This document shows positions 1-64,000 of a stretch of 64,000 nt of DNA, piece by piece. The notes below the pieces were generated by a model. It was given only the letters and a program-made list of their open reading frames with translations. It ran no database searches and was not told the origin of the DNA. The DNA lies in NCBI GenBank assembly GCA_020632415.1, contig JACKFO010000002.1, positions 386,732-450,731 of the forward strand, written 5' to 3'. This stretch comes from Candidatus Nomurabacteria bacterium (lineage in GTDB: Bacteria; Patescibacteriota; Patescibacteriia; UBA1558; GWA2-36-10). A program made the translations under genes and the position numbers. Each line of letters begins with the position of its first letter. The stretch's first letter is position 1.

Positions 1-601
1 AATAAGCTTGCAGTGGCAAATCGACTTTGACTCCTCGAGGAATATACAAAAAAGTTCCCCCAGACCAAACTGCACCATGCAACGCTGCAAATTTATGTAA
101 ATTTGCTGGCACTGCTTTCATAAAATGTTCTTTGACTAGTTCTGGATACTCCTGTAAAGCCAAGTCCATATCTTCAAAAATCACACCTTGATCTTTGAAC
201 TGTTGTTTTAAATTATGATAAATTGTCGTTGACTCATACTGCGCACCGGCTCCTGCTAAAAACTTTTGTTCAGCTTGCGGAATACCTAATTTATCAAAAG
301 TGTTTTTGATATCTTTAGGGACATTTTCCCAAGTATCCGTAGAGTTTTCAGCAGCTTTGGCATAATAAGTAATTTTTTCTAAATCCAAAAGAGATAAATC
401 TGGTCCCCAAGCAGGCATTGACATTTGATTGTATAAGCTCAAAGAATGCAAACGATGCTCCAACATCCAGACGGGTTCATTTTTACTTTCTGAAATTTGA
501 CGCACCAAAGCTTCGTCTAAACCCTGACGAGAAGACGACATGTAACTAGAATCATTAGCTGACTCCCAAGATTGCTTGATTGTACTCTGCTTATCTGACA
601 T
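1..601 (-). CDS. sufB: Fe-S cluster assembly protein SufB (N-terminal part, truncated by window start)
   Basis: Minus-strand translation from the ATG at 599-601 gives MSDKQSTIKQSW...GIPQAEQKFLAGAGAQYESTTIYHNLK...KFAALHGAVWSGGTFLYIPRGVKVDLPLQAY, typical of SufB. The start overlaps the sufC stop by 11 nt, consistent with an operon. Confidence 0.85.
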   Translation of the reverse strand, partial: MSDKQSTIKQSWESANDSSYMSSSRQGLDEALVRQISESKNEPVWMLEHRLHSLSLYNQMSMPAWGPDLSLLDLEKITYYAKAAENSTDTWENVPKDIKNTFDKLGIPQAEQKFLAGAGAQYESTTIYHNLKQQFKDQGVIFEDMDLALQEYPELVKEHFMKAVPANLHKFAALHGAVWSGGTFLYIPRGVKVDLPLQAY

Positions 602-1346
602 AGCCTAGGAAACCTTTTTGATTAATCTCTTTTGCTAATTCTTGACCGCCAGATTTAACAATTTTTCCAGCAACCAAAACATGAACAAAATCTGGTTTAA
701 TAAATTCTAAAATTTGTGGATAATGAGTAATTAATAAAATCGTGCCTTTTTTTTGCTGATAATCTTTAATACTGCTTGCTACAATTTTTAAAGCATCAAT
801 ATCAAGACCAGAATCAGTTTCGTCTAAAATCGCCAATTTTGGTTGAAACAAAGCCAACTGTAGCATCTCGATCTTTTTCTTTTCTCCACCAGAAAAACCA
901 AAGTTTAAACTACGCTTTAATAATTCTTCTTTAATTTTTAATTTTTTGACTTGTTCTTTCAAAATTTCTTCAAATTCAAATACCGTTGGCACTTGCCAAT
1001 CTTTGTTTCTACCTTTAAAAATATTTTGATAAGCTTGATACAAAAATTGATCCAAAGACACTCCTTCTATTTCTGGTGGATTTTGCCAAGATAAAAATAA
1101 GCCAAGCACAGCTCTTTCTTCTGGCTTTAAATCATTAATTTTTTCGCCAGCAAAAACAATTTCACCGTCATTAATTAACAAACTAGGATGTCCTAACAAA
1201 ACATTAGCCAAAGTTGATTTACCAGCACCGTTTGGTCCCATGACCACATGAGTTTCGCCAGCCTTGATCTCTAAATCTAAATCTTGCAAAATATTTTTTT
1301 CTAAAACGGAAATCGATAAATTTTTTATCTTAAGTAAATTTGCCAT
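591..1346 (-). CDS. sufC: Fe-S cluster assembly ATPase SufC
   Basis: Walker A motif GPNGAGKST, ABC signature LSGGE-like FSGGEKK, Walker B ILDETDSGLD. 251 aa. Lies directly upstream of sufB. Confidence 0.9.
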   Translation of the reverse strand: MANLLKIKNLSISVLEKNILQDLDLEIKAGETHVVMGPNGAGKSTLANVLLGHPSLLINDGEIVFAGEKINDLKPEERAVLGLFLSWQNPPEIEGVSLDQFLYQAYQNIFKGRNKDWQVPTVFEFEEILKEQVKKLKIKEELLKRSLNFGFSGGEKKKIEMLQLALFQPKLAILDETDSGLDIDALKIVASSIKDYQQKKGTILLITHYPQILEFIKPDFVHVLVAGKIVKSGGQELAKEINQKGFLGYVR

Positions 1347-1350
1347 ATTA

Positions 1351-1758
1351 TTATTTTAAATCTCTCAATAAATCTGCCAAAGTTTTTTTAGCAAGCATGA
1401 TTTTTATTTCCGACATAATACTTGGCCACAAAGTTTTGGCTTCACAATTATGAAAGGCTGAACAAAAACTAGAACAATCATGACGATTTAGTTTTATTTC
1501 ACCTTCTAGAGCTTCTACAACCTCTAAAACACTAATCTGCTCTGGATTTTTGTTCAAAGCATAGCCGCCAGTTTTACCTTCTTTACTAAGCAACAAACCA
1601 GCCTCTTTCAAAGGCTTGGTAATTTGGGTCAAATAAGCTGGTGACAATCTTCTGGCCTCAGTAATCTCATTCATGGAAACCAAGCCTTTTTGATAGTTTT
1701 TAGCCAATTCCAGCATAATTACTAGACCATAGTCAGCACGAGCAGAAATATCAAACAT
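1351..1758 (-). CDS. Rrf2-family transcriptional regulator (IscR/SufR-like, Fe-S binding)
   Basis: N-terminal wHTH (ADYGLVIMLELAK...), Cys cluster CSSFCSAFHNC near the C-terminus as in IscR. First gene of the suf operon. Confidence 0.75.
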   Translation of the reverse strand: MFDISARADYGLVIMLELAKNYQKGLVSMNEITEARRLSPAYLTQITKPLKEAGLLLSKEGKTGGYALNKNPEQISVLEVVEALEGEIKLNRHDCSSFCSAFHNCEAKTLWPSIMSEIKIMLAKKTLADLLRDLK

Positions 1759-1845
1759 TGTTTTAATTATTTAACTATAAGTAAACAGATTATATTTAAA
1801 ATCAGCAAAATTGTCAATAACAAAAAACAGCTGAATTAAGCTGTC

Positions 1846-1920
1846 TGGTGACCCTACAGGGAATCGAACCCTGATTGCCAGGATGAGAACCTGGTGTCCT
1901 AACCGTTAGACGATAGGGCC
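1846..1920 (-). tRNA. tRNA-Glu (anticodon CUC)
   Basis: The reverse complement folds as a cloverleaf: acceptor GGCCCTA/TAGGGTC (one G-U pair), D-arm GTCT-AACGGTTA-GGAC, anticodon stem CCAGG/CCTGG with loop TTCTCAT (U33, anticodon CTC, A37), T-arm CAGGG-TTCGATT-CCCTG, discriminator A, encoded CCA. Confidence 0.75.
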
Positions 1921-1960
1921 TTGAGTAGATATTTTTAACAAAAAATAAACTAAAAGTCAA

Positions 1961-3223
1961 TTATTTAACTGGTCCAACTAACAACTCCTCTGCTTCCCAA
2001 GGCTTGGCCATTACTTCATAAACCACCTGCTCCATTTTCATTCCTCGTGAACCTTTGATTAAAATCAGATCATCTTCTTTGATTCGATCTTGCAAAAAAT
2101 AACCAGCTTCAATTGTAAAAGGAAAATGAAAAATATGGTCTTCGTCCATCCCAGCGAGCAAAGCCCCTCTTTTGATATCCCTTGATCTTTCTCCGATCAA
2201 AAATAAATAATCAATTCCAGCAGCAAAAACTTGCTGACCAAGATCTTGGTGAGCTTTTTCCGTCTCTTTGCCAAGTTCTAGCATGTCTCCTAAGACTGCA
2301 ATTTTGCGCCCAGAACTTTCCATACTAGCTAAAATTTCAATAGCTACCTTTGAAGATTGTGGTGAAGAATTATAAGTATCATCAATGACCCAAGAATTTT
2401 TAATACCTTTGATCAAATTTGTGCGCCCTTTGGCCGGAATATATTTAGCCAATCCTTTTTTAATTTCAGCCAAACTAAAACCAAAATCCAAAGCAATCGC
2501 GATCGCCACTGCTGCCGCACTAGCATGTTGAGTTCCCAAAACTTTTGATAAAACAAATTCTTCTGTCTGACCTTGATAAGTCACTTGAAAAGTTGTTGCA
2601 AAATTAAAACCATTTTTAACGATCTTAACTTGACTCAACTTAATATCGCTTTGTTCTGCTTGGCCAAAAGAAAAAACTTTTGCTTTTGTTTTATTTCTGA
2701 AAGTTCTAATAAACTGATCGTCCTCATTTAAAATTGCCAAATCTTTTTCAGTAAGTCTGGCTAAAATTTGAGATTTTTCTTCAGCAATTTTTTCCAAACT
2801 ACCAAAAAATTCAATATGACTAGCGCCAATTTTAGTCAAAACTGCTACATCTGGTTTGGCGATGCTCGTTAAATAAGAAATATCTCCCGGATGATCAGCT
2901 CCCATTTCCAAAATTAAAATTTCTGGATATTTTTTATTTTTAAAAACGAGCAAAGAAAAAAAGCTGGAAAAAAATATTTTTAACCACTTCCAATAATTAC
3001 TCTGAGCTGAATTTTTGCCCAAAATAGTCAAGGGCAAGCCAATTTCATTATTATAATTTTTAATATTTCTTCTGACTTTATACTTTTCTTGCAACACAGC
3101 AAAAATTGCTTCTTTAGCCGAAGTTTTGCCAACGCTACCAGTAATAGCAATTACTTTTGGCCGATATTTGGCCAAAACTGCTTTACTTAAGAAACCCAAG
3201 ATAAAATATAAGACTTTTTTCAT
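1961..3223 (-). CDS. murF: UDP-N-acetylmuramoyl-tripeptide--D-alanyl-D-alanine ligase
   Basis: Mur ligase P-loop ITGSVGKTS; 420 aa; sits at the end of the dcw block immediately after ftsI. Confidence 0.8.
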   Translation of the reverse strand: MKKVLYFILGFLSKAVLAKYRPKVIAITGSVGKTSAKEAIFAVLQEKYKVRRNIKNYNNEIGLPLTILGKNSAQSNYWKWLKIFFSSFFSLLVFKNKKYPEILILEMGADHPGDISYLTSIAKPDVAVLTKIGASHIEFFGSLEKIAEEKSQILARLTEKDLAILNEDDQFIRTFRNKTKAKVFSFGQAEQSDIKLSQVKIVKNGFNFATTFQVTYQGQTEEFVLSKVLGTQHASAAAVAIAIALDFGFSLAEIKKGLAKYIPAKGRTNLIKGIKNSWVIDDTYNSSPQSSKVAIEILASMESSGRKIAVLGDMLELGKETEKAHQDLGQQVFAAGIDYLFLIGERSRDIKRGALLAGMDEDHIFHFPFTIEAGYFLQDRIKEDDLILIKGSRGMKMEQVVYEVMAKPWEAEELLVGPVK

Positions 3224-3228
3224 AAAAA

Positions 3229-5037
3229 CTAACGATTAGGTGGAATCTGGTAATATTCTAGCAGAAATTTGGCAATTTCGCCAAATAAAGGCGCTGTAGT
3301 ATCTGCCGCAAAAGCAGCGGCTTTGGGAAAATCTAATTTAGTAATCATTGTAAATTTTGGATTTTCTACTGGCGCAAAACCAACAAAATTATGAATCACT
3401 CGACTAGAATCATAATAACGACCAGTTTCTGGATTAGCCACCTGCGCTGTTCCCGTTTTACCAGCTATATAATACCCTGGAACCTGCGCCTTGGTTGCAT
3501 GACCATTGTCCACAACATTGGCCAACATTGCCGAAACAGTTGCTGCTGTGCCTTCAGAGATTACTCGCTTCAAAATTTGTGGCTCAAATTCTTGTTTTTG
3601 ACCATTATCATAATCTATCTCACTAACTATATAAGGCTGAACTAAATTACCTTTGTTTGCTAAAACATTTATCGCATTAAGCATTTGCATCGCTGTAACA
3701 GTAATTCCCTGCCCATAAGAAGCTGTTGCTTTATAAATATCACCTTTTTTATCCAAAGAAGAAATGTCGCCTTTGTTCTCTTGGCTAATTTTTAATTTAA
3801 CTTCCTGACCAAAACCAAACTTTGACATGTAGTCTTCGTAAATTTTATTTTTAATATCTTTAGTCGCAAAAATTACACCAGTATTTAAAGAAGATGCCAA
3901 AACTTCCGTCATATCAACTAGGCCGTGTGCTTCTAAATCTGAATTTTTAACTACAAAACCACCGGCAAATTTTACCTCACCTGTATCTTCATAGACGGTA
4001 TCTGCTTTCACTTTTCCAGTATCTATGGCAATTGCCATAGAAATTGCTTTCATTACTGAACCTGGCTCATAGACATCATAAACTGCCAAATTATTGTAGA
4101 CGTCAATATTTTCAACTTGATTGTATTGATTTGGATCGAAGCTTGGATAATTACACATTGCCTTGATTGCGCCAGTTTGCGTCTCCATCACGATCACAGT
4201 CCCACTTTCTGCTTCATAACGCGCCACAGCCCTTTCTAGAGCCTTACAAGTCTGATATTGAACCGTGCGATCAATGGTTAAAACTAAATCTGAACCATCT
4301 TCAATCAAAGATTCAATTTCTGAAAAAGGCAACAAACGTCCACTGATATCTTTTTCTGCAACTACTCTTTTTCCAGTACCCGCCAAATCATCTTGCCAAT
4401 AGGCCTCTAGTCCATATTTACCAACTCGGGAAACTCCGTCTTCAGCAAAACCCAAAAAGCCCAAAAGATGAGCGCCAACTTCTTTATCTGGATAAAAACG
4501 TAAAATTTGTTTATCCCAAAAAACACCAGTTGTCAGCTGTTTTTCAGAATCAATTTTGTCTTTGTTAATATCCGCCAATAAATTGTCTAAAGCTGCAATC
4601 AAAATTTCTAATTTATCTTGACTAATATTTTTTTTAATCGCTTCATACTGATCATTAGTCTTTTCTAGCTTAGCCAATGTTTCTTCTGGCTCAACTTCCA
4701 AAACTTCTACTAAAATATCTCGTAAATTCTGTGGTCTAGTTACTAATTCTGGATTCACATAAACTTCGTAATAGATTTCATTGATTGCCAAAGGATAAAG
4801 CTGGCTATTTTCTTTTTTATCAGTAAAAGCAAAAATTTCACCACGCTCTGGCTCAAAAACTTTGATTGTTTGATGTTGTTTGTTGGCAATTTCACGATAT
4901 TTTTCATTTTGCAAAATCTGCAAATAAAACAAACGAATCACAATAGCAATAATCAACAAAAAAATAACCCATTGTAGGGTATTAATCCGAAAATTACTCA
5001 CCAAAAGATTATTGTGATTGTGACGATTATTATACAT
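3229..5037 (-). CDS. ftsI: Penicillin-binding protein 2 / FtsI-type transpeptidase
   Basis: N-terminal TM helix, SxxK (SVMK) and KTG(T) motifs; 602 aa; dcw context between ftsL and murF. Confidence 0.85.
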   Translation of the reverse strand: MYNNRHNHNNLLVSNFRINTLQWVIFLLIIAIVIRLFYLQILQNEKYREIANKQHQTIKVFEPERGEIFAFTDKKENSQLYPLAINEIYYEVYVNPELVTRPQNLRDILVEVLEVEPEETLAKLEKTNDQYEAIKKNISQDKLEILIAALDNLLADINKDKIDSEKQLTTGVFWDKQILRFYPDKEVGAHLLGFLGFAEDGVSRVGKYGLEAYWQDDLAGTGKRVVAEKDISGRLLPFSEIESLIEDGSDLVLTIDRTVQYQTCKALERAVARYEAESGTVIVMETQTGAIKAMCNYPSFDPNQYNQVENIDVYNNLAVYDVYEPGSVMKAISMAIAIDTGKVKADTVYEDTGEVKFAGGFVVKNSDLEAHGLVDMTEVLASSLNTGVIFATKDIKNKIYEDYMSKFGFGQEVKLKISQENKGDISSLDKKGDIYKATASYGQGITVTAMQMLNAINVLANKGNLVQPYIVSEIDYDNGQKQEFEPQILKRVISEGTAATVSAMLANVVDNGHATKAQVPGYYIAGKTGTAQVANPETGRYYDSSRVIHNFVGFAPVENPKFTMITKLDFPKAAAFAADTTAPLFGEIAKFLLEYYQIPPNR

Positions 5038-5050
5038 TGTAAAATAGGCT

Positions 5051-5368
5051 CTAACGCAAAGCGACCGCTTGCTCGTGAGATGCTAGATAATAAATATTAT
5101 CTGTCTTCACCAAGTCTAAATTTTTACTAGCATTTTCAATTCTTTCGATTGATTGCAAACCAGTTGCTTTGACATTTAACAATAAAATTTGTTGATTCAG
5201 ATCTTTGATTCCTTGATTCAGATCATCCAACTCAAAACTTTGTGTGGCAGCATGATTAATGGAAACTAAATATCCTAACCACAAAAATACCAAACTAAAC
5301 AAACAAATCTTCTTAAAACTGTGCAATAAATTAAAAGGCATTTGTAATTTAGCTTTAATGTTTTTCAT
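5051..5368 (-). CDS. ftsL: Cell division protein FtsL-like (small bitopic membrane protein)
   Basis: 105 aa, single TM followed by a coiled-coil. Placed between rsmH and ftsI, the conserved position. Confidence 0.6.
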   Translation of the reverse strand: MKNIKAKLQMPFNLLHSFKKICLFSLVFLWLGYLVSINHAATQSFELDDLNQGIKDLNQQILLLNVKATGLQSIERIENASKNLDLVKTDNIYYLASHEQAVALR

Positions 5369-5403
5369 ATTTTTTATTTTTGTTTTTTGTTCTAAAAAAT
5401 AAT

Positions 5404-6375
5404 TTAAATTTTTTCAGCAATTCGTAAAATTGCACTACGACTTCGAGGATTATTTTTTACTTCTTCACTACTTGGCTTAATCGCCTTTTTAGTAATAATT
5501 TTTAATTTTGCTTCCGTATCACAGTTACAAATCGGAGCCTGTGGTGGGCAAACACAAGTTTGACTAGATTCTTTAAAAAAATATTTAACAATTTTGTCCT
5601 CCAAAGAATGAAAACTAATAACCGCTATTTTTCCGCCCGAAGGCAAAATATCTACCGCTTGTGGTAAAACTGTTTTAACATTATTCAACTCATCGTTCAC
5701 GGCAATTCTTAAGGCCTGAAAAACCTTAGTTGCTGGATGAATTCGAAAACGTCCTAAACTTGTTTCTTTAATATTCAAAATCCGGAGTATGGTCAAGACA
5801 AACATGGAAGTCGTAAATTTTTGTTTTTGTTTTATCCACGAACTTCTATTTTTTATTAGGCCTTGGGCCAAAATATGGGCTTTTGGTTCTTCACCATACT
5901 CCCGAAAGATTTTGCATAATTCACTTTCAGACCAAGTCAAAATGATATCTTCGGCGGTCAAAGTCTGATGTTTAGGATCAAAACGCATATCTAAAGGTCC
6001 TTGATCCTTGAAGGAAAAACCACGCCCAGAACTATCTAGCTGGTCAGATGATAAACCTAAATCCAAAACAATACCGGCAATCTCTCCAATTTCTTTCTGC
6101 TTTTTCTGCCATTCTTCGGCTAAATGGATATAACTCTGATTAACAATGAACAATCTTTTTTGATATTTATTTAATCTTTTTTGACTAGCCTTAATCGCTC
6201 TTTGATCAAGCTCAAAAGCCAAAACTTTACCGCGTGGACCATTCTTTTCTAAAATCTTTTCTGTGTGTCCTCCGCCACCTAAAGTACCGTCAATAAAGTT
6301 TTGATTGGCCTTAATTTCTAGACCCTTAACTACTTCTTCTAGTAAAACAGTTTGATGCTGAAAATTATCTTTCAT
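5404..6375 (-). CDS. rsmH: 16S rRNA (cytosine1402-N4)-methyltransferase RsmH (MraW)
   Basis: N-terminal HQTVLLEEVV...DGTLGGGGHT SAM-binding signature; 323 aa; follows mraZ. Confidence 0.9.
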   Translation of the reverse strand: MKDNFQHQTVLLEEVVKGLEIKANQNFIDGTLGGGGHTEKILEKNGPRGKVLAFELDQRAIKASQKRLNKYQKRLFIVNQSYIHLAEEWQKKQKEIGEIAGIVLDLGLSSDQLDSSGRGFSFKDQGPLDMRFDPKHQTLTAEDIILTWSESELCKIFREYGEEPKAHILAQGLIKNRSSWIKQKQKFTTSMFVLTILRILNIKETSLGRFRIHPATKVFQALRIAVNDELNNVKTVLPQAVDILPSGGKIAVISFHSLEDKIVKYFFKESSQTCVCPPQAPICNCDTEAKLKIITKKAIKPSSEEVKNNPRSRSAILRIAEKI

Positions 6376-6376
6376 A

Positions 6377-6808
6377 TTAAATACCCAAATCTACCAAGCC
6401 TTCAGTCATTTCATTGGTGTCTTTTTCAGAAACCATCTGATATTTAGACCATTTCTTTTCATCCCAAATTTCAATTCGATTATACAAACCAGCTAAAATT
6501 ACTTTTTTATTTAAAGTAGCAAAGTTTTTTAAATAATCTGGCATCACAATTCTACCCTGTTTATCAAGAGAAACATCCATTGCGCCAGCGAGCATCAAAC
6601 GAGAAAAAGCACGAGATTTAGCTTGGCTAATTGGTAAAGCTGATAATTTTTCTACTAGTTTATTCCATTCTTTGGTAGTGTAAACAAATAAACAATTATC
6701 CAAGCCCTTAGTAATTATTGCTCCATCTTTAAAGAAACTCCGAAACTTTGTTGGAATTGCCAAGCGATTTTTTTCATCCAAATTGTAAGCGTATTCACCA
6801 ATAAACAT
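6377..6808 (-). CDS. mraZ: Division/cell wall cluster transcriptional regulator MraZ
   Basis: MFIGEYAYNLDEKNRLAIPTKFR... duplicated MraZ fold, 143 aa; first gene of the dcw operon. Confidence 0.9.
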   Translation of the reverse strand: MFIGEYAYNLDEKNRLAIPTKFRSFFKDGAIITKGLDNCLFVYTTKEWNKLVEKLSALPISQAKSRAFSRLMLAGAMDVSLDKQGRIVMPDYLKNFATLNKKVILAGLYNRIEIWDEKKWSKYQMVSEKDTNEMTEGLVDLGI

Positions 6809-6836
6809 ATTTATCCACAGGCTAAGTGCTTAATTC

Positions 6837-6900
6837 CCCACTTTTTACCACTTTTTTATTCATTAACTCCATTATACTCCACCACAAAACACTATGTCAA
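6837..6900 (-). promoter_or_regulatory. mraZ/dcw promoter (TTGACA-18-TATAAT) with downstream GTGG[T/G] direct repeats resembling MraZ boxes
   Basis: Minus strand reads TTGACA (revcomp of 6895-6900), 18 nt, TATAAT (revcomp of 6871-6876), then GTGGT (6848-6852) and GTGGGG (6837-6842) spaced 10 nt start-to-start in the 5' leader. Confidence 0.55.
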
Positions 6901-6920
6901 ACAAAGGTCTGTGGAAAACT

Positions 6921-6965
6921 TATAAAAAAACAACCTCCTGGGTCAATCAGACCCAGGAGGTTGTT
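6921..6965 (-). terminator. Intrinsic terminator (16-bp perfect GC-containing hairpin plus U-tract) after the 6977..7402 gene
   Basis: AACAACCTCCTGGGTC-AATCA-GACCCAGGAGGTTGTT, followed on the minus strand by UUUUUUUAU. Confidence 0.8.
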
Positions 6966-6976
6966 CATAATTTTCT

Positions 6977-7402
6977 TTAATCCTCTATTTTAAATTTATT
7001 TTTCTTTTTACTAATCGTAATCTCTGCTTGTTTGGCATATTCTGGTTTAATCGCGACAAACTTTTCTTTTTGTGCCAAATCATTTTTAGCTTTAGCTAAA
7101 ATTTCTTGCTCTTTTTCTAGATAATCAAAATAAGCAACAACCGGAATGCTCCATTGCCAGCCCAAACTATTTAAAATAGTAGTTGCGACTTTGACTTGAG
7201 TCAAACTGCTTTCTTTGATTGCCAAAGCTAAACCAGAAAGATCAGAAAAATCTATTGCTTCTTTAGTTACTAGCTGAGCCAACTCTGGCAAAATATTTTC
7301 TTCACCAACAAGCATGTCAAAATTATGTTCTTTGACTTGGTCATCATTCAACAAATGCCACTTGGCGTTATTATTGTCTAAAATGTTTAAAATTAAAATC
7401 AT
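6977..7402 (-). CDS. Hypothetical protein, weak TsaB/YeaZ-like (inactive Kae1-family) N-terminal similarity
   Basis: MILILNIL...IDFSDLSGLALAI resembles the start and first glycine-rich segment of TsaB, but the protein is short (141 aa) and divergent. Confidence 0.3.
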   Translation of the reverse strand: MILILNILDNNNAKWHLLNDDQVKEHNFDMLVGEENILPELAQLVTKEAIDFSDLSGLALAIKESSLTQVKVATTILNSLGWQWSIPVVAYFDYLEKEQEILAKAKNDLAQKEKFVAIKPEYAKQAEITISKKKNKFKIED

Positions 7403-7991
7403 CTAGTTGTTTATTTTTTATTTCTTTGGCCATTTTATCGATCACAACGATATTTTCATGCGACAAAATATCATAAATAAATTTATCTGTCACTTCAAGT
7501 CGATAAAAATAATCTTGTTTAGTCAAAAAAGTATAGCGTAAATTTCCCACCACACCTTCAGCAATTTTTTCTAAATATTTTAAGACATTAGTTTTATTTA
7601 CCTTACCGACAATCAAGACATCCGTCTGCGTCGGAACACCAGTCAAAACACCAGTCAAAATCAAAAGTTGTAAACCAGGAACCTTAGACATTTTGTTGGC
7701 CACCTGCATTTCTTCTAAAGTGGTAGCCTTAAAAATTAAATTTTTTAATTCATTTAGCAGTGGCCAAGATTTATTAACTTGATAAAATTTTTTAGCTTCT
7801 TTATTTTCTGATTCCAAAAATCCTATTTTAGTCAAATTATCCAACTCTCTTCTGACGGAATTAAGCTGAACACCTAAAACCCTAGTTAATTCGCGAACAA
7901 AAATCTGCTCATCTAAATGAAGACAAAAAAATCTAATAATCTTAGTTCTGGTCAATGATGAAAAAATTTGTTCTAACATTGGAAAGCTCAA
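7371..7991 (-). CDS. Winged-helix DNA-binding protein (putative transcriptional regulator)
   Basis: N-terminal IIRFFCLHLDEQIFVRELTRVLGVQLNSVRRELDNLTKIGFL is HTH-like; 206 aa; divergent from the 8062 gene. Confidence 0.4.
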   Translation of the reverse strand: MSFPMLEQIFSSLTRTKIIRFFCLHLDEQIFVRELTRVLGVQLNSVRRELDNLTKIGFLESENKEAKKFYQVNKSWPLLNELKNLIFKATTLEEMQVANKMSKVPGLQLLILTGVLTGVPTQTDVLIVGKVNKTNVLKYLEKIAEGVVGNLRYTFLTKQDYFYRLEVTDKFIYDILSHENIVVIDKMAKEIKNKQLDDFNFKHFRQ

Positions 7992-8011
7992 ATCGCTGTC
8001 ACGCGAATTTA

Positions 8012-8040
8012 TTTACTAAAATAAGCAAATATAGTATAAT
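8012..8040 (+). promoter_or_regulatory. Sigma70-type promoter for the 8062 gene (TTTACT-17-TATAAT)
   Basis: TTTACT 8012-8017, 17-nt spacer, TATAAT 8035-8040; ATG at 8062. Confidence 0.45.
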
Positions 8041-8061
8041 ATTATTTGCAAGAAATGTAAA

Positions 8062-10173
8062 ATGACAGAACTAAAAAAACAACGACTATTTATCCACGAT
8101 CACTTAAATTCTCGAGAATTATCCGAAATTTATTTGAGCGAAATTAGAACTGCTGGTCAGTTGTTTATTTTAACTGAGCTCCCAAAAGAAAAAAATGAAT
8201 ACCAAGCAATCATTGACCAAATCACTTCTGAAATAGGAAATTACTTTGAATCTAACTGTGAAAAAGATTCTGAAACTTTACTAGAAGAAATATTACAAGA
8301 ACTAAATAATTTATTACCAGAACTTGCCCCTCAAAAAAATAAGAATTGGTTTCAAAAAATTGACCTGGTTGTTGGTATTATTGCTGATAGCTCTATTTAT
8401 CTCGCTGGCATCGGTCAAATCGAAGCTTTGTTGATTAGTCATAATCAATTCACCAAAATTTTAGAAAACAGTGCGGAAATTAATCCTGCCAAAATATTTA
8501 CTGACATTATCGCCGGCCAACTAGACTCTGGCGATATTTTGATTATCTCTACTAATGCTTTATTTGATTATATTTCTCGAGAAAAAATTCGCTTAATTAC
8601 CCAAAAATATACCCCTCAGACTGCTGTTGATCAAATTCAAAAATTACTTGAAACTGTTCCTGATTTTGTTACTTTTAATTCTTTATTTATCAAAAATCCA
8701 GGCAACCACGACATTGAACTTGTTCAAACAAAAACCGAAGATGATTCAAATGATTATTCTATTTTAGAAAAAACTCCCCAAGAAAGACCACGAATTCAAC
8801 AGCAAAGAACTGAAAATATCAAAAAAAAGCAGAAAGAAAAAGTAAAAACTAAATTGGTTTTTGATAAAAATGGCTTACAAAATATTAAATCAATTCAAAA
8901 ATTAATTTTGGCTTTAAACTTAGCAAAAATTTATTTCTCAATTATTCACCAAATTTTTGCTAAAATATTTTCTTACTTAAAATCAGGATATTTGTTTATT
9001 TTTTCTAGTCGTTATCGTCGTCAAAGCGAAGATAGTTTATTAGAAAAAACTAAAGAGACTGTCCATAAAAAAGTAAATTGGTTCAGCTATTTGACTTGGA
9101 AGAAAAAAATACTAATCATTGCCCTATTGGTTGTTATTCTAATCTTTTTACAGGGCTTGGTATTTTTAACTCAAAAAAAAGCCGCCAATAAACAAGAGCT
9201 AAGCTATCAACAAAATATTCAAAGCATTAATAACACCCTAAATGAAGTAGAGGCTAGTCTAATTTATAATGATGAAAAAAGAGCTGAAGAATTATTGCTC
9301 AACATTCAAAAAATGCTAGATACTTTAAATGCCCAATCTCAAGAACAAGAAACAGAAATCGCTGAAGTTAAAGAACAAACTGCTCGTTTGATCAACAAAA
9401 TTCGTCATATCAACTACGTCTCAGATCCTTTAGAGCTATTTGATTTAAACGCTTTAAATAATTCTCAACAAATTGTCCAAAAAGAAGGAAGTTTTTATCT
9501 TCTAGATCAAGATGCTCTTTATTTACTCAAAGATAACGCTGTAGAAAAAATCAGCGATTTCCCAAATGGACAAACGCTTGCTGATTGGCCGAAACAAAAC
9601 AAGCTAATCTTAAGTGATGACCAAAAATATTATATTTTTAATTTAGACAATCAGAAAATCGAATCTTTTGAGTTTACAAAAAATAGCGGAAACACCAAAG
9701 TTCAAGATATGGCTATTTATAGCAACAATCTTTATGTCTTAGATGACGCTAATAGTCAAATTTTTAAATATCCAGAAAGAGGCTCATCTTTCAGCAACGG
9801 CTCCAGTTGGCTTAAAGAAGAAATAGATTTAAAACAAGCCTATAGCCTAGCTATTGACGGTGACTTGTATTTGACATTGGACAATGGCGAAATCAAAAAA
9901 TTACGCAAAGGAAAATTAGAAACTTTTAGCTATCAACAGCCACATCCGGTAATTGGGCAAAAAGCAATTATCAAAACCTTTGCTGAATCAGAATTGCTTT
10001 ATTTGATTGACCCCGATAACCAAAGAGTAATTATTTTTGACAAAGAAGGAAAAATAAAAGATCAATATACTTCGCCAAAATTTGATAGCTTAGTTGATCT
10101 GGCAATCGACAGCGAAGAAAAAGCAATCTATTTACTAAGTGGCAATCACCTATATTTATTAGCTATTAATTAA
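8062..10173 (+). CDS. Large membrane-anchored hypothetical protein (N-terminal PP2C/SpoIIE-like degenerate domain, TM helix, coiled-coil, C-terminal repeat/beta-rich domain)
   Basis: 703 aa; internal TM helix ILIIALLVVILIFLQGLVFL; N-terminal segment with DLVVGIIADSS...LDSGDILIISTNALFD reminiscent of PPM phosphatase motifs; K/Q/E-rich coiled-coil in the middle. Confidence 0.4.
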   Translation: MTELKKQRLFIHDHLNSRELSEIYLSEIRTAGQLFILTELPKEKNEYQAIIDQITSEIGNYFESNCEKDSETLLEEILQELNNLLPELAPQKNKNWFQKIDLVVGIIADSSIYLAGIGQIEALLISHNQFTKILENSAEINPAKIFTDIIAGQLDSGDILIISTNALFDYISREKIRLITQKYTPQTAVDQIQKLLETVPDFVTFNSLFIKNPGNHDIELVQTKTEDDSNDYSILEKTPQERPRIQQQRTENIKKKQKEKVKTKLVFDKNGLQNIKSIQKLILALNLAKIYFSIIHQIFAKIFSYLKSGYLFIFSSRYRRQSEDSLLEKTKETVHKKVNWFSYLTWKKKILIIALLVVILIFLQGLVFLTQKKAANKQELSYQQNIQSINNTLNEVEASLIYNDEKRAEELLLNIQKMLDTLNAQSQEQETEIAEVKEQTARLINKIRHINYVSDPLELFDLNALNNSQQIVQKEGSFYLLDQDALYLLKDNAVEKISDFPNGQTLADWPKQNKLILSDDQKYYIFNLDNQKIESFEFTKNSGNTKVQDMAIYSNNLYVLDDANSQIFKYPERGSSFSNGSSWLKEEIDLKQAYSLAIDGDLYLTLDNGEIKKLRKGKLETFSYQQPHPVIGQKAIIKTFAESELLYLIDPDNQRVIIFDKEGKIKDQYTSPKFDSLVDLAIDSEEKAIYLLSGNHLYLLAIN

Positions 10174-10184
10174 TAAAAAATCAA

Positions 10185-10222
10185 ACAAAAAATACTCTCA
10201 ATAATTTGAGAGTATTTTTTAC
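10185..10222. terminator. Bidirectional intrinsic terminator between the convergent 8062 gene and rplL
   Basis: AATACTCTCAA-TAAT-TTGAGAGTATT (11-bp stem) flanked by an A-run on one side and a T-run on the other. Confidence 0.75.
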
Positions 10223-10232
10223 TGATAAAAAT

Positions 10233-10634
10233 TTATTTTAAAGTGATTGTGGCACCAGCTTCAGTAAGCTTAGTTTTGATGTTTTCAGCATCTTCTTTAC
10301 TAGCACCTTCTTTAACCATGATTGGAGCACCATCGGCTAAATCTTTAGCTTCTTTTAAGCCTAATTGAGTAACTTCTCTGATAGCTTTAATAACACCAAT
10401 TTTGTTATCACCAGTTGAAGTTAATTCAACGTTAAAGCTTGTTTTTTCTTCGGCAGCTTCAGCGCCAGCTGCAGGAGCAGCAGCCATAGCTACTGGAGCA
10501 GCAGCAGAAACTCCGAACTTATCTTCTAAAATACCGACCAACTCTGATAAATCCAAAACTGACATTTTTTCGATTTCTTCGACAATGCTTTTGAATTTAG
10601 CTGGTACTTCTACATTTTTTTTCTCTTCTGACAT
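10233..10634 (-). CDS. rplL: 50S ribosomal protein L7/L12
   Basis: Ala-rich hinge ([21 protein letters not shown]) and conserved C-terminal domain [22 protein letters not shown]. Confidence 0.95.
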
Positions 10635-10673
10635 AATTTTATTGATTATTAATTTATTTATATAATTATTTAA

Positions 10674-11192
10674 TTATTTCTTTTCTTTGACAGCATTTAA
10701 AACGCCAACCAAATTACGTAAATTACCTTGTAAAACACCAACGATTCCAGAAATTGGAGCTTGCATTGTACCAACCAATTTGGCCAATAATTGCTCTTTG
10801 GAAGGAAGATTAGCAAGTTTTTTAACCATTTCTGGCATAATAATTTTACTTTCTAATACTCCGCTACCCATTTCTAAGTTTTCGTTTGCTTTGACGTATT
10901 TATTTAAAACGCTTACTGCAGAAATTTCATCTTCAAAAGAAAAAGTTGCTGCAATGTTACCTTCTAAATTATCAATACTTTCTACGCCCTCTAAATCCGC
11001 TAAGGCTTTTTTTAACAAGGTTTTTTTGATAACCAAGTATTCTCCGCCGGTACTTTTTAATTCATTTCTCAAAGCTTCAATTGTTTTTACTGGCAAACCT
11101 TTGTCAGCTGAAAAAATAACCGATTTACTTTGATCAATTTTATCCTTGATACCTTGCAAGGCTTCCTGTTTTTGTTCTTTAGTTTTTGGCAT
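10674..11192 (-). CDS. rplJ: 50S ribosomal protein L10
   Basis: 172 aa, immediately upstream of rplL; typical L10 N-terminus. Confidence 0.9.
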   Translation of the reverse strand: MPKTKEQKQEALQGIKDKIDQSKSVIFSADKGLPVKTIEALRNELKSTGGEYLVIKKTLLKKALADLEGVESIDNLEGNIAATFSFEDEISAVSVLNKYVKANENLEMGSGVLESKIIMPEMVKKLANLPSKEQLLAKLVGTMQAPISGIVGVLQGNLRNLVGVLNAVKEKK

Positions 11193-11362
11193 ATTATTAT
11201 ATTAAAAAATCTGCGTTATTTACCGCAGACAATGAAAATTCAAAAGATTTCTCACCTCGGCAGGATTTATATTTTAGCTAATTTTAGCTAAAAAACCTAC
11301 TATCTTTGGTAAATTAAACTATATTGTGTAAACATTATATACAAAAAATATCTTTTTGTCAA
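11193..11362 (-). promoter_or_regulatory. rplJL promoter (TTGACA-17-TATAAT) and L10-type leader with terminator-like attenuator hairpin
   Basis: Minus strand: TTGACA (revcomp 11357-11362), 17 nt, TATAAT (revcomp 11334-11339). About 130-nt leader ending in hairpin TCTGCG/CGCAGA (11210-11229) plus U6, about 10 nt before the rplJ ATG. Confidence 0.55.
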
Positions 11363-11373
11363 GAAAACAAAGC

Positions 11374-12369
11374 TTAATCTAAATATTTAGCTTTGTTTCT
11401 TAAATGTTCTTCGTAAGTTTTGCTATAAATAACTTCGCCTTCTTTGGTGGTCAAAAAGTAATAGTAGTCATTTTCAATTGGATAAATCACCGCTTCAATA
11501 CTACTAATACTGGGATTAGAAATCGGACCCGGTGGCAAACCACGATATTTATAAGTGTTATAAGGAGAATCAACTTGCAAGTCAACCAAAGTCGGCTGAG
11601 CCAAGCCTTTGCCGGTTACGAAATTGACCGTTGCGTCTGACTGCAAGCCAATGCCTGCTTCCAATCTTTTCAAAAAAACATCCGCAATCTTTTTCTTATC
11701 CTCTCCTTGAGGAACCTCTCTTTCAATGATTGAAGCTAAAGTGACAACTTCAAAAATTGTTTTATTTTGACGAGCTATTTCTGTTGTTAAGTCTTTAGTC
11801 AATTTGCGATCAAAATTATTCAAAACTTTCTTTATCAAATCCTCTACTGTAGTATTGGTATCAACAAAGTAAGTATCCGGGTACAAATAGCCCTCTAGAC
11901 TGGCACTTGCTGGGGCGTCTTTTAAAAAAGTAAATTCTTCCTGCCAATCACTTTTATTTTTCGTTAAATCCAAAAATCCTTGGTAAGAAAAATTATTTTT
12001 CTCCAAAACATTTTTAAGTTGTGTTAAATTTCTACTCCAGCCCTCAATAATCGTCAAACTATTTTGTTGATTAGTTGGGACTAATAAAATTAAATTACTT
12101 ATCTCTCTAATTGAAATATCTGCTGGAACAGTGTAGATACCAGCTTTGACTTCACTTTCGGATTTTTTTAACCAAAGCCAAGTTTCAAAAACAAATTTAT
12201 TTTTGATCAAATTATTATCAGCCAAATTAACGCTGATTTCATTTACTCCTTGTCCTTGTTTGATAATAAAAGCTTTATCGGTATCCAAGCCATTACCAGA
12301 ATTTAAAACCAAAAAAAACCAAGCAATGACAATTATCGAAAATAAGAATAATAATTTTATTAATTTCAT
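11374..12369 (-). CDS. mltG: Endolytic murein transglycosylase MltG (YceG family)
   Basis: N-terminal TM helix, YceG-like domain, characteristic C-terminal ...YYYFLTTKEGEVIYSKTYEEH. Confidence 0.75.
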   Translation of the reverse strand: MKLIKLLFLFSIIVIAWFFLVLNSGNGLDTDKAFIIKQGQGVNEISVNLADNNLIKNKFVFETWLWLKKSESEVKAGIYTVPADISIREISNLILLVPTNQQNSLTIIEGWSRNLTQLKNVLEKNNFSYQGFLDLTKNKSDWQEEFTFLKDAPASASLEGYLYPDTYFVDTNTTVEDLIKKVLNNFDRKLTKDLTTEIARQNKTIFEVVTLASIIEREVPQGEDKKKIADVFLKRLEAGIGLQSDATVNFVTGKGLAQPTLVDLQVDSPYNTYKYRGLPPGPISNPSISSIEAVIYPIENDYYYFLTTKEGEVIYSKTYEEHLRNKAKYLD

Positions 12370-13460
12370 AAATATTCTTCTAAGCCTTTTTCTTTAAAAA
12401 TTTCCAGTAGCTTTTTAACTTCTTGCGCCCGATCAGCGTGACATAAAAAAATAACTTTATCTGTTTCTACTAAAATCAAGTTTTCTACTCCCAAAGTTGC
12501 TACCACCTTTCCACTAGAAGAATACAATAAGTTATTGCGACTTTCAAGGCCAACATGAGAAACATTGCTAACGTTAGCTTGATTTTCTTTGTGTGAACTA
12601 ATATCTCTGACCGCTCGCCAATGCCCAACGTCAGCCCAGGTCAACTCAACTGGCAAAACAAACATTTGCTCTAAATGCTCCAACAGATCATAATCAATCG
12701 AACGTGCTTCTGCTGTCTGATAAAATTCTATTAAAATTTCTTGGTATTTTTCTAAATCTTGTTGATTTAAAGCTTCTAATAATTTTTCCAAATAAACAAA
12801 AACATTTGGTAAAAATTTTTGATACCAATTTAATAACTGTCTTGCTGAAAAAATAAACATTGCTGGATTCCATAAATATTCTTGGTTAGCTAAATATTTT
12901 TCAGCAGTTGCTAGGTCTGGTTTTTCTTTAAATTGTTGAACTTGAAATAAATCATGCTCAGCAATTTTAGTCAGAGCCGGACCTTGAAAGTGAATATAGC
13001 CATAGCCTGTTTCCGGATACAGAGGCTTAACGCCAAATAACAAAAATTTGTCTACATTTTTGGAAATCCACTCTGCAGATTGCTCTACTAATTCTAAATA
13101 TTTATCCTCTTCAGCGATAAAGGCATCGCTCGAAGAAATTAAGGCCACGCCTTGTGGATCACGATGCAAAATATGAACCGCGGCCAAACCAATTGCAATT
13201 GAAGTATTTTTGCCAAATGGCTCAAGAATTAAATTTTCAGAAGAAAAATCTACTTGATTAGCAACAAAATCTTTTAAATTTTCTGTTGTCACAACAAAAA
13301 TATTTTCTTTGGAAAATTTTTTATTTAAACGCTGATAAGTTGCTTGTAGTAATGTTTTTTGGTTAGCGCCAAAAGCCTGCACTTGTTTTGGTGCACTTTT
13401 AGTAGAAACAGGCCATAATCTAGTGCCATTGCCGCCGGCTAAAATAACAGGATAAATCAT
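12366..13460 (-). CDS. Mannose-1-phosphate guanylyltransferase (sugar-nucleotidyltransferase)
   Basis: N-terminal ILAGGNGTRLWPVS nucleotidyltransferase motif; 364 aa. Confidence 0.7.
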   Translation of the reverse strand: MIYPVILAGGNGTRLWPVSTKSAPKQVQAFGANQKTLLQATYQRLNKKFSKENIFVVTTENLKDFVANQVDFSSENLILEPFGKNTSIAIGLAAVHILHRDPQGVALISSSDAFIAEEDKYLELVEQSAEWISKNVDKFLLFGVKPLYPETGYGYIHFQGPALTKIAEHDLFQVQQFKEKPDLATAEKYLANQEYLWNPAMFIFSARQLLNWYQKFLPNVFVYLEKLLEALNQQDLEKYQEILIEFYQTAEARSIDYDLLEHLEQMFVLPVELTWADVGHWRAVRDISSHKENQANVSNVSHVGLESRNNLLYSSSGKVVATLGVENLILVETDKVIFLCHADRAQEVKKLLEIFKEKGLEEYL

Positions 13461-14215
13461 TTAGAAAAAATAAAAACAAATAAAGCCAAAAGTCCAGTAT
13501 AAATAAAAAACCAATGAAAATAATTATGATTAATAATCTTTTTTAATAAAATCAAACTAAAATAACCAGCAATGATTGTCAAGATAAAACCATACAAATA
13601 AACCCATTGCCAAACAAAATTATCTAGCGCCAAGAAAAACGAACCAGCAATAGCAGGGATTGCCAACAAAAAAGCATAATCAAAAGCATCTTTTTTCTTA
13701 ATCCCTAAAACCAAGGCCAAAGCAATCAATGCTCCGCTTCTGGAAACGCCAGGTAAGACCGCAAGACCTTGAATCAAGCCCAAAACAATGGCAATCGCCC
13801 AGCTCATTTTTGCTCTTTCCTTAGAAAAAGCGGTTGCCAATAACAACAAACTGGTTACCACTAACCAACCGGCGACTGAAATCGGATTGCGAAACAAATC
13901 TATTTGCTGATAAAAAATCCAACCCAAAAAACCAGTGATCACCGTGCTTAAAATTAAATACCAGGGCCAATTTTTTCTTTGGTTTAGAGAAAATTTCTTT
14001 GGCCTAAATAATAACTTTAAAATTTCCAGCCACTCTTTACGGAAAAAAACTAAAACCACAATCAGACTGGCCAAATGTAAAAAAATATCAAATTCCACAT
14101 TGACTACTAGACCTAACCAATGTTCGAATAAAACTAAATGCCCCGAAGAAGAAATCGGTAGCCATTCAGCAATTCCCTGTACCAAACCTAAAATAATGCT
14201 TTGAAAAATGGTCAT
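13457..14215 (-). CDS. uppP: Undecaprenyl-diphosphate phosphatase UppP (BacA)
   Basis: GxxQGxxEWLPISSSGHL signature, multiple TM helices, 252 aa. Confidence 0.85.
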   Translation of the reverse strand: MTIFQSIILGLVQGIAEWLPISSSGHLVLFEHWLGLVVNVEFDIFLHLASLIVVLVFFRKEWLEILKLLFRPKKFSLNQRKNWPWYLILSTVITGFLGWIFYQQIDLFRNPISVAGWLVVTSLLLLATAFSKERAKMSWAIAIVLGLIQGLAVLPGVSRSGALIALALVLGIKKKDAFDYAFLLAIPAIAGSFFLALDNFVWQWVYLYGFILTIIAGYFSLILLKKIINHNYFHWFFIYTGLLALFVFIFSK

Positions 14216-14234
14216 TTTTAATTTTCTTAATTTT

Positions 14235-14243
14235 TGTTATAAT
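14235..14243 (+). promoter_or_regulatory. Extended -10 promoter TGTTATAAT for the 14270 gene
   Basis: TGTTATAAT at 14235-14243, 26 nt upstream of the ATG. Confidence 0.4.
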
Positions 14244-14269
14244 AGTGATAGATTATTAACCAACAAACT

Positions 14270-14704
14270 ATGTCTTATCAATTATGGCTCATTCCCCTGA
14301 TTTCAATGTTCGTCGCGCAAGCCTTGAAAGTCGTTTTTTTCAAATCAACAACTTGGGACTGGAATCGTCTCAAAAGGATTAATCAATACGGCGGAATGCC
14401 CTCTTCTCATTCAGCCATGGTCACCTCACTAGTCACTGTTCTGGCCTATCACCAAGGATTTGATTCGGCTGCCTTTGCCATTGCTCTAGTCTTTGCTCTA
14501 ATCACCGTCCGAGATGCTTCTGGTTTTAGATTAGCCATTGGTAAACAAGGTGAGATTATCAATAAGTTAATCAAAGAACTCCCAGATGATCAAGAGTATA
14601 AATTCCCAGTTTTAGGTGAAAAATTTGGTCATAAAACCACAGAAGTGATTGTCGGTATTATTTTTGGTTTTTTCTTTACACTTTTCTTAATCAATTTTTT
14701 ATAA
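14270..14704 (+). CDS. Divergent PAP2-family membrane protein (DUF212/YuiD-like)
   Basis: GGMPSSHSA motif typical of the DUF212 acid-phosphatase-related family; 144 aa; TM helices. Confidence 0.6.
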   Translation: MSYQLWLIPLISMFVAQALKVVFFKSTTWDWNRLKRINQYGGMPSSHSAMVTSLVTVLAYHQGFDSAAFAIALVFALITVRDASGFRLAIGKQGEIINKLIKELPDDQEYKFPVLGEKFGHKTTEVIVGIIFGFFFTLFLINFL

Positions 14705-14706
14705 AT

Positions 14707-16281
14707 TTAAATTAAAGGACTGCCGGTCATGGTCGGCGGTTTTTTTAATCCCATAATTTTCAAAACTGTTGGCGCAACATCAGCTAAAACTCCCATTGAA
14801 GTAATTTGACTCAAGTCTGTGTTAGCCATTCCTGGTAAAACACTTTTGCCGGCAAACTCTTGCCCAATCACAAAAAATGGCACAGGATTATTGGAATGTT
14901 CCTTAGTAATAATGCCATTTTGTAAATTGTACAGCTCTTCACAGTTTCCATGATCAGCGGTAATCAAAACTACACCATTGTAAGACAAAACAGTATCTAC
15001 TATCTCGCCAATTAATTTATCTAAAATTTCAATCGCTTCAATTGTTGCTGCTAAATTTCCAGTATGCGCTACCATGTCTGGATTAGCAAAGTTAGCTACA
15101 ATAAAATCATAAGTATTTTCCTTAACACTTTGAATCATTTTATTGCTTAGCTCTCTGGCTGACATTGCCGGCTTTTGATCATAAGAAGAAACATGCGGCG
15201 AAGGAATCAAAGCTCGGTCTTCACCTAAATAAACTTTTTCGTTACCACCGTTAAAAAAATAAGTAACATGGGCATATTTTTCAGTTTCTGCAATATGCAA
15301 CTGTTTCAGACCAGCTTCTGAAATTACTCGCGCCAAAGGCATGTCAATTACTACTTTTGGAAAAGCAACGCTAACCGGTAAATCGGTCTCATACTCTGTC
15401 ATGGTTACCATTCTCAAATTTTTTAAATAAGGTCTTTCAAATTTTTCAAAACCAGGCAAAACCAAAGCCTTGGTCAATTGCCTAGCGCGATCTGCTCGAA
15501 AATTAAAAAAAATCACTCCGTCACCATCTTTGATTTGCCCTTTAGCTTGTCCTAAATCATCAACAATCACGGTTGGCAAAAACTCTTCATCATAAACCCC
15601 CTGTTGATAAGAAATATTAATCGCCTCTATTGGATCTTCGTATTTTTTTTCTGACAAACCATCAACAATTGCTCGATAAGCCTTTTCTGTTCTATCCCAG
15701 TTATTATCTCGATCCATAGCATAAAATCTACCCGACAAAGTAGCAATTGCTCCTAGACCAATAATTTTTAATTTTTCTTGTAGTTTTGTAATATAACTTA
15801 AAGCCCCGTTAAAAGGCGTGTCACGTCCATCTAAAAAAGCATGCACATAAAGTCTTTCAACTTTTTGTTGTTTGGCTAGTTCAACTAAGGCATAAAGATG
15901 CTCATTGAAACTATGTACTCCACCAGAGGAAACAAGTCCCATGATATGTAAGCTTGATTTTTTTGTTTTAACCTGCTGACAAACCTCTATAAATGCTGGG
16001 TTCTGATAAAAATCACCTTCGGCAATTGATTTTGTGATACGGGGTAAATTTTGATAATAAATTGTTCCTGAACCCAAAGACAAGTGACCTACTTCTGAAT
16101 TGCCCATCTCGCCCCAAGAAAGCCCTACAGCTTCACCAGAGGCAGCTAGCGGCATCACAGGATAGTTTGCCATGTATTTATCAAAGTTTGGCGTTTTAGC
16201 CAAAGCAATAGCATTAGCACGCGTTGGTGGCGCAATACCAAATCCGTCTAAAATTATTAAAACAACTGGTTTGGGTCGCAT
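14707..16281 (-). CDS. gpmI: 2,3-bisphosphoglycerate-independent phosphoglycerate mutase (iPGM), copy 1
   Basis: VLIILDGFGI...GNSEVGH (catalytic Ser) ...ADHGN; 524 aa. Confidence 0.85.
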   Translation of the reverse strand: MRPKPVVLIILDGFGIAPPTRANAIALAKTPNFDKYMANYPVMPLAASGEAVGLSWGEMGNSEVGHLSLGSGTIYYQNLPRITKSIAEGDFYQNPAFIEVCQQVKTKKSSLHIMGLVSSGGVHSFNEHLYALVELAKQQKVERLYVHAFLDGRDTPFNGALSYITKLQEKLKIIGLGAIATLSGRFYAMDRDNNWDRTEKAYRAIVDGLSEKKYEDPIEAINISYQQGVYDEEFLPTVIVDDLGQAKGQIKDGDGVIFFNFRADRARQLTKALVLPGFEKFERPYLKNLRMVTMTEYETDLPVSVAFPKVVIDMPLARVISEAGLKQLHIAETEKYAHVTYFFNGGNEKVYLGEDRALIPSPHVSSYDQKPAMSARELSNKMIQSVKENTYDFIVANFANPDMVAHTGNLAATIEAIEILDKLIGEIVDTVLSYNGVVLITADHGNCEELYNLQNGIITKEHSNNPVPFFVIGQEFAGKSVLPGMANTDLSQITSMGVLADVAPTVLKIMGLKKPPTMTGSPLI

Positions 16282-16284
16282 AAA

Positions 16285-17847
16285 TTAAGATTTGATTAAA
16301 GATTTTTCTTTCATTAATTTTGGCTTTGTTAAACCTAAAATATCTAGAATAGTTGGAGCAATATTTGCTAAAACCCCAGTTTTTTTTAATTGGTATTTCT
16401 GATTGCTAATGACAATAAAAGGCACTAGATTAACCGAATGTTCCGTATCTACTTCTTTTGTCTTGAGATTGATCATCTCTTCAACATTACCATGATCGGC
16501 GGTGACAATCACCGTTCCTTTTACTTTTTTTACTGCTTCAATAATTTTACCTAATTCTTGATCAACTACTTCCACAGCTTTAATTCCTGCTTTTAAATCG
16601 CCAGTATGACCAACCATATCTGGACTAGCAAAATTAACGCAAATAAAATCAAATTTATTTTGAATCACACTTTTGACCACGTAGGTGGATAACTCTTTGG
16701 AAGACATTTCCGGCACCTTAGCATAAGAATCGACATCTTTAGAGGCTATCTCTACTCTCTCCTCACCAGCAACTACATGATCATAGCCGCCGTTAAAAAA
16801 ATAAGTAACATGAGCATATTTTTCAGTTTCTGCTAAATATAATTGCCTTAAATCACGCAAAGCAATTGGCAGAGTTTCTGGAATATCAATTCCCGGAAAA
16901 GCGGTCAAAATACTGTCTAAATCTGGTCCAAAATCAGTCAAAGCCACAAAAAGTAAATCTTTAAAAACTTTTCCTCTTTTGAAGCTGCCGGGATTTTTCT
17001 TTTCAAAATCTTTTTGGACAAAAACCTTGCTTAATTGTCTGGCACGGTCTGATCTTAAATTAAAGAAAATGATTGCATCCTGATCTTTGATTGTGGCTAC
17101 TGGTTTTTTGTTTTCAAAAACCACAGTTGGTTGGATAAATTCATCACTTTCCCCTCTATTATATGCCTGACTAACGCCTTCAGCGGCAGACTCCACCTTT
17201 ATTCCCTCACCTTTAACTAGAGCATTAAAAGCCAGCTCTGTTCTGTCCCATGATTTTTTACGATCCATTGGATAAAAACGCCCCATGATCGTTGCTATTT
17301 TTATTCTCTGACGTTCAAAAATATTTTTATATTTTTCTAAAATTTTTAAAGCAGCAAATTGCGGACTATCACGACCATCGGTAAACAAATGCAAATAAAT
17401 ATTAGCCTTGGTTTTATTAACAAAAAGACTTAGCAATGACAACAAATGATCATTGTCAGCATGAGGACTAGAGCCATCAGAAAGCAAACCCATCAAATGA
17501 ATATCTGAATTATATTTGGAAACATGCTTTACAGCTTGCAAAAAAGCTGGATTTTTGAAAAAAGTACCATTGTTAATACTTTTGGAAATCGTAATTGCAT
17601 CTTGTTCAATGATTCTGCCGGCGCCGATATTCATGTGGCCAGCCTCTGAATTTCCAGGCTGCTCAGTAGGCAAACCAACGTATTTCCCAGAAGCATTAAT
17701 CAAAATATTTGGATATTTTTTATAGAGAGAATTCATCACCGGCGTTTTTGCCAAAGCAATAGCATTTCCCTCTGTTTCCTTCCAAACGCCCCAGCCATCC
17801 AAAATCACCAAAACTAATGGCAGGTTTTTATTTTTAGACATATGCAT
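16285..17847 (-). CDS. gpmI: iPGM-family paralog, copy 2 (tandem)
   Basis: VLVILDGWGV...GNSEAGH...TADHGN; 520 aa; diverged from copy 1 but retains the catalytic motifs. Confidence 0.8.
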   Translation of the reverse strand: MHMSKNKNLPLVLVILDGWGVWKETEGNAIALAKTPVMNSLYKKYPNILINASGKYVGLPTEQPGNSEAGHMNIGAGRIIEQDAITISKSINNGTFFKNPAFLQAVKHVSKYNSDIHLMGLLSDGSSPHADNDHLLSLLSLFVNKTKANIYLHLFTDGRDSPQFAALKILEKYKNIFERQRIKIATIMGRFYPMDRKKSWDRTELAFNALVKGEGIKVESAAEGVSQAYNRGESDEFIQPTVVFENKKPVATIKDQDAIIFFNLRSDRARQLSKVFVQKDFEKKNPGSFKRGKVFKDLLFVALTDFGPDLDSILTAFPGIDIPETLPIALRDLRQLYLAETEKYAHVTYFFNGGYDHVVAGEERVEIASKDVDSYAKVPEMSSKELSTYVVKSVIQNKFDFICVNFASPDMVGHTGDLKAGIKAVEVVDQELGKIIEAVKKVKGTVIVTADHGNVEEMINLKTKEVDTEHSVNLVPFIVISNQKYQLKKTGVLANIAPTILDILGLTKPKLMKEKSLIKS

Positions 17848-17851
17848 AAAA

Positions 17852-19123
17852 TTATTTTAAATCCTCTTCAATACTTAATAAACGATTATACTTTGCGATT
17901 CTCTCTCCTCTGGCTGTAGACCCTGTTTTAATAAACTGAGCATTGACAGCTACAGCTAAGTCCGCAATAGTCGTGTCCGTGGTTTCTCCACTGCGATGAG
18001 AAACAATCACTTGATAATTATTTTTTTGAGCCAAACTAATTGTCTCTAAAGTTTCTGAAAGTGTGCCAATTTGATTTGGTTTAATCAAAATACTATTTGC
18101 TACTTTCATAGCAATGCCTTTTTGCAAACGCTCTTTATTGGTCACAAATAAATCATCACCAATTAATTTAATATTATTTTGTTTAACCAAAGGATTTTTA
18201 GTAAAAATCTGCCAATTTTCCCAATCTTCTTCAGCCAAAGGATCTTCCAAAAATTCCAAAGGATAGTCATCAACCAGATCGGAATAATAATCAATAAAAT
18301 CTCGACTAGAAAAAACTTTCTGATCTAATTTTAGATTATAAGTACTAGTCTGACTATCATAAAAAACAGAAGATCCAGCGTCAATTCCTAAAACAATATC
18401 TTCTCTAGGCTCATAGCCGGCTGATTCAATCGCTTGAATCAGCAAATCAAAAACTTCACGATGAGATTTAACGTTTGGCGCATAGCCACCTTCGTTTCCT
18501 AAATCTGTATCATAGCCAATCGAATGTAATAGCTCGCCTAGAGCATGAAAAATACCACTAGCTTGTTGTAATTTTTCTTTAAACTCAGGAGCTTTGTGGG
18601 GTACAATCCAAAATTCTTGCAAATTAATATTTGAGCTCGCATGCTTACCGCCATTAATCACATTGACCACCGGCGTTGGTAACAAAAAATTTTTCAATTT
18701 AGGATTGTATAAGCTACGTAAATATCGATACAAGGGCTGACCAGTAGATTTTGCTGCTGTCTGAGCCAAAGCCAAAGAAACGCCTAAGATAGCATTAGCG
18801 CCCAATTTACTTTTATTTTTTGTGCCATCAAGATCAATCATTAACTGGTCAATTTTTTTCTGCTCAGTCACTCGCAAACCAACTAATTCTCTAGCAATCA
18901 GATCATTGACGTTGGCTACTGCTTTTAAAACACCTTTGCCACCATAACGAAAAGGATCGTTGTCTCTTAATTCATGAGCTTCAAAAATTCCAGTAGAGGC
19001 TCCACTTGGCACCGCGGCTTGTCCGATCAGGCCATTTGCTAATTCAATTTCTACTTGCAAAGTGGGCTCACCACGTGAATCTAAAATTTCTAAAGCTTTA
19101 ATTTTTTTTATTTTATCTGGCAT
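17852..19123 (-). CDS. eno: Enolase
   Basis: ILDSRGEPTLQVE...SGASTG; 423 aa. Confidence 0.95.
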   Translation of the reverse strand: MPDKIKKIKALEILDSRGEPTLQVEIELANGLIGQAAVPSGASTGIFEAHELRDNDPFRYGGKGVLKAVANVNDLIARELVGLRVTEQKKIDQLMIDLDGTKNKSKLGANAILGVSLALAQTAAKSTGQPLYRYLRSLYNPKLKNFLLPTPVVNVINGGKHASSNINLQEFWIVPHKAPEFKEKLQQASGIFHALGELLHSIGYDTDLGNEGGYAPNVKSHREVFDLLIQAIESAGYEPREDIVLGIDAGSSVFYDSQTSTYNLKLDQKVFSSRDFIDYYSDLVDDYPLEFLEDPLAEEDWENWQIFTKNPLVKQNNIKLIGDDLFVTNKERLQKGIAMKVANSILIKPNQIGTLSETLETISLAQKNNYQVIVSHRSGETTDTTIADLAVAVNAQFIKTGSTARGERIAKYNRLLSIEEDLK

Positions 19124-19132
19124 GCTAATATT

Positions 19133-20296
19133 TTATTTCTTTAATAAAGCTTCTAAAGCTGGCATTTTTTTGCCTTCCAAGAAAGTGATCATCGCTCCTC
19201 CGCCAGTAGAAACAAATGTAAATTTTTTCAATAAACCAAGCTCGTTAAGCATTGCTACCGTTTCTCCACCGCCAACTATGACCTTAGCTTTAAGTCTAGC
19301 TAGTCCTTTGGCAAAATCCTGTGAATTAACTGTTATTTTTTGATTTTCAAAATAACCAAGGGGACCATTCCAAATGATAATTTTTTCTTTTTTTAAAGCC
19401 GTTAAATAACTTTTTACGGTATCTGGACCAATATCTAAGGCTAAATGATCTTTTATTTTTTCAGATACTTTGGCTGTTTTGTAAACTTTAGCATTTAATT
19501 TTTTGGCAAAAATTAAATCAAGGGGTAAGATTATTTTCTTCTGATCTATTTTTTTAGCGATAACAAATTCAGATTTAGCTATTTGCGGAAGCATAAAATC
19601 ATGGCCACGAGAAACTAAAAAAATATTAGCTAAAATGCCACCCAAAAAAATCGCATCAGCTGACTTAATAAAATTTTCAATTAAAGCAATCTTTGTATGC
19701 ACTTTTGCGCCACCTAAAATCACTGCCAAATTCTTCTTGGTTTTCAAAACTTCACTTAAATTTTTTATTTCTTCTTCGACTAAAAAGCCAGCATAACTTG
19801 GTAAAAATTTAGTGATCGTCAGCATTGAAGTATCTTGACGATGCATATTTCCAAAAGCGTCATTGACATAAATATCAGCAAATTTTGCCATTTTTTTTGC
19901 TAAACGCTGACAATTTTTTTGTTCTCTTGGATGAAAGCGAATATTTTCCAAAATCACCAAATCTCCATCGGCTAAACTTTGACTTTTGTCTAAATTATCC
20001 TCTACACTACCCGCCCAAAAAGTTACTTTGTGTTTTAATATTTTTTCTAAATATTTAGCAACTGGCAATAAAGATAAATCTTTAACCACCTTGCCTTCTG
20101 GTCGACCAAGATGAGCCACGATAATCACGCGAGCTTTATTCTTTAATAAAAAATTAATGGTTGGCAAAACTTTTTCTAAACGCCAAGTGTCTTTGGGATT
20201 AATTTTTCTCTGCTGAATCGGCACATTAAGGTCCAGACGCAACAAAACTCTTTTTCCTTGCCAATTTTTTAATTGCTTAATTGTTTTTAATTTCAT
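19133..20296 (-). CDS. pgk: Phosphoglycerate kinase
   Basis: The likely start is the internal MKLKTIKQLKNWQGKRVLLRLDLNVP (ATG at 20294-20296, 2 nt after the upstream gene's stop). The longer track ORF to 20383 would overlap the upstream gene. Confidence 0.85.
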   Translation of the reverse strand: MKLKTIKQLKNWQGKRVLLRLDLNVPIQQRKINPKDTWRLEKVLPTINFLLKNKARVIIVAHLGRPEGKVVKDLSLLPVAKYLEKILKHKVTFWAGSVEDNLDKSQSLADGDLVILENIRFHPREQKNCQRLAKKMAKFADIYVNDAFGNMHRQDTSMLTITKFLPSYAGFLVEEEIKNLSEVLKTKKNLAVILGGAKVHTKIALIENFIKSADAIFLGGILANIFLVSRGHDFMLPQIAKSEFVIAKKIDQKKIILPLDLIFAKKLNAKVYKTAKVSEKIKDHLALDIGPDTVKSYLTALKKEKIIIWNGPLGYFENQKITVNSQDFAKGLARLKAKVIVGGGETVAMLNELGLLKKFTFVSTGGGAMITFLEGKKMPALEALLKK

Positions 20297-20298
20297 AA

Positions 20299-20673
20299 TT
20301 ATTTTTGACCAGAAGTAAAAATTGATTTTACAGCACTCAGATCGGTTAATTGACAAATACTGTTCACTGGAATAGTTGCCCAAATGTAATCAAAAACCAC
20401 AGAATTATAATCCAAAGAAATTTCTAGATTTTTCAACTCTTGCTCAAGCTCCTCACTTAAAGGCAAACTCTGAAAACTAATAAAAGCTCTCAGGGTTTGA
20501 GTTTCTTGTGGTAAAGCTAAAATTGTTTGATCTAATTTCTCAGAATCATAACAAGCAAGTGTTTGTTCTAGATTTTTTGGCGTTTTGCTGGCAGATTTGT
20601 TTAAAAATAAAAAAATGCCCAAAACCATCAAAAAAATTAAAATAAATAACCAAATTGTGTTAGTAATTTTCAT
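20299..20673 (-). CDS. Small secreted/membrane hypothetical protein
   Basis: N-terminal signal/TM helix IWLFILIFLMVLGIFLFL; 124 aa; first gene of the pgk-eno-gpmI-gpmI transcription unit. Confidence 0.4.
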   Translation of the reverse strand: MKITNTIWLFILIFLMVLGIFLFLNKSASKTPKNLEQTLACYDSEKLDQTILALPQETQTLRAFISFQSLPLSEELEQELKNLEISLDYNSVVFDYIWATIPVNSICQLTDLSAVKSIFTSGQK

Positions 20674-20697
20674 AAATAAAAATCGGATTGTGGACTT

Positions 20698-20706
20698 ATT
20701 ATATCA
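20698..20706 (-). promoter_or_regulatory. Extended -10 promoter (TGATATAAT) for the 20673 gene and glycolytic operon
   Basis: Revcomp of ATTATATCA at 20698-20706 gives TGATATAAT, about 25 nt upstream of the start codon. Confidence 0.45.
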
Positions 20707-20740
20707 TATTTGCTAGATAAAATAAAACCACAAAATAAAC

Positions 20741-20772
20741 AAAAAACTCTCAAGATTTTGAGAGTTTTTTGT
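20741..20772 (-). terminator. Intrinsic terminator after the Ham1-like gene
   Basis: AACTCTCAA-GATT-TTGAGAGTT hairpin with flanking A/T runs. Confidence 0.7.
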
Positions 20773-21360
20773 TTATTTTCTATACTTTTCTGCAAAATTT
20801 GCAAAATCTTGTTTAAGTTTATCCCAAGAATCCTCTGTTTCTCTTTTTTCCTGAGGATTTAGCTCAAAATAATTTCTGCTACTAAATTTAGGAAATTCAC
20901 AAACAGAGCAGAGCCAAATTCCTGAACGATAAAACTTTGGGTTATAAACTTTAGCAATTTTCGCATCCATTGCTCTTTGTAAACTAGAAAATAATAATTC
21001 ACCATTATCAGCCACAGCTAAAGCTTCGTGCCACTCTAATCTTCTATCTGTTTTATTTTTCATCAACTCCAATAATTTATCAATTCTTTCTTGATCTGTC
21101 TCAGCAAATCTCTTAGTAGTTAAAGGATTCCAGTCATCCAGAGCTGGTATTACTGCTCCGCCGTCAGTAGAAATCGCCAATCCTTTTACCTGCCTTGAAT
21201 AAAAAATCGCCTTGTTTTCTGCAATTTCTAAAAAATTTTCACCAGATTCTTCAAATTCAAGATTATTTTCTAAATCAATAGGATCAAAATAATCTTTAAC
21301 TATTTCAATCAAAAAATTCCTTTTATATGGATTACCCGTGCCAATTAAAATATTTTTCAT
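20773..21360 (-). CDS. Ham1/RdgB-like non-canonical purine NTP pyrophosphatase (divergent)
   Basis: LIGTGNPYKR (compare ATGNxGK), EESGENFLEIAENKA (compare EETGxTFxENAxxKA), STDGGAVIPAL (compare ADDSGLxVDAL). One of the paired Asp residues is replaced. Confidence 0.5.
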   Translation of the reverse strand: MKNILIGTGNPYKRNFLIEIVKDYFDPIDLENNLEFEESGENFLEIAENKAIFYSRQVKGLAISTDGGAVIPALDDWNPLTTKRFAETDQERIDKLLELMKNKTDRRLEWHEALAVADNGELLFSSLQRAMDAKIAKVYNPKFYRSGIWLCSVCEFPKFSSRNYFELNPQEKRETEDSWDKLKQDFANFAEKYRK

Positions 21361-22406
21361 TTATTATTTTCTACCCCTAAGGCCAATTCTATTAGCTCAC
21401 TAATCAAGGCTTTAAAACTTACACCGCTCGCTTCCCATAATCTTGGGTACATACTAAATTTTGTAAACCCAGGAATAGTATTAATTTCGTTAACAATCCA
21501 CTTATTCTCTTTACTCAAAAAGAAATCTACTCGAGCTAAACCAACGCAATTCAAAATTTTAAACACTTTTATTGCCAAATCTTGCGCTTCTACAACTAAT
21601 TCTTGCGACAAACTAGCCGGCACAATCAAGCTAACGCCATTTTCATCAAAATATTTGGCCTGATAAGAATAAAAGTCATGCTTCTTTTGGCTTGCGACAA
21701 TCTCTCCTAAAATTGAGGCTTTAGGATTTGAATTACCAAAAATTGCACATTCAATCTCACGACCAAAAATATTTTTTTCAATAATAATTTTAGAATCAAA
21801 TGAAAAAGCCTCTTTTATCGCCTCTAAAAATTCTGACTCAACTTGCACCTTACTAATGCCAACGGAAGACCCTAAATTTGCCGGTTTGACAAAAAACGGC
21901 AAGCCTAGTTTTCTAACAATTTCATCAAAATTAATTTTTTCTTGCTCATTATTACAAAAAATTAAAAAATCACCAATTGGTAGACCAGCCTCTTTTAACA
22001 ATCTTTTCATCACGTCTTTATCCATGCCAACGGCAGATCCTAAAACTCCAGCGCCAACAAATGGAACGCCAGCTAATTTAAGCAAACCCTGCACAGAGCC
22101 ATCTTCCCCATAAGGACCGTGTAAAATTGGAAAGGCTAAATCAAATTTCTTTTCTTTTTGACCATTTTCTTTTACTACCTGTCCTGCCCCACCAAGAATC
22201 AAAATACATTCTCCCAAAATATTACCTTCTGGATTAACAACGCTTTTAACAAAGTACCAATTCCCAGATTTGTTGATATAAATTAAAACTGGTTGATATT
22301 TTTCTTGATCAAGATGCTCAAAAATTGCTTGAGCGGAATTAATAGAAACTTCATGTTCAGCTGATTTGCCACCAAAAATTAAAGCTATTCTTTTTTTTAT
22401 TTTCAT
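21357..22406 (-). CDS. ddl: D-alanine--D-alanine ligase (canonical)
   Basis: IALIFGGKSAEHEVSINS N-domain, central FPILHGPYGEDGSVQGLL, C-terminal RVDFFL...NEINTIPGFT; 349 aa. Confidence 0.9.
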   Translation of the reverse strand: MKIKKRIALIFGGKSAEHEVSINSAQAIFEHLDQEKYQPVLIYINKSGNWYFVKSVVNPEGNILGECILILGGAGQVVKENGQKEKKFDLAFPILHGPYGEDGSVQGLLKLAGVPFVGAGVLGSAVGMDKDVMKRLLKEAGLPIGDFLIFCNNEQEKINFDEIVRKLGLPFFVKPANLGSSVGISKVQVESEFLEAIKEAFSFDSKIIIEKNIFGREIECAIFGNSNPKASILGEIVASQKKHDFYSYQAKYFDENGVSLIVPASLSQELVVEAQDLAIKVFKILNCVGLARVDFFLSKENKWIVNEINTIPGFTKFSMYPRLWEASGVSFKALISELIELALGVENNK

Positions 22407-22412
22407 AAATAA

Positions 22413-22418
22413 ATTATA
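22413..22418 (-). promoter_or_regulatory. -10 element TATAAT placed 6 nt upstream of the ddl ATG (probable leaderless transcript)
   Basis: Revcomp of ATTATA at 22413-22418; only TTATTT separates it from the ATG at 22406. Confidence 0.4.
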
Positions 22419-22440
22419 TATTTATTTCTTTAAAAATACC

Positions 22441-22467
22441 AATTAAAAAGGGTAGCAAAAGCTACCC
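22441..22467 (-). terminator. Intrinsic terminator after the VanX-like gene
   Basis: GGGTAGC-AAAA-GCTACCC perfect 7-bp hairpin followed on the minus strand by a U-rich tract. Confidence 0.7.
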
Positions 22468-22475
22468 TCGCCAAA

Positions 22476-23258
22476 TTAAGGCTCGGTATATGAGTAGAAA
22501 GCATCACAATGTTTAACTAATCCATCCATTTGATTACCATAATTAAAATGCCATATTTCCGGACCATAACAACTAAAGCCAGCCTTGACCATCGCCAAAA
22601 TCAAACAAGAGCGATTCTTAATAACCATGGCATCATTATCAGAGAATGCCTTCCTTCTAGCCTTCAGATGATAAAAAGTGCCCGCATCCTCTTTCATCCA
22701 ATCAAAGGGCACTCCCAAATCAACAGCAACGCCATCTCTAAATGGCCAGACATCAATTGATCCACCTGTAGCATGTGGACTTGGGACCATTGAATCTTTA
22801 GAAGGCCAACTCACATAAGCGCGATTTACATCAAACATTGCCGACTGTACATTTTTTGGCAATGTAAAAAAATAATTCCTAACATCATCACAGTCAACTA
22901 AACCCGAAAACCCAGCTGATAAATTAAATTTATCAGCAGTAAATTCTCTCATGTAATACCAGAAAAGTTTCTCCTGTAGCTCATAAGACCGCCAACCATC
23001 ATAAACGATTAAGTCAAACCCTTGATCCAACAGAATGCTCCTGGCCTTCAAGAATCTATCCAAAACTGAACTTCTAATAAAAATTCTATGATCCGTAGTC
23101 AAATGCATGGAATGACAATAATACGAATAACGCATTTCGCTAGGGATTTCCACTAGCAGATCATTATTTTCAATGATTCTCACTTTTCTCCAATCGCCAA
23201 ATTTGTAAGAAAAAAGTGTTTGAAAACGCACCAGCTGCAATTTGAGTTGATTAAACAT
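22476..23258 (-). CDS. VanX/DdpX-family D-alanyl-D-alanine dipeptidase (peptidase M15D)
   Basis: SPHATGGSIDV matches the VanX Zn-binding motif SxHxxGxAxD, EIWHF matches ExxH, DGWRSYELQ matches the DGYRP region. The likely start is MFNQLK (ATG 23256-23258) preceded by a GGAG SD. The TTG-initiated extension to 23324 in the ORF track runs through the leader hairpin and is unlikely to be translated. Confidence 0.7.
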   Translation of the reverse strand: MFNQLKLQLVRFQTLFSYKFGDWRKVRIIENNDLLVEIPSEMRYSYYCHSMHLTTDHRIFIRSSVLDRFLKARSILLDQGFDLIVYDGWRSYELQEKLFWYYMREFTADKFNLSAGFSGLVDCDDVRNYFFTLPKNVQSAMFDVNRAYVSWPSKDSMVPSPHATGGSIDVWPFRDGVAVDLGVPFDWMKEDAGTFYHLKARRKAFSDNDAMVIKNRSCLILAMVKAGFSCYGPEIWHFNYGNQMDGLVKHCDAFYSYTEP

Positions 23259-23305
23259 TTTCGCTTCTCCTCTGTTTTGAATGTGCTTTTCTTCATGATA
23301 TTTCC

Positions 23306-23392
23306 AACAAAAAACCACGCCCAAAATGGACCTGGCCTGTTAAAAATATTTAATTATTAAATCTATTTTACACCTAAAAAATTATTTGTCAA
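23306..23392 (-). repeat. Copy A of an ~87-nt duplicated promoter-plus-hairpin leader (TTGACA-16-TAAAAT, then GC hairpin plus U-tract)
   Basis: Near-identical to 25951-26037. Minus strand has TTGACA (23387-23392) and TAAAAT (23365-23370), then hairpin CCAGGTCC/GGGCGTGG (23315-23335) followed by UUUUUUGUU, upstream of the VanX-like start. Confidence 0.6.
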
Positions 23393-24362
23393 GACAAAAA
23401 GATGAAAGCCTATCAGAAATATACTTAACGCGTTTATTCAGTTTTTTTCTATTAATTTTTATAAAATTTTTAAAAATTTCTGAATTAGCTAATAACCCAA
23501 AAATTAAATCTTCGTAATTAAAACCTAACTGGTAAAAACCAAGGGCCACAAAATCATCGGCAGAGAGGGCTGGTTCACCGTTCATTTCTATTACTGTTGC
23601 TACTTGCTTATTTAATTTTAAATCTAGTCTACTGTAAAATTGAGTATGTAAATATTTATTAGATAAATTTGTAATATTTTTAATATTTTTTACTGATTTT
23701 TTTGATAAAACTGGATCGGTTAAAACTTGACTATCTAATTCCAAATTCTTTGCATTATAATCGTAAAATAATCCATTGTATTTAATTTCTATCGGATTCA
23801 TTATGATGGTCAAACCGCAAATCTGCAAGAAAACGCAAGTGAATTCCCTTCCAACAACATATTCTTCAAATAAAGGAATTTTATTATGTTTTAAAATTTT
23901 ATCCGAAGCTATCTCTTTTTCATTATTATTAAAAACTAAATAAACATCTTCACTAGAAGACCCATAATTATCTTTAATAATTATCGGGTACTTTAAATCA
24001 CGTTGCATTACATTAGACAGGGTAGAAAAAGTTGTTAAAATATTGTTATTGTTTAAAATTTGATTTGTATAATGTTTGTCTCTAAGAATTCTCAAAACCT
24101 CTTCTCTCTGTCCTATAAAATCTATGGAGTTATCATATATATACTTAAATAGCCTTATTTTTCTATATACATTATTTGTATTTGAGTCTATTACAAAAAA
24201 TAAATTACATTTTTTAATATTTCTAAAATTAATTTTTTTGTTTAAAGAAATTATTAAATAATCTATTTTGTGTTTTTGTAATATACTACAAATTTGCTCC
24301 AATGAATCCCTATTATACTTTCTCTCAATTCCCAAGCCGCCATATATTATTCCGATTCTCAT
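23382..24362 (-). CDS. Divergent Ddl-family ATP-grasp ligase (paralog 2)
   Basis: N-terminal RIGIIYGGLGIERKY (Ddl N-domain pattern), central YPIIIKDNYGSSSEDV (compare FVKPANLGSSVG), GREFTCVFL (compare GREIECAVL), C-terminal EMNGEPAL; 326 aa; very AT-rich. Confidence 0.55.
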   Translation of the reverse strand: MRIGIIYGGLGIERKYNRDSLEQICSILQKHKIDYLIISLNKKINFRNIKKCNLFFVIDSNTNNVYRKIRLFKYIYDNSIDFIGQREEVLRILRDKHYTNQILNNNNILTTFSTLSNVMQRDLKYPIIIKDNYGSSSEDVYLVFNNNEKEIASDKILKHNKIPLFEEYVVGREFTCVFLQICGLTIIMNPIEIKYNGLFYDYNAKNLELDSQVLTDPVLSKKSVKNIKNITNLSNKYLHTQFYSRLDLKLNKQVATVIEMNGEPALSADDFVALGFYQLGFNYEDLIFGLLANSEIFKNFIKINRKKLNKRVKYISDRLSSFCLDK

Positions 24363-24374
24363 AATCGCCTTTGA

Positions 24375-25034
24375 TCAAAAAATGATTACATTACCTTTTT
24401 CGGAAAAAGAATTAGAAAAATCCTCTCCAGAAATTTTCCAATTAGAATGCTCGTAACTCCCCTCTGACGAAGGATGGTGTAATATAAAATCATCTATTCG
24501 TCCATTTGAAACATCGGTCCCAAAAATCAAAACCAAATGACCACCTCTAGGCATGACATCAGTGGAGCCATCAAGTTCTTCATATTTTTTACCCGCCTCA
24601 AACCCAACTGTAACAGATGCAATAACCATTCTTTGATTTTGAATATGTGTTGCAATTCTTTTAACATTAGCCCCAACAGACTCCCTAAATCCATCTAACC
24701 CCAAGGAATTACCTAAATCGACTAATCCTTGATGTTTCCAGCCATGCTCCTCATCATAAGCCCCTAGAGCTAAGCCACGATCTAATAACTCTTTTAATTT
24801 AAAATCTTGATCTGGATAATTTTTTAACAACACCATCTTTAAACAAGCTAGACCACAAATTCTTTCTGACCAATACTCTGCTTCATCCCAATTATTAAAA
24901 CCTTCTTTTTGATAATTTTCTTTAGTTAACCTTTGTGAGTAAAAAGGAACATCGCTAATTTCAAAATGCCCATCGATGATTTCCGATCTATTTTCAAATA
25001 AATTTTTAAATTTCATAAATATTGTGCCTTGCAT
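24375..25034 (-). CDS. Standalone C39-type (papain-like) cysteine peptidase domain protein
   Basis: ERICGLACLKMVL matches the C39 catalytic-Cys signature CGxACLxM; the downstream GGHLVLIFG supplies the His. 219 aa, no transporter domain. Overlaps the upstream ligase gene by about 11-29 nt. Confidence 0.5.
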   Translation of the reverse strand: MQGTIFMKFKNLFENRSEIIDGHFEISDVPFYSQRLTKENYQKEGFNNWDEAEYWSERICGLACLKMVLLKNYPDQDFKLKELLDRGLALGAYDEEHGWKHQGLVDLGNSLGLDGFRESVGANVKRIATHIQNQRMVIASVTVGFEAGKKYEELDGSTDVMPRGGHLVLIFGTDVSNGRIDDFILHHPSSEGSYEHSNWKISGEDFSNSFSEKGNVIIF

Positions 25035-25941
25035 TATTTAATAACCAAATTAAAACTTGATAAAAATTTAACCTCGAACCCAATGCCGAATAAATAAAAT
25101 TACTATCACTATATAAACCAGGAACGCTATTTACCTCTAAAAAATATACCTCCCCATTTTTAGACTCAATCAAATCAAACCTTGCTCCACCCTTAATCTT
25201 TAAAAAACTAGAAATAACTCTAATTTTTTCAAATATTTTTTTCTTATTCTTGCCATAATAATATTTATACTCACAAAAACCATCTTCGTATTTAGCTTTT
25301 TTGTCATAAAATTGAGAATTTTTCATAATAATTTCTACTATCGATAATGGATTATAATTTCCACAAGACTCCAACACACCCACCGTTAAAATTTTACCAG
25401 CAACAAATACTTCTGTAAAATTTTGATCATAATTATCAAATATTTTCCCATTAATATTCAAATCTATACTCCCACCACCTCTTATTTTTTTATGAACAAA
25501 CAAATTTTTCTTAACCTTACTAAATCTTAAATCAAAATTATCCAGTGGAGTATTTACATTCAATTTATTAACAATCCCTTTAAAAAATAACTTATCAAAA
25601 GAAACCACGGAAGTATATACATCAGAAAAAGTATAATCTACATCTAAATAATCTAAAATAGATGCCAAATGTCCACTCTCGCCAAAGGTGCCATGCAAAC
25701 AATTAAAAACTATAGAATTTTTGGACAATCTATTAACCCAATCTTTGTCAACAGACGGATCAATCATCTCTATCTGCCAATTATTATTTAGTAATAATTC
25801 ACGCTTCACGGCTTCCCCTGAATACAAAGAAGCCTCTCTTTCTTCTCCGAATCCACCAAAAAATATATAAATTTTTTTACTCTTTAGATTATTTTCAATT
25901 TTAGAAAAATTATCTAAAAAAAATTTAACATTATCATTCAT
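25006..25941 (-). CDS. Divergent Ddl-family ATP-grasp ligase (paralog 3)
   Basis: KIYIFFGGFGEEREASLYSGEAV (Ddl N-domain), FNCLHGTFGESGHLASILDYLDVDYTFSDVYTSVVSFDK (compare FPVLHGxxGEDGxxQGLLElxxiPYvGxxvlaSAlaMDK), ARFDLIESKNGEVYFLEVNSVPGL (compare RVDFFLxxxGxxYLNEINTxPG); 311 aa. Confidence 0.6.
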   Translation of the reverse strand: MNDNVKFFLDNFSKIENNLKSKKIYIFFGGFGEEREASLYSGEAVKRELLLNNNWQIEMIDPSVDKDWVNRLSKNSIVFNCLHGTFGESGHLASILDYLDVDYTFSDVYTSVVSFDKLFFKGIVNKLNVNTPLDNFDLRFSKVKKNLFVHKKIRGGGSIDLNINGKIFDNYDQNFTEVFVAGKILTVGVLESCGNYNPLSIVEIIMKNSQFYDKKAKYEDGFCEYKYYYGKNKKKIFEKIRVISSFLKIKGGARFDLIESKNGEVYFLEVNSVPGLYSDSNFIYSALGSRLNFYQVLIWLLNNARHNIYEI

Positions 25942-25950
25942 AAGTTTACT

Positions 25951-26037
25951 AACAAAAAACCACGCCCAAAATGGGCCTGGCCTGTTGCAAATATTTAATT
26001 TGTATTATTATTCTACACCTAAAAAATTATTTGTCAA
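25951..26037 (-). repeat. Copy B of the duplicated promoter-plus-hairpin leader (TTGACA-16-TAGAAT, then GC hairpin plus U-tract)
   Basis: Minus strand has TTGACA (26032-26037) and TAGAAT (26010-26015), then hairpin CCAGGCCC-AUUUU-GGGCGUGG (25960-25980) followed by UUUUUUGUU, 12 nt before the paralog-3 ATG. Confidence 0.6.
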
Positions 26038-26045
26038 ATGTTAAA

Positions 26046-28850
26046 TTATTTTTTCTTATTTCCTTCCTTTTCTACCTCTGCAATCTGCTCCTTAGTAGCT
26101 AATGGTACTTGAAATTTAAAAGTACTTCCTTTGTCCTTACCTTCACTCTCTACCCAAATTTGACCATTGTGCTCTTTGATAATCTTTTGAGCGATAAATA
26201 ATCCTAAGCCAGATCCGCCGGTATTAATCTGTGCTGCACCATCACCACGTACAAATTTTCTAAATAAAGCCCGGGCATCTGCCGGCTCAATGCCAACACC
26301 AGTATCTGTACTGCTAAACTCCAAGACGCCATCCTTAACCTCTGTCCTGACTTTTATACTACCCTGCGGTGTATATTTGATAGCATTATCAACTAAGTTC
26401 AAAACAACTTCTCTTAATTTATCCCCATCAGCATAAATTAAAGGCAAATCATTTTTTTCATCTACGTAGCTCAAATCAATTCCTTTGTTTTGAGCAGAAC
26501 TAGCTAACTCAGTAAGCACACTGGCAATTAAAGTACTGATTTGCATCGGTTTTTTTTCTAACTTTAAACGGCCAGCTTCAATTCGAGAAACATTTAAGAA
26601 AACATTAATCGTTCGAGCAAGTCGAGAAGCACTCTCAAATAAATTTTCAATCAACTTGCTAATTTTTTCTGGCAAAGGCCCAAAGTCTCCTTCCATCATC
26701 ATGGATAAATATCCTTTCAAAGCCGACACAGGGGTACGTAATTGGTGAGAGGCAATCGACAAAAATTCAGACTTTGCTTTATCTAGAGCTTTCAAATGCA
26801 AATTAGCCTCATTTAAATCATAATTTACTTTTTGTAAATTTTCGTATAAAGCCAAGTTTCGAGAAACTATTCCAACTTGACTGGTCAAAGAAGTCATCAT
26901 CTCAATATCCAAGGGGGTAATTTTTTCACGCTCTATAGCCAACAAAAAGTGAACCACGCCAATGATTCGATCTTCAGAAAATATCGGCACACCAACTACA
27001 GTTTTAACACCTAATTTTTCTTGAATAATATTAATCACATTTTTCTCAACTGGGGGCGAGAAAAAATCACTCATTTGATGTGAAAAATTTATTTTTGCGG
27101 TCAAAACTGTATCCACACCATAATTATAACCCTCTGTTAACTCTGCTTCATAATGAAAAATGTCTTCTGGTAATAACTCAATATTTTCCTTAGCTTGTTT
27201 ATTTTTAGTAACCGCTTTAACGCGTAATTTATGATCACCGTTGACAAAACTCAAAACTCCGCCAATGTATCCTAACTCCGCAGCAATGCTATCAGCGATC
27301 ATTTGCGTCACCTTTTTTAGATCCAAAGTACGACTAACCATGTTGATGATCACCTGCATTGTGGTCAAATAACGGTTTCTTTCTTCTAAATTTAAATTTG
27401 CTTGCTTCAAACTTTCGGTTTTTTCATCAACTTTTTTCTGCAAATCACGGTTTAATTCTTGCACTTCTTCGTATAGCTTTGATTTCTCAATCGCCGTCGC
27501 AATTTGTGGAGCTAAAACTTTGAAAAAATCAATATCATCTGTTCCAAAAATATCTCCGGATAATTTATTTGACAAAACAAACAAGGCGTTAGTTCGGCCA
27601 TTTTCCACGATCGGGATAGCCATTTCTGCGCCAATATTTTCAAACTCTTGAATGATCTTTTCTGTACTTTGTTTTATTTTTTCATCTTTTTTTTCATCCA
27701 AGCTTCTGACCAATTCCTCAGTGATCACTAAGTCTTGATTGTGATCAAAGTATTCAACTACTTTTTCAGTTAATTTTAAAGTATTATTTTTTTCTTGCGA
27801 ACTGGTCGTCAACATAAAATAACCATTCTGCGGCATGAAAACTTTAATTTTTTTGATCTTCAATTGCTTGGTTAAAGAAATAACTAAACTGTGCAAAAGA
27901 TCTTCTAGATCGATTTCACGAGCAACAATTAAGCTGGCTTCTCGCAAAACCGCAGAATAATTAATTTTGTCTTTATAAAAAATTTGATCGGTAACCTTAG
28001 CCCAGACTCTTTTGATTGGGTCTAAAAAAACAACAATTAAAATAGAGCTCAAAACTGTACTAATAATTCGACCATTACGCGTGTCGCCGCCAATTCTTGG
28101 TGCTAACCAAAAAATAGAAAAGGCAAAAAAACTAGCTACTGTACCAACCAAAACAGTATAGAGAATACTTCGAGTGATTATTAATTTAATATTCATCAAA
28201 CGATACCTCACTATTGCATATGTAATAGATATAATATACAAACCAACCAAATAATTCCCAACTGGATACACTTGAGAAAATTGTGGTAAAAAATTAAATA
28301 CTCCACCACCAAAACCAAAAAAAGCGGAATACAAAACGTATCTTATTTGCTGTTTCTTCATTCCGTACTCCTGATTCCCTATTTTTATTAATATAAAAAT
28401 TGAAAGACAAGCTAAAAATAAAAAAAATAATGGAAACAAAAAATAAATTGGACCGGGCTTTATCCAAAATTTAAAATTAAAAACGGACTCTAGCCCACTT
28501 TTAAAAAGTGTAGAGAAACTCAAAGCCGACAAAAAAAATGCAAAATAATACCCAAATCGAAGAAATTTCTTTAATTGATTTTGCTTATTAGTTAAATTAA
28601 TTACAAAATGAAAAAATAGTATTGGTATAAATATACCAGAAATATCTAATACTACTTGAGAAAAATAAGCCAGCTTGAAATTATCAAAATAAGTAACGCC
28701 GGCCAACCCAAGACTCCATAAAGCAGTAACAAAACTAACACTAGCCCATATTTGATTCAATTTAAATTTATTTTTTCTAAAAAAAACAAAACTAGCTAGT
28801 CCTAAGCTTAAAATTCCCGTTATTAAACTAGATAAAGAAAAAGCGCTCAT
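26046..28850 (-). CDS. Sensor histidine kinase with N-terminal multi-TM (HisKA_7TM-like) domain, GAF domains, HisKA and HATPase_c
   Basis: About 7 N-terminal TM helices; H-box SHQLRTPVSALKGY; N-box VLNLVDNAIKYTP; G1 DTGVGI; G2 GGSGLGLFIAQK; 934 aa. No response regulator in the window. Confidence 0.85.
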   Translation of the reverse strand: MSAFSLSSLITGILSLGLASFVFFRKNKFKLNQIWASVSFVTALWSLGLAGVTYFDNFKLAYFSQVVLDISGIFIPILFFHFVINLTNKQNQLKKFLRFGYYFAFFLSALSFSTLFKSGLESVFNFKFWIKPGPIYFLFPLFFLFLACLSIFILIKIGNQEYGMKKQQIRYVLYSAFFGFGGGVFNFLPQFSQVYPVGNYLVGLYIISITYAIVRYRLMNIKLIITRSILYTVLVGTVASFFAFSIFWLAPRIGGDTRNGRIISTVLSSILIVVFLDPIKRVWAKVTDQIFYKDKINYSAVLREASLIVAREIDLEDLLHSLVISLTKQLKIKKIKVFMPQNGYFMLTTSSQEKNNTLKLTEKVVEYFDHNQDLVITEELVRSLDEKKDEKIKQSTEKIIQEFENIGAEMAIPIVENGRTNALFVLSNKLSGDIFGTDDIDFFKVLAPQIATAIEKSKLYEEVQELNRDLQKKVDEKTESLKQANLNLEERNRYLTTMQVIINMVSRTLDLKKVTQMIADSIAAELGYIGGVLSFVNGDHKLRVKAVTKNKQAKENIELLPEDIFHYEAELTEGYNYGVDTVLTAKINFSHQMSDFFSPPVEKNVINIIQEKLGVKTVVGVPIFSEDRIIGVVHFLLAIEREKITPLDIEMMTSLTSQVGIVSRNLALYENLQKVNYDLNEANLHLKALDKAKSEFLSIASHQLRTPVSALKGYLSMMMEGDFGPLPEKISKLIENLFESASRLARTINVFLNVSRIEAGRLKLEKKPMQISTLIASVLTELASSAQNKGIDLSYVDEKNDLPLIYADGDKLREVVLNLVDNAIKYTPQGSIKVRTEVKDGVLEFSSTDTGVGIEPADARALFRKFVRGDGAAQINTGGSGLGLFIAQKIIKEHNGQIWVESEGKDKGSTFKFQVPLATKEQIAEVEKEGNKKK

Positions 28851-28854
28851 TGTT

Positions 28855-29553
28855 TTATGTAAAATTTAATATCCTCCATTTACGATTAATTGATACAGAT
28901 AACATCTTTTTTTTAGGATTCACAACTATGGGAATATCAGCCCAATTTAAAAGCTCAAAATCCGAATAATGATCAGAATAAACATGCACTAAAGGCCTAT
29001 GCTTAAATCGAAAATTATTATGCAAAAATTTACCAGCCGCCAACATTTTATCTCCACCATTCAAAACAACGCTTTTTAATTCCCCTGAATAAACATTGTT
29101 TTTAATATCTAAAACAGTCGAAATATAAAAATCAATATGTAAAAATCTACAAAATTGCTCAGCTATAGGATGTATTACATTTGATATAAGAACAATAATA
29201 TCGCCCTGTTGCTTGTACTTATTTATTAATAAAATAGCATCTTGAAATAAGTCATTTTTTATCTCAGCAAAAAAAAATTTATTCATCAAACTATACACCT
29301 CGCAATCATTCCACCCAGCAAAAATGCTGGCTAAATACTTTAAGCCAAACTCAATATTCTTTATTACTCCTATTTTATATAAAAAAAACCAAAAGAAAAC
29401 CAATGGCAAAGACATAAAGTGAATATAACCATTTTTATAAAGATATATGATTAATTTTTTTTGTGTATACCCATTAACAATAGTATTATCTATGTCAAAA
29501 AAAATAACTTTTTTCTTACCATTAATAATCATAAGTCTGTCCACATAAACCAC
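28855..29553 (-). CDS. HAD-superfamily (subfamily IB-like) phosphatase
   Basis: FFDIDNTIV DxD motif at the N-terminus; 232 aa; overlaps plsC by 32 nt. Confidence 0.55.
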   Translation of the reverse strand: MVYVDRLMIINGKKKVIFFDIDNTIVNGYTQKKLIIYLYKNGYIHFMSLPLVFFWFFLYKIGVIKNIEFGLKYLASIFAGWNDCEVYSLMNKFFFAEIKNDLFQDAILLINKYKQQGDIIVLISNVIHPIAEQFCRFLHIDFYISTVLDIKNNVYSGELKSVVLNGGDKMLAAGKFLHNNFRFKHRPLVHVYSDHYSDFELLNWADIPIVVNPKKKMLSVSINRKWRILNFT

Positions 29554-30115
29554 TGATTGTCTTCATAATCTTTATGGTTTCTTTATTAAAATCTTGACTC
29601 CTTACAAAAAAAACTTTCCCTATATTAATCTTACATTTTTTAAATTTTGGAAATCTATTTTCCGGTGGCCAAGCCAAAAAAGTTCCCTCAATGCCTATTG
29701 GTAGAACAGGAATGTTGTATTCATGTGCGAATTTTGCCACCCCACTATAAGCCTTACCAATACAACCATTCCTAGATCGAGTTCCTTCTGGAAAAATTCC
29801 TAGGACCCCCCCACTTCTCAATACATCGCCAACCTTTACATAAACATCGTTTTTATTATGAGAATTTCTATCAACTTTAATCTGCCCAGTCATTTCCATA
29901 ATTGGCTTCCATATTTTACTCGAAAAAAATTTTTCCGCGGCTAAAAATGATATTCTTCTAGGAAATAAAATAAATAAAATAATAAAATCTAAATAACTGT
30001 TATGGTTAGCGGCTAAAATAAAATTACCATCCGGAATATTGTTTTGGTTATTTATTTTTACTCGCCATAATAGCTTAATTGGTAAGTAAAATAAAAATCT
30101 TAATAAAAAATACAT
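29522..30115 (-). CDS. plsC: 1-acyl-sn-glycerol-3-phosphate acyltransferase (LPLAT/PlsC family)
   Basis: NHNSYLD (HxxxxD) and FPEGTRS motifs; 197 aa. Confidence 0.75.
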   Translation of the reverse strand: MYFLLRFLFYLPIKLLWRVKINNQNNIPDGNFILAANHNSYLDFIILFILFPRRISFLAAEKFFSSKIWKPIMEMTGQIKVDRNSHNKNDVYVKVGDVLRSGGVLGIFPEGTRSRNGCIGKAYSGVAKFAHEYNIPVLPIGIEGTFLAWPPENRFPKFKKCKINIGKVFFVRSQDFNKETIKIMKTISGLCGQTYDY

Positions 30116-31830
30116 TATGTTATAAATTTCTCTTTAATCCTCGCTCTTCTTAACTTTAAAGTCGGTGTTAATAAGCCATTTTCTTGTGAGAATTCTTGTT
30201 CTAATAACTTAAAATTATTCACCCTCTCTAAATGCGACCAATCTTTTAATTTTTCAGACAAAACATCAGAGTAAAGTTCTAAAACCTTTGTGTTATGTAA
30301 AATATCTGGAAATGAATAATTAAGATCATGCTCATTACACCAAATTTCTAATTCTTGAAAATCCGGTACAATTAACGCCGCGATATTTTTTTGCTTATCT
30401 CCATAAACAAAGCTTTGGGAAATAAGCTTACTCTCATTTAGCGTATTTTCAATTGGTTCTGGAAAAATATTTTTACCAGTAGAAAGAACAATCATATCTT
30501 TCGCTCTACCGATAATCGTTAAAAAACCATCTGCGTCTAAAAAACCAAGATCTCCAGTATGAAACCAAGCATCATTGTCGATCGCTCGCGCACTTTGTTC
30601 CTTATTATTATAGTATCCTTTCATCAAATTGTCACCTTTGACTAAAATCTCTTTATCTTCACCAATTTTTAATTGATTACAACTCAAAACTTTTCCTACA
30701 GTTCCAAATTTGTAATTCTTTAGTTGATTCACTGCGATAATTGGAGATGTTTCGGTTAAGCCATAGCCTTCGATTATTTGAATTCCAATATTAGCAAAAA
30801 ATTTAGCAATTGCGGGATTCAAAGAAGCACCACCAGAAATAGCCATTCGTAGATTACCGCCTAAAATTTTTCTTAATTTTTTAATAACCAATTTATCCAA
30901 GAAGAATAAACTAATTTTCTCTTTAAATTTTAATTTTCGCTGTTTTTTATACTTTGATAAATTAAGAGCTTGAAAAAATAAATGTTTCTTAAAATCCCCT
31001 CCAGCTCTAACTTGATCAAAAATTTTATCATAAATTTTTTCAAAAATACGCGGCACAGCATTAAGTACTGTCGGCTGAGCTAACTGAATATCTTCCACAA
31101 TTGTTTTGCTGTTACGAGCAAAATAAATACTGGCACCAGAAAATATTGGCGCGTAATACCCGGCACATCTTTCAAAAGCGTGAGAAAGCGGCATAAAAGA
31201 AAAAAACCTATCACGATTAGTAATATCAATCACGGCTTTGGCCGACATAACATTGGTGATTAAATTTTTATGGCTAAGCATCACTCCTTTTGGATCACCG
31301 GTGGTCCCAGAAGTGTAAATAATCGTATGCAAATCATTGTCATCAACAACTATTTTTTCCAAAACATCATAACTATTTTTGACAGGCATTTTCGGCCACA
31401 ACTTAATTACTTGATTTAACTCTTTGCAATCTCCAACAACTACGATATTTTTAAAAGAAAATTTTAACCAAATATCTTTAAATTTATTAAAATATTCTTC
31501 CTGAATAACTAAATAATCAACGTTAGCATGACTAAGTATTTGCTCAAGTTGCAAGCTATTATAAGTCAAATGTAACGGCACCAAGATCAAACCCAAACTA
31601 GCCAAAGCTAGGTCACTGACAATCCATTCCGGACCATTGCTCAACATTACAGCAACTTTTTCTTGTTTCTGCCAATTCCAAGCATGTAAATTGCTCACCA
31701 AGATTTTTCTTTGTTGATTAAGTTTTTGATAAGTAATTTTGTGATACTTTCCGCCAGAAAAATAAGCCAAAGCAATATTTTTAGGATACATTTTAGCTAT
31801 AGACTCAAATTTTGTAGCAATCGTGAACAT
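30115..31830 (-). CDS. Long-chain-fatty-acid--CoA ligase (AMP-dependent synthetase)
   Basis: AMP-binding motif IIYTSGTTGDPKGVMLSHKNL; 571 aa. Confidence 0.8.
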   Translation of the reverse strand: MFTIATKFESIAKMYPKNIALAYFSGGKYHKITYQKLNQQRKILVSNLHAWNWQKQEKVAVMLSNGPEWIVSDLALASLGLILVPLHLTYNSLQLEQILSHANVDYLVIQEEYFNKFKDIWLKFSFKNIVVVGDCKELNQVIKLWPKMPVKNSYDVLEKIVVDDNDLHTIIYTSGTTGDPKGVMLSHKNLITNVMSAKAVIDITNRDRFFSFMPLSHAFERCAGYYAPIFSGASIYFARNSKTIVEDIQLAQPTVLNAVPRIFEKIYDKIFDQVRAGGDFKKHLFFQALNLSKYKKQRKLKFKEKISLFFLDKLVIKKLRKILGGNLRMAISGGASLNPAIAKFFANIGIQIIEGYGLTETSPIIAVNQLKNYKFGTVGKVLSCNQLKIGEDKEILVKGDNLMKGYYNNKEQSARAIDNDAWFHTGDLGFLDADGFLTIIGRAKDMIVLSTGKNIFPEPIENTLNESKLISQSFVYGDKQKNIAALIVPDFQELEIWCNEHDLNYSFPDILHNTKVLELYSDVLSEKLKDWSHLERVNNFKLLEQEFSQENGLLTPTLKLRRARIKEKFIT

Positions 31831-31834
31831 AAAA

Positions 31835-32632
31835 TCAATGTTTCTTAATAAATTCTAATGTTTTTGAAAAAATAAAATCTCTCCTGGTATTATCTACTAC
31901 GTTATGTTCGTCTTTATTTAAAATAAACAAATGTTTGTCTTTGGTATTTGACAACTCTCTAAATAAAAATTCAGAACTATAGGGATCGGAAACTAAATCG
32001 TCACGAGAGTGAATCACTAATACTGGAACAGAGACTTGGTTAATTTCTTTCTTAGTCTTCTGGTCAATGAAATCATAAAAATTAATAATGCTGTTAATTG
32101 GAATATGATTATGTCTTCCTTGATCACGAATATTTTCCTCCTCCTCTTCACTGAGCCAATATTTTTTGTAAGTCTTTTTAAAAATCTTGGCCAAAGGCAA
32201 TAAAAGTCTAATTCTTTTTTCATTGCGCATAAAAATCGGTAAGCCTAAAGAAATAACGCCAGTCACATCATCTTGATACTTTACCGATAAACTAAAAGCT
32301 AAATTTGAACCAAAAGAATAGCCAATAAAAAATATCTTTCGATACTTACCAATATTTCTAAGTAAACAATCCTCTACTGTTTTAAACCAATCTTCAGCAT
32401 TACTAGCTGCTAACCTTGCTGTACTTGAACCATGCCCTGCTAACAAAGGCACTTCAACATCCATCTTATTGATTGCCAAAAAATCTGCCAAAATCCAGAG
32501 ATCATAAGGTGTGCCAGTGAAACCGTGAACTAAAATCACCAAAGTATCATTGTTCTTTTTGATACTAAATGGCCAAGCTTTTTTTGTTACCCCCTCCAAT
32601 TCAACAAACTTTTTTTCTTGTTGTTCAATCAT
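31835..32632 (-). CDS. Alpha/beta-hydrolase (esterase/lipase-like)
   Basis: LVHGFTGTPYD and GxSxG (GYSFGSN) motifs; 265 aa. Confidence 0.6.
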   Translation of the reverse strand: MIEQQEKKFVELEGVTKKAWPFSIKKNNDTLVILVHGFTGTPYDLWILADFLAINKMDVEVPLLAGHGSSTARLAASNAEDWFKTVEDCLLRNIGKYRKIFFIGYSFGSNLAFSLSVKYQDDVTGVISLGLPIFMRNEKRIRLLLPLAKIFKKTYKKYWLSEEEEENIRDQGRHNHIPINSIINFYDFIDQKTKKEINQVSVPVLVIHSRDDLVSDPYSSEFLFRELSNTKDKHLFILNKDEHNVVDNTRRDFIFSKTLEFIKKH

Positions 32633-32641
32633 GATCTTATC

Positions 32642-33229
32642 TTAAGCTTTATATTTTTTTTGAAGAAAAATATGATAATCCTTATCTTTTTGAAGCTGCT
32701 GATCAATCAAAGACCTTAGCCAATCAGCCTTTGGCATACCTTCTGTTTGTGCACGCCAAGCTAAATAATCAGACATTTTTGGCGAAACACGTAAAGTGTA
32801 TTTAACGTTAATGATGTCTCTGCCGCTATCTTGATCTAATTTTTGCAAAAAATTTAACAAAATTTGATTAATATTTTTAATAGCGCAGGCTTTGATTTCT
32901 ACTTTATTTTTAAAATTTTTGTTATCACCCAAACTCTTCAAAGCTTTATTTTTTATTCCTTGTTGGTCAGTCAAAAATAAAACCGGCTTATTTTCTGAAA
33001 TTGCCAAAGCAACGAAATAGCTACTTTCCTCTGCTAAATTCTTCCCATAAATCACCAGGGCATCTGCCTGAGCCAAAGAGGCATCGCCGGGTTTGTTGGC
33101 ATTGAGATTACTAAAAGTTTCTACTTGCGCTTTACGCAAATATTGCAAAATAGCTCGACTGACTTCATTTTTTGCTTGACTATAAAAATAAACTACCATA
33201 TTATTTTTTAAAATTAACAAACTCATCAA
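32642..33229 (-). CDS. Hypothetical two-domain protein (flavodoxin-like N-domain; RHH-like C-terminal segment)
   Basis: No catalytic motif recognised; the C-terminal KMSDYLAWRAQTEGMPKADWLRSLIDQQL resembles a ribbon-helix-helix. Confidence 0.3.
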   Translation of the reverse strand: MMSLLILKNNMVVYFYSQAKNEVSRAILQYLRKAQVETFSNLNANKPGDASLAQADALVIYGKNLAEESSYFVALAISENKPVLFLTDQQGIKNKALKSLGDNKNFKNKVEIKACAIKNINQILLNFLQKLDQDSGRDIINVKYTLRVSPKMSDYLAWRAQTEGMPKADWLRSLIDQQLQKDKDYHIFLQKKYKA

Positions 33230-34190
33230 TTAAATTCGCTTTTAACATTTTTGGCCAATCACTCTCTGCGACATTTGCCATCAACCACAAAACTTTGGCA
33301 ATCACTGTTTCTTTGGTACAAGAACTGATGGTGCTAAAATCTTTTTCTTGTTGTAAATACTGAGGATGATAAAGAATCACTGTCTTTTCTAAAGATTTAA
33401 AATACTTAATCTGTTCAAGTGACAACTCTTCATCGTGTAAAAACACTAAAACAGCCTGATAATTTACAAAAGCTTCTTTGGGCCATAAATTTTTTTCCTG
33501 CAAATAATCATCAATAATACACAAACCTCGGGACAAATTCTGATATTTCTTGGTCAAATTTTTAGAATAAGCTAAATTATTTTTGTAACTAATCCCAAAA
33601 TCTATTTTAGCCAAATAATCGTCATCAACACTGCTCAATACATATTTTCCTTGTTGATACTCTAATTTTGCTTTGATGCCAGCAACCAAGCGACTGCCAA
33701 ACATCACCGCTACTTGTGCCAATTCTTCTCCTGCTACTTGCACAGCATTAATCAAATTGGATCTCAAACCCAAACCCCCTTGATTAGCAATCAGATCTTG
33801 CATGATTTCCTTTTTTTCTTTGGTATAAGCTCCGCTCATTTGTGAAGCGGTAACTACGATAGTTTTTTTAAAATTTTGCAATAAAAAATTCAAAACCGTA
33901 GCAGTCAAAATAGCTCTTTCTGCTTTGGTCACCACAACAAATCCGTCATAATCTGCTTCTTTTTTGATAATCAAGGTTGCTAATTTTTCCCATAAAGAAA
34001 AACTAAGCTGCGCTTCTTCATTGACCACAAACTCTGTTTCTACTGCTGACAAAATTCCTAATTCTGGCATAGTATTGAGCCATAAATCAACATCACCAGT
34101 GTTATTGACTGCCAACATATTTTTTGCCTTATCAACTGTCCAAGTACCACCGGCTAAGAGTAAACAAATTTTCTTCTTAGTTTTGGTCAT
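33201..34190 (-). CDS. L-asparaginase/GatD-family protein with degenerate second catalytic motif
   Basis: LLAGGTWT (compare TGGTIAG); YDGFVVVTKAERAILTATVLNFLLQNFKKTIVVTASQ aligns with AnsA [24 protein letters not shown]...VIVTGSQ, with HGTDT replaced by TKAER. Confidence 0.5.
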   Translation of the reverse strand: MTKTKKKICLLLAGGTWTVDKAKNMLAVNNTGDVDLWLNTMPELGILSAVETEFVVNEEAQLSFSLWEKLATLIIKKEADYDGFVVVTKAERAILTATVLNFLLQNFKKTIVVTASQMSGAYTKEKKEIMQDLIANQGGLGLRSNLINAVQVAGEELAQVAVMFGSRLVAGIKAKLEYQQGKYVLSSVDDDYLAKIDFGISYKNNLAYSKNLTKKYQNLSRGLCIIDDYLQEKNLWPKEAFVNYQAVLVFLHDEELSLEQIKYFKSLEKTVILYHPQYLQQEKDFSTISSCTKETVIAKVLWLMANVAESDWPKMLKANLIDEFVNFKK

Positions 34191-34891
34191 TACTGTTTAC
34201 GATTAAAGGCTACTAAATAAAATACAACTAAATTCATGGGTATAGTAAAGATTGGGCCAACCCAAATATATGAATGAATATCAAAATAATCTAAAAATAA
34301 ATCAAAGTACGCACCAACAACAAGGCCTATTAATATAGTAATAAATAAAAGCTTTGTCCCTAATTTAAAGTGAGATTCGATATTGACGTACTTAGACCAC
34401 AAAATATACAATGAATAACAAACCATGGCTATAAATAATAAACTATACAAAATATAAAAAGGCTTAAAATAAGTTACATAAACTTCGTGAGCATTATTAA
34501 TTCTACCAAAATCCAATATGTGAGTTTTCGTGTAAACAACAAAAGAAATAGCAATCGAAACTCCAATGATAATATTTCTATGAATTTTCTTTATTACTCT
34601 AGTTGGAAATGGAAAATAAAAAATGAAATAAAATAAAAATACAGATATAAACCAAGCAGAAAGATAAGAAGTTTGAAAGAAAAACTTAGAAACGGTCAGG
34701 TCAAAAAACGCTAAACTAACAAACAAACTAGTGCCCCAGCCAAAACAAGAAAGAGCCAACAAAGAGAAATAAAGATTAATTTTATTTTTTACACCTCTGC
34801 TCAAGATAAAAATGGCCATGCCCAAATTAATCAAAGCAGATATTAACAATAACCAATTTTTCCAACCCAAAGGTGATGTTAAAAAATCCAT
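34190..34891 (-). CDS. HisKA_7TM-like multi-pass membrane protein (no kinase domain), paralog a
   Basis: 233 aa, about 7 TM helices. The N-terminus (LISALINLGMAIFILSRGVKNKINLYFSL) is paralogous to the N-terminus of the 26046 histidine kinase and to the two neighbouring genes. Confidence 0.5.
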   Translation of the reverse strand: MDFLTSPLGWKNWLLLISALINLGMAIFILSRGVKNKINLYFSLLALSCFGWGTSLFVSLAFFDLTVSKFFFQTSYLSAWFISVFLFYFIFYFPFPTRVIKKIHRNIIIGVSIAISFVVYTKTHILDFGRINNAHEVYVTYFKPFYILYSLLFIAMVCYSLYILWSKYVNIESHFKLGTKLLFITILIGLVVGAYFDLFLDYFDIHSYIWVGPIFTIPMNLVVFYLVAFNRKQ

Positions 34892-34895
34892 ATGT

Positions 34896-35585
34896 TTAAT
34901 ATTCTAATTTCTTATCTTTTTTTAAAAATATTAAATAAAATGCTACAAAATTAATAGCCAAAGTAAATAGTGGACCTAAATAATAAAATCTAAATTCATC
35001 AAAATACATGGCGTACAAATTAAAATAGCTACCAGCAGCAACTCCGACTATCACCCCTAATAACACCAAGAATATTGATCTTTTAAAAATCTTATCTGCC
35101 TTCAGGTATTTTAACCATAAATGCACAATTGCTAGCAACATTAAAATACTTAAAACAATTGTAAAGATTAAGTAAGCGATCGGCTCATAAACAACCGTAT
35201 TTAAATAATTAATTTTAACGGATAAAGAAAATTTTTGGTAAAAAAATAAAAAATACAACGAAGCTACATAAAAAATAAAACTAAGAATCTTTTTAAAATA
35301 ATCATTTAAATTTACATTTTTAAAAGGAAAATGAATCGTAAAATAAAAAAGATTTAATACTACTAATAAAGATGCAAAATAAATAAAGCTAGCAGAAAAT
35401 CTGACAACTTCATAATTATTACTCAACCTAAACAATAATAAACCACCAGCCCACAAAATATTAAAAAAGGTCATCAAGGAAAAGTACTTATTTATTGGAT
35501 TTTTCCAACCGCGCCTAATAATTATAAGGCTCATTATCAAATTTAATATCGCTGCTAAAAATAAAAGTAAAGCTTTATAATCCAT
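34896..35585 (-). CDS. HisKA_7TM-like multi-pass membrane protein, paralog b
   Basis: 229 aa; LAAILNLIMSLIIIRRGWKNPINKYFSL shares the RG-KN-INxYFSL motif. Confidence 0.5.
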   Translation of the reverse strand: MDYKALLLFLAAILNLIMSLIIIRRGWKNPINKYFSLMTFFNILWAGGLLLFRLSNNYEVVRFSASFIYFASLLVVLNLFYFTIHFPFKNVNLNDYFKKILSFIFYVASLYFLFFYQKFSLSVKINYLNTVVYEPIAYLIFTIVLSILMLLAIVHLWLKYLKADKIFKRSIFLVLLGVIVGVAAGSYFNLYAMYFDEFRFYYLGPLFTLAINFVAFYLIFLKKDKKLEY

Positions 35586-35594
35586 ATAATTAAA

Positions 35595-36959
35595 TTATTT
35601 ATTTGCTAATAACAAACTACCAACAGCAATGTCTAAATATTTTTGAATATTTTCCATAAATTGCAACTGCTGACGAGATAGTAATTTTTGTCCATGGTCA
35701 ATAATCAAAACTCCTAATAATTGTTGATTATAAAAAATTGGCAAGGCTAAATCAATTTGCTGTTTTTGTAAAGCCACTGCCAAATACTTATCTTCCTGCC
35801 AATAATCAAGCTCCGCCTGATGAATCAACTTGCTCTGGCTTGCCAAAAACTGCAATAGTTGACTATCGTTTAAATTTAATAAACGCTCACCAACTGGAAA
35901 AACTTGATGAAAAACCTCATGATTATTATGCTTAGCCAAATAAACAAAAATTTCTCGGTAGCTAATCACCTGACTTATTTCTTTGGCTAGTTGCGAAAAA
36001 AGAGTATTCAAGTCTCTAGTTGAACGTAAAATTTCAGCAATGCTTAACTCTGCTTGTTTTATTTTTTGATTAGGATTAAAAAATAAAAGATTTACTAAAC
36101 GAAATAAAAATTTATACAACCATGGAGAGGTGAGCCCGATAAACAAAACAAATAAAATTTGGTCTAAGACATTTTTAAAATCTAAATCAATAAAGTTTAA
36201 TAATAACCAGAAAATCAAATAATAAATCACCAAGACAATAAATAAAGTCAGTAAATCAATTGCGCTTTTAGAAAATGATAATTTTAAATCCAAAAAACGA
36301 TCATGCGAAAGAGCATAAACCAAAACAATCGTAAAAAATACCGAAGAGTCAACGCCAATATAAAATAATGACTTAATATTGATCAGAGGTAAAATAACGC
36401 TAAACAACAAACCTAGAATAGCTGTAATTGCTGTACCAAAAAAAATATAATCAATTTGTTTTTTGATAACCAAATTTGCTTGCCGACGATTTTTCAACAA
36501 AAAAGATAGAGCAAAAATTAACAAAGCAGCAAAATATATACTAAAAAACCAATACAAATAACCTTGTTCAAAAACAAACCCGCTTTCAGTCAAAGTGACC
36601 GACTTGACATTATAAGCAGTAAACAAAAAAGGAATCGCCACAATCGCTGGTAAAAATAAAGCATTTTTTTTCCAAGCTACTAAATTTTTCCACAAACCAA
36701 ACAAAGAAAAAACCAGCCATACAAAGGCTGGAGCCAAAAAAAGATTAGGCAACAAACCAAAACGAGCGCCTAATAATAAATGATCTGTTCCTCGAAGCCA
36801 AAAAACATTAGTCAACTCAATTACCTCCCAAAGAGTAATCAAAAAAATTAAGACAAAAAGCGGCACTCTTTGCTGCTGTTTTTTATTTAAGCCAACATAA
36901 ATCAATAAAGTGATATTGATCGCCAAGGCCAGCCATAAAATAAGATTAGCTAAAGTCAT
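35595..36959 (-). CDS. 7TM sensor-domain protein with C-terminal GAF-like domain and no kinase output
   Basis: 454 aa; N-terminal 7TM region paralogous to the above; C-terminal roughly 150 aa with a GAF-like pattern (…LAVALQKQQIDLALPIFYNQQLLGVLIIDHGQ…). Confidence 0.5.
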   Translation of the reverse strand: MTLANLILWLALAINITLLIYVGLNKKQQQRVPLFVLIFLITLWEVIELTNVFWLRGTDHLLLGARFGLLPNLFLAPAFVWLVFSLFGLWKNLVAWKKNALFLPAIVAIPFLFTAYNVKSVTLTESGFVFEQGYLYWFFSIYFAALLIFALSFLLKNRRQANLVIKKQIDYIFFGTAITAILGLLFSVILPLINIKSLFYIGVDSSVFFTIVLVYALSHDRFLDLKLSFSKSAIDLLTLFIVLVIYYLIFWLLLNFIDLDFKNVLDQILFVLFIGLTSPWLYKFLFRLVNLLFFNPNQKIKQAELSIAEILRSTRDLNTLFSQLAKEISQVISYREIFVYLAKHNNHEVFHQVFPVGERLLNLNDSQLLQFLASQSKLIHQAELDYWQEDKYLAVALQKQQIDLALPIFYNQQLLGVLIIDHGQKLLSRQQLQFMENIQKYLDIAVGSLLLANK

Positions 36960-37110
36960 TATTTTCTGTTTAAACTAGCCGTCAAAACGGCCAGCCGTCA
37001 TTAAAATCATAGTAAAATAACGCTCTTTTGTCAAATCATTTGAGTTGACAAAATTGGTAAAAAATGTTTAACTAATTAATCACATCGCACCTTAACAACA
37101 GGAGTACAGC

Positions 37111-37881
37111 ATGTCTACTTTTCCTGCACTGCACCTTGCTCCTGTTACCAGAAGCAAAAACGTCGCGCTACTGTTTCTAGCTGGCCTATGGTCAGTCGCT
37201 GAAGTCTGGTCTGAATGGCAACAATTAGCCGCAAAAAGAGGCTACGGAAGCTGGGCGCTAACCCTAAAACCCAAAACAAGAGCAACGTCACTCAAAGATT
37301 ACGCGTTATACGTCTTGGACTTTCTCAAGGAGCCTGAAGGACGCGGCACCAACCCTGTGATCATCGGGCACTCCATGGCTGGATTAGTGACGCAAATGGT
37401 CGCTGAACATTACAATCTCCCTGGCGTGGTTCTGCTCAATAGCGCCGCTCCAGCCGGAATTAGTAATTTTAGCCTGCCTTTAGCCTTACGCATTTTTCCA
37501 TATCTCAAAAGCATCTTGGGCAATGAGTTATTCATGCCGAGCTTAAGAGACTCCAAGGCTCTCTTATTCAACAATCTGGGCAATGTCACAGCTGAAGTGA
37601 TGTCAGCCTATCACCAAGAACTAGTACCTGATTCTGGAAAAGCAGCCAGAGAAATCATCCTGGGAACAGTAGCAGTCAAGCACACTTACTGCCCAACACT
37701 GATACTTGGTGGTAGCCAAGATCGAATTCTGCCTACCAGAATTCAAAGAAAACTAGCCACCAAATACTCCTCCGCCATCTATCTGGAAGTAGACCACGGG
37801 CATGTGACAATGTTAGAGCCTAGCTCTGACCTCGTTCTGCACGCGATCTTAGATTGGACCGAAAAACTCCCGCCTCTTTGA
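37111..37881 (+). CDS. Alpha/beta-hydrolase, GC-rich (probably horizontally acquired)
   Basis: GHSMAG nucleophile elbow; about 48% GC in the first 60 nt against about one-third elsewhere; own promoter-like TTGACA upstream and AGGAG SD; TGA stop; opposite strand to all neighbours. Confidence 0.65.
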   Translation: MSTFPALHLAPVTRSKNVALLFLAGLWSVAEVWSEWQQLAAKRGYGSWALTLKPKTRATSLKDYALYVLDFLKEPEGRGTNPVIIGHSMAGLVTQMVAEHYNLPGVVLLNSAAPAGISNFSLPLALRIFPYLKSILGNELFMPSLRDSKALLFNNLGNVTAEVMSAYHQELVPDSGKAAREIILGTVAVKHTYCPTLILGGSQDRILPTRIQRKLATKYSSAIYLEVDHGHVTMLEPSSDLVLHAILDWTEKLPPL

Positions 37882-37900
37882 GGATCGGGAGTTTTCTTTT
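37866..37900 (+). terminator. Intrinsic terminator of the GC-rich hydrolase gene
   Basis: ACTCCCG...CGGGAGT hairpin enclosing the TGA stop, followed by TTTTCTTTTTT. Confidence 0.7.
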
Positions 37901-37941
37901 TTAAATTAATATTTTTAAACAAAAAATATTACAATTATCTC

Positions 37942-38655
37942 TTAATTTATCCCCATAAGCTTAGACATTTCAATAATCCATTGACTTAAATCTTGATTAT
38001 TTTTCCATATCTTTTTACCGTTCATAATTAATTTTCGATGATTTGGGTAACCTATATTTTTTATTTTACCATGTAATTTAATAAAATCTTCAGTATCCTG
38101 TAAAACTGCATTAAAAATTTCAGATAAATCCCAAAATTTTCCTTCTTCTGTATTTAAATGTTTAAATTTTTTAGAAAAAGTTATTTGAACAAAATCATAA
38201 AAAATAAAATGAAGCATTTCATGAAAAATAGTAAAGAGCTGAATTTTTTTATTATCATAAAGAAAAATCTGAAAACTACCATCATCTAAAAAACGTGGAC
38301 AAAAATCAAAAATAGAAAAAAATCCAGTAAACTTCTTTTTGGGCCATGGATAATGATTAAAAATTTTATCAACTACTTTAAAAAAATAATTCTGAGATTC
38401 ATCAAGATAAATAGAAGTTTTTTTGCTCAATTTTTCTAATTCATCAAAATGAAAATTATAAAATTGAAAAATATATTTATTCAAAAAAACTTTAGCATTC
38501 TTAGAAGACTCAATTTCTAAAAGTTTTGGATGATGATTCAATGCTCTTTCTTGCCAAAAATTACAACCACCAATTTCTTGATTATTAAAAAACTCCCAAG
38601 CTAAATCTTGGTCTAATTTTTGATTAAACTTTAATTTTATTATTGGATTAGGCAT
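37942..38655 (-). CDS. Hypothetical HExxH-motif protein (putative Zn-metallopeptidase-like)
   Basis: FHEMLHFIFYDF contains HExxH; 237 aa, extremely AT-rich, no TM helix. Confidence 0.35.
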   Translation of the reverse strand: MPNPIIKLKFNQKLDQDLAWEFFNNQEIGGCNFWQERALNHHPKLLEIESSKNAKVFLNKYIFQFYNFHFDELEKLSKKTSIYLDESQNYFFKVVDKIFNHYPWPKKKFTGFFSIFDFCPRFLDDGSFQIFLYDNKKIQLFTIFHEMLHFIFYDFVQITFSKKFKHLNTEEGKFWDLSEIFNAVLQDTEDFIKLHGKIKNIGYPNHRKLIMNGKKIWKNNQDLSQWIIEMSKLMGIN

Positions 38656-38706
38656 AATATTATTATTTATAAAAAACTCACTAACATTATATCATTTTTT
38701 AAAAAT

Positions 38707-39525
38707 TTATCCCCTAACATTAATCAAATTACCACTGCTATATCTTTTTAAGCCTCGGTAATAAACCAATAAAGAAAAAAGAAAAAATATAATTGTAAAT
38801 AAAATTAAATATAAAAATTTACTCAAAACAAATTCTTTTAACAAATCAGCTGGCCAAAAAGTAGCAAAGCCAGCTGGAATAACAAAAAAGATAATAAATT
38901 TAACCACTCCTTGGAAAACTGACGATGGATTAGTAGAAAAGGCTAAAAAAGCATGAAATAAACTACTTTGCAAAACTTCATTGCGACCAAGCCAAAAACT
39001 CAATGAGCCGATTAAAATATAAAAGGCTAACAAAATCATTGCCCCGCTCAAAATTCCAAAAAATAACAAAAAGATTGATAAAAGATTAGCTGGAAAAAAT
39101 AAGAAAAAAGCGATTGGCGCAAACAACATATCGCCCCAGGCTGACAAATCAGTTCTACTCACCAAAGCATGCAGTAAATGATTTTTTGGAAAAGAAAAAT
39201 AAAAATCTAATTCTCCATTGCTAATGATTGTCCCTAAATTTGCGGCATTGCCAAAAACAGCATTAACCAAACCAAATCCTCCAGCACCAAAAATCCACAA
39301 AGCAATCATCTCTCGAAAACCAAAACCGTTTAAATCACCAAAATATTGAAAGAAAAAATACCAAATCAACAAAAATAAACCGTCGTTTAAAATCATAAAT
39401 ATAGCCTGGCTCAAAAAATTAAAACGAAACTCCATTGCTGAAGCTAAATTATATTTCAGATAAGCCCAGATAAAATCCAAATTTTTAACCACCATTGATA
39501 TTAACTTTTTTAACACCTTGTCCAT
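38707..39525 (-). CDS. ABC-2 type transporter permease
   Basis: 272 aa, 6 predicted TM helices; downstream of the ATPase and first permease. Confidence 0.6.
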   Translation of the reverse strand: MDKVLKKLISMVVKNLDFIWAYLKYNLASAMEFRFNFLSQAIFMILNDGLFLLIWYFFFQYFGDLNGFGFREMIALWIFGAGGFGLVNAVFGNAANLGTIISNGELDFYFSFPKNHLLHALVSRTDLSAWGDMLFAPIAFFLFFPANLLSIFLLFFGILSGAMILLAFYILIGSLSFWLGRNEVLQSSLFHAFLAFSTNPSSVFQGVVKFIIFFVIPAGFATFWPADLLKEFVLSKFLYLILFTIIFFLFSLLVYYRGLKRYSSGNLINVRG

Positions 39526-40330
39526 AAATTATTTTAATTAAAAAACAAAAAATAATAATCCAAACTACTTGCCTCGTGACTAAAATTTGCCAATAAACCA
39601 AATCAAAATTTACCATTGTCTTTGCTGGTCCGTACAAAATACCTTCAAAGGGCAAATAATGAATAATTTTTTGCAAAAACTCTGGATAAACATCAATCGG
39701 AAAAAGCAAGCCACCAAAAATAAAAACAATTTTCTGATAAATAAAGCGCAGCGATCTAATATCCTCCAACCAAAAAGCAAATAAACTAACCGAACCAGCA
39801 ATGACAAAATTTAAAACTACCGCCAAAAAAACAGAGCTTGCTCCCGCTAAAAATGACCACAAACTAATTCCTAATAAAGGAGAAAATAAACTAAGCAGTA
39901 AAACTCCGACCATCGCTTTGATCAGCATACTAACTACAACTCGCCCTAAAAAATAGCTAAAATAATAAGACATAAAGCTATAGGGCTTACTCAAAACATA
40001 AGCAACATTGCCATTTTTTATTTCTTCGCCAATGGTCAAAATCACATTTGGTTGCGAAGTCAAAATCAACTCAGTGATAAAAACGTACCAAATCATTGCC
40101 GATAAACTGAAACCAACAATTAATTTTTCTGGATGTTCAGCGTAAACTACCAGCCAAACCTGACTCATCACAAAGGTAATTAATAAAATAAAAATATTAG
40201 AATAAAAAAGCTCCAAAGGATAAGCCAAGCGATCTCTAACGCTCACCCTAAAAATAGCCAAATATTTATTTATTTTTAAGAGAATTTTGTGCATAAATGT
40301 TACTAATAATCTCCTCCATCGGCGTCTCAA
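39485..40330 (-). CDS. ABC-2 type transporter permease
   Basis: 281 aa multi-TM; the true start is probably an internal Met given the overlap with the ATPase gene. Confidence 0.6.
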   Translation of the reverse strand: MRRRWRRLLVTFMHKILLKINKYLAIFRVSVRDRLAYPLELFYSNIFILLITFVMSQVWLVVYAEHPEKLIVGFSLSAMIWYVFITELILTSQPNVILTIGEEIKNGNVAYVLSKPYSFMSYYFSYFLGRVVVSMLIKAMVGVLLLSLFSPLLGISLWSFLAGASSVFLAVVLNFVIAGSVSLFAFWLEDIRSLRFIYQKIVFIFGGLLFPIDVYPEFLQKIIHYLPFEGILYGPAKTMVNFDLVYWQILVTRQVVWIIIFCFLIKIIYGQGVKKVNINGG

Positions 40331-41267
40331 AAATACCGATATCTTCTACTTGATAAATATTTAATAATTGATCCAGTACAGCCTTCACCGAAGTTTTTTT
40401 GACATCCAATTCAAATTGCCAATTATAATTTTCAGCTTTTAAAATTCTTACTCCTGGTATTTTTATTTTCGACTTCACATTTCCTCCATTAATAATTTTT
40501 AAATCAATAATTTTGTAAGCTGCATATTTTTCTTTCAAAGCCTTGACTGTGCCGTCAAAAATTATTTTTCCCAGATCGATTACTATCACTCTGTCAGCAA
40601 TTTTTTCCAAATCACCAGCATCATGAGAGGTTATAAAAATTGTTGTCCCCTCTTCTTTGTTCATGGTATTTAAAACTTCTCGCAACTGTTGTTTTGCTAC
40701 TACGTCCAAACCAATCGTTGGCTCATCTAAAAACAATATTTTTGGCTGATGAATTAAAGAAGCAATCATTTCACAACGCATTCTTTGACCTAATGATAAT
40801 TTTCTCACTGGTTGATACACGAAATCTTGCACTTGAAATTTATCAATCAAAAAATCTAAACGTTTTTTAAATTTTTTTGCTTCAATTTCATAAATCTTAC
40901 CAAAAAGATAAAAAGTATCCATTGCCGGTAAATGATACCAAAGTTGAGGTTTTTGACCAAAAACTGTGCCAATTTGAAAGGCTAGTTGCTTACGTTCTTT
41001 CCAAGGAGTCAAACCAGTCACCTTAACTTCTCCGCTATCCGGATGCAAAATTCCCGTCAACATTTTAATCGTCGTCGATTTACCGGCTCCGTTTGGTCCA
41101 ATAAAAGCTACTTTCTCACCTTTGGCAACTTGAAAACTAATTTGATCAACTGCAATAAAATCAGCTAATTGCTTTCTGAAAACCGACCGAAAGCTGGCCT
41201 TCAAGCCCAAAGCCTTTGTTTTCTTTTCAAACTTTTTACTCAAATTTTTTACTTCTACTGCTTGCAT
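40266..41267 (-). CDS. ABC transporter ATP-binding protein (ABC-2/DrrA-like)
   Basis: Walker A GPNGAGKSTT, signature LSLGQRMR, Walker B ILFLDEPTIGLD; the likely start is MQAVEVKNLSKKF. Confidence 0.8.
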   Translation of the reverse strand: MQAVEVKNLSKKFEKKTKALGLKASFRSVFRKQLADFIAVDQISFQVAKGEKVAFIGPNGAGKSTTIKMLTGILHPDSGEVKVTGLTPWKERKQLAFQIGTVFGQKPQLWYHLPAMDTFYLFGKIYEIEAKKFKKRLDFLIDKFQVQDFVYQPVRKLSLGQRMRCEMIASLIHQPKILFLDEPTIGLDVVAKQQLREVLNTMNKEEGTTIFITSHDAGDLEKIADRVIVIDLGKIIFDGTVKALKEKYAAYKIIDLKIINGGNVKSKIKIPGVRILKAENYNWQFELDVKKTSVKAVLDQLLNIYQVEDIGIFETPMEEIISNIYAQNSLKNK

Positions 41268-41516
41268 ATTTTTAAATTTATATTCTAAAAAATCGCCCAA
41301 GATATTGGACGACTTTTTGTTAATTTGCTGAAATTTTAAATATTTATTAGAAAATATTAAATAACAAAAAGTCTATCCAAAAAACCATCGACAATAACTG
41401 GATAGGATGCGCGCAAACACATTTTGTTACTTAAATTATTCATATATTTTTACTATAATGAAAAAATAATATTTTGTCAAATTCTATACTTATACCTCTG
41501 TAATTATCTAGGCAAA

Positions 41517-42530
41517 TTAATACCAGATCATCATTTTTTCTTTCACCAATTTCATGGTTTTTTCTGCTTCTTTTTTGGCTTGGGCTGTCCCCTTCTTTAA
41601 AATCTTCCAAACTAAATCTGGATTTTCTTCGTATTTTTTTCTTCTAGCTCGAATTGGAGCCAAAAAATTATTTAATTCCACAATCAATTGATCTTTAAAA
41701 ACTTTGTAGCTAGTAATTCCTTTGAATTCTTTTTCAATTTCTTTTAAAGTTTTTCCCGTGGCAATACTATAATATTGCATCAAATTAGACACATCGGCTT
41801 TTTTTACTTCGTCAAACCTCACCAAATTTACAGTATCTGAATCAGTTTTGGCTTTTTTTACTTTTTTTTCTACTTCTTCTGGGGAATCTGAAAGATAGAT
41901 TGCATTATTAAAAGACTTTGACATCTTTCGACCGTCCAAACCAGATAGTCTAGCAATTTCTCCATAGACACCTTGCGGATAAGGAAAAAGCTCTCCATAA
42001 TAATTATGAAATTTTCGGATAATCTCATTAGTCTGTTCTAGCATTGGCTTTTGATCTTCTCCGACTGGCACCACATTTGCTCTTAAAAAAGTAATGTCGG
42101 CTGCTTGCGAAACAGGATAGCCCAAAAAACCAAAAGTAACATTACCGCCTTTGAAAATATGTCCTTTATCACCAATTTCATTTTTAACCGTTGGATTACG
42201 TTGCAATTCACTAACTGTTACTAAATTAGAATAAAAAACTGTCAATTCTGCAATCTCCGGAATTTGTGATTGAATAAACAGGGTTGTTTTCTTAGGATCA
42301 ATACCAACTGCTAAATTATCTAGAGCTACTTCCAAAACATTTTTTCTAACTTTCTCTGGCTCAGCAAAATTATCAGTCAAAGCCTGAACATCAGCAATCA
42401 TTACAAAACTTTCATACTGGTCTTGCATTGCTACTCTATTTTTTAGCGAACCAACATAATGACCAAGGTGTAATTTCCCAGTTGGACGATCACCAGTCAA
42501 AAGTCTTTTTTTATTTTGCTTGTTTGTCAT
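41517..42530 (-). CDS. trpS: Tryptophan--tRNA ligase
   Basis: HIGH-type motif TGKLHLGHYVG and KMSKS; 337 aa. Confidence 0.9.
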   Translation of the reverse strand: MTNKQNKKRLLTGDRPTGKLHLGHYVGSLKNRVAMQDQYESFVMIADVQALTDNFAEPEKVRKNVLEVALDNLAVGIDPKKTTLFIQSQIPEIAELTVFYSNLVTVSELQRNPTVKNEIGDKGHIFKGGNVTFGFLGYPVSQAADITFLRANVVPVGEDQKPMLEQTNEIIRKFHNYYGELFPYPQGVYGEIARLSGLDGRKMSKSFNNAIYLSDSPEEVEKKVKKAKTDSDTVNLVRFDEVKKADVSNLMQYYSIATGKTLKEIEKEFKGITSYKVFKDQLIVELNNFLAPIRARRKKYEENPDLVWKILKKGTAQAKKEAEKTMKLVKEKMMIWY

Positions 42531-42549
42531 AAAAATAATTTTTATAATT

Positions 42550-43935
42550 TTATAAATTTACTCGCGTCGCCTTTTGTCCATCTTTTGTATCCTCTACTTC
42601 TATACCGATTTCTTTGAGCTGATCACGTAATTGATCAGATAAATTCCAATCTTTATTTACCCTTGCTACTTGACGCTGTTTTAACAAATTTTTTTCTTCA
42701 TTTGAAAAAGTCAAAGATTTTTTGACTAAATTCTTCAAATCCAAGCCCAAAATTTCATCCATCTTATAAATTGTTGCCATTTTCTCTCCATCTTCTATCT
42801 GATCATCAGCTAACAATTCTTGTAAAACAGCTAGGGCTTGCGGCGTATTTAAATCATCACTTAAGCTTTTCTGAAATTTTTCTAAATATTTTTGATTAAC
42901 CTTTTTGCCAAGCTTACGCCCAGTAATATCCCTAACAATGTTCACCAAACCAGTTTGGGCAGCCTCTAAAGCTTCCCAAGAAAAATTTAAACTCTTGCGA
43001 TAATGAGCTTGCAAAACAAAATAACGAAAGGCCAGTGGTGAAATATTTTTTTTCTCTAAATCCGTCAAATCAAAAGTTGTGCCCGCTGACTTAGACATTT
43101 TACCATCTTTAAACTTTAAAAATTCATTGTGCATCCAATAATGAGCTTGCAATTTTCCAGTTGCCGCCTCACTCTGGGCCATTTCATTTGGATGATGAAT
43201 TGGCAAATGATCCACGCCACCAGTATGAATATCAAAAGTGTCACCTAAATACATTTGACTCATCACCGAACATTCAAGGTGCCAGCCAGGAAAACCCTTA
43301 CCCCAAGGAGAGTTCCATTCCATGTCTCGCTGAAAATCAAGTGGCGAAAATTTCCAGACTGCAAAATCAGTAATGTTTTTCTTTTCTTTATTTTTTTCTA
43401 CTCTCGCACCTTCTTGCAAATCAATATTTTGAATATTAGCCAACTTTCCGTAATCAGAAATTTTAGAAGTGTCAAAATACAAACCATCAGAAGTTTGATA
43501 TAAAAATCCTTTTTTTTCTAAAATCTGCACAAATTTAATTTGCTCTTTGATTGTTTTGGTAGCTCGAACAAATTTGCTTGGTGGTAAAATATTTAATTCT
43601 TTTAAATTATCTTTGAAAACCTGAATAAAAAAGTCCGCAATCTCCCAGGCATTTTTACCTTCTTTTTTTGCTGCTTTTTCTAGCTTATCTTCTCCGCTGT
43701 CAGCATCTGAAGTTAAATGTCCAACATCGGTCAAATTCATGATGTGCTTAACTTTTAAACCCTCTGAATCTAAAAATCTTTTCAAGACATCCCAGACAAT
43801 ATAAGCTCGCAAATTACCAAGATGCGGATAACTATAAACCGTTGGCCCACAAGTATACAGGCCTACCTGGCCTTTTTTGATTGGCCGAAATTCCTCTTTT
43901 TTCTTGCTCAAAGTATTGTTTAACAAAATCTTCAT
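42550..43935 (-). CDS. cysS: Cysteine--tRNA ligase
   Basis: CGPTVYSYPHLGN (HIGH region), KMSKS; 461 aa. Confidence 0.9.
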   Translation of the reverse strand: MKILLNNTLSKKKEEFRPIKKGQVGLYTCGPTVYSYPHLGNLRAYIVWDVLKRFLDSEGLKVKHIMNLTDVGHLTSDADSGEDKLEKAAKKEGKNAWEIADFFIQVFKDNLKELNILPPSKFVRATKTIKEQIKFVQILEKKGFLYQTSDGLYFDTSKISDYGKLANIQNIDLQEGARVEKNKEKKNITDFAVWKFSPLDFQRDMEWNSPWGKGFPGWHLECSVMSQMYLGDTFDIHTGGVDHLPIHHPNEMAQSEAATGKLQAHYWMHNEFLKFKDGKMSKSAGTTFDLTDLEKKNISPLAFRYFVLQAHYRKSLNFSWEALEAAQTGLVNIVRDITGRKLGKKVNQKYLEKFQKSLSDDLNTPQALAVLQELLADDQIEDGEKMATIYKMDEILGLDLKNLVKKSLTFSNEEKNLLKQRQVARVNKDWNLSDQLRDQLKEIGIEVEDTKDGQKATRVNL

Positions 43936-43975
43936 ATGCCTATATTTTAGCTAAAAACTAAATAAAAAGCAAAAA

Positions 43976-43998
43976 CGGCCCCGCATAATGCGGGGCCG
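43976..43998 (-). terminator. Intrinsic terminator after gap (9-bp GC hairpin plus U-tract)
   Basis: CGGCCCCGC-ATAAT-GCGGGGCCG; the minus strand continues GUUUUUGCUUUUUAUUU. Confidence 0.8.
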
Positions 43999-44014
43999 CC
44001 TAACTCACAAAATA

Positions 44015-45019
44015 TTAAAAAATATTTTTAATCATTTCTACCAAACGATTAGCGTAACCCCATTCATTGTCATACCAAGCGACAATTTTAACCATATCTC
44101 CATCAACAACCTTAGTCAAAGACAAATCAACAATCGAAGAACGAGAGTCGCCAATAAAATCAGAAGAAACGACTGGCTGATCAGTTACTCCTAAAATTCC
44201 TTGAAAATTCTTCTGTTTGGAAGCTGCGATCAAAGCATTATTAATTTGGCTAACAGTCACTTTCTTTTTCAAAACAAAAGTAAAATCCGAAAGCGAAACC
44301 ACCGGAGTCGGAACGCGAATCGACAAACCGTCAAATAAACCTTCGAGCTCAGGAATTACCTTTGCTGTCGCAATTGCCGCTCCTGTTGTTGTTGGAACAA
44401 TATTCTGTCCTGCTGTCCGGCCACGACGTAAATCTTTGTGCGGACCATCAACTAAACTTTGATCAGCAGTATAAGAGTGAATCGTTGTCATCATTGCTTT
44501 GGCAACGCCAAATTTACTGACCAAAATTTGCGCTACCGGCGCAATGCAATTAGTTGTACAAGAAGCATTAGAAATTACACCTTGATTTTGATAAGTCTTT
44601 TCGTTTACTCCCAACAAAAATGTCTCGACATTTCCACCTTTGGCAGGTGCCGACAAAATCACTCTTTTGGCTCCAGCTTTCAAATGAGCAGCCGCGGCAT
44701 TATCTTTGACAAAACGACCAGTACATTCCAAAACCACCTCAACTTTTAATTTTTTCCAAGGGAGTTTTGCTGGATCTGGTTGCGCGGTAATTTGATATTT
44801 TTTGTTATTCACTGTAATAAAATTTTCTCCGTGAGAAATTTTAGCTGGATGAGTGCCATAAACTGTATCGTATTTTAATAAATACGCTAAACTTTCAGCT
44901 GGCGCCAAATCATTGATTGCTACTACTTCATATTTATTACTTTTAAGCATAATCTTAAAAGCTGCTCGGCCAATCCGACCAAAGCCATTTATCGCTACTT
45001 TTATTTTCTTAGTTGCCAT
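44015..45019 (-). CDS. gap: Glyceraldehyde-3-phosphate dehydrogenase
   Basis: INGFGRIGR Rossmann motif, SCTTNC active site; 334 aa. Confidence 0.95.
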   Translation of the reverse strand: MATKKIKVAINGFGRIGRAAFKIMLKSNKYEVVAINDLAPAESLAYLLKYDTVYGTHPAKISHGENFITVNNKKYQITAQPDPAKLPWKKLKVEVVLECTGRFVKDNAAAAHLKAGAKRVILSAPAKGGNVETFLLGVNEKTYQNQGVISNASCTTNCIAPVAQILVSKFGVAKAMMTTIHSYTADQSLVDGPHKDLRRGRTAGQNIVPTTTGAAIATAKVIPELEGLFDGLSIRVPTPVVSLSDFTFVLKKKVTVSQINNALIAASKQKNFQGILGVTDQPVVSSDFIGDSRSSIVDLSLTKVVDGDMVKIVAWYDNEWGYANRLVEMIKNIF

Positions 45020-45051
45020 ATTTTTATTTTAAATTTAATTTCAACAGATTC

Positions 45052-45060
45052 ATTATAACA
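45052..45060 (-). promoter_or_regulatory. Extended -10 promoter TGTTATAAT for gap
   Basis: Revcomp of ATTATAACA (45052-45060), about 33 nt upstream of the gap ATG. Confidence 0.45.
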
Positions 45061-45085
45061 AAAAAAGAAGCTTTTGACACTTCTT
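45059..45085 (-). terminator. Intrinsic terminator after ricT
   Basis: AAGAAG-CTTTTGACA-CTTCTT hairpin with a U-run on the minus strand that overlaps the gap -10. Confidence 0.5.
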
Positions 45086-45095
45086 TTTAAAAATA

Positions 45096-45944
45096 TTAAT
45101 TACTCAAACAACCATCGCAAGATCCTGGCTCTTTTTGGCAAAGTTTACCTTCCAGATAAGGATATTCAACTATTGATCCATCTATTTTTAAATCCACAGT
45201 TTGCTTCAAAGGATGAACAGCGGTCACTCGACCTAATCCTGCTTTGGTTTTTATTTCATCTCCGACTTCTGGTAATTTGTCCAAACCATATTTATAAGCC
45301 TCTTCCTCATAACGCAAGCAACATTTCAAACGACCACAAATACCAGACAATCTTTCGTTACCACGGTGCATCAAATCTTGATCTTTGATATATTCCGCAT
45401 TGACATTGCCTAAAGATTTGAGCCAATTCTTGCAGCACAAAGGCAAGCCACAAGGACCATAATCTCCGCAAATTTTTGCCTCATCTCTGACGCCAATTTG
45501 CTGCAAACGAATTTTTTTATGAAATTTAGAGATCAAGTCTCTGACTAAATCTCGAAAGTCTACTCTGTTTTCTGAAATAAAATAAAAAGTTAATCGAGTG
45601 CCATCAAGAGATTCGTGAGCGTCTACTAATTTCATCTTTAGATCTTTTTTTTGACAAGCTTCTTCACAGTCTTTTAAATACTGAGCAACTTTTTGTTTTT
45701 GCTCTTTTCTGGTTTTGATTTCCTCTGTTTTTGCTGATCTTAACAAAGGCTTAACTTCTTCAGTTAAAAAATCCTTTGGTTTTTCTGCTCCCTGCCAAGT
45801 AATCAAGGCCAAATCCTGACCCAAAGTAGTTTCGGCCATAACCCAGTCTCCGAGATTAAAAACATTATGATTATCTTCGCTAAATTCAGCTAAAAATAAA
45901 TACTCTCTCTCCGCTGGATGAAATTGGACTTTAACAAAAGGCAT
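45096..45944 (-). CDS. ricT: PSP1 C-terminal domain protein (RicT/YaaT-like)
   Basis: Cys-rich PSP1 segment CGDYGPCGLPLCCKNWL...GICGRLKCCLRYEEEAY; 282 aa. Confidence 0.7.
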   Translation of the reverse strand: MPFVKVQFHPAEREYLFLAEFSEDNHNVFNLGDWVMAETTLGQDLALITWQGAEKPKDFLTEEVKPLLRSAKTEEIKTRKEQKQKVAQYLKDCEEACQKKDLKMKLVDAHESLDGTRLTFYFISENRVDFRDLVRDLISKFHKKIRLQQIGVRDEAKICGDYGPCGLPLCCKNWLKSLGNVNAEYIKDQDLMHRGNERLSGICGRLKCCLRYEEEAYKYGLDKLPEVGDEIKTKAGLGRVTAVHPLKQTVDLKIDGSIVEYPYLEGKLCQKEPGSCDGCLSN

Positions 45945-46002
45945 ATCTTATCTTATTTAAAATTAATTGCATTATGGCAAAGAAATGATCTTTTTTCAAG
46001 CT

Positions 46003-46039
46003 CAAGAAAAAACTGTCCCGCGGGTCAGCCGCGGGACAG
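46003..46039 (-). terminator. Intrinsic terminator after tsf
   Basis: CTGTCCCGCGG-GTCAG-CCGCGGGACAG (11-bp stem) followed on the minus strand by UUUUUUCUUG. Confidence 0.8.
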
Positions 46040-46053
46040 TCGAAAAATATAAA

Positions 46054-46830
46054 TTATAAACTACGGTAAACAAAACTTTCTAGCTCAGCATTATTCTCTG
46101 TTAACAACTGTTCGATATTCTTTTTATCATCCTTAATAAACATTTGTTTCAACAAACAGACTTCTGTGTAAAATTTCTGTAACTTACCTTGCAAGATTTG
46201 CTCCAACATTGCCTCTGGCTTACCTTCAGCTTTTAACTGCTCAGCATAAATTTCTTTTTCTTTAGCCAAGACATCTTCTGGAACATCTTCTGGTTTCAAA
46301 TACTTTGGCGCCATTGCAGCAATATGCATTGCAATATCTTTTGCCAAATCAACGCTACCACCTTTTAAAACCACGACGCCGGCAACTTTATTATTGGAAT
46401 GCAAATAATCACCAATAATTTCTCCAGACAAAATTTCAAAATCTGGGGCTAATCTTAAATTTTCACCAATTTTGACAATCAAATTGTTTTTAATTTCATC
46501 CTCTGCCCAAGCGGCAAAATTTTCTTTTCCTAATTCTAACAATTTTTCAGCAAAAACATTGACTGAGGAAATAAAATCTTCATTACGAGCAACAAAATCA
46601 GTTTCACAATTCAAACCAACAACAGCAACCTTGTTATCTTTTTTGACAATCGCCAAAACTCCTTCACTAGCTTCTCGATCAGCTTTTTTGGCAGCAATTT
46701 TTGAACCAGCTTTGCGTAAAATTTCAATTGCCTTTTCTTCATTGCCGTCAGCCTCATCCAAAGCTTTTTTGACATCAACCATGCCGGCACCAGTAATTTG
46801 TCTAATTTTTTTAATTAACTCTAAAGACAT
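46054..46830 (-). CDS. tsf: Elongation factor Ts
   Basis: UBA-like N-terminus IRQITGAGMVDVKKAL; 258 aa; downstream of rpsB. Confidence 0.9.
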   Translation of the reverse strand: MSLELIKKIRQITGAGMVDVKKALDEADGNEEKAIEILRKAGSKIAAKKADREASEGVLAIVKKDNKVAVVGLNCETDFVARNEDFISSVNVFAEKLLELGKENFAAWAEDEIKNNLIVKIGENLRLAPDFEILSGEIIGDYLHSNNKVAGVVVLKGGSVDLAKDIAMHIAAMAPKYLKPEDVPEDVLAKEKEIYAEQLKAEGKPEAMLEQILQGKLQKFYTEVCLLKQMFIKDDKKNIEQLLTENNAELESFVYRSL

Positions 46831-46849
46831 AATTTTTTTAATTTAAATT

Positions 46850-47539
46850 TTATTTTTTAGAATTATTAATTGCCTCAGCAATTAAATTAGTAATCACTTC
46901 AATTGATTTTATTGCGTCATCGTTAGCAGGAATTGGATATTGAACCATTTCTGGATTAACATTGGTATCAGTCATAGCGATTACTGGAACTTTCATTTTG
47001 TTTGCTTCCAAAACAGCGGTTTTTTCTTTTTTGATATCAACTACAAAAACTGCAGCCGGTAATTGTTTCATGGTTCTAATACCACCAACAGTGTCTTCTA
47101 ACTTAGCAATTTGCTTAGTAAAAGTAACTTGCTCTTTTTTGGTATACTTTTCCCAATTACCTTCTTCTTTGTCTTTTTCAAGCTTTTCTAATTTTTGAGT
47201 CAAACGGACAATGTTATTAAAATTAGTAAAAGTACCACCCAACCAACGACCGATAATATAAGGCATGGCGCTTGAATCAGCGGCTTTTTTAACAATTTCT
47301 TTGGCCTGTTTCTTAGAACCAATAAACAAAATTTTACCATCTTTTTCGGCAATCTTGGTGGTAAAATCTAAAGCCTTTTTTAAATAAACCACAGTTTTTT
47401 CCAAATCAATCACTGAAATGCCATTGCGCTTGGTAAAAATAAAAGGAGACATTTTTGGATGTCTTTTGTTGGTCTTATGACCAAAGTGAACGCCTTTCTT
47501 CAAAAGCTCTTCTAAACTTGGTAACTTAAATTCTTTCAT
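46850..47539 (-). CDS. rpsB: 30S ribosomal protein S2
   Basis: Likely start MKEFKLPSLEELLKKGVHFGHKT...; the track ORF extends 15 codons further upstream. Confidence 0.9.
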   Translation of the reverse strand: MKEFKLPSLEELLKKGVHFGHKTNKRHPKMSPFIFTKRNGISVIDLEKTVVYLKKALDFTTKIAEKDGKILFIGSKKQAKEIVKKAADSSAMPYIIGRWLGGTFTNFNNIVRLTQKLEKLEKDKEEGNWEKYTKKEQVTFTKQIAKLEDTVGGIRTMKQLPAAVFVVDIKKEKTAVLEANKMKVPVIAMTDTNVNPEMVQYPIPANDDAIKSIEVITNLIAEAINNSKK

Positions 47540-47788
47540 AATTTTCCTTTCTTTTTCAAGATAAAATCTTGAATTAACCCACATTTTACAAAATTTAGCT
47601 CAACCACACGCTTGTGCGGCAAGGGGGCTAAAAAACTAATAAAATGCTTGATTTTTAAAATTAATTAATAAAGTGCCCATACTTTAACACAAAAATTCAA
47701 AAAAAGCAAGAGTGCTCGACCAAGGCTTTGGTATTGACTTGAGATAAAAAATATGATATTCTAGCCAAGCATTAAATTATACTTTGTT

Positions 47789-48103
47789 ATGAAAAAAGAT
47801 ACACATCCAACTTATCATGAAGACGCCAAGATTATCTGTGTTTGTGGAGCAATCCATGAAATTGGCTCAACTCAAAAAGAAATACACGTAGAAATCTGTT
47901 CTGCTTGTCATCCTTTTTATACTGGTAAAGAAAAATTGGTAGACACTGCCGGCCGTGTTGATCGTTTCAAAAAACAACAAGAATTACAAGAAAAAACTAG
48001 CGCTGTCCGTAAAGGCAAGGCTGATAAGAAAAAACGCGCTGCTGTCAGAAAAGCTGAGAAAGAAAAGGAAAAAATTAAAGCCGAAATCGAATCAAATAAA
48101 TAA
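47789..48103 (+). CDS. rpmE: 50S ribosomal protein L31 (Zn-ribbon type with K-rich C-terminal extension)
   Basis: MKKDTHPTY...CVCG...[11 protein letters not shown]; 104 aa. Confidence 0.85.
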
Positions 48104-48163
48104 CACTTCTAAAAGACAAAAGGCTCTTAAATTTTTAAGGGTTTTTTGTTTTCCTGAAAATAT

Positions 48164-48172
48164 TGCTATAAT
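48164..48172 (+). promoter_or_regulatory. Extended -10 promoter TGCTATAAT 8 nt upstream of the prfA ATG (leaderless transcript likely)
   Basis: TGCTATAAT at 48164-48172; TTAAAAAT then the ATG at 48181. Confidence 0.45.
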
Positions 48173-48180
48173 TTAAAAAT

Positions 48181-49233
48181 ATGAATGAAAAGATAAATAA
48201 AATTAAAGAAGAGCTAAAAACCATTGAAGCTGAGTTACAAGACCCAAGCATAGTTTCTGATAGCAAAAAAATGGCTGTTTTAGGAAAAAAATACAATCAG
48301 CTCAAAGAAATCATTAGGCTTGCTGACCAACAAGATAAACTAGAAAAAGACTTAAGTGAAGCAAAAAGTATTTTGGCCAACGAAAGCAATGAAGAGATGC
48401 TAGCCTTGACCGAAGAAGAAATTCTTGACTTAGAACAACGCTTGGAAAAAAACAAGCTTGACTTAGAAGACCTACTAAGCCCGGCTGATCCTAATGATCA
48501 TAAAAATATTATTTTGGAAATTCGGGCTGGTACCGGAGGTGATGAATCATCTTTGTTTGCTGCTGACTTATTTCGAATGTATTCAAGATTTGCTGAAACT
48601 ATGAATTTTAAAATCAACATCCTTTCTCAAAGTAGAAATGAAATTGGTGGCTTCAAAGAAATCATTGCCGAAATTAGCGGTGAAAACGTCTACAAATATT
48701 TTAAATTTGAAAGTGGTGTCCATCGAGTTCAAAGAGTTCCTGAAACTGAAAAAGCTGGTCGCGTACACACTTCAGCAGCAACCGTTGCTGTGATGCCTGA
48801 AGCCGAAGAAATTGACCTAGTGATCGAAGCAAAAGATTTGAGACTAGACACTTTTTGTGCTTCTGGAAATGGCGGTCAATCAGTAAACACTACTTATTCT
48901 GCTGTGCGGATCACTCATTTACCAACTAATACTGTTGTCAGTTGCCAAGATGAAAAATCCCAAACTCAAAATCGCTTAAAAGCAATGCAAATTTTACGCT
49001 CTCGTATTTTGGCCAACTTAGAAGCTCAAAAACAAGCCGAGCTCTCCGCTACTCGTAAAAGCCAAGTAGGCTCTGGAGACCGTAGCGAAAAAATCAGAAC
49101 TTATAATTTTCCTCAAGACAGACTTACTGATCATCGAATTAAGCTAACTGTCCATAATTTATCTAATATTCTAGAAGGTAATCTTTTGCCAATCATTCAA
49201 GAATTACAAAAAGCTAATCGTCAAAATGCTTAA
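48181..49233 (+). CDS. prfA: Peptide chain release factor 1
   Basis: GGQ motif (GNGGQSVNTT) and the RF1-type tripeptide region RVQRVPETE; 350 aa. Confidence 0.9.
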   Translation: MNEKINKIKEELKTIEAELQDPSIVSDSKKMAVLGKKYNQLKEIIRLADQQDKLEKDLSEAKSILANESNEEMLALTEEEILDLEQRLEKNKLDLEDLLSPADPNDHKNIILEIRAGTGGDESSLFAADLFRMYSRFAETMNFKINILSQSRNEIGGFKEIIAEISGENVYKYFKFESGVHRVQRVPETEKAGRVHTSAATVAVMPEAEEIDLVIEAKDLRLDTFCASGNGGQSVNTTYSAVRITHLPTNTVVSCQDEKSQTQNRLKAMQILRSRILANLEAQKQAELSATRKSQVGSGDRSEKIRTYNFPQDRLTDHRIKLTVHNLSNILEGNLLPIIQELQKANRQNA

Positions 49234-50055
49234 ATGACCATTAAGCAAATACTACAAAAATATTATTCTCAAAAACTAGCTTTAGAACAAACAGAAATTG
49301 ATCTTTTGCTAGCTTTAGCTTTGCATAAAAAAATTGAGTATCTTTACAAAAATCCCGAAAAAGAACTAGCAATTTCTACCAAAAAAGCTTTTCAGAAATT
49401 AATAAGGCTCAGATTAGCAAATTGGCCAATAGCCTATCTACAAAAGAAAAAAGATTTTTTTAATCTCAAATTTTTGGTTAATCAAAATACTTTAATCCCC
49501 CGTCCAGAAAGTGAAATGCTAATTGAAGAAGCTTTAAAATTTTTAAAAAATAAAAATAATTTAAATATTTTAGATCTTGGAACTGGCTCTGGAGCCTTGA
49601 TTATAACTCTTGCCAAAAATAATCAGCAACAAAATTATTTTGCAACAGATATTTCTAAAAAAGCATTAAAAGTAGCAAAAACCAATGCTCGCAAACATAA
49701 AGTTAAAATTAATTTTACACATTCAAATTTACTAAACAAAGTTCCTCAAATTAAATTTGATTTCATCATCGCTAACTTACCATATTTGACAACAGCTCAA
49801 ATGAAAGAGCCAAGTATCAAAAAAGAGCCACGCTTGGCTTTGCTTTCTGGTCAAAATGGTTTAGATCACTATCGAGCTTTACTAAAAAATTTAAAAAAAC
49901 ACCTCTCAAAACATTATCTAATTTTACTAGAAATTGACCCTGAACAAAGTGCTGAAATCAAAAAAATAATTTCTCAATATTTAAGTAAAGCAAAAATAGA
50001 GATTCAAAAAGATTTAAACTCACTAGATCGCTTAGTAAAAATCTCTCCAAAATAA
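49234..50055 (+). CDS. prmC: Release factor glutamine methyltransferase PrmC (HemK)
   Basis: DLGTGSGA SAM motif and NLPY (NPPY-type) motif; start overlaps the prfA stop. Confidence 0.85.
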   Translation: MTIKQILQKYYSQKLALEQTEIDLLLALALHKKIEYLYKNPEKELAISTKKAFQKLIRLRLANWPIAYLQKKKDFFNLKFLVNQNTLIPRPESEMLIEEALKFLKNKNNLNILDLGTGSGALIITLAKNNQQQNYFATDISKKALKVAKTNARKHKVKINFTHSNLLNKVPQIKFDFIIANLPYLTTAQMKEPSIKKEPRLALLSGQNGLDHYRALLKNLKKHLSKHYLILLEIDPEQSAEIKKIISQYLSKAKIEIQKDLNSLDRLVKISPK

Positions 50056-50080
50056 AACCCGTCTTCCTCCAAAAGACGGG
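50050..50080 (-). terminator. Minus-strand intrinsic terminator at the edge of the GC-rich island
   Basis: CCCGTCTT-CCTCCAA-AAGACGGG; on the minus strand the hairpin is followed by UUUUAUUUU. Confidence 0.6.
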
Positions 50081-50083
50081 CGC

Positions 50084-50400
50084 TTAAACCCAAAATTCCT
50101 GTAGTTGTCGAGATCCTTTAGAGTTCAGATTCCAGGAATGCACGACATTGCTCCTCACTACTCAAGAGAAAATAGAAAGCTACGTTACTGACTCGCTCTT
50201 CCACAGAAAGCGAAAGTCCCGTGATCACAAGACTAACAGCTTCTGTTGCTGTCACGACATTCTCCTGGAAATGCCGGCGAGCCGAAACAAAGATCTCAGT
50301 TCCTCTTTCCCCCATCCCCCGTAATAGCGCCTTCAAAGTGCCGCTAAGTGAAGACAGGTCTGGGGGTGGCGAATGAGCTTGCTGACACATGGTCATCTCC
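50084..50400 (-). other. GC-rich (about 50%) 320-nt island flanked by terminators; candidate structured ncRNA or foreign small gene (contains the 92-aa ORF 50118..50396)
   Basis: Local GC far above the genome background; multiple overlapping ORFs in several frames, as expected when stop codons are scarce; transcript boundaries are defined by terminators at 50050-50080 and 50424-50460. No match to RNase P, tmRNA or SRP consensus could be confirmed by eye. Confidence 0.3.
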
Positions 50401-50423
50401 TTTCGAATTTGGGTTGTGGAAAG

Positions 50424-50460
50424 ATCAAAAAAGCCTCTAATTCTATTAGAAGCTTTTTTT
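50424..50460. terminator. Bidirectional terminator between the GC island and the DUF3048 gene
   Basis: AGCCTCTAA-TTCTA-TTAGAAGCT (8 of 9 bp paired) flanked by A6 and T7. Confidence 0.6.
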
Positions 50461-50480
50461 GCAAAAATGTCAAATTTTAT

Positions 50481-51515
50481 TTACTCAATAATTTTATCTA
50501 AACTATCGACAATCTCTACCCAAGTTTGTCCTGGAACCAAAGGAATCTCTTGGCCTTCGTTAGTAAAAAATTGCGTACGGTTATTATCTTTCTTCCAAAC
50601 TCCGCTAGTCTTGCCAAAGCGATTATAAACAATCGCTGTCCCACCAGAGGCAGTATCCATTCCTCGACGCTCCTGATCAATCAAATGACTCTCAATTACT
50701 TGAACAATGACATTATCAGCTTGCAATTGTTCACCGGTATCAGAGACTTGTTTTTCTTGATTGCGCCAACGTTGATAAATATTCAGAGCTTGACTATATT
50801 TCCAAGTGACCTGATAGTTCTCACTAGAAAAATTAACGATAAAATTTGGAATATAATCGGCAAGCAAATCTGTTTCCACAAAATTCCAAGTTGCAAAATC
50901 TAAACTAGTTGTCGCGACGTTTTTCCATTCTTTGAGTCTAGAAATATTACTAGCTGAAGTAAAAACATTATGCGGAGCATCTAGATTGTTATCTCGCCAA
51001 AAATAAATCTCGCCGGCACCAATCTGATCAATGTTTTCAAAATCATAATCATTGATCACACTCAAAGCTTGAGGGCTGCCGCCAACGTGCATATATACCC
51101 CACCATATTCTTCAGCCCAGTCCATAAAATAATTACGAGCTGATCTAACTGGTCCGATTTTATCCACGGCTATTTGACTATCAAAAACAGCTAACAAGCG
51201 AGTGATGTTTGCTTCTGCTAAAGCTTCGTAAACAATATCTGCCTGATCTACTCCAGCGCTATAAGGTAAATCATAAGAATTATCAATCATCACGCTAATT
51301 GGAAAAAAATCAAATTGCTCTTGATCTAGTACTCTCCCATTCAAAGGATGTCGTAAAACAAGTTCTTGATTTGATTCTTGATTTTGATCTGCGTCTAAAT
51401 TTAATTGCCTTCCATCTCTAAATAAACCACTTAAACCAAAAACAATCAAAATAACTGCCAAAATAATGGCAGTTATTGAAAATAATTTTTTAAAATTAAA
51501 TCTTAACATCAGCAA
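50481..51515 (-). CDS. DUF3048-family secreted/membrane-anchored protein (YerB-like)
   Basis: N-terminal TM helix; PISVMIDNS...RLLAVF...IGPVRSARNYFMDWAEEYGGVYMHVGGS pattern typical of DUF3048; 344 aa. Confidence 0.55.
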   Translation of the reverse strand: MLMLRFNFKKLFSITAIILAVILIVFGLSGLFRDGRQLNLDADQNQESNQELVLRHPLNGRVLDQEQFDFFPISVMIDNSYDLPYSAGVDQADIVYEALAEANITRLLAVFDSQIAVDKIGPVRSARNYFMDWAEEYGGVYMHVGGSPQALSVINDYDFENIDQIGAGEIYFWRDNNLDAPHNVFTSASNISRLKEWKNVATTSLDFATWNFVETDLLADYIPNFIVNFSSENYQVTWKYSQALNIYQRWRNQEKQVSDTGEQLQADNVIVQVIESHLIDQERRGMDTASGGTAIVYNRFGKTSGVWKKDNNRTQFFTNEGQEIPLVPGQTWVEIVDSLDKIIE

Positions 51516-51522
51516 GAAAAAA

Positions 51523-52179
51523 TTATTTAGTTTCTTCAGCTTTTGTTTCTTCTTTCTTATCAGCCTCTTCTCCCTCTTTTACCGGCTCAACAGCTTCGGC
51601 GACGGTTTCTTCAATCAGCTTACCTTTCTTTGGTAAATTGACAGAAACTACCGGATCAGTACCATTGGTCAAGATTTTTACTTTATCAGAAACTTCGATG
51701 TCTTCTACCAAAATTGACTTGCCAACGCCGGACAAAATATTTAAATCAATTTTTAAAGTTGCTGGTAAATCAGCTGGCAAACATTTAACTAAAACCTGAT
51801 CACTCTTGATATTAACTTTACCACCTTGTTCTTTAACTGCTCTAGATGTACCAACAAATTCTAAAGGCACAACTGTAGTTAAAGGTCTTTTATCATTGAT
51901 CAACAAAAAGTCAGCATGAATCACACGATCACTTACTGGATCTTGGTCGTAATTTTTGACGATTACTTTTTTATCCTGACCTTCAAGTTTAAGATCAATA
52001 ATATTACTAGTACCGGCTTCTTTCAAAATTTTAATCAATTCACTATAGCCAACAGTGATTGCTAGTGAGTCTTGTTCAAAACCATAAATAACACCAGGCA
52101 CCTTGCTGTTGTCTCTGATTTCGGTCAATTGACTACCCTTTCCGGGGGTACGAGTTGTAGCTTCTAATACAAAAGACAT
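51523..52179 (-). CDS. rplY: 50S ribosomal protein L25 / general stress protein Ctc
   Basis: Two-domain L25/Ctc with an acidic C-terminal tail; 218 aa. Confidence 0.85.
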   Translation of the reverse strand: MSFVLEATTRTPGKGSQLTEIRDNSKVPGVIYGFEQDSLAITVGYSELIKILKEAGTSNIIDLKLEGQDKKVIVKNYDQDPVSDRVIHADFLLINDKRPLTTVVPLEFVGTSRAVKEQGGKVNIKSDQVLVKCLPADLPATLKIDLNILSGVGKSILVEDIEVSDKVKILTNGTDPVVSVNLPKKGKLIEETVAEAVEPVKEGEEADKKEETKAEETK

Positions 52180-52316
52180 AAAATTGTTATAATTTATAAC
52201 TTCTTAAATAAACTTTAAAGTGGCTATATTTAAGCATAATCCAAAAAAGAAGTCAATCCCAACAAAAAATTAAAAAAAGACAATCTCTAGTAAAGCCAAG
52301 GATTAAGCAGATAAAA

Positions 52317-53411
52317 CTAGCTATTACGCATTTTTATGCTCTCAGCGATTCCCAGAGCAATCATCACGGCCCACATTGAACTGCCACCAGCCGAAAGCAA
52401 AGGCAAAGGAATTCCAGTCACCGGAGAAATCCCCATATTCATTCCAATGTTAATAAATAATTGAACCAATAGCATGCCAATGACTCCTAGGATAAAATAG
52501 GCCGCAAAATTATCCTGACTCTTACGCATAATCAAAGAAAGGCGATAAAAAATAAAAGTAAAAACCGCTAAAACCAAAGTCACACCTAAAAAGCCCAAAT
52601 CTTCAGCAATCACAGCAAAAATAAAATCCGTTCCTGGTTCTGGCAAAAAATGCAAATTACTTTGTGAGCCCAAAGCTAATCCGCGACCAGTGAATTTTCC
52701 AGAACCGACGGCGACCATTGATTGAATTACATTATAACCATCGCCCATTGGATCTAAACTTGGATTTAAGAAAGTTAAAATTCTAGCTTTCTGATAATCT
52801 TCAAATAACCAAAACCAAGCAACTGTCACAACTCCTACAAAAGAAGCTCCTAGGGCAAGAAGATGTTTTCTTTGAATCCCCGTAAACAATAACATCACCA
52901 CCCAAGTGCCCAACAAAACTAAAGCTGAGCCCAAATCAGGCTGCAACATGACCAAGGCCACAAAAACAAAAGTAGCAAGTCCTGAAAAAAAGATATGACG
53001 AAATAGCTTAAACTCTTGACCATGCTCTGAAAAATAACGAGCTAAAAATATCACTAAGGCAATTTTGGCAAATTCTACTGGCTGCAAACTAAAACCGGCA
53101 ATTCTCAGCCAACCAGTAGTTCCATTAACTTCTGTACCAAAAAGTAAGAGTAAGAGTAAGACTAAAATAAAAAAATAAAAAATAACTTTTGCATAAGTAA
53201 GCCAAAGGCTATAATTCAATTTAGCAAACAAAAAAAATAGTGCTAGACCTGACAGGGCAAAAAAGATTTGCTTTTTGAAAGTCAGAAAATCACTATTTTC
53301 AATATTTAAATTCAAACTATACAAAATGCTGCAACTTAAAATCAGTAACACTCCCAAAGCCAAAAATAAAAACCAATCTAGTTTTTGCCAATTTGCTAAA
53401 ACATTTTTCAT
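52317..53411 (-). CDS. ftsW: SEDS-family peptidoglycan glycosyltransferase FtsW/RodA
   Basis: 10-TM SEDS architecture with the conserved periplasmic loop GSALVLLGTW...PDLG and C-terminal GGSS; 364 aa. Confidence 0.8.
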   Translation of the reverse strand: MKNVLANWQKLDWFLFLALGVLLILSCSILYSLNLNIENSDFLTFKKQIFFALSGLALFFLFAKLNYSLWLTYAKVIFYFFILVLLLLLLFGTEVNGTTGWLRIAGFSLQPVEFAKIALVIFLARYFSEHGQEFKLFRHIFFSGLATFVFVALVMLQPDLGSALVLLGTWVVMLLFTGIQRKHLLALGASFVGVVTVAWFWLFEDYQKARILTFLNPSLDPMGDGYNVIQSMVAVGSGKFTGRGLALGSQSNLHFLPEPGTDFIFAVIAEDLGFLGVTLVLAVFTFIFYRLSLIMRKSQDNFAAYFILGVIGMLLVQLFINIGMNMGISPVTGIPLPLLSAGGSSMWAVMIALGIAESIKMRNS

Positions 53412-54301
53412 AAACTAAAACGATCTGAATTCTCTGGCAAAATACTATCTGATTTAAAATTAGTCTGATCTAGCCAATTAACATCTACTTTTATTTCCGC
53501 TTTAGTTATTCTGGATAAATCATTGAGCCAAACTGCTTCCAAATCTTTATTCTCCAAAGCCTGCCAATCCTCTACTCGTAAAGTATTAATAGCCACCAAA
53601 CGGTCAATGTTATACAGGGCAATTTGAAAATCACTTTGCCATAAATTATATAAAGACAAATTTTTAGCCTGCCAAGTCACTTTAGCTGGAATATCTATTC
53701 TTTCTTCATTGATAGTTTGGACACTTGGCCCTTGATAACGAATATTTTCTATCTGCCAATCCAACTGTGGACTGTCGTTTTCAAAACGACGCCAAGCCAG
53801 ATCCAAAACTTCCACCTCAACGGTTTTGATCACTCCTACAAAAGAAAAGCCTAATTTTAATAAAAATTTATCTTGTGCTGGGTTTAAAAAACTATATTGC
53901 CTTTCTTGTGGTTCGCCATTAACAATAAAACGATATTCTAAATTGGTCACTGCCCAATCAGTATTTGGATTTTTTATTGTTGCTACCAGATTATAAAGCC
54001 TTCCGCTCACTGGCAAAACTTGAGCTGAGCTAATCGCAATCGTTTGCGGCTGACGTTGTTGATGATAAGTCTGCCAATCAAAATTTTTACTCAAAGCCTG
54101 AGACCATTGGTCCAAGCGTGGACCACCTAAATAGCTACTTAAATTAGCCAAGAAAAAAACATAAATAAAAACCAATAACAAAATCCCTAAAGTCCAAATT
54201 GCTTTACTAATTAATTCTTTATGCGTTAGCCACCAATATCCTCTTTCTAAATCTTGATCGCTTACTGGTTGATAGTCTTCCATAAATATATTATACCCCA
54301 A
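53408..54301 (-). CDS. Membrane-anchored hypothetical protein translationally coupled to ftsW
   Basis: 297 aa, one N-terminal TM helix and a large extracytoplasmic domain; its stop overlaps the ftsW start (ATGA). Confidence 0.4.
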   Translation of the reverse strand: MGYNIFMEDYQPVSDQDLERGYWWLTHKELISKAIWTLGILLLVFIYVFFLANLSSYLGGPRLDQWSQALSKNFDWQTYHQQRQPQTIAISSAQVLPVSGRLYNLVATIKNPNTDWAVTNLEYRFIVNGEPQERQYSFLNPAQDKFLLKLGFSFVGVIKTVEVEVLDLAWRRFENDSPQLDWQIENIRYQGPSVQTINEERIDIPAKVTWQAKNLSLYNLWQSDFQIALYNIDRLVAINTLRVEDWQALENKDLEAVWLNDLSRITKAEIKVDVNWLDQTNFKSDSILPENSDRFSL

Positions 54302-54386
54302 TCAGTTAATTTGACCAAGAGTTCTTATTTTGCTTGACAAGTTTTTAAGGATTTGTTAGGGTATTTTTTGTCTTAGTTCATCAATC

Positions 54387-54459
54387 GGATGAGTAGCTCA
54401 GTTGGGAGAGCACCAGACCCACAATCTGGAGGTCAGAGGTTCGAGTCCTTTCTCATCCA
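54387..54459 (+). tRNA. tRNA-Val (anticodon CAC), with C at position 33
   Basis: Acceptor GGATGAG/CTCATCC, D-arm GCTC-AGTTGGGA-GAGC, anticodon stem CCAGA/TCTGG with loop CCCACAA, T-arm AGAGG-TTCGAGT-CCTTT, discriminator A. Confidence 0.65.
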
Positions 54460-54461
54460 CT

Positions 54462-54537
54462 TGCACCCTAGCTCAGCTGGTAGAGCGTTGGACTGAAAAT
54501 CCAAAGGTCCAGGGTTCAATTCCCTGGGGTGCATCCA
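54462..54537 (+). tRNA. tRNA-Phe (anticodon GAA)
   Basis: Acceptor TGCACCC/GGGTGCA, anticodon stem TTGGA/TCCAA with loop CTGAAAA (U33, GAA, A37), T-arm CAGGG-TTCAATT-CCCTG, encoded CCA. Confidence 0.75.
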
Positions 54538-54540
54538 ATC

Positions 54541-54613
54541 GCGAGTGTAGCTCAGCTGGTAGAGCGCTAGACCCCGGATCTGGAGGTCGCCGGTTCGAGT
54601 CCGGCCACTCGCT
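54541..54613 (+). tRNA. tRNA-Arg (anticodon CCG), with C at position 33
   Basis: Acceptor GCGAGTG/CACTCGC, anticodon stem CTAGA/TCTGG with loop CCCCGGA (CCG, G37), T-arm GCCGG-TTCGAGT-CCGGC. Confidence 0.65.
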
Positions 54614-54614
54614 T

Positions 54615-54647
54615 CAGCGCTGTTCTTGAGAATGGCGCTGTTTTTTT
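54615..54647 (+). terminator. Intrinsic terminator after the tRNA cluster
   Basis: CAGCGC-tgttcttgagaatg-GCGCTG followed by T7. Confidence 0.6.
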
Positions 54648-54648
54648 A

Positions 54649-54677
54649 TTGACAAAAATCAAAAAATCGGTTTAAAT
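54649..54677 (+). promoter_or_regulatory. Sigma70-type promoter (TTGACA-17-TTAAAT) driving a short transcript with strong SD and a TGA-interrupted small ORF
   Basis: TTGACA 54649-54654, 17-nt spacer, TTAAAT 54672-54677; AAGGAG SD at 54712-54717; ATG at 54720. Confidence 0.45.
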
Positions 54678-54719
54678 ATAAATAATTCGAACTTTCCAAC
54701 CATTTTAAACTAAGGAGAA

Positions 54720-54899
54720 ATGCTCATGCATCATCAAAAACCAACATGAAGAGCAGAAGTCAATCGTTTAGAACAACGCAACCGCGAGCTACAAGAGGAG
54801 CTCAAAAATTGCCATGATCCAAATGATCGATGGGTTTTACTAAGTTGCCTTCAAAACAACTTACGACTAATTAGTTCCTACTATCTAGGTCATAACTAA
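54720..54899 (+). pseudogene. Small ORF (59 codons) interrupted by an in-frame TGA at codon 10; possible nonsense pseudogene, recoding site, or 9-aa leader peptide
   Basis: ATG CTC ATG CAT CAT CAA AAA CCA ACA TGA followed by 49 open codons encoding a coiled-coil-like RAEVNRLEQRNRELQEELKN...; near-consensus SD; a terminator-like GCGCC...GGCGC plus T-run lies downstream at about 54911-54950. Confidence 0.3.
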
Positions 54900-54979
54900 A
54901 CCCTATCTCGGCGCCAATATAAGTACTACTTTGCGGCGCTTTTCTTTTTGTCAAAAATCTTCCCCAAAAAAACTCCTTG

Positions 54980-54988
54980 TGTTATAAT
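54980..54988 (+). promoter_or_regulatory. Extended -10 promoter TGTTATAAT for the 55018 gene
   Basis: TGTTATAAT at 54980-54988, 29 nt upstream of the ATG. Confidence 0.45.
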
Positions 54989-55017
54989 ACAGGTGGTTAA
55001 TAAAAATAAAAAAAATT

Positions 55018-55323
55018 ATGTTTGAAACTTCCAAAGATATTTTAAATTTGTTATTAGGCGTCTCTGTTTTTATGCTCGCTCTATGGCTTTCTTGGATTTT
55101 TTACCAAATCGGTAAAACTTTGCAAAGCGTCAACAAAATGATGTCCGGTTTCAACAAGGCCGCTGATGCTTTTACTGAGCTGATCAATAAAATCAAAGAA
55201 AAAACCAATTCCGCTGGAGCCTACCTTAGCGTTTTACTAAAAGGCGGTCAACAAATCATGGAAATGATCAAAAACAAAAAAGCTACAAAAAACAGTCGTA
55301 AAAAAACTGATTCTAAAAAATAA
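55018..55323 (+). CDS. Small membrane protein with basic C-terminal tail (hypothetical)
   Basis: 101 aa; one TM helix (LLLGVSVFMLALWLSWIFY); K/S-rich C-terminus. Confidence 0.45.
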   Translation: MFETSKDILNLLLGVSVFMLALWLSWIFYQIGKTLQSVNKMMSGFNKAADAFTELINKIKEKTNSAGAYLSVLLKGGQQIMEMIKNKKATKNSRKKTDSKK

Positions 55324-55385
55324 AAATAAAAACCCCTCTAAATAAACGCCTTACACAAAATTGGGGTTTTTGATTTGCAAAAAAA

Positions 55386-58300
55386 ATGTTTGTCCACTTA
55401 CACACTCACTCTCATTATAGTTTACTTGACGGGTTAGCAACGATTGACCACTTGGTTAATGCCGCTAAAGACAAGGGCATGAGTGCCTTGGCCTTGACTG
55501 ACCACGGCGTGATGTCTGGTGCTATTGAATTTTACCAAAAAGCAAAAAAGGCTGGGATCAAACCAATTATTGGTGTTGAGGCATATCTCGCTCCCGATGA
55601 GTTAGCGAACAAAAATCCTAAAGAAAAACCTTATCATTTGATTTTACTTGCTGAAAACAACGAAGGTTATAAAAATTTATTAAAACTTACTTCCATTGCT
55701 CATTTGGAAGGATTTTATTATAAACCAAGAATTGACTGGGAAACTTTAAAAAAATACAGTCAAGGAATTATTGCTTCGACTGCTTGTCTTAATGGTCCTC
55801 TGGCTCGTCACCTTAAAGCTGGTCAACATTTACAGGCTGAAAAAAACTTAGAAAAACTTTTGGAGATATTTGGAAAAGACAATCTGTTTTTGGAGATGCA
55901 GTATCTTAATAATCCCGATCAACAATTAGTTAACATTGAGCTAAAAAAATTAGCAGCCAAACACGACTTGAAACTCATCGCCACCAATGACATTCATTAT
56001 ATTAATTCTGACGATGATCAAGCTCAAGATATCTTGCTTTGCATTCAGACCAAACACAAACAATCCGACACTGATCGAATGAGCTATCTTGGTGAAAATT
56101 TTTCCATGCTGAGTGAAAACGAAATGCAGGAATTATTTCCCGAAGATAAAAAAGCTTTAGAGAATACCCAAATCATCGCTGATCGTTGTAATGTCGAAAT
56201 TGAGCTAGGCGTAATCCAACTGCCTCATTATGAATTACCAGAGAACATCAGCGCTGATCAACAACTAAAAAATATTTGCCTGGAAGGCGTCAAAAAAAGA
56301 TTTGGTTTTGCCGCTGACGAAATTCCTCCGGAAATCAAAGAGCGTTTGGATTATGAACTAGAAGTCATAGAAAAAACTGGTTATGCTGCTTATTTTTTGA
56401 TTGTTCAAGATTTTGTTAATTGGTCTAAAAATCAAAAGATTATCGTTGGCCCAGGACGTGGCTCTGCTGCCGGCTCTCTAGTTGCCTATCTGACTAATAT
56501 TACAAATATTGATCCACTAAAATATGAACTGTTGTTTGAGCGTTTCTTGAATCCTGAAAGAGTTTCCATGCCCGATATTGATCTTGATTTTGCTGATGCT
56601 CGACGTGATGAAGTTTTGCGTTATGTTGAAAGTAGATATGGTCATGATCACGTTTCGCAAATTATTACTTTTGGAACCATGGCTGCTCGCGCCGCGGTCC
56701 GTGATGTTGGACGCGTCTTAAATTTTAGCTACGGTTATTGTGATCAAATAGCTAAAATGATCCCGATGTTTACGACCCTAGGCGAAGCTTTGGAAACTGT
56801 AGCAGAATTAAAAAAACTATACGAAGACGATCCTGAGGCTCAACGTTTGTTAGAAATGTCCAAAAAAGTTGAAGGCTTGGCTCGTCATAGCTCAGTTCAT
56901 GCTTGCGGAGTTTTGATCACCAAAAATCCTTTAACTGACCACGTGCCTTTGCAATACGCTGCTGGCGATGACAAAACTATCATCTCTCAATACTCTCTTC
57001 ATCCAGTAGAAGATTTGGGTTTGTTAAAAATGGACTTTTTGGGATTAAAAAACTTGACTGTTCTAGAACAAACTTTGAAAATTATCGAAAAAACAAAAAA
57101 TATCAAACTTGATCTAGAAAATTTCCCCCTAGATGACGAAAAAACTTTTAAACTTCTACAAAAAGGCGAAACAACTGGCGTCTTCCAGCTAGAATCTGGC
57201 GGCATGAAACGCTACTTAAAAAACCTCAAGCCAACTGACTTGGAAGATATTATCGCCATGGTCGCTTTGTATCGTCCTGGTCCGATGGAATTTATTCCTG
57301 ATTTTATTGCTTCTAAACATGGTGAAAAAAAAGTAGAATACCTCCACCCTAGCTTAGAGCCAATTCTTAAAAATACTTATGGCATTGCTATCTACCAAGA
57401 GCAAATTATGAATATTGCCCGCGAACTTGCTGGCTTTAGCTATGGCCAAGCTGATGTTTTAAGAAAAGCGGTTGGTAAAAAAATCAAAGAACTTTTAGAT
57501 CAGCAAGAAGAAGCAATTATCAAAGGAATGATTGCTAATGGCATTGAAAAAAATACTGCCAAAAAAATCTGGGAATTTATTATTCCTTTTGCGCGTTATG
57601 GGTTTAACCGTGCTCACGCGGCTTGCTATGCAGCCATTGCTTATCAAACCGCTTATTTAAAAGCAAATTTTCCCGCTGCTTTTATGGCTGCCCTTTTGAC
57701 TGCTGATCAAAATAATATCGATCGAGTAACAATCGAAATCAACGAATGTCGTAAAATGGGCATCGCCGTTTTACAACCAGATATTAATCAAAGTTTTTCA
57801 ACTTTTGCGGTCATCAATGACGGCCAAGATAATAAAATTACTTTTGGACTTAACGCTATTAAAAATGTTGGTCATCATATTTCTGAAATTATTGTTGAAG
57901 AAAGAAAAGCTAACGGGGAATTTAAATCTTTGGAAGATTTCTTAAATCGAATCAAAGACAAAGATTTGAATCGTAAATCTTTAGAAAGTTTAATCAAGTG
58001 CGGCGCTTTTGATAAATTCTTAAGCCGCGGACAAGCCTTGGGCAATTTAGAAAAAATGCTTGAGTTTAATAAAAAAATTCAAAATGAAGCCAAAAGTGGT
58101 CAAAGCAATCTATTTGCTGATCTGCCACTGGCTAGCACTGTTTTTTCTCTAAAACTTGATCATTATCCAGAAATTTCCAGCAAACAAACTTTGTCTTGGG
58201 AAAAAGAACTTTTGGGCCTTTACTTAAGCGACCATCCTTTTAAAGAATATCTTTACTTACTAAAAAATAGCATTACCAAACTAAAAGACATCAAAAGACA

Positions 58301-58817
58301 TGCCGAGCAAACTGTCAAAGTTTCTGGCATTATCACCAATATTCAAAAAATTATCACCCAAAAAGGCAAGGCCATGCTTTTTGTGACTATTGAAGACTCA
58401 ACAAACAGCGTTGAAGTTTTGGTTTTTCCAAAAACACTAGAAAGCACTCTTCATGTTTGGCAAGATGAAAATTTGGTGACAATCACTGGAAAGATATCAG
58501 ACAAAGATGGGCAAGCAAAAATTTTGGTAGAAAATGCCAATATTTTAAGTGAAGAAACAATCAAAGAACTAAATAAAAAACATTTGTCTCAACACCAACT
58601 TTGGCTTGACTTGCCAGCTGGATTTGATAAAGATAAAATGCAAGAGTTTAAAAAAATATTCGATAACTTTCCAGGAGAGACTCCAGTTTACTTAAAAATC
58701 AACAATGGAAAAATTCGTAAAATAAAAACCGACATCAAAGTACTTCCCGATGAAAAACTCAAAACAGAAGTTACTGAATTTTTAGAAAATCCCAATGCTT
58801 GGACACTATTAGAGTAA
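55386..58817 (+). CDS. dnaE: DNA polymerase III subunit alpha
   Basis: N-terminal PHP domain HLHTHSHYSLLDG, polymerase core, C-terminal OB fold; 1143 aa. Confidence 0.95.
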   Translation: MFVHLHTHSHYSLLDGLATIDHLVNAAKDKGMSALALTDHGVMSGAIEFYQKAKKAGIKPIIGVEAYLAPDELANKNPKEKPYHLILLAENNEGYKNLLKLTSIAHLEGFYYKPRIDWETLKKYSQGIIASTACLNGPLARHLKAGQHLQAEKNLEKLLEIFGKDNLFLEMQYLNNPDQQLVNIELKKLAAKHDLKLIATNDIHYINSDDDQAQDILLCIQTKHKQSDTDRMSYLGENFSMLSENEMQELFPEDKKALENTQIIADRCNVEIELGVIQLPHYELPENISADQQLKNICLEGVKKRFGFAADEIPPEIKERLDYELEVIEKTGYAAYFLIVQDFVNWSKNQKIIVGPGRGSAAGSLVAYLTNITNIDPLKYELLFERFLNPERVSMPDIDLDFADARRDEVLRYVESRYGHDHVSQIITFGTMAARAAVRDVGRVLNFSYGYCDQIAKMIPMFTTLGEALETVAELKKLYEDDPEAQRLLEMSKKVEGLARHSSVHACGVLITKNPLTDHVPLQYAAGDDKTIISQYSLHPVEDLGLLKMDFLGLKNLTVLEQTLKIIEKTKNIKLDLENFPLDDEKTFKLLQKGETTGVFQLESGGMKRYLKNLKPTDLEDIIAMVALYRPGPMEFIPDFIASKHGEKKVEYLHPSLEPILKNTYGIAIYQEQIMNIARELAGFSYGQADVLRKAVGKKIKELLDQQEEAIIKGMIANGIEKNTAKKIWEFIIPFARYGFNRAHAACYAAIAYQTAYLKANFPAAFMAALLTADQNNIDRVTIEINECRKMGIAVLQPDINQSFSTFAVINDGQDNKITFGLNAIKNVGHHISEIIVEERKANGEFKSLEDFLNRIKDKDLNRKSLESLIKCGAFDKFLSRGQALGNLEKMLEFNKKIQNEAKSGQSNLFADLPLASTVFSLKLDHYPEISSKQTLSWEKELLGLYLSDHPFKEYLYLLKNSITKLKDIKRHAEQTVKVSGIITNIQKIITQKGKAMLFVTIEDSTNSVEVLVFPKTLESTLHVWQDENLVTITGKISDKDGQAKILVENANILSEETIKELNKKHLSQHQLWLDLPAGFDKDKMQEFKKIFDNFPGETPVYLKINNGKIRKIKTDIKVLPDEKLKTEVTEFLENPNAWTLLE

Positions 58818-58856
58818 TTAGCTATAATATATAATAATATTAGATAAAAAGATAAA

Positions 58857-59978
58857 ATGACCTCAAAATACAAAACCAAACAAAATGTTTATGGAAAAAT
58901 CGTTGCTTTTTTTCTAATCTTAGTAATTGCTGCTATTTTTATTATTTTCCACTTTGCGCTAGCTAAAGTAACGATCAAAATTTACAGCCAAGTCAAAAAC
59001 CTAGAATACAGCTCCTTGGTTGAACTGTGGCCAGAAAATAGCCTAGAAGTTTCGGCTGACAAAATCTTGGGCAAAGTAATTCACCAAGAATTTGAACTCA
59101 GCGTTTCTGTTCCTAGTCAAGCTACCGCACAAACCAGCGAAAAAGCCGGTGGTTATGTCACGATCATTAATAATTATTCCAAAGACCAAGCTTTAGTTGC
59201 TACCACTCGCCTTCTCACTCCGGACAATAAACTTTATCGTTTACAAAAAAAGGTTATTGTCCCAGCTGGACAAAGTATTGAAGCTTGGGCTGAGGCTGAC
59301 AAGGCTGGCGCAGAATACGAAATTTCTGAAAGCAAAATGATTATTCCTGGTTTATGGGAAGGTCTACAAGATAAAATCTATGCCGAAACCAAAGGCATGT
59401 CTCTCAGTGGTCAACCTGTTTATCAAGTCAGCGAAGAAAGTTTAGCGCAAGCTGAAGAAAAAATAAAAGCAGATTCTAGCAAACAAGCTCTAGACCTGAT
59501 CAATTTACAATTACCACAAAAATTACAAATCAAAGAAAATCGTTTATTCTTAGAGTATCAAACTATTGAGTCTTCAAAACTTGGAGAGCAAACTAATGAA
59601 ACTACGCTAACTCAAAAAATAAAAGTATCTGCTTTAGTTTTTGACGAAGAAACATTGCTAGAAATTGCCAAAAATAAATTCATCGAAAATTTATCGAGCA
59701 CCAGCAAACTAGTTGAATTCTTACCTGAAACTTTTAGCTATCAAATTATAGAAATTTATCCAGAAAAAGAACAAGCTGTCATCGAAACTAAGCTCTCTGC
59801 CAAAGTCAGCTCCAAACAACATTTATTAGAAATCAACAAAGAAGAATTGATCGGTAAAACAGCCGATGAAATCAATCAATATTTAAACCAATTCACCATT
59901 GATCAAGCTGAAATTGAATTTTTCCCATTTTGGGTCAACAAAGTACCGAAATTCCAAGATCACATTATTATTGAATAA
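58857..59978 (+). CDS. Membrane-anchored hypothetical protein
   Basis: 373 aa; N-terminal TM helix (IVAFFLILVIAAIFIIF); large extracytoplasmic domain with no recognisable motif. Confidence 0.4.
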   Translation: MTSKYKTKQNVYGKIVAFFLILVIAAIFIIFHFALAKVTIKIYSQVKNLEYSSLVELWPENSLEVSADKILGKVIHQEFELSVSVPSQATAQTSEKAGGYVTIINNYSKDQALVATTRLLTPDNKLYRLQKKVIVPAGQSIEAWAEADKAGAEYEISESKMIIPGLWEGLQDKIYAETKGMSLSGQPVYQVSEESLAQAEEKIKADSSKQALDLINLQLPQKLQIKENRLFLEYQTIESSKLGEQTNETTLTQKIKVSALVFDEETLLEIAKNKFIENLSSTSKLVEFLPETFSYQIIEIYPEKEQAVIETKLSAKVSSKQHLLEINKEELIGKTADEINQYLNQFTIDQAEIEFFPFWVNKVPKFQDHIIIE

Positions 59979-60047
59979 GTATTGACAAATTAGTAAATAT
60001 ATTGTATTTTAAGATATTCACAGCACCTCTCAGGAAAGGGACCAATA

Positions 60048-60296
60048 ATGAATGAGCAAAAAACCTCCTCTCCCGCGCCCAAGCCGGAAACTCCGAAGAC
60101 CCCTGGAACTAAGGTCGACTTGGAACCCATCCGTCGTCTCTTGGACGAAACCCAAAGGTCCGTCGACAACAACAAGGGTCTCCAGGACGTCCGCCGCCGA
60201 CTTGGATGACCGCACATCGCCCATTCCACCGCAGGACCCAGTAAACCAACGACATTCCACGTCGTTATGCTTTACCGGGTTCTTTTATTTTTGACT
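60048..60296 (+). other. GC-rich (about 55%) 250-nt island upstream of the thrS leader; possible small protein (53-aa MNEQKTSSPAPKPETPKTPGTK...) or ncRNA
   Basis: Sharp local GC rise; three overlapping ORFs (60052..60294 +, 59990..60229 -, 60030..60260 -); an SD-like AGGAAAGGGA precedes the ATG at 60048; candidate -35/-10 at 59983-60020. Confidence 0.25.
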
Positions 60297-60487
60297 AATT
60301 TTTCGCTTGGCGCTATACTGATTAGGCTAGATAAATGATTGGAATAGCTACCAACTATTCTACCTGCTTAAGTCAGGCATCTAATCAGACTAAATTTATC
60401 AGTCAATTCAATAAATTAAGTAAAACATTTGGGTGGAACCGTCTACAAATTGTGGACCCCAAGGCTAATTAGTCTTGGTTTTTTTAA
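60291..60487 (+). promoter_or_regulatory. thrS promoter (TTGACT-17-TATACT) and T-box riboswitch leader (antiterminator/terminator)
   Basis: TTGACT 60291-60296 and TATACT 60314-60319. Stem I candidate GATTAG...CTAATC (60320-60387) containing ACC-A and ACU-A Thr codons. T-box sequence TTGGGTGGAACCG (60429-60441) forming an antiterminator: helix A1 TTGGG/CCCAA, 7-nt bulge UGGAACC, helix A2 GTCTA/TGGAC. Overlapping terminator CCAAGGC...GTCTTGG (60459-60478) plus T9. Confidence 0.65.
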
Positions 60488-60501
60488 ACCTCAAAAAATA
60501 T

Positions 60502-62253
60502 ATGGAAGAAGAAAAAATATTTAAAGTCCGCCACTCGCTAGCTCACATTTTAGCAATGGCGATCTTAAGAAAATTTCCTGACGCCAAACTTGGTGTCGGA
60601 CCAGTGATAGAAAATGGATTCTATTATGATTTTTTATTGCCAGAAAAAATTTCTGACGCTGACTTAGCTGGTTTAGAAAAAGAAATGAAAAAAATCGTTA
60701 AAGAAAAAATAGAATTTAAAAAATCAATTGCCTCTCGCACCGATGCCTTAGAAGAAGTCAAAAAAACAGAACAAAATTTTAAAACTGAATTAATCAACGA
60801 TTTACCGGAAAATGAAGAATTAAGTTTTTATCAATCCGGAGAATTCAAAGATTTGTGTCGCGGACCACATGTAAGTGATAGCTCTGAAATAAATAGCGAA
60901 GCTTTTTGCTTAACTCATCTAGCTGGCGCTTATTGGCGTGGAGATGAAAAAAGAGAAACCTTAACTCGTGTTTATGGTTTGGCTTTTGAAAGTAAAGAAG
61001 AATTAGAAGCTCACTTAAAAATGCTTGAAGAAGCAAAGAAAAGAGATCACCGGGTTTTGGGCAAACAACTTGATTTGTTTACTTTCTCTGAGCTTGTTGG
61101 TCCAGGACTTCCACTCTGGACTCCCAAAGGAACTTTGATCCGTCAAGAATTAGATGCTTTTATTTGGCAATTACGCTCACAGTATGACTATCAAAAAGTA
61201 ACCATCCCCCACATTACCAAAAAAGATCTTTATGAAGTCAGTGGACATTGGCAAAAATTTTCTGAAGAATTATTCAAAATCAACACTCGTGAAGGACATG
61301 AATTTGCGATGAAGCCAATGAACTGTCCACATCATACGCAAATTTATAATCACTTACCACGTAGCTACCGTGACTTACCACAACGCTATGCAGAGACCAC
61401 GATGGTTTATCGCGATGAACAAAGCGGCGAGTTATCCGGCCTCTCTCGTGTACGTTGTATTACTCAAGATGACGCCCATGTTTTTTGTCGAGAAATACAA
61501 GTCAAAGAAGAGGTATTAAAAATCGTCAAAATCATCCAAACTTTTTACCAAGCATTTGGTTTTGAATTAAAAATACGTTTATCTCTTCATGATCCGGCTC
61601 AAATGGAAAAATATTTGGGCGATGAAGAAACTTGGAAAAAAACTGAAAACGATTTAAGAGAATTATTAAACTCCGCTAAATTAGAATTTTCGGAAGGTTT
61701 GGGTGAAGCCGCGATGTATGGACCAAAAATAGATTTTATGGCTCAAGATTCTATCGGCCGCGGCTGGCAAGTCGCTACAATTCAGCTGGATCGTAATTTA
61801 CCGGAAAGATTCGACTTATTCTGCAATAACGAACAAGGAGAACAAGAAAGAATTGTCATGATCCACGCAGCGATTGCTGGCTCTTTGGAAAGATTCACTT
61901 CTGTGCTAATCGAACATTTGGCTGGCGATTTTCCACTCTGGCTTAGCCCCGTCCAAATCAAAATCCTAACAGTTAGTGAAAATCATGTTGAATTTTCTCA
62001 AAATTTAGCTCAAGAATTTAAACTTGCCGGTTTAAGAGTAGAAATTGATGATTCAAATGAAACTTTGGGCAATAAAATTCGCAAAAATTCTGCCGAAAAA
62101 ATTCCTTACACCTTAGTTATTGGCGATCGAGAAATAAACTCTCAAGAATTAGCCGTCAGAGTTCGCGGTCAAAAAGATCTGCTAAACATCGACAAAGAAA
62201 AATTCATTCAAAGCAGCTTGGAAAAAATAAAAAATAGAGATTTAAATTTATAA
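60502..62253 (+). CDS. thrS: Threonine--tRNA ligase (short form lacking the N-terminal TGS domain)
   Basis: Begins in the editing domain (RHSLAHILAMAI, HxxxH); class II motifs; likely ATG at 60502 (MEEEKIFK...). The track's TTG start at 60475 lies inside the terminator hairpin. Confidence 0.9.
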   Translation: MEEEKIFKVRHSLAHILAMAILRKFPDAKLGVGPVIENGFYYDFLLPEKISDADLAGLEKEMKKIVKEKIEFKKSIASRTDALEEVKKTEQNFKTELINDLPENEELSFYQSGEFKDLCRGPHVSDSSEINSEAFCLTHLAGAYWRGDEKRETLTRVYGLAFESKEELEAHLKMLEEAKKRDHRVLGKQLDLFTFSELVGPGLPLWTPKGTLIRQELDAFIWQLRSQYDYQKVTIPHITKKDLYEVSGHWQKFSEELFKINTREGHEFAMKPMNCPHHTQIYNHLPRSYRDLPQRYAETTMVYRDEQSGELSGLSRVRCITQDDAHVFCREIQVKEEVLKIVKIIQTFYQAFGFELKIRLSLHDPAQMEKYLGDEETWKKTENDLRELLNSAKLEFSEGLGEAAMYGPKIDFMAQDSIGRGWQVATIQLDRNLPERFDLFCNNEQGEQERIVMIHAAIAGSLERFTSVLIEHLAGDFPLWLSPVQIKILTVSENHVEFSQNLAQEFKLAGLRVEIDDSNETLGNKIRKNSAEKIPYTLVIGDREINSQELAVRVRGQKDLLNIDKEKFIQSSLEKIKNRDLNL

Positions 62254-62265
62254 ATTTTAAAAAAT

Positions 62266-63684
62266 ATGGAAATCAAAACAGCTTTAACTTATGATGACGT
62301 TCTTTTGGTGCCTCAAAAATCCGAACTTAAATCTCGTAAAGAAACTGATGTTTCCACACAACTAAGCAAAAATATCAGACTCAATACTCCTCTGTTACCC
62401 GCAAACATGGACACCGTGACTGAAAGCCAAATGGCCATTGTCATGGCTTACTTAGGCAGCATCGGCATTATTCATCGTTTTTGTGATATTGACTATCAAG
62501 TACGGGAAGTAAAAAAAGTCAAACGCAAACAAAATGTGGTAATTGACGAACCATTCACCATCTCTCCTCAAAGCACTCTCAAAGAACTAAGGGAAAAAAT
62601 CATTGAACACAATTGCCAAAGTTTTTTAGTATCTAGTGATGGCCAAAATTTAGAAGGCATTATTACTAGTCGGGATATTGATTTTGTCAAAGATGAAAAT
62701 ACCAAAGTTTCTGAAATGATGACTACCAAAGAAAAATTAATCACCGCGCCAGTAGGAATAGACATTGAAAAAGCAAAAAAGATTTTAAGTGATAATAAAG
62801 TCGAAAAATTACCAATTGTTGACGGAGCTTTTCGAATCAAGGGCTTAATTACTGCCACCGATATTATCCGCAACTATAACAATGGTCATGCCAGTAAAGA
62901 CGCTAAAGGAAGATTACTTGTTGGCGCAGCAGTTGGCGCTGGCGATGACTATATGGAACGCGTCAAAGCTTTGGTTGAAGCCGAAGTTGATGTCTTGGTG
63001 GTTGACATTGCTCACGGACACTCGGTCAATGCTATTCAAGCAATTAAAAAAATCAAAGAGGCCTATCCTTCTGTCGATGTTATTGGCGGAAACGTTGCCA
63101 CTGCCCAAGGCGCAGAAGACTTGATTAAAGCCGGTGCCGACGCGATCAAAGTCGGCATTGGACCAGGATCAATTTGTACCACACGAATCACCACTGGCTT
63201 TGGCGTACCGCAATTGACCGCTATTTTAAACATTGCTCCAGTTTGTCATAAATACAAAATTCCTTTGATCGCTGACGGTGGAATCAAACAACCAGGAGAC
63301 ATGGTCAAGGCTTTGGCTGCTGGTGCTGATTCAGTAATGATGGGCGGCCAATTTTCTGGCACCGAAGAAACTCCGGGTCCAGTTTTATCTTACAAAGGAC
63401 AACAATACAAAATTTCTCGTGGCATGGCCTCGCTAACTGCTGCTCTTTCTCGTCCTAATGCCAAAGAAAAAATGGATCAAGTTACTCCAGAGGGAGTCGA
63501 AGCTCGAGTGCCTTTTCGAGGACCAGCCAAAAATGTGATCAATCTTTACATTGGTGGCCTGCGCTCAGGCATGAGCTATGCTAACGCTCGCAATATCCAG
63601 GAATTACAAAAAAACGCTACTTTTGTTCGGATCACCAACGCCGGACTCACTGAATCACACTCTCACGACAATCAAGTGTTATAA
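62266..63684 (+). CDS. guaB: Inosine-5'-monophosphate dehydrogenase
   Basis: TIM-barrel with inserted CBS pair; catalytic loop [11 protein letters not shown]; 472 aa. Confidence 0.95.
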
Positions 63685-63696
63685 ACAAAAAACTTG

Positions 63697-63730
63697 TGTT
63701 ATAATAAAACTAAGTAAAAAATACTTAGTT
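63697..63730 (+). promoter_or_regulatory. Extended -10 promoter TGTTATAAT followed immediately by a 9-bp hairpin plus U-rich tract, upstream of the 63754 gene
   Basis: TGTTATAAT 63697-63705; AACTAAGTA-AAAAA-TACTTAGTT 63708-63730, then TTTATT; the same promoter-then-hairpin layout as the duplicated leaders at 23306 and 25951. Confidence 0.4.
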
Positions 63731-63753
63731 TTATTAATTTATTCAAAAAATAT

Positions 63754-64000
63754 ATGAAGCAACTAAAAATTTTTAGCCTAATCTTGATCTTCTCTATTTT
63801 TGCTTTTGCTTTATCAGTAAATATTTCTAGAGCACAAGACAAAGAAGAAGATCCAATGACTTTAGAAAATTATCCTAGCCCAGAATTACAAAGTGACTCG
63901 GTCACAGCTGAAGATCTTGGGCTAACAACAGCAGAAGTTCAAACTCCAGATCAAGCGGCCTATTGGTGGTCAAAATTTAAAAATAATGTCCAAAGTATTT
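63754..64000 (+). CDS. Secreted hypothetical protein (N-terminal part, truncated by window end)
   Basis: MKQLKIFSLILIFSIFAFALSVNISRAQD signal peptide; the ORF runs off the window. Confidence 0.45.
   Translation, partial: MKQLKIFSLILIFSIFAFALSVNISRAQDKEEDPMTLENYPSPELQSDSVTAEDLGLTTAEVQTPDQAAYWWSKFKNNVQSI

Follow-up and report, generated by a model that had tools for sequence, protein, structure and literature searches.

HisKA_7TM is a widespread input domain of histidine kinases for which, to our knowledge, neither a ligand nor a mechanism has been described. Polymorphic sensor loci that define specificity groups exist in bacteria, namely the staphylococcal agr and the Bacillus comQXP pherotypes. 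Patescibacteria do not synthesize their own lipids and possess very few regulators. In the literature searched, HisKA_7TM has been defined and discussed only as a part of kinases (PMC5847659, PMC6944256). Other 7TM-receptor proteins are the LytS-type BtsS (PMC10653868) and the 7TMR-DISM proteins (PMC6107284), and BtsS-type kinases bind ligands within the membrane domain. Moreover, kinase-less multi-pass membrane proteins encoded near a sensor kinase, or acting on it, are known in the pairs SpdC/WalK (PMC5854430) and LiaF/LiaS (PMC3543457), where SpdC (PMC5854430) and LiaF (PMC3543457) are thought to act through contacts between membrane domains.

We analyzed a stretch of 64,000 nucleotides from a tiny patescibacterium of symbiotic type (hereafter the window), in which nearly all genes lie on one strand and an array of three genes, A, B, and C, encodes membrane proteins related to the sensor of a histidine kinase (table 1). 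These proteins resemble HisKA_7TM in their above-threshold match, their shared signature after the first transmembrane (TM) helix, and a predicted seven-helix bundle with N-out/C-in topology. Unlike HisKA_7TM as described, A and B stand alone and C is joined to a GAF domain only. With BtsS and the 7TMR-DISM proteins, they have in common a membrane bundle of seven helices that serves bacterial signalling as a sensing element, but those proteins belong to other Pfam families, and a covalent link joins them to their output. Neither SpdC (Abi/CAAX fold) nor LiaF is related in sequence to the input domain of its kinase, whereas A, B, and C, as putative accessories, are paralogous to the sensor of the kinase itself. 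Our preferred reading, to which we give a probability of about 45%, is that the three proteins belong, as subunits, to an intramembrane sensor of several modules that works with the kinase, and that A is its exchangeable specificity subunit.

Table 1. Features of the array and its surroundings (positions in the window)
Feature	Position	Strand	Description
Sensor kinase	26046..28850	-	HisKA_7TM + 2 TM + GAF + GAF + HisKA + HATPase_c, 934 aa
PlsC-type acyltransferase	29522-30115	-	Pfam; variable part of block
AMP-binding acyl-CoA-ligase-like gene	30115-31830	-	Pfam; conserved part of block
Alpha/beta-hydrolase	31835-32632	-	Pfam; conserved part of block
UNK190	32642..33229	-	Conserved protein, 186-195 aa, in every locus
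Asparaginase-fold gene	33201..34190	-	Pfam Asparaginase N-terminal 62 bits; second catalytic motif altered
Gene A	34190..34891	-	233 aa, bare 7TM module, short paralog, variable/exchangeable
Gene B	34896..35585	-	229 aa, bare 7TM module, short paralog, conserved
Gene C	35595..36959	-	454 aa, HisKA_7TM + 2 extra TM helices + GAF; first gene of operon
GAF domain of C	35604..36014	-	aa about 316-452; protein stops directly past last GAF helix
Direct repeat GACGGCT-N9-GACGGCT	36977..36999	-	Starts 6 nt past -10 box
Promoter-like site TTGACA-17-TATGAT	37006..37034	-	Upstream of C; function inferred

Domain content and descent of the array proteins

The first-pass annotation had described three consecutive minus-strand genes for kinase-less membrane proteins of HisKA_7TM type, and the ORFs were found precisely at the positions and with the lengths that it gave. 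It had also proposed a search with the PF16927 profile (224 positions, gathering score 28.6 bits). All four proteins exceeded this score: A with 35.8 bits (model 1-193), B with 39.0 bits (1-214), C with 31.8 bits (2-222), and the kinase with 37.3 bits (3-222). HisKA (55.7 bits) and HATPase_c (95.9 bits) were matched in Pfam by the 934-aa protein only and, as claimed, by none of A, B, and C; a custom kinase-core HMM gave the same result. Thus, HisKA_7TM forms the N-terminal part of a histidine kinase in the 934-aa protein alone. For A, B, and C, Pfam contained no match to 5TMR_LYT (PF07694) or 7TMR-DISM (PF07695) at E<=1, neither Pfam nor NCBIfam assigned them to a transporter or enzyme family, and Foldseek against the PDB returned no transporter fold, the best 50 fold matches all being GPCR-type bundles. 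On these grounds, a transporter or enzyme identity was rejected.

The likeness of the array proteins to the kinase N-terminus, which had been claimed from a shared architecture and motif, was highly significant on rigorous alignment. All four proteins were homologous by hhalign (98-99.6%); the family of A and B aligned with the kinase family at 99.3% (E 1.5e-20), and the C family at 99.6% (E 2.5e-24), colinearly from 1-447 of C and 1-457 of the kinase. Membership in a transporter family or a lack of similarity to the kinase N-terminus had been named beforehand as outcomes that would speak against the annotation, and neither was found. A and B shared 27% identity (BLASTP, E 2e-21), and C and the kinase gave E 0.095 in BLASTP and about 15% identity in hhalign. 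C is a homolog of the kinase's complete N-terminal half (7TM, two TM helices, and GAF), and the two are old, divergent paralogs.

This colinearity, with C stopping exactly past the C-terminal helix of its GAF and carrying neither DHp nor catalytic domain, would suit a dominant-negative decoy: C might form dead heterodimers with the kinase or titrate its ligand and so set the signalling threshold, and A and B might do likewise at the membrane. Well-known examples of accessory membrane proteins that hold a kinase in check are LiaF (PMC3543457) and SpdC (PMC5854430). However, C and the kinase have diverged so far that a dimer interface is hardly being mimicked in a simple way. Moreover, a decoy would differ from the preferred sensor subunit in the direction of its effect only, and the sign of regulation is not readable from sequence. 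We regard a decoy as rather improbable.

Of the three array proteins for which the motif R/K-G-x-KN-x-IN-x-YFSL was first reported, A (SRGVKNKINLYFSL) and B (RRGWKNPINKYFSL) carry it, but C (LNKKQQQRVPLF) does not, and the kinase has it in a looser form; it is a general signature of the whole family after TM1. Similarly, a count of about seven TM helices held for B in the AF2 model but not for C and the kinase, in which seven plus two helices precede the GAF domain. AF2 helix counts agreed with hydropathy. The model of B (pLDDT 93.2, pTM 0.90) had seven helices and an external beta-hairpin, and that of C (pLDDT 86.5) had 7 + 2 helices. Both models showed a confident N-out/C-in seven-helix bundle with an external hairpin of only 15-20 aa, and the charged loops obeyed the positive-inside rule. 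The nearest solved folds to B were GPCR-type 7TM bundles, a generic likeness (TM-score 0.5-0.65, about 12% identity).

C ends in a GAF domain, as the annotation had said: Pfam GAF (PF01590) matched aa 316-438 with 26.3 bits (gathering score 22.4), the secondary structure in AF2 covered 317-452, and Foldseek aligned it with the isolated GAF crystal structures 3k2n, 3ci6, 4g3v, 3o5y, and 3trc at TM-scores of 0.6-0.69. The motifs FPVGER, LPIFYNQQLLG, and YLDIAVGS were invariant, and the strands of a putative pocket were strongly conserved. Many GAF domains, though not all, bind small-molecule ligands. Taken together, Pfam, hhalign, AF2, and Foldseek fully support the assignment of A, B, and C as kinase-less input modules of HisKA_7TM type, one of them with GAF. 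Among the best 150 relatives, 64 likewise stood alone, and those for which an organism name was obtained (3 among 20 looked up) all belonged to Patescibacteria or Komeilibacteria. Some of these proteins already bear the NCBI label "histidine kinase N-terminal 7TM domain-containing protein"; the existence of stand-alone 7TM proteins is already on record, but they are unstudied.

Another possibility raised at first, that these genes are remnants of histidine kinase genes losing their output domains, agrees with their domain content, which resembles truncated kinases. But no trace of kinase-domain sequence lies downstream, the end of C coincides cleanly with that of a domain, and lengths were fixed across dozens of orthologs: 223-239 aa in 50 relatives of A, 225-231 aa in 15 orthologs of B, and 454-471 aa in 52 orthologs of C, holding down to 31-46% identity. 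For B and for C, pN/pS was 0.05 (in the only unsaturated pair), and both are under strong purifying selection. Because of these fixed lengths and the low pN/pS, gene decay was rejected; we consider it scarcely credible.

The conserved block and its upstream region

We found the array within a block shared by about 20 species of Patescibacteria, consisting of C, one to three short modules, the asparaginase-like gene, UNK190, the hydrolase, the acyl-CoA ligase, variable genes, and the kinase. Proteins of the conserved block had fixed lengths across species. The block was retained despite differing upstream context and differing genes between ligase and kinase, and in about 17 loci the kinase followed the array at a distance of 5-8 kb. 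Against a functional reading, synteny inside one bacterial lineage can mirror inheritance, and nearly all genes of the window share a strand. The genes at 29522..32632 (minus strand) are the lipid-handling genes of the block. No REC domain was found in the 64-kb window by phmmer with CheY, PhoB, Spo0F, and NarL queries (best E 0.3), and none was present in the Pfam lists of related loci.

Within the array, the junctions were gaps of 9 nt and 4 nt and then a 1-nt overlap, the stop codon of A overlapping the start of the following gene (TAATG). These short junctions together with one strong predicted promoter fit co-expression of the array. The promoter-like site matched the consensus at 11/12 positions, the best within the 7.8 kb scanned, and TTGACAAAA...TAnnAT upstream of C was conserved in most other species. 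The GACGGCT direct repeat occurred once in 64 kb (0 expected from 100 shuffles) and preceded C at the corresponding position in 19/19 loci listed, which a scan of the loci confirmed; 17 were exact, L019 had one mismatch, and in L031 the second repeat was degenerate. We consider it a candidate operator or leader element. An RNA family was rejected, the leader having no Rfam match, and an inverted repeat over the -35 box (TTTGTCAA-N9-TTGACAAA) was dropped, being not conserved in other species. Terminator-like matches inside C lie within the ORF and were disregarded.

The asparaginase-like gene always lay immediately 3' of the array's last short 7TM gene, either overlapping it in TAATG or separated from it by a few nucleotides, and the short modules are bound more tightly to it, by the overlapping stop and start, than to the kinase. 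Its best PDB match was L-asparaginase I (2ocd, E 3e-7), in which HGTDT aligned to TKAER; this second catalytic motif read T/S-K-x-D/E-x in 6/6 orthologs. UNK190 carried an invariant C-terminal motif, NxKYTLRxS...YLxW...KA...R, in the alignment, and profile searches against Pfam and the PDB gave noise only. A ribbon-helix-helix regulator, considered from KYTLRVS...KADWLR, found no support; hhalign against seven classic sequences of that type reached 0.2%.

These neighbors could indicate a receptor independent of the kinase, in which C, B, and A signal through the GAF domain of C and/or the constant motif in cytoplasmic loop 1 to UNK190 and the co-translated asparaginase-fold protein, controlling lipid salvage without phosphotransfer. 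For it speak the position of the asparaginase-like gene and then UNK190 directly after the last short module in every locus, an active-site motif that is conserved yet non-canonical and suggests a non-standard role, the invariant UNK190 motif, and a GAF domain of C conserved to the degree of an enzyme domain. Furthermore, P0144 of Nitrospiria is a 7TM-GAF-GAF protein without a kinase. On the other hand, the short modules adjoin the kinase, away from the asparaginase-like gene, in L003 and L017, DNA binding by UNK190 is unsupported by the searches above, and in other phyla every fusion terminates in a kinase. We know of no precedent for an asparaginase-fold signalling partner. Such a receptor is an unlikely alternative to a sensor that works with the kinase.

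Allele replacement and fused kinases

The short modules varied in copy number (1-3), and their order was permuted between genomes; in L003, L010/L005, and L017, one of them stood directly upstream of the kinase. Comparison of L005 and L010 revealed flanks of 96.4% and 96.3% nucleotide identity around an A ORF of 54.5%, with breakpoints at the ends of this ORF, and the neighboring B and asparaginase-like genes were 97-98% identical. A is thus replaced precisely, like a cassette, between near-identical strains. As in agr and comQXP, divergent alleles replace a membrane sensor with sharp edges in near-identical genomes. In those loci, however, signal and processing genes co-vary, whereas none was evident beside A, the swapped segment being the A ORF alone; and what varies here is an entire gene apart from the kinase instead of a part of it. 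In the A family, loop 1, TM1, TM2, and TM7 were the most conserved parts, whereas most of the variability fell in outer loop 2, TM4, and the hairpin.

Variation of this kind might also be expected if the short modules were not sensors but polymorphic proteins of the surface or membrane that diversify through conflict, such as receptors for phages or for host contact or proteins akin to immunity factors, and had no more than ancestry in common with kinase input domains. Copy number, permuted order, precise allelic replacement, and variability at the outward-facing loop and hairpin agree with this, and in L030 the block is flanked by RHS-like genes carrying the same upstream repeat. Nevertheless, the RHS association occurs in one locus only, and toxin or phage genes are not regular neighbors of the array; conservation of B and C is high; the rest of the family is found fused to kinases; and a motif that stays constant on the cytoplasmic side suggests a partner inside the cell. 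We think conflict a distinctly improbable explanation. The cassette swap and the conservation beside the kinase point to a split, modular membrane receptor and not to decaying genes.

Kinases with two tandem 7TM modules (P0138, P0145, P0148, P0171, P0173, P0175, P0195, P0198, and P0209) and one with four (P0134) were found in other phyla, some being named Margulisbacteria, WOR-1, or Omnitrophota; a TM8 linker after each module restores the topology. Since several modules share one polypeptide there, the array looks like a split version. Sorting the fused modules into A, B, C, or kinase types was abandoned because the scores were too alike. They were not specifically nearer to A or B than to the kinase's own module, so the argument from fusions is one of architecture, not of orthology. 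A distant relative, P0179, had a sub-threshold 7TMR-DISM_7TM match (23 bits). The co-sensor or decoy role that the annotation had offered for the array gained only indirect support, from co-location in about 17 loci and from these fused kinases.

Possible function and implications

A, B, and C are stand-alone HisKA_7TM input modules, and under the preferred reading they probably combine in the membrane, among themselves and with the downstream 7TM-GAF-GAF kinase, into one sensor, the split-gene counterpart of the single-chain kinases with two or four modules. Of the three, C would most likely touch the kinase directly, by way of the membrane and the GAF domain, and may activate, gate, or inhibit it. 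B may serve as a conserved auxiliary module. A would offer a constant face (the cytoplasmic loop-1 motif, TM1, TM2, and TM7) and, turned outward or toward the lipids, a variable surface that possibly sets what is sensed. As the proteins extend hardly at all beyond the membrane and the block lies among lipid-salvage genes, we infer that the signal is most likely membrane-borne: a lipid, a lipid-derived molecule, or a state of the membrane. This link to lipid handling is guilt by association, drawn from the conserved gene neighborhood and the near absence of extramembrane mass.

If the bare modules do dock onto a kinase, input domains of two-component systems could be separate, exchangeable subunits, and the split and fused forms of one receptor in different phyla would provide a natural system for dissecting intramembrane sensing. 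The strain-level swap of A offers a testable handle on specificity, and a conserved sensor block within a lipid-salvage cluster plausibly opens a way to study how Patescibacteria perceive their host. More speculatively, and with considerable doubt, we hypothesize that episymbiotic Patescibacteria possess a split receptor with a constant core, C and the 7TM-GAF-GAF kinase, whose bare 7TM specificity subunits are swapped between strains. If so, duplication, shuffling, and swapping of these exchangeable subunits by recombination would retune which host-derived membrane lipid or surface cue triggers lipid salvage, a strategy of receptor diversification hitherto unknown for two-component sensors.

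Membrane modules related to the kinase sensor

The three consecutive minus-strand ORFs that the first-pass annotation had described as kinase-less HisKA_7TM-like proteins (genes A, B and C) were present exactly where it had placed them. We found that A, B, C and the 934-aa sensor histidine kinase of the window all scored above the gathering threshold for PF16927 (Pfam). C also matched GAF above threshold, and HisKA and HATPase_c were confined, among these four proteins, to the kinase. None of the three short genes' products or of C had an NCBIfam model. The motif said to be common to all three, a general family signature following TM1, was real in A and B but missing from C; likewise, the estimate of about seven TM helices held for B, which has seven, whereas C and the kinase add two TM helices ahead of GAF. 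A and B shared 27% identity (E 2e-21), and the similarity of C to the kinase was barely detectable by BLASTP (E 0.095). Similarity to the kinase N-terminus was settled by family profiles: the C family and kinase residues 1-457 gave a colinear alignment (hhalign 99.6%, E 2.5e-24), and the A+B family aligned with the kinase 7TM region (99.3%) and with C (98.1%).

Coordinates in the window of the array, its kinase and associated features
Feature	Position	Strand	Remark
Kinase	26046-28850	minus	934 aa, 7TM-GAF-GAF type
UNK190	32642-33229	minus	conserved, ~190 aa; C-terminal motif invariant
Asparaginase-fold gene	33201-34190	minus	always directly after last short 7TM gene; TAATG overlap in window
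Gene A	34190-34891	minus	233 aa ORF
Gene B	34896-35585	minus	229 aa ORF
Gene C	35595-36959	minus	454 aa ORF
Direct repeat GACGGCT-N9-GACGGCT	36977-36999	minus	starts 6 nt past -10 box
Promoter-like site TTGACA-17-TATGAT	37006-37034	minus	predicted; best-scoring in region

The AlphaFold2 model of B, built with the family alignment, was confident (pLDDT 93, pTM 0.90) and comprised seven helices with very short loops, helices 4 and 5 being joined by a single beta-hairpin of ~15-20 aa. Because Lys/Arg-rich segments lie after TM1 (RRGWK), after TM5 (KADKIFKR) and in the tail (KKDKK), the N-terminus would face outward and the signature motif, like the C-terminus, would be cytoplasmic. The model of C (pLDDT 86.5) shared the bundle and hairpin of B and added two long TM helices, a connecting helix and GAF, whose final helix is directly followed by the C-terminus; its GAF fold gave Foldseek TM-scores of 0.6-0.69 against isolated GAF structures. 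For the 7TM bundle, the top PDB matches were GPCRs, a generic resemblance (TM-score 0.5-0.65, ~12% identity), and Foldseek against PDB returned no enzyme fold, no solved homolog and no transporter fold of the kind that would have pointed to an unrelated transporter family.

Full-length orthologs of all three genes were numerous in Patescibacteria MAGs, with nearly constant lengths (225-231 aa for B, 223-239 aa for the A-type, and 454-471 aa for C) at identities down to 31-46%. In L005 versus L010, the sole pair of related genomes unsaturated at synonymous sites, pN/pS was 0.05 for B and C, comparable with the adjoining enzymes (0.03-0.10). By these sequence measures, A, B and C are maintained genes. 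The earlier suggestion that they are decaying kinases in the course of losing domains is hardly credible in view of such constant lengths and low pN/pS values.

A conserved block and its neighbours

Context look-ups, a one-genome-per-species scan and custom HMM maps, with the synteny evidence drawn from one phylum, bore out conservation of the tandem array. One block is kept in ~20 species: C, one to three short 7TM genes, the asparaginase-fold gene, UNK190, an alpha/beta-hydrolase, an acyl-CoA-ligase-like gene, variable genes (acyltransferase plus HAD, aminotransferase or flavoprotein genes) and the 7TM-GAF-GAF kinase, which was found in every locus with a sufficiently long downstream flank. 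The context upstream varies by lineage (CysRS, TyrRS or M16 peptidase). The majority of loci, the window included, carry two short modules, while L008/L028, L021 and L031 carry one and L014, L016, L018 and L020 carry three; a further short module lies immediately upstream of the kinase in L003, L010/L005 and L017.

Several loci showed peculiarities of their own. In L003, a 535-aa protein without Pfam match (10723-12327) stands after a B-type module and before the kinase (12337-15157), which is in pieces of 481+236+68+75 aa, probably through assembly frameshift errors; the CysRS and acyl-CoA ligase genes of L005 are similarly fragmented. L030, apparently without gene C, has paralogous 384-385-aa proteins on both sides of its 7TM block (7087-8238 and 13372-14526) with an RHS/YD-repeat-like core end (…YDPYGQ…LQYYGARYLD…DP), the first of which had no match in a Pfam scan. 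Contigs bearing this Patescibacteria-type block in L014, L018, L024, L026 and L027 belong to MAGs titled 'uncultured Gammaproteobacteria', 'Neisseria sp.' or 'Sulfurimicrobium sp.', probably by mis-binning or mislabelling.

The junctions in the array are tight (C-B 9 nt, B-A 4 nt, and a 1-nt overlap of A with the next gene). From 591 to 54301, the minus strand carries nearly all genes of the window and GC skew stays negative throughout, and both orientation and skew shift past ~55 kb; since almost all genes share one strand, same-strand adjacency is weak evidence of operons in this genome. The GC-rich GACGGCT repeat occurs once in the window (expected zero). With N9-10 spacing, it was found at the same position upstream of C in every C-bearing locus (~19 species), 6-9 nt after the -10 box across L001-L031. 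In other genomes, further copies stand before unrelated genes, frequently the one following the kinase (for example in L008, L014, L028 and L031); those of L030 precede a short 7TM gene and each RHS-like gene. Rfam gave no match for the repeat or leader, which we regard as a candidate operator or leader controlling a small regulon. Next to the operon promoter, on its upstream side, lies a second alpha/beta-hydrolase, divergently transcribed (37111-37881, plus strand), and beyond it an ABC-2-type transporter (ATPase and permeases; 37942-41300, minus strand); these may be additional lipid-handling genes.

The asparaginase-fold protein retains the first catalytic GGT, while HGTDT reads TKAER in the window and T/S-K-x-D/E-x in 6/6 orthologs examined; the protein is perhaps no canonical asparaginase. 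Its family includes the mammalian 60-kDa lysophospholipase (PDB matches 9s7z and 9s7y). UNK190, with the invariant motif NxKYTLRxS...YLxW...KA...R, likely starts at an internal Met, which makes it 186 aa long, like its orthologs; it had no match in Pfam or PDB, and a ribbon-helix-helix fold, suggested by the C-terminal motif, was unsupported by hhalign or any other search. That the 7TM modules form a kinase-independent receptor, signalling to these two co-translated proteins, is unlikely. No receiver domain was found within the window. An unusual group of peptide-ligase paralogs lies directly downstream of the kinase (21357-25941, minus strand): next to a canonical D-Ala-D-Ala ligase are two divergent ATP-grasp paralogs resembling Ddl, and the group also includes a VanX/M15-like dipeptidase and a C39-like peptidase.

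Exchange of short modules

Gene A of L005 and L010 is a precise allelic replacement. The flanking DNA is 96.4% and 96.3% identical on the two sides, whereas identity across the ORF (702 nt in each) falls to 54.5% in nucleotides and 42% in protein, with one breakpoint 11 nt past the ATG and the other at TAATG, where the following gene adjoins. L016 and L018 (88-92% nt identity) share their three paralogs but differ in gene order, the second and third having changed places. In an NJ tree, B and C each formed one clade, and the A-type fell into several deep lineages spread irrespective of species relationships. In the A family, conservation was highest in TM1, TM2, TM7 and the loop-1 motif on the cytoplasmic side, and the external hairpin, TM4 and outer loop 2 varied most. 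These could be surface or immunity-like proteins driven by conflict, a reading that we consider very improbable.

Split and fused modules

An exhaustive profile search over 1.84 billion representatives (E<=1e-3) gave 3074 relatives. Among the best 150 of these, 64 were stand-alone (200-265 aa) and the rest were kinases of various architectures, including nine with two tandem 7TM modules (~750-1095 aa; one of them, P0195, is a partial sequence of 839 aa) and one protein of 1495 aa with four 7TM modules followed by PAS-HisKA-HATPase. Multi-module kinases bearing organism names came from Margulisbacteria, WOR-1 and Omnitrophota. An eighth helix separates the fused modules and restores the topology. 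Because kinases with two and with four fused modules exist, multi-module 7TM assemblies feeding a kinase are, by domain architecture, a recurrent design; in the window, four modules (A, B, C and the kinase's own) are spread over four genes. The fused modules are not specifically assignable to A, B or C type, so this argument is architectural and not based on orthology.

We infer, with a probability of about 0.45, that the array and the kinase make up a multi-subunit intramembrane sensor, in which C would pair with the kinase's input half, B would be a constant auxiliary module and A an exchangeable specificity subunit. The modules are almost wholly buried and the block is set among lipid-salvage genes, so the sensed cue is probably membrane-borne. 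The analysis establishes family membership, fold, conservation, synteny, the fusions found elsewhere and the allele swap; subunit assembly, coupling to the kinase and the kind of signal are deduced. That the modules are instead dominant-negative decoys for the kinase, a version of the decoy role that the first-pass annotation had considered, seems quite improbable. The domain family and some stand-alone members named by NCBI are already known, and the literature searched mentioned HisKA_7TM solely as kinase input. The nearest functional precedents are the accessory membrane proteins SpdC (PMC5854430) and LiaF (PMC3543457); these are unrelated to the sensors of their own kinases, whereas the modules in the window are paralogs of the kinase sensor. 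What is new here is that such modules are paralogous, arrayed and strain-variable, with a split/fused relationship.

Follow-up and report, generated by a model that had tools for sequence, protein, structure and literature searches.

A GC-rich island beside prmC in a Candidatus Nomurabacteria genome is a lineage-restricted small-protein gene

The gap between prmC and a DUF3048 gene of a Candidatus Nomurabacteria bacterium is filled by a short island of GC-rich sequence, and raises the question of whether this island encodes an RNA or a protein. The window analysed here is a stretch of 64,000 nucleotides with a mean GC of 0.338; measured over 100 nt at a time, GC lies at 0.43-0.55 from 50050 to 50449, compared with 0.24-0.36 over the preceding 600 nt, which hold the end of prmC, and 0.26-0.30 just after. 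As a heuristic, a GC-rich island of 300-400 nt in a very AT-rich genome is a good pointer to a structured RNA, and a sequence-only reading of this DNA had favoured a divergent or novel structured RNA over the alternative of a small, horizontally acquired gene. That reading described the locus correctly in several respects: the island at 50050-50460 (43-55% GC against about 25-33% in its flanks) is bounded by two hairpins, of which the minus-strand intrinsic terminator at the 3' edge has an 11-pair stem (50081..50057) followed by TTTATTTTGG, and the hairpin with A/T runs at the 5' edge has arms at 50427-50441 and 50445-50459, and between them lies a 92-aa minus-strand ORF (50118-50396), flanked by prmC and the DUF3048 gene. 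It was mistaken in holding that GC3 is not elevated, as the GC3 of the ORF is 0.47 against 0.278 +/- 0.067 for 62 ORFs of the window. The small gene uses 39 GC-ending codons where 21.9 are expected from its own amino acids and local codon usage (z 4.3), its GC at codon positions 1, 2 and 3 is 0.59, 0.45 and 0.47 against 0.43, 0.31 and 0.28 for the window, and its overall composition is atypical (GC 0.50 and GC3 0.47, against 0.34 and 0.28 for window ORFs). The feature is real and its identity ordinary: it is a lineage-restricted small-protein gene, already predicted publicly as a 'hypothetical protein'. It is highly likely that the island holds an ordinary minus-strand gene with a transcript of its own, conserved under purifying selection, and confidence in the gene and its architecture is high.

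The competing explanation is that the island is a structured non-coding RNA, either a divergent RNase P RNA, tmRNA, SRP RNA or 6S RNA or a member of a new class, in which the ORF arose by chance. The locus resembles such RNAs in its length of 300-400 nt, in its GC contrast to an AT-rich genome and in being a discrete, terminator-ended unit with a hairpin on either side; furthermore, a 92-codon open frame in sequence of 50% GC is not especially improbable in a single genome (an estimated ~1% per frame). Nevertheless, no RNA family could be assigned. An Rfam cmscan at gathering scores, run over the whole window, returned only four tRNAs and an L10 leader and left the island without a match, and a search of the region 49950-50550 at E<=10 gave seven weak matches, none of which is near its cut-off and none of which is to RNaseP_bact_a/b, tmRNA, SRP or 6S. 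The best of these, sau-19, scores 27.7 bits against a cut-off of 80 and falls, as do trpB, MIR5070 and FuFi-1, on the 5' terminator hairpin. ARAGORN found no tmRNA. A plus-strand motif, GCGAAAGUCCCGUG, resembles by eye the CR-I of RNase P and was dropped, as cmscan of both strands gave no RNase P match.

Folding was considered both for the single sequence and across orthologues. The whole 421-nt stretch folds better than its shuffles on the minus strand (z -2.86) and does not fold beyond them on the plus strand (z -1.42). The minus-strand excess is due to the two terminator hairpins: leaving these out brings z to -0.59, a stability that 29 of 100 shuffles equal or exceed. RNAalifold on a codon-guided alignment of eight orthologues found essentially no consensus structure (-0.76 kcal/mol, z -1.3 against column shuffles), and z was 0.0 for the five closest orthologues and -0.6 for the closest pair. 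Over-conservation of nucleotides in the last 36 nt of the coding sequence, suspected between the window and its relative L001, was set aside because neighbouring genes hold equally conserved 40-nt windows. The island is without a covariance-model match and without conserved or excess structure, and unlike structured RNAs it has the substitution pattern of a protein gene, a ribosome-binding site and a conserved frame. The structured-RNA reading is rejected, and the probability left to it is negligible. The GC-island heuristic thus fails here for a conserved small-protein gene, and this correction is the main value of the analysis.

The other option of the sequence-only reading, a small gene, was the right one, and a protein match for the ORF with conserved synteny, which had been named beforehand as evidence against an RNA, was found. 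A search with the ORF among 5.8 billion proteins returned just one match besides the ORF itself, a protein of 93 aa with 69-70% identity. When 1.84 billion representatives were searched with a profile and a second, word-indexed search was added, the family grew to about 12 members of 83-93 aa, all from Patescibacteria, to which the only source name attached is 'hypothetical protein, Patescibacteria group bacterium'. Two more copies are present as unannotated ORFs beside the closest DUF3048 homologues in species-representative genomes, among which the nearest named relative is a Candidatus Komeilibacteria MAG. Scanning a genome collection with the small protein gave no match, and scanning metagenomes returned the loci L012 and L013 again and nothing else. 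HMMER matches to a 1995-aa ankyrin-repeat protein (E 5e-11, over seven stretches) and to a 937-aa repeat protein were judged spurious, being summed weak matches to eukaryotic repeats.

The family member KBC40_01300 (GCA_018062885.1; P0004) and its relatives P0002, P0005-P0008 and P0010-P0013 are homologous to the window's protein at 17-70% identity, with profile E-values of 1e-25 to 1e-29 for most and weaker values for the two most divergent, P0012 (1e-14) and P0013 (8e-7). They share its length and its position, between the DUF3048 gene and convergent prmC or, on short contigs, just before prmC, and in the loci where this was examined they also share its promoter, Shine-Dalgarno and terminator layout. 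There is no qualitative difference between these proteins and the window's copy, which carries, together with P0002, an N-terminal extension of about six residues (MCQQAHSPPPDL). None of the family's proteins has been named, modelled in Pfam or NCBIfam, or tested for function.

The gene order on the contig of the 93-aa homologue is FtsW, L25, DUF3048, small gene and convergent prmC, and it is the same on the window's source contig (L002). The small gene lies directly before convergent prmC in L002 and in all ten relatives' loci with readable context, and where the contig reaches far enough its upstream neighbour is the DUF3048 gene, except in L005 and L011, where a Biotin_lipoyl gene has been inserted behind DUF3048. 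In neighbouring lineages, the slot flanked by the DUF3048 gene and prmC is occupied by an unrelated 63-aa ORF (L004, the Komeilibacteria MAG) or a Bro-N gene (L006). The window's protein resembles the lineage-specific CPR families of unknown function (Meheust et al. 2019, PMC6744442) in being short, restricted to part of the CPR and unannotated, and in lying amid core translation and cell-division genes; compared with the widespread CPR-enriched families, its family is far rarer, and its composition is unlike that of its host genome. The CPR 'dark matter' gains with it another small-protein family that has neither a name nor a structural match.

The coding sequence occupies 50118..50390 on the minus strand, with its stop codon at 50120..50118, and encodes an acidic protein of 90 aa that is predicted to be all-helical; homologues, synteny, codon bias, the open frame and AlphaFold all support this assignment. 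The first ATG of the 92-aa ORF (50396) is absent in L001 and abuts the Shine-Dalgarno sequence, so that the true start is the second, conserved ATG (50390) and the protein has 90 rather than 92 residues. Differences between the window and L001 number 17, 13 and 38 at codon positions 1, 2 and 3 (chi-square about 16), a pattern also found in the neighbouring genes, and an indel of 6 nt between the two loci is in frame. For this closest pair dN/dS is 0.14, and values of 0.23-0.51 were obtained where dS was measurable, synonymous sites being saturated between most lineages (pS 0.7-0.9). In all 11 loci the annotated frame is free of internal stops, whereas the other five frames hold 1-13 stops, with one chance exception.

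The promoter, the transcription start site (predicted near 50438) and the termination of the small gene were deduced from the conservation of sequence motifs. Together they would make up a monocistronic minus-strand unit: a sigma-70-type promoter (TTGACA-17-TCTAAT) overlapping the DUF3048 terminator hairpin, some 50 nt of leader carrying a strong ribosome-binding site, the 90 codons and, lastly, an intrinsic terminator abutting the end of prmC. The putative promoter consists of a -35-like TTGACA (50468..50473, minus strand) and, 17 nt after it, a -10-like TCTAAT (50445..50450, minus strand), which a promoter scan requiring A at the second -10 position did not list. The sequence TTGAC[AT] recurs 77-93 nt upstream of the start in all eight loci compared, and in all eight a spacer of 16 or 17 nt leads to T[AC]T[ATG][AT]T. 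The -10 element sits in the 5' arm of the hairpin at 50427..50459, the predicted intrinsic terminator of the DUF3048 gene (50481..51515, minus strand; Pfam DUF3048 5e-39, DUF3048_C 1.5e-21). This hairpin lies between an A run and a T run, has 15-nt arms that are 93% complementary and a 3-nt loop, and is terminator-like not only on the minus strand but also on the plus strand, where T7 comes after it. Given the position of the -10 element, the 5' hairpin is not only the edge of the island; it is the terminator of the DUF3048 gene with the promoter of the small gene overlaid. A hairpin of this type is present in seven of the eight loci, its arm sequences varying by lineage, and in L005 a separate terminator hairpin lies further upstream instead.

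The Shine-Dalgarno sequence GAAAGGAG (50397..50404, minus strand) precedes the ATG at 50390 by 6 nt, and either GAAAGG or (A/G)GGAG begins 11-15 nt upstream of the start in 8/8 loci. The predicted intrinsic terminator of the small gene (50047..50081, minus strand; T tract to about 50047) likewise has an equivalent in every one of the eight loci, a G+C-rich hairpin with a T run. It adjoins the stop codon of convergent prmC (49234..50055, plus strand), which encodes the release-factor glutamine methyltransferase (Pfam MTS and PrmC_N) and has prfA directly upstream of it. In L005 and L011 the extra Biotin_lipoyl gene, with a terminator of its own, stands upstream and the small-gene promoter is still there, which argues for an independent transcription unit.

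The excess of GC at third codon positions extends to the relatives. When the amino acids of each orthologue and the codon usage of the genes beside it are taken into account, the excess of GC-ending codons in eight lineages has z values of 4.3, 6.8, 4.0, 1.7, 3.7, 3.5, 2.7 and 4.5, so that it is clear in seven and marginal in the eighth. Since the excess is seen despite complete turnover of synonymous sites, something maintains it. It is possible that the transcript has a dual function, the mRNA of the small protein being under a second selection, as an RNA, that keeps GC3 high; such selection might favour stability, a regulatory fold or a target for antisense transcripts reading through from prmC. 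This would account for a GC3 excess that all eight lineages show in spite of saturated synonymous sites, and each of the eight coding regions does fold more stably than its synonymous-codon shuffles (z -0.6 to -2.8; the mean is -1.7). In addition, the plus-strand hairpin after prmC is read from the sequence as having no T tract, and T7 comes only after the hairpin at 50427-50459, so that prmC transcripts could run antisense through the small gene. However, a dual function is improbable for several reasons: first, the folding effect is modest and overlaps that of the controls, 24 segments from the window's other genes with a mean z of -0.42 and an sd of 1.09. Second, the window's own copy is unremarkable (z -1.04 against synonymous-codon shuffles, -0.59 without the terminators) and no specific structure is conserved among orthologues. 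Third, the GC enrichment reaches into the 3' UTRs, which have a GC of 0.32-0.64 against 0.10-0.39 for typical intergenic sequence, and a regional force fits this better than codon selection or RNA structure.

A further explanation for the composition is that the gene is a recently acquired foreign gene, the cargo of a mobile element or phage, that has not yet adjusted to its host. GC that is atypical at all three codon positions, a family that is very rare, and a slot that is variable (the 63-aa ORF in L004, Bro-N in L006, Biotin_lipoyl in L005 and L011) would be in keeping with this. Nevertheless, a recent import is very unlikely: the position and the promoter and terminator layout are shared by lineages that are saturated at synonymous sites and only 50-70% identical in their flanking proteins, the window holds no meaningful flanking direct or inverted repeats, integrase or paralogue, and there is no PHROG, PADLOC or BFVD match. 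The gene was already in its place when these lineages split. An ancient acquisition by the ancestor of the clade is compatible with the evidence and a recent one is not. The description 'horizontally acquired' from the sequence-only reading is therefore apt only if it is taken to mean an old accessory gene whose slot is variable and which is still exchanging alleles; the variable slot, the atypical composition and one allele replacement speak for it in this sense, while saturated synonymous sites at a shared position contradict a recent import.

The allele replacement is found between L012 and L013, two almost identical genomes at this locus, in which PrmC is 97%, the DUF3048 protein 96% and the flanking DNA 87-100% identical, whereas the small protein is only 53% identical. 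The divergence is confined to a block of ~265 nt with sharp edges and 40-67% DNA identity (83% in one 30-nt window), which begins immediately behind the promoter hairpin and ends about 30 nt short of the stop codon. Both alleles are intact, keeping the ribosome-binding site, the frame and the conserved residues of the family, and within the block dS is 0.93 and dN/dS 0.41. Silent sites and leader have diverged together with the protein, which indicates that the block is a replacement by a distant allele (or a product of local hypermutation) and not the result of point-wise positive selection. The opposite pattern occurs between L005 and L017, where the small protein is 75% and PrmC 59% identical, and over all pairs the identity of the small protein correlates with that of the flanks at a Spearman coefficient of 0.31-0.42, compared with 0.73 for flank against flank. 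Given that the other ratios are within reach of saturation, only the L012/L013 event is counted as firm.

Pherotype and immunity loci such as comC and agr carry long-lived divergent alleles in otherwise near-identical genomes. The sharply bounded L012/L013 block with its near-identical flanks bears no more than a resemblance to loci of this kind, and membership among them is not claimed: the small gene shows such alleles in a single pair, its product lacks a signal peptide, and none of its neighbours is a sensor, processing, toxin or export gene.

An exchange of alleles by homologous recombination between related lineages, which is a comparatively weak inference, would offer a reason for the regional GC enrichment. 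In bacteria, GC3 tends to be raised in genes that recombine, and GC-biased gene conversion has been put forward as the cause (PMC4450053). Recombination-linked conversion of this kind, or an origin outside the mutational regime of the host, would keep the island GC-rich, and one or the other appears to be the most economical reason for its lasting composition; confidence in the recombination account, which is offered as a hypothesis, is low to moderate. In its strongest form, the small gene would be a recombination-prone allelic cassette, with divergent alleles of a binding protein kept and swapped among related Patescibacteria and repeated gene conversion, not RNA structure, making and maintaining the GC island. 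This is unlikely; were it true, GC-biased gene conversion would be visible locally, at this one place in a reduced bacterial genome. A strain-specific interaction (immunity, compatibility or host contact) would perhaps be the reason for keeping such alleles. The case for anything more than an ordinary orphan gene is thin. Even so, a GC3 excess that persists despite saturation, together with a single clean allele replacement, makes the locus a possible test case for local base composition in small genomes.

The product of the gene was modelled with AlphaFold from 2 and from 11 sequences, giving a pLDDT of 86.4 and 82.3 and a pTM of 0.75 and 0.67 respectively, and the identical six helices (12-25, 28-42, 48-58, 63-68, 72-75 and 79-87). 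Foldseek found nothing convincing for this model (best E 2.4 in the PDB and 0.86 in BFVD, TM at most 0.49), and sequence and profile searches of Pfam, NCBIfam, PHROGs, PADLOC and the PDB gave no match that is consistent across members. A profile match to a BTB helix of KLHL3 (E 0.018) and matches to protein A repeats were judged to be due to chance, reflecting a short helix of the C-x-x-F-L-x-S-x-L type. No signal peptide or membrane segment was seen in the members by inspection, nine of the 11 members are acidic (pI 4.9-6.3), and a cysteine lies near the C terminus in every one. The protein would thus be soluble and acidic (pI about 5-6), folding into a bundle of six helices, with a single invariant cysteine (Cys82) towards its C-terminal end.

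Confidence in the role of the protein is low. The adjacency of prfA and prmC is unusable as functional evidence because the whole neighbourhood is syntenic by descent. The conserved positions are mostly those of a hydrophobic core (L19, L23, F34, V52, L76 and F85), unlike an enzyme active site, and a binding role is for this reason the most likely. It is suggested, as the weakest step of the account, that the small protein binds another protein as an adaptor or regulator, possibly in a thiol-dependent manner. Also conserved are E50 and a basic residue at position 38, and five members start with Met-Cys.

Comparison of two related loci, L012 and L013, identified a block at the small gene in which the two are 40-67% identical (L012:541-805 against L013:2189-2459), between flanks that are 87-100% identical. 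The edges of this divergent block are sharp and it spans the leader and most of the coding sequence of the small gene, the alleles of which are intact in both loci. Between the DUF3048 gene and prmC, neighbouring lineages carry differing cargo in this slot: an unrelated 63-aa ORF in a Komeilibacteria MAG (L004:5009-5607), a 275-aa Bro-N domain gene in a second locus (L006:2209-3130) and an added Biotin_lipoyl (BCCP-like) gene in two others (L005:5053-5580 and L011:3389-3844).

Reading of the plus strand places a hairpin 3' of prmC (50056-50090) with no T tract after it, and a T7 directly after the hairpin at 50427-50459 (50427-50466). Given this arrangement, transcripts of prfA-prmC may run antisense across the entire small gene and then terminate. 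In two related loci (L005 and L009) the hairpin 3' of the small gene is bordered by A and T runs on either side and, for this reason, looks bidirectional.

The HMMER profile of the small protein was built from two sequences and matched a eukaryotic ankyrin-repeat protein with an E value of 5e-11, summed over seven weak repeated matches. The large eukaryotic repeat proteins returned by the profile search, P0003 (1995 aa, the ankyrin-repeat protein) and P0009 (937 aa), were judged to be spurious as relatives of the small protein, given that the score is made up of many weak repeat matches, and provide an example of how repeat proteins raise whole-sequence HMMER scores.

A second GC-rich island (60010-60300, plus strand, GC about 0.55) lies upstream of thrS (60475-62253). 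On the same strand, TTGACA at about 59983 resembles a promoter element and GGAAAGGGA a ribosome-binding site; they are accompanied by a 53-aa ORF inside the island (60048-60209) and a hairpin with a T run near 60285. No matches to the island were found in Rfam at E<=1 or in Pfam, a protein search returned no homologues, its own sequence included, and the folding z was -1.36. The island could hold a further small orphan gene, or else be a leader of thrS or an RNA of an unknown kind.

A minus-strand gene (53408-54301) that lies upstream of the FtsW/RodA gene encodes a 297-aa protein without a Pfam match; related contigs carry, at the equivalent position, a 287-302-aa gene that also has none, and the product looks like a further conserved unknown of the small gene's clade. 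A candidate L10 leader (RF00557) is predicted on the minus strand at 11193-11327, upstream of a 172-aa ORF (10674-11192). This call is borderline, since its 44.3 bits barely exceed the gathering score of 44. An alpha/beta hydrolase gene (37111-37881; Abhydrolase_6, 2e-17) is the sole plus-strand gene amid minus-strand neighbours. Its composition is foreign (GC 0.48, GC3 0.48), and the gene was probably acquired horizontally.
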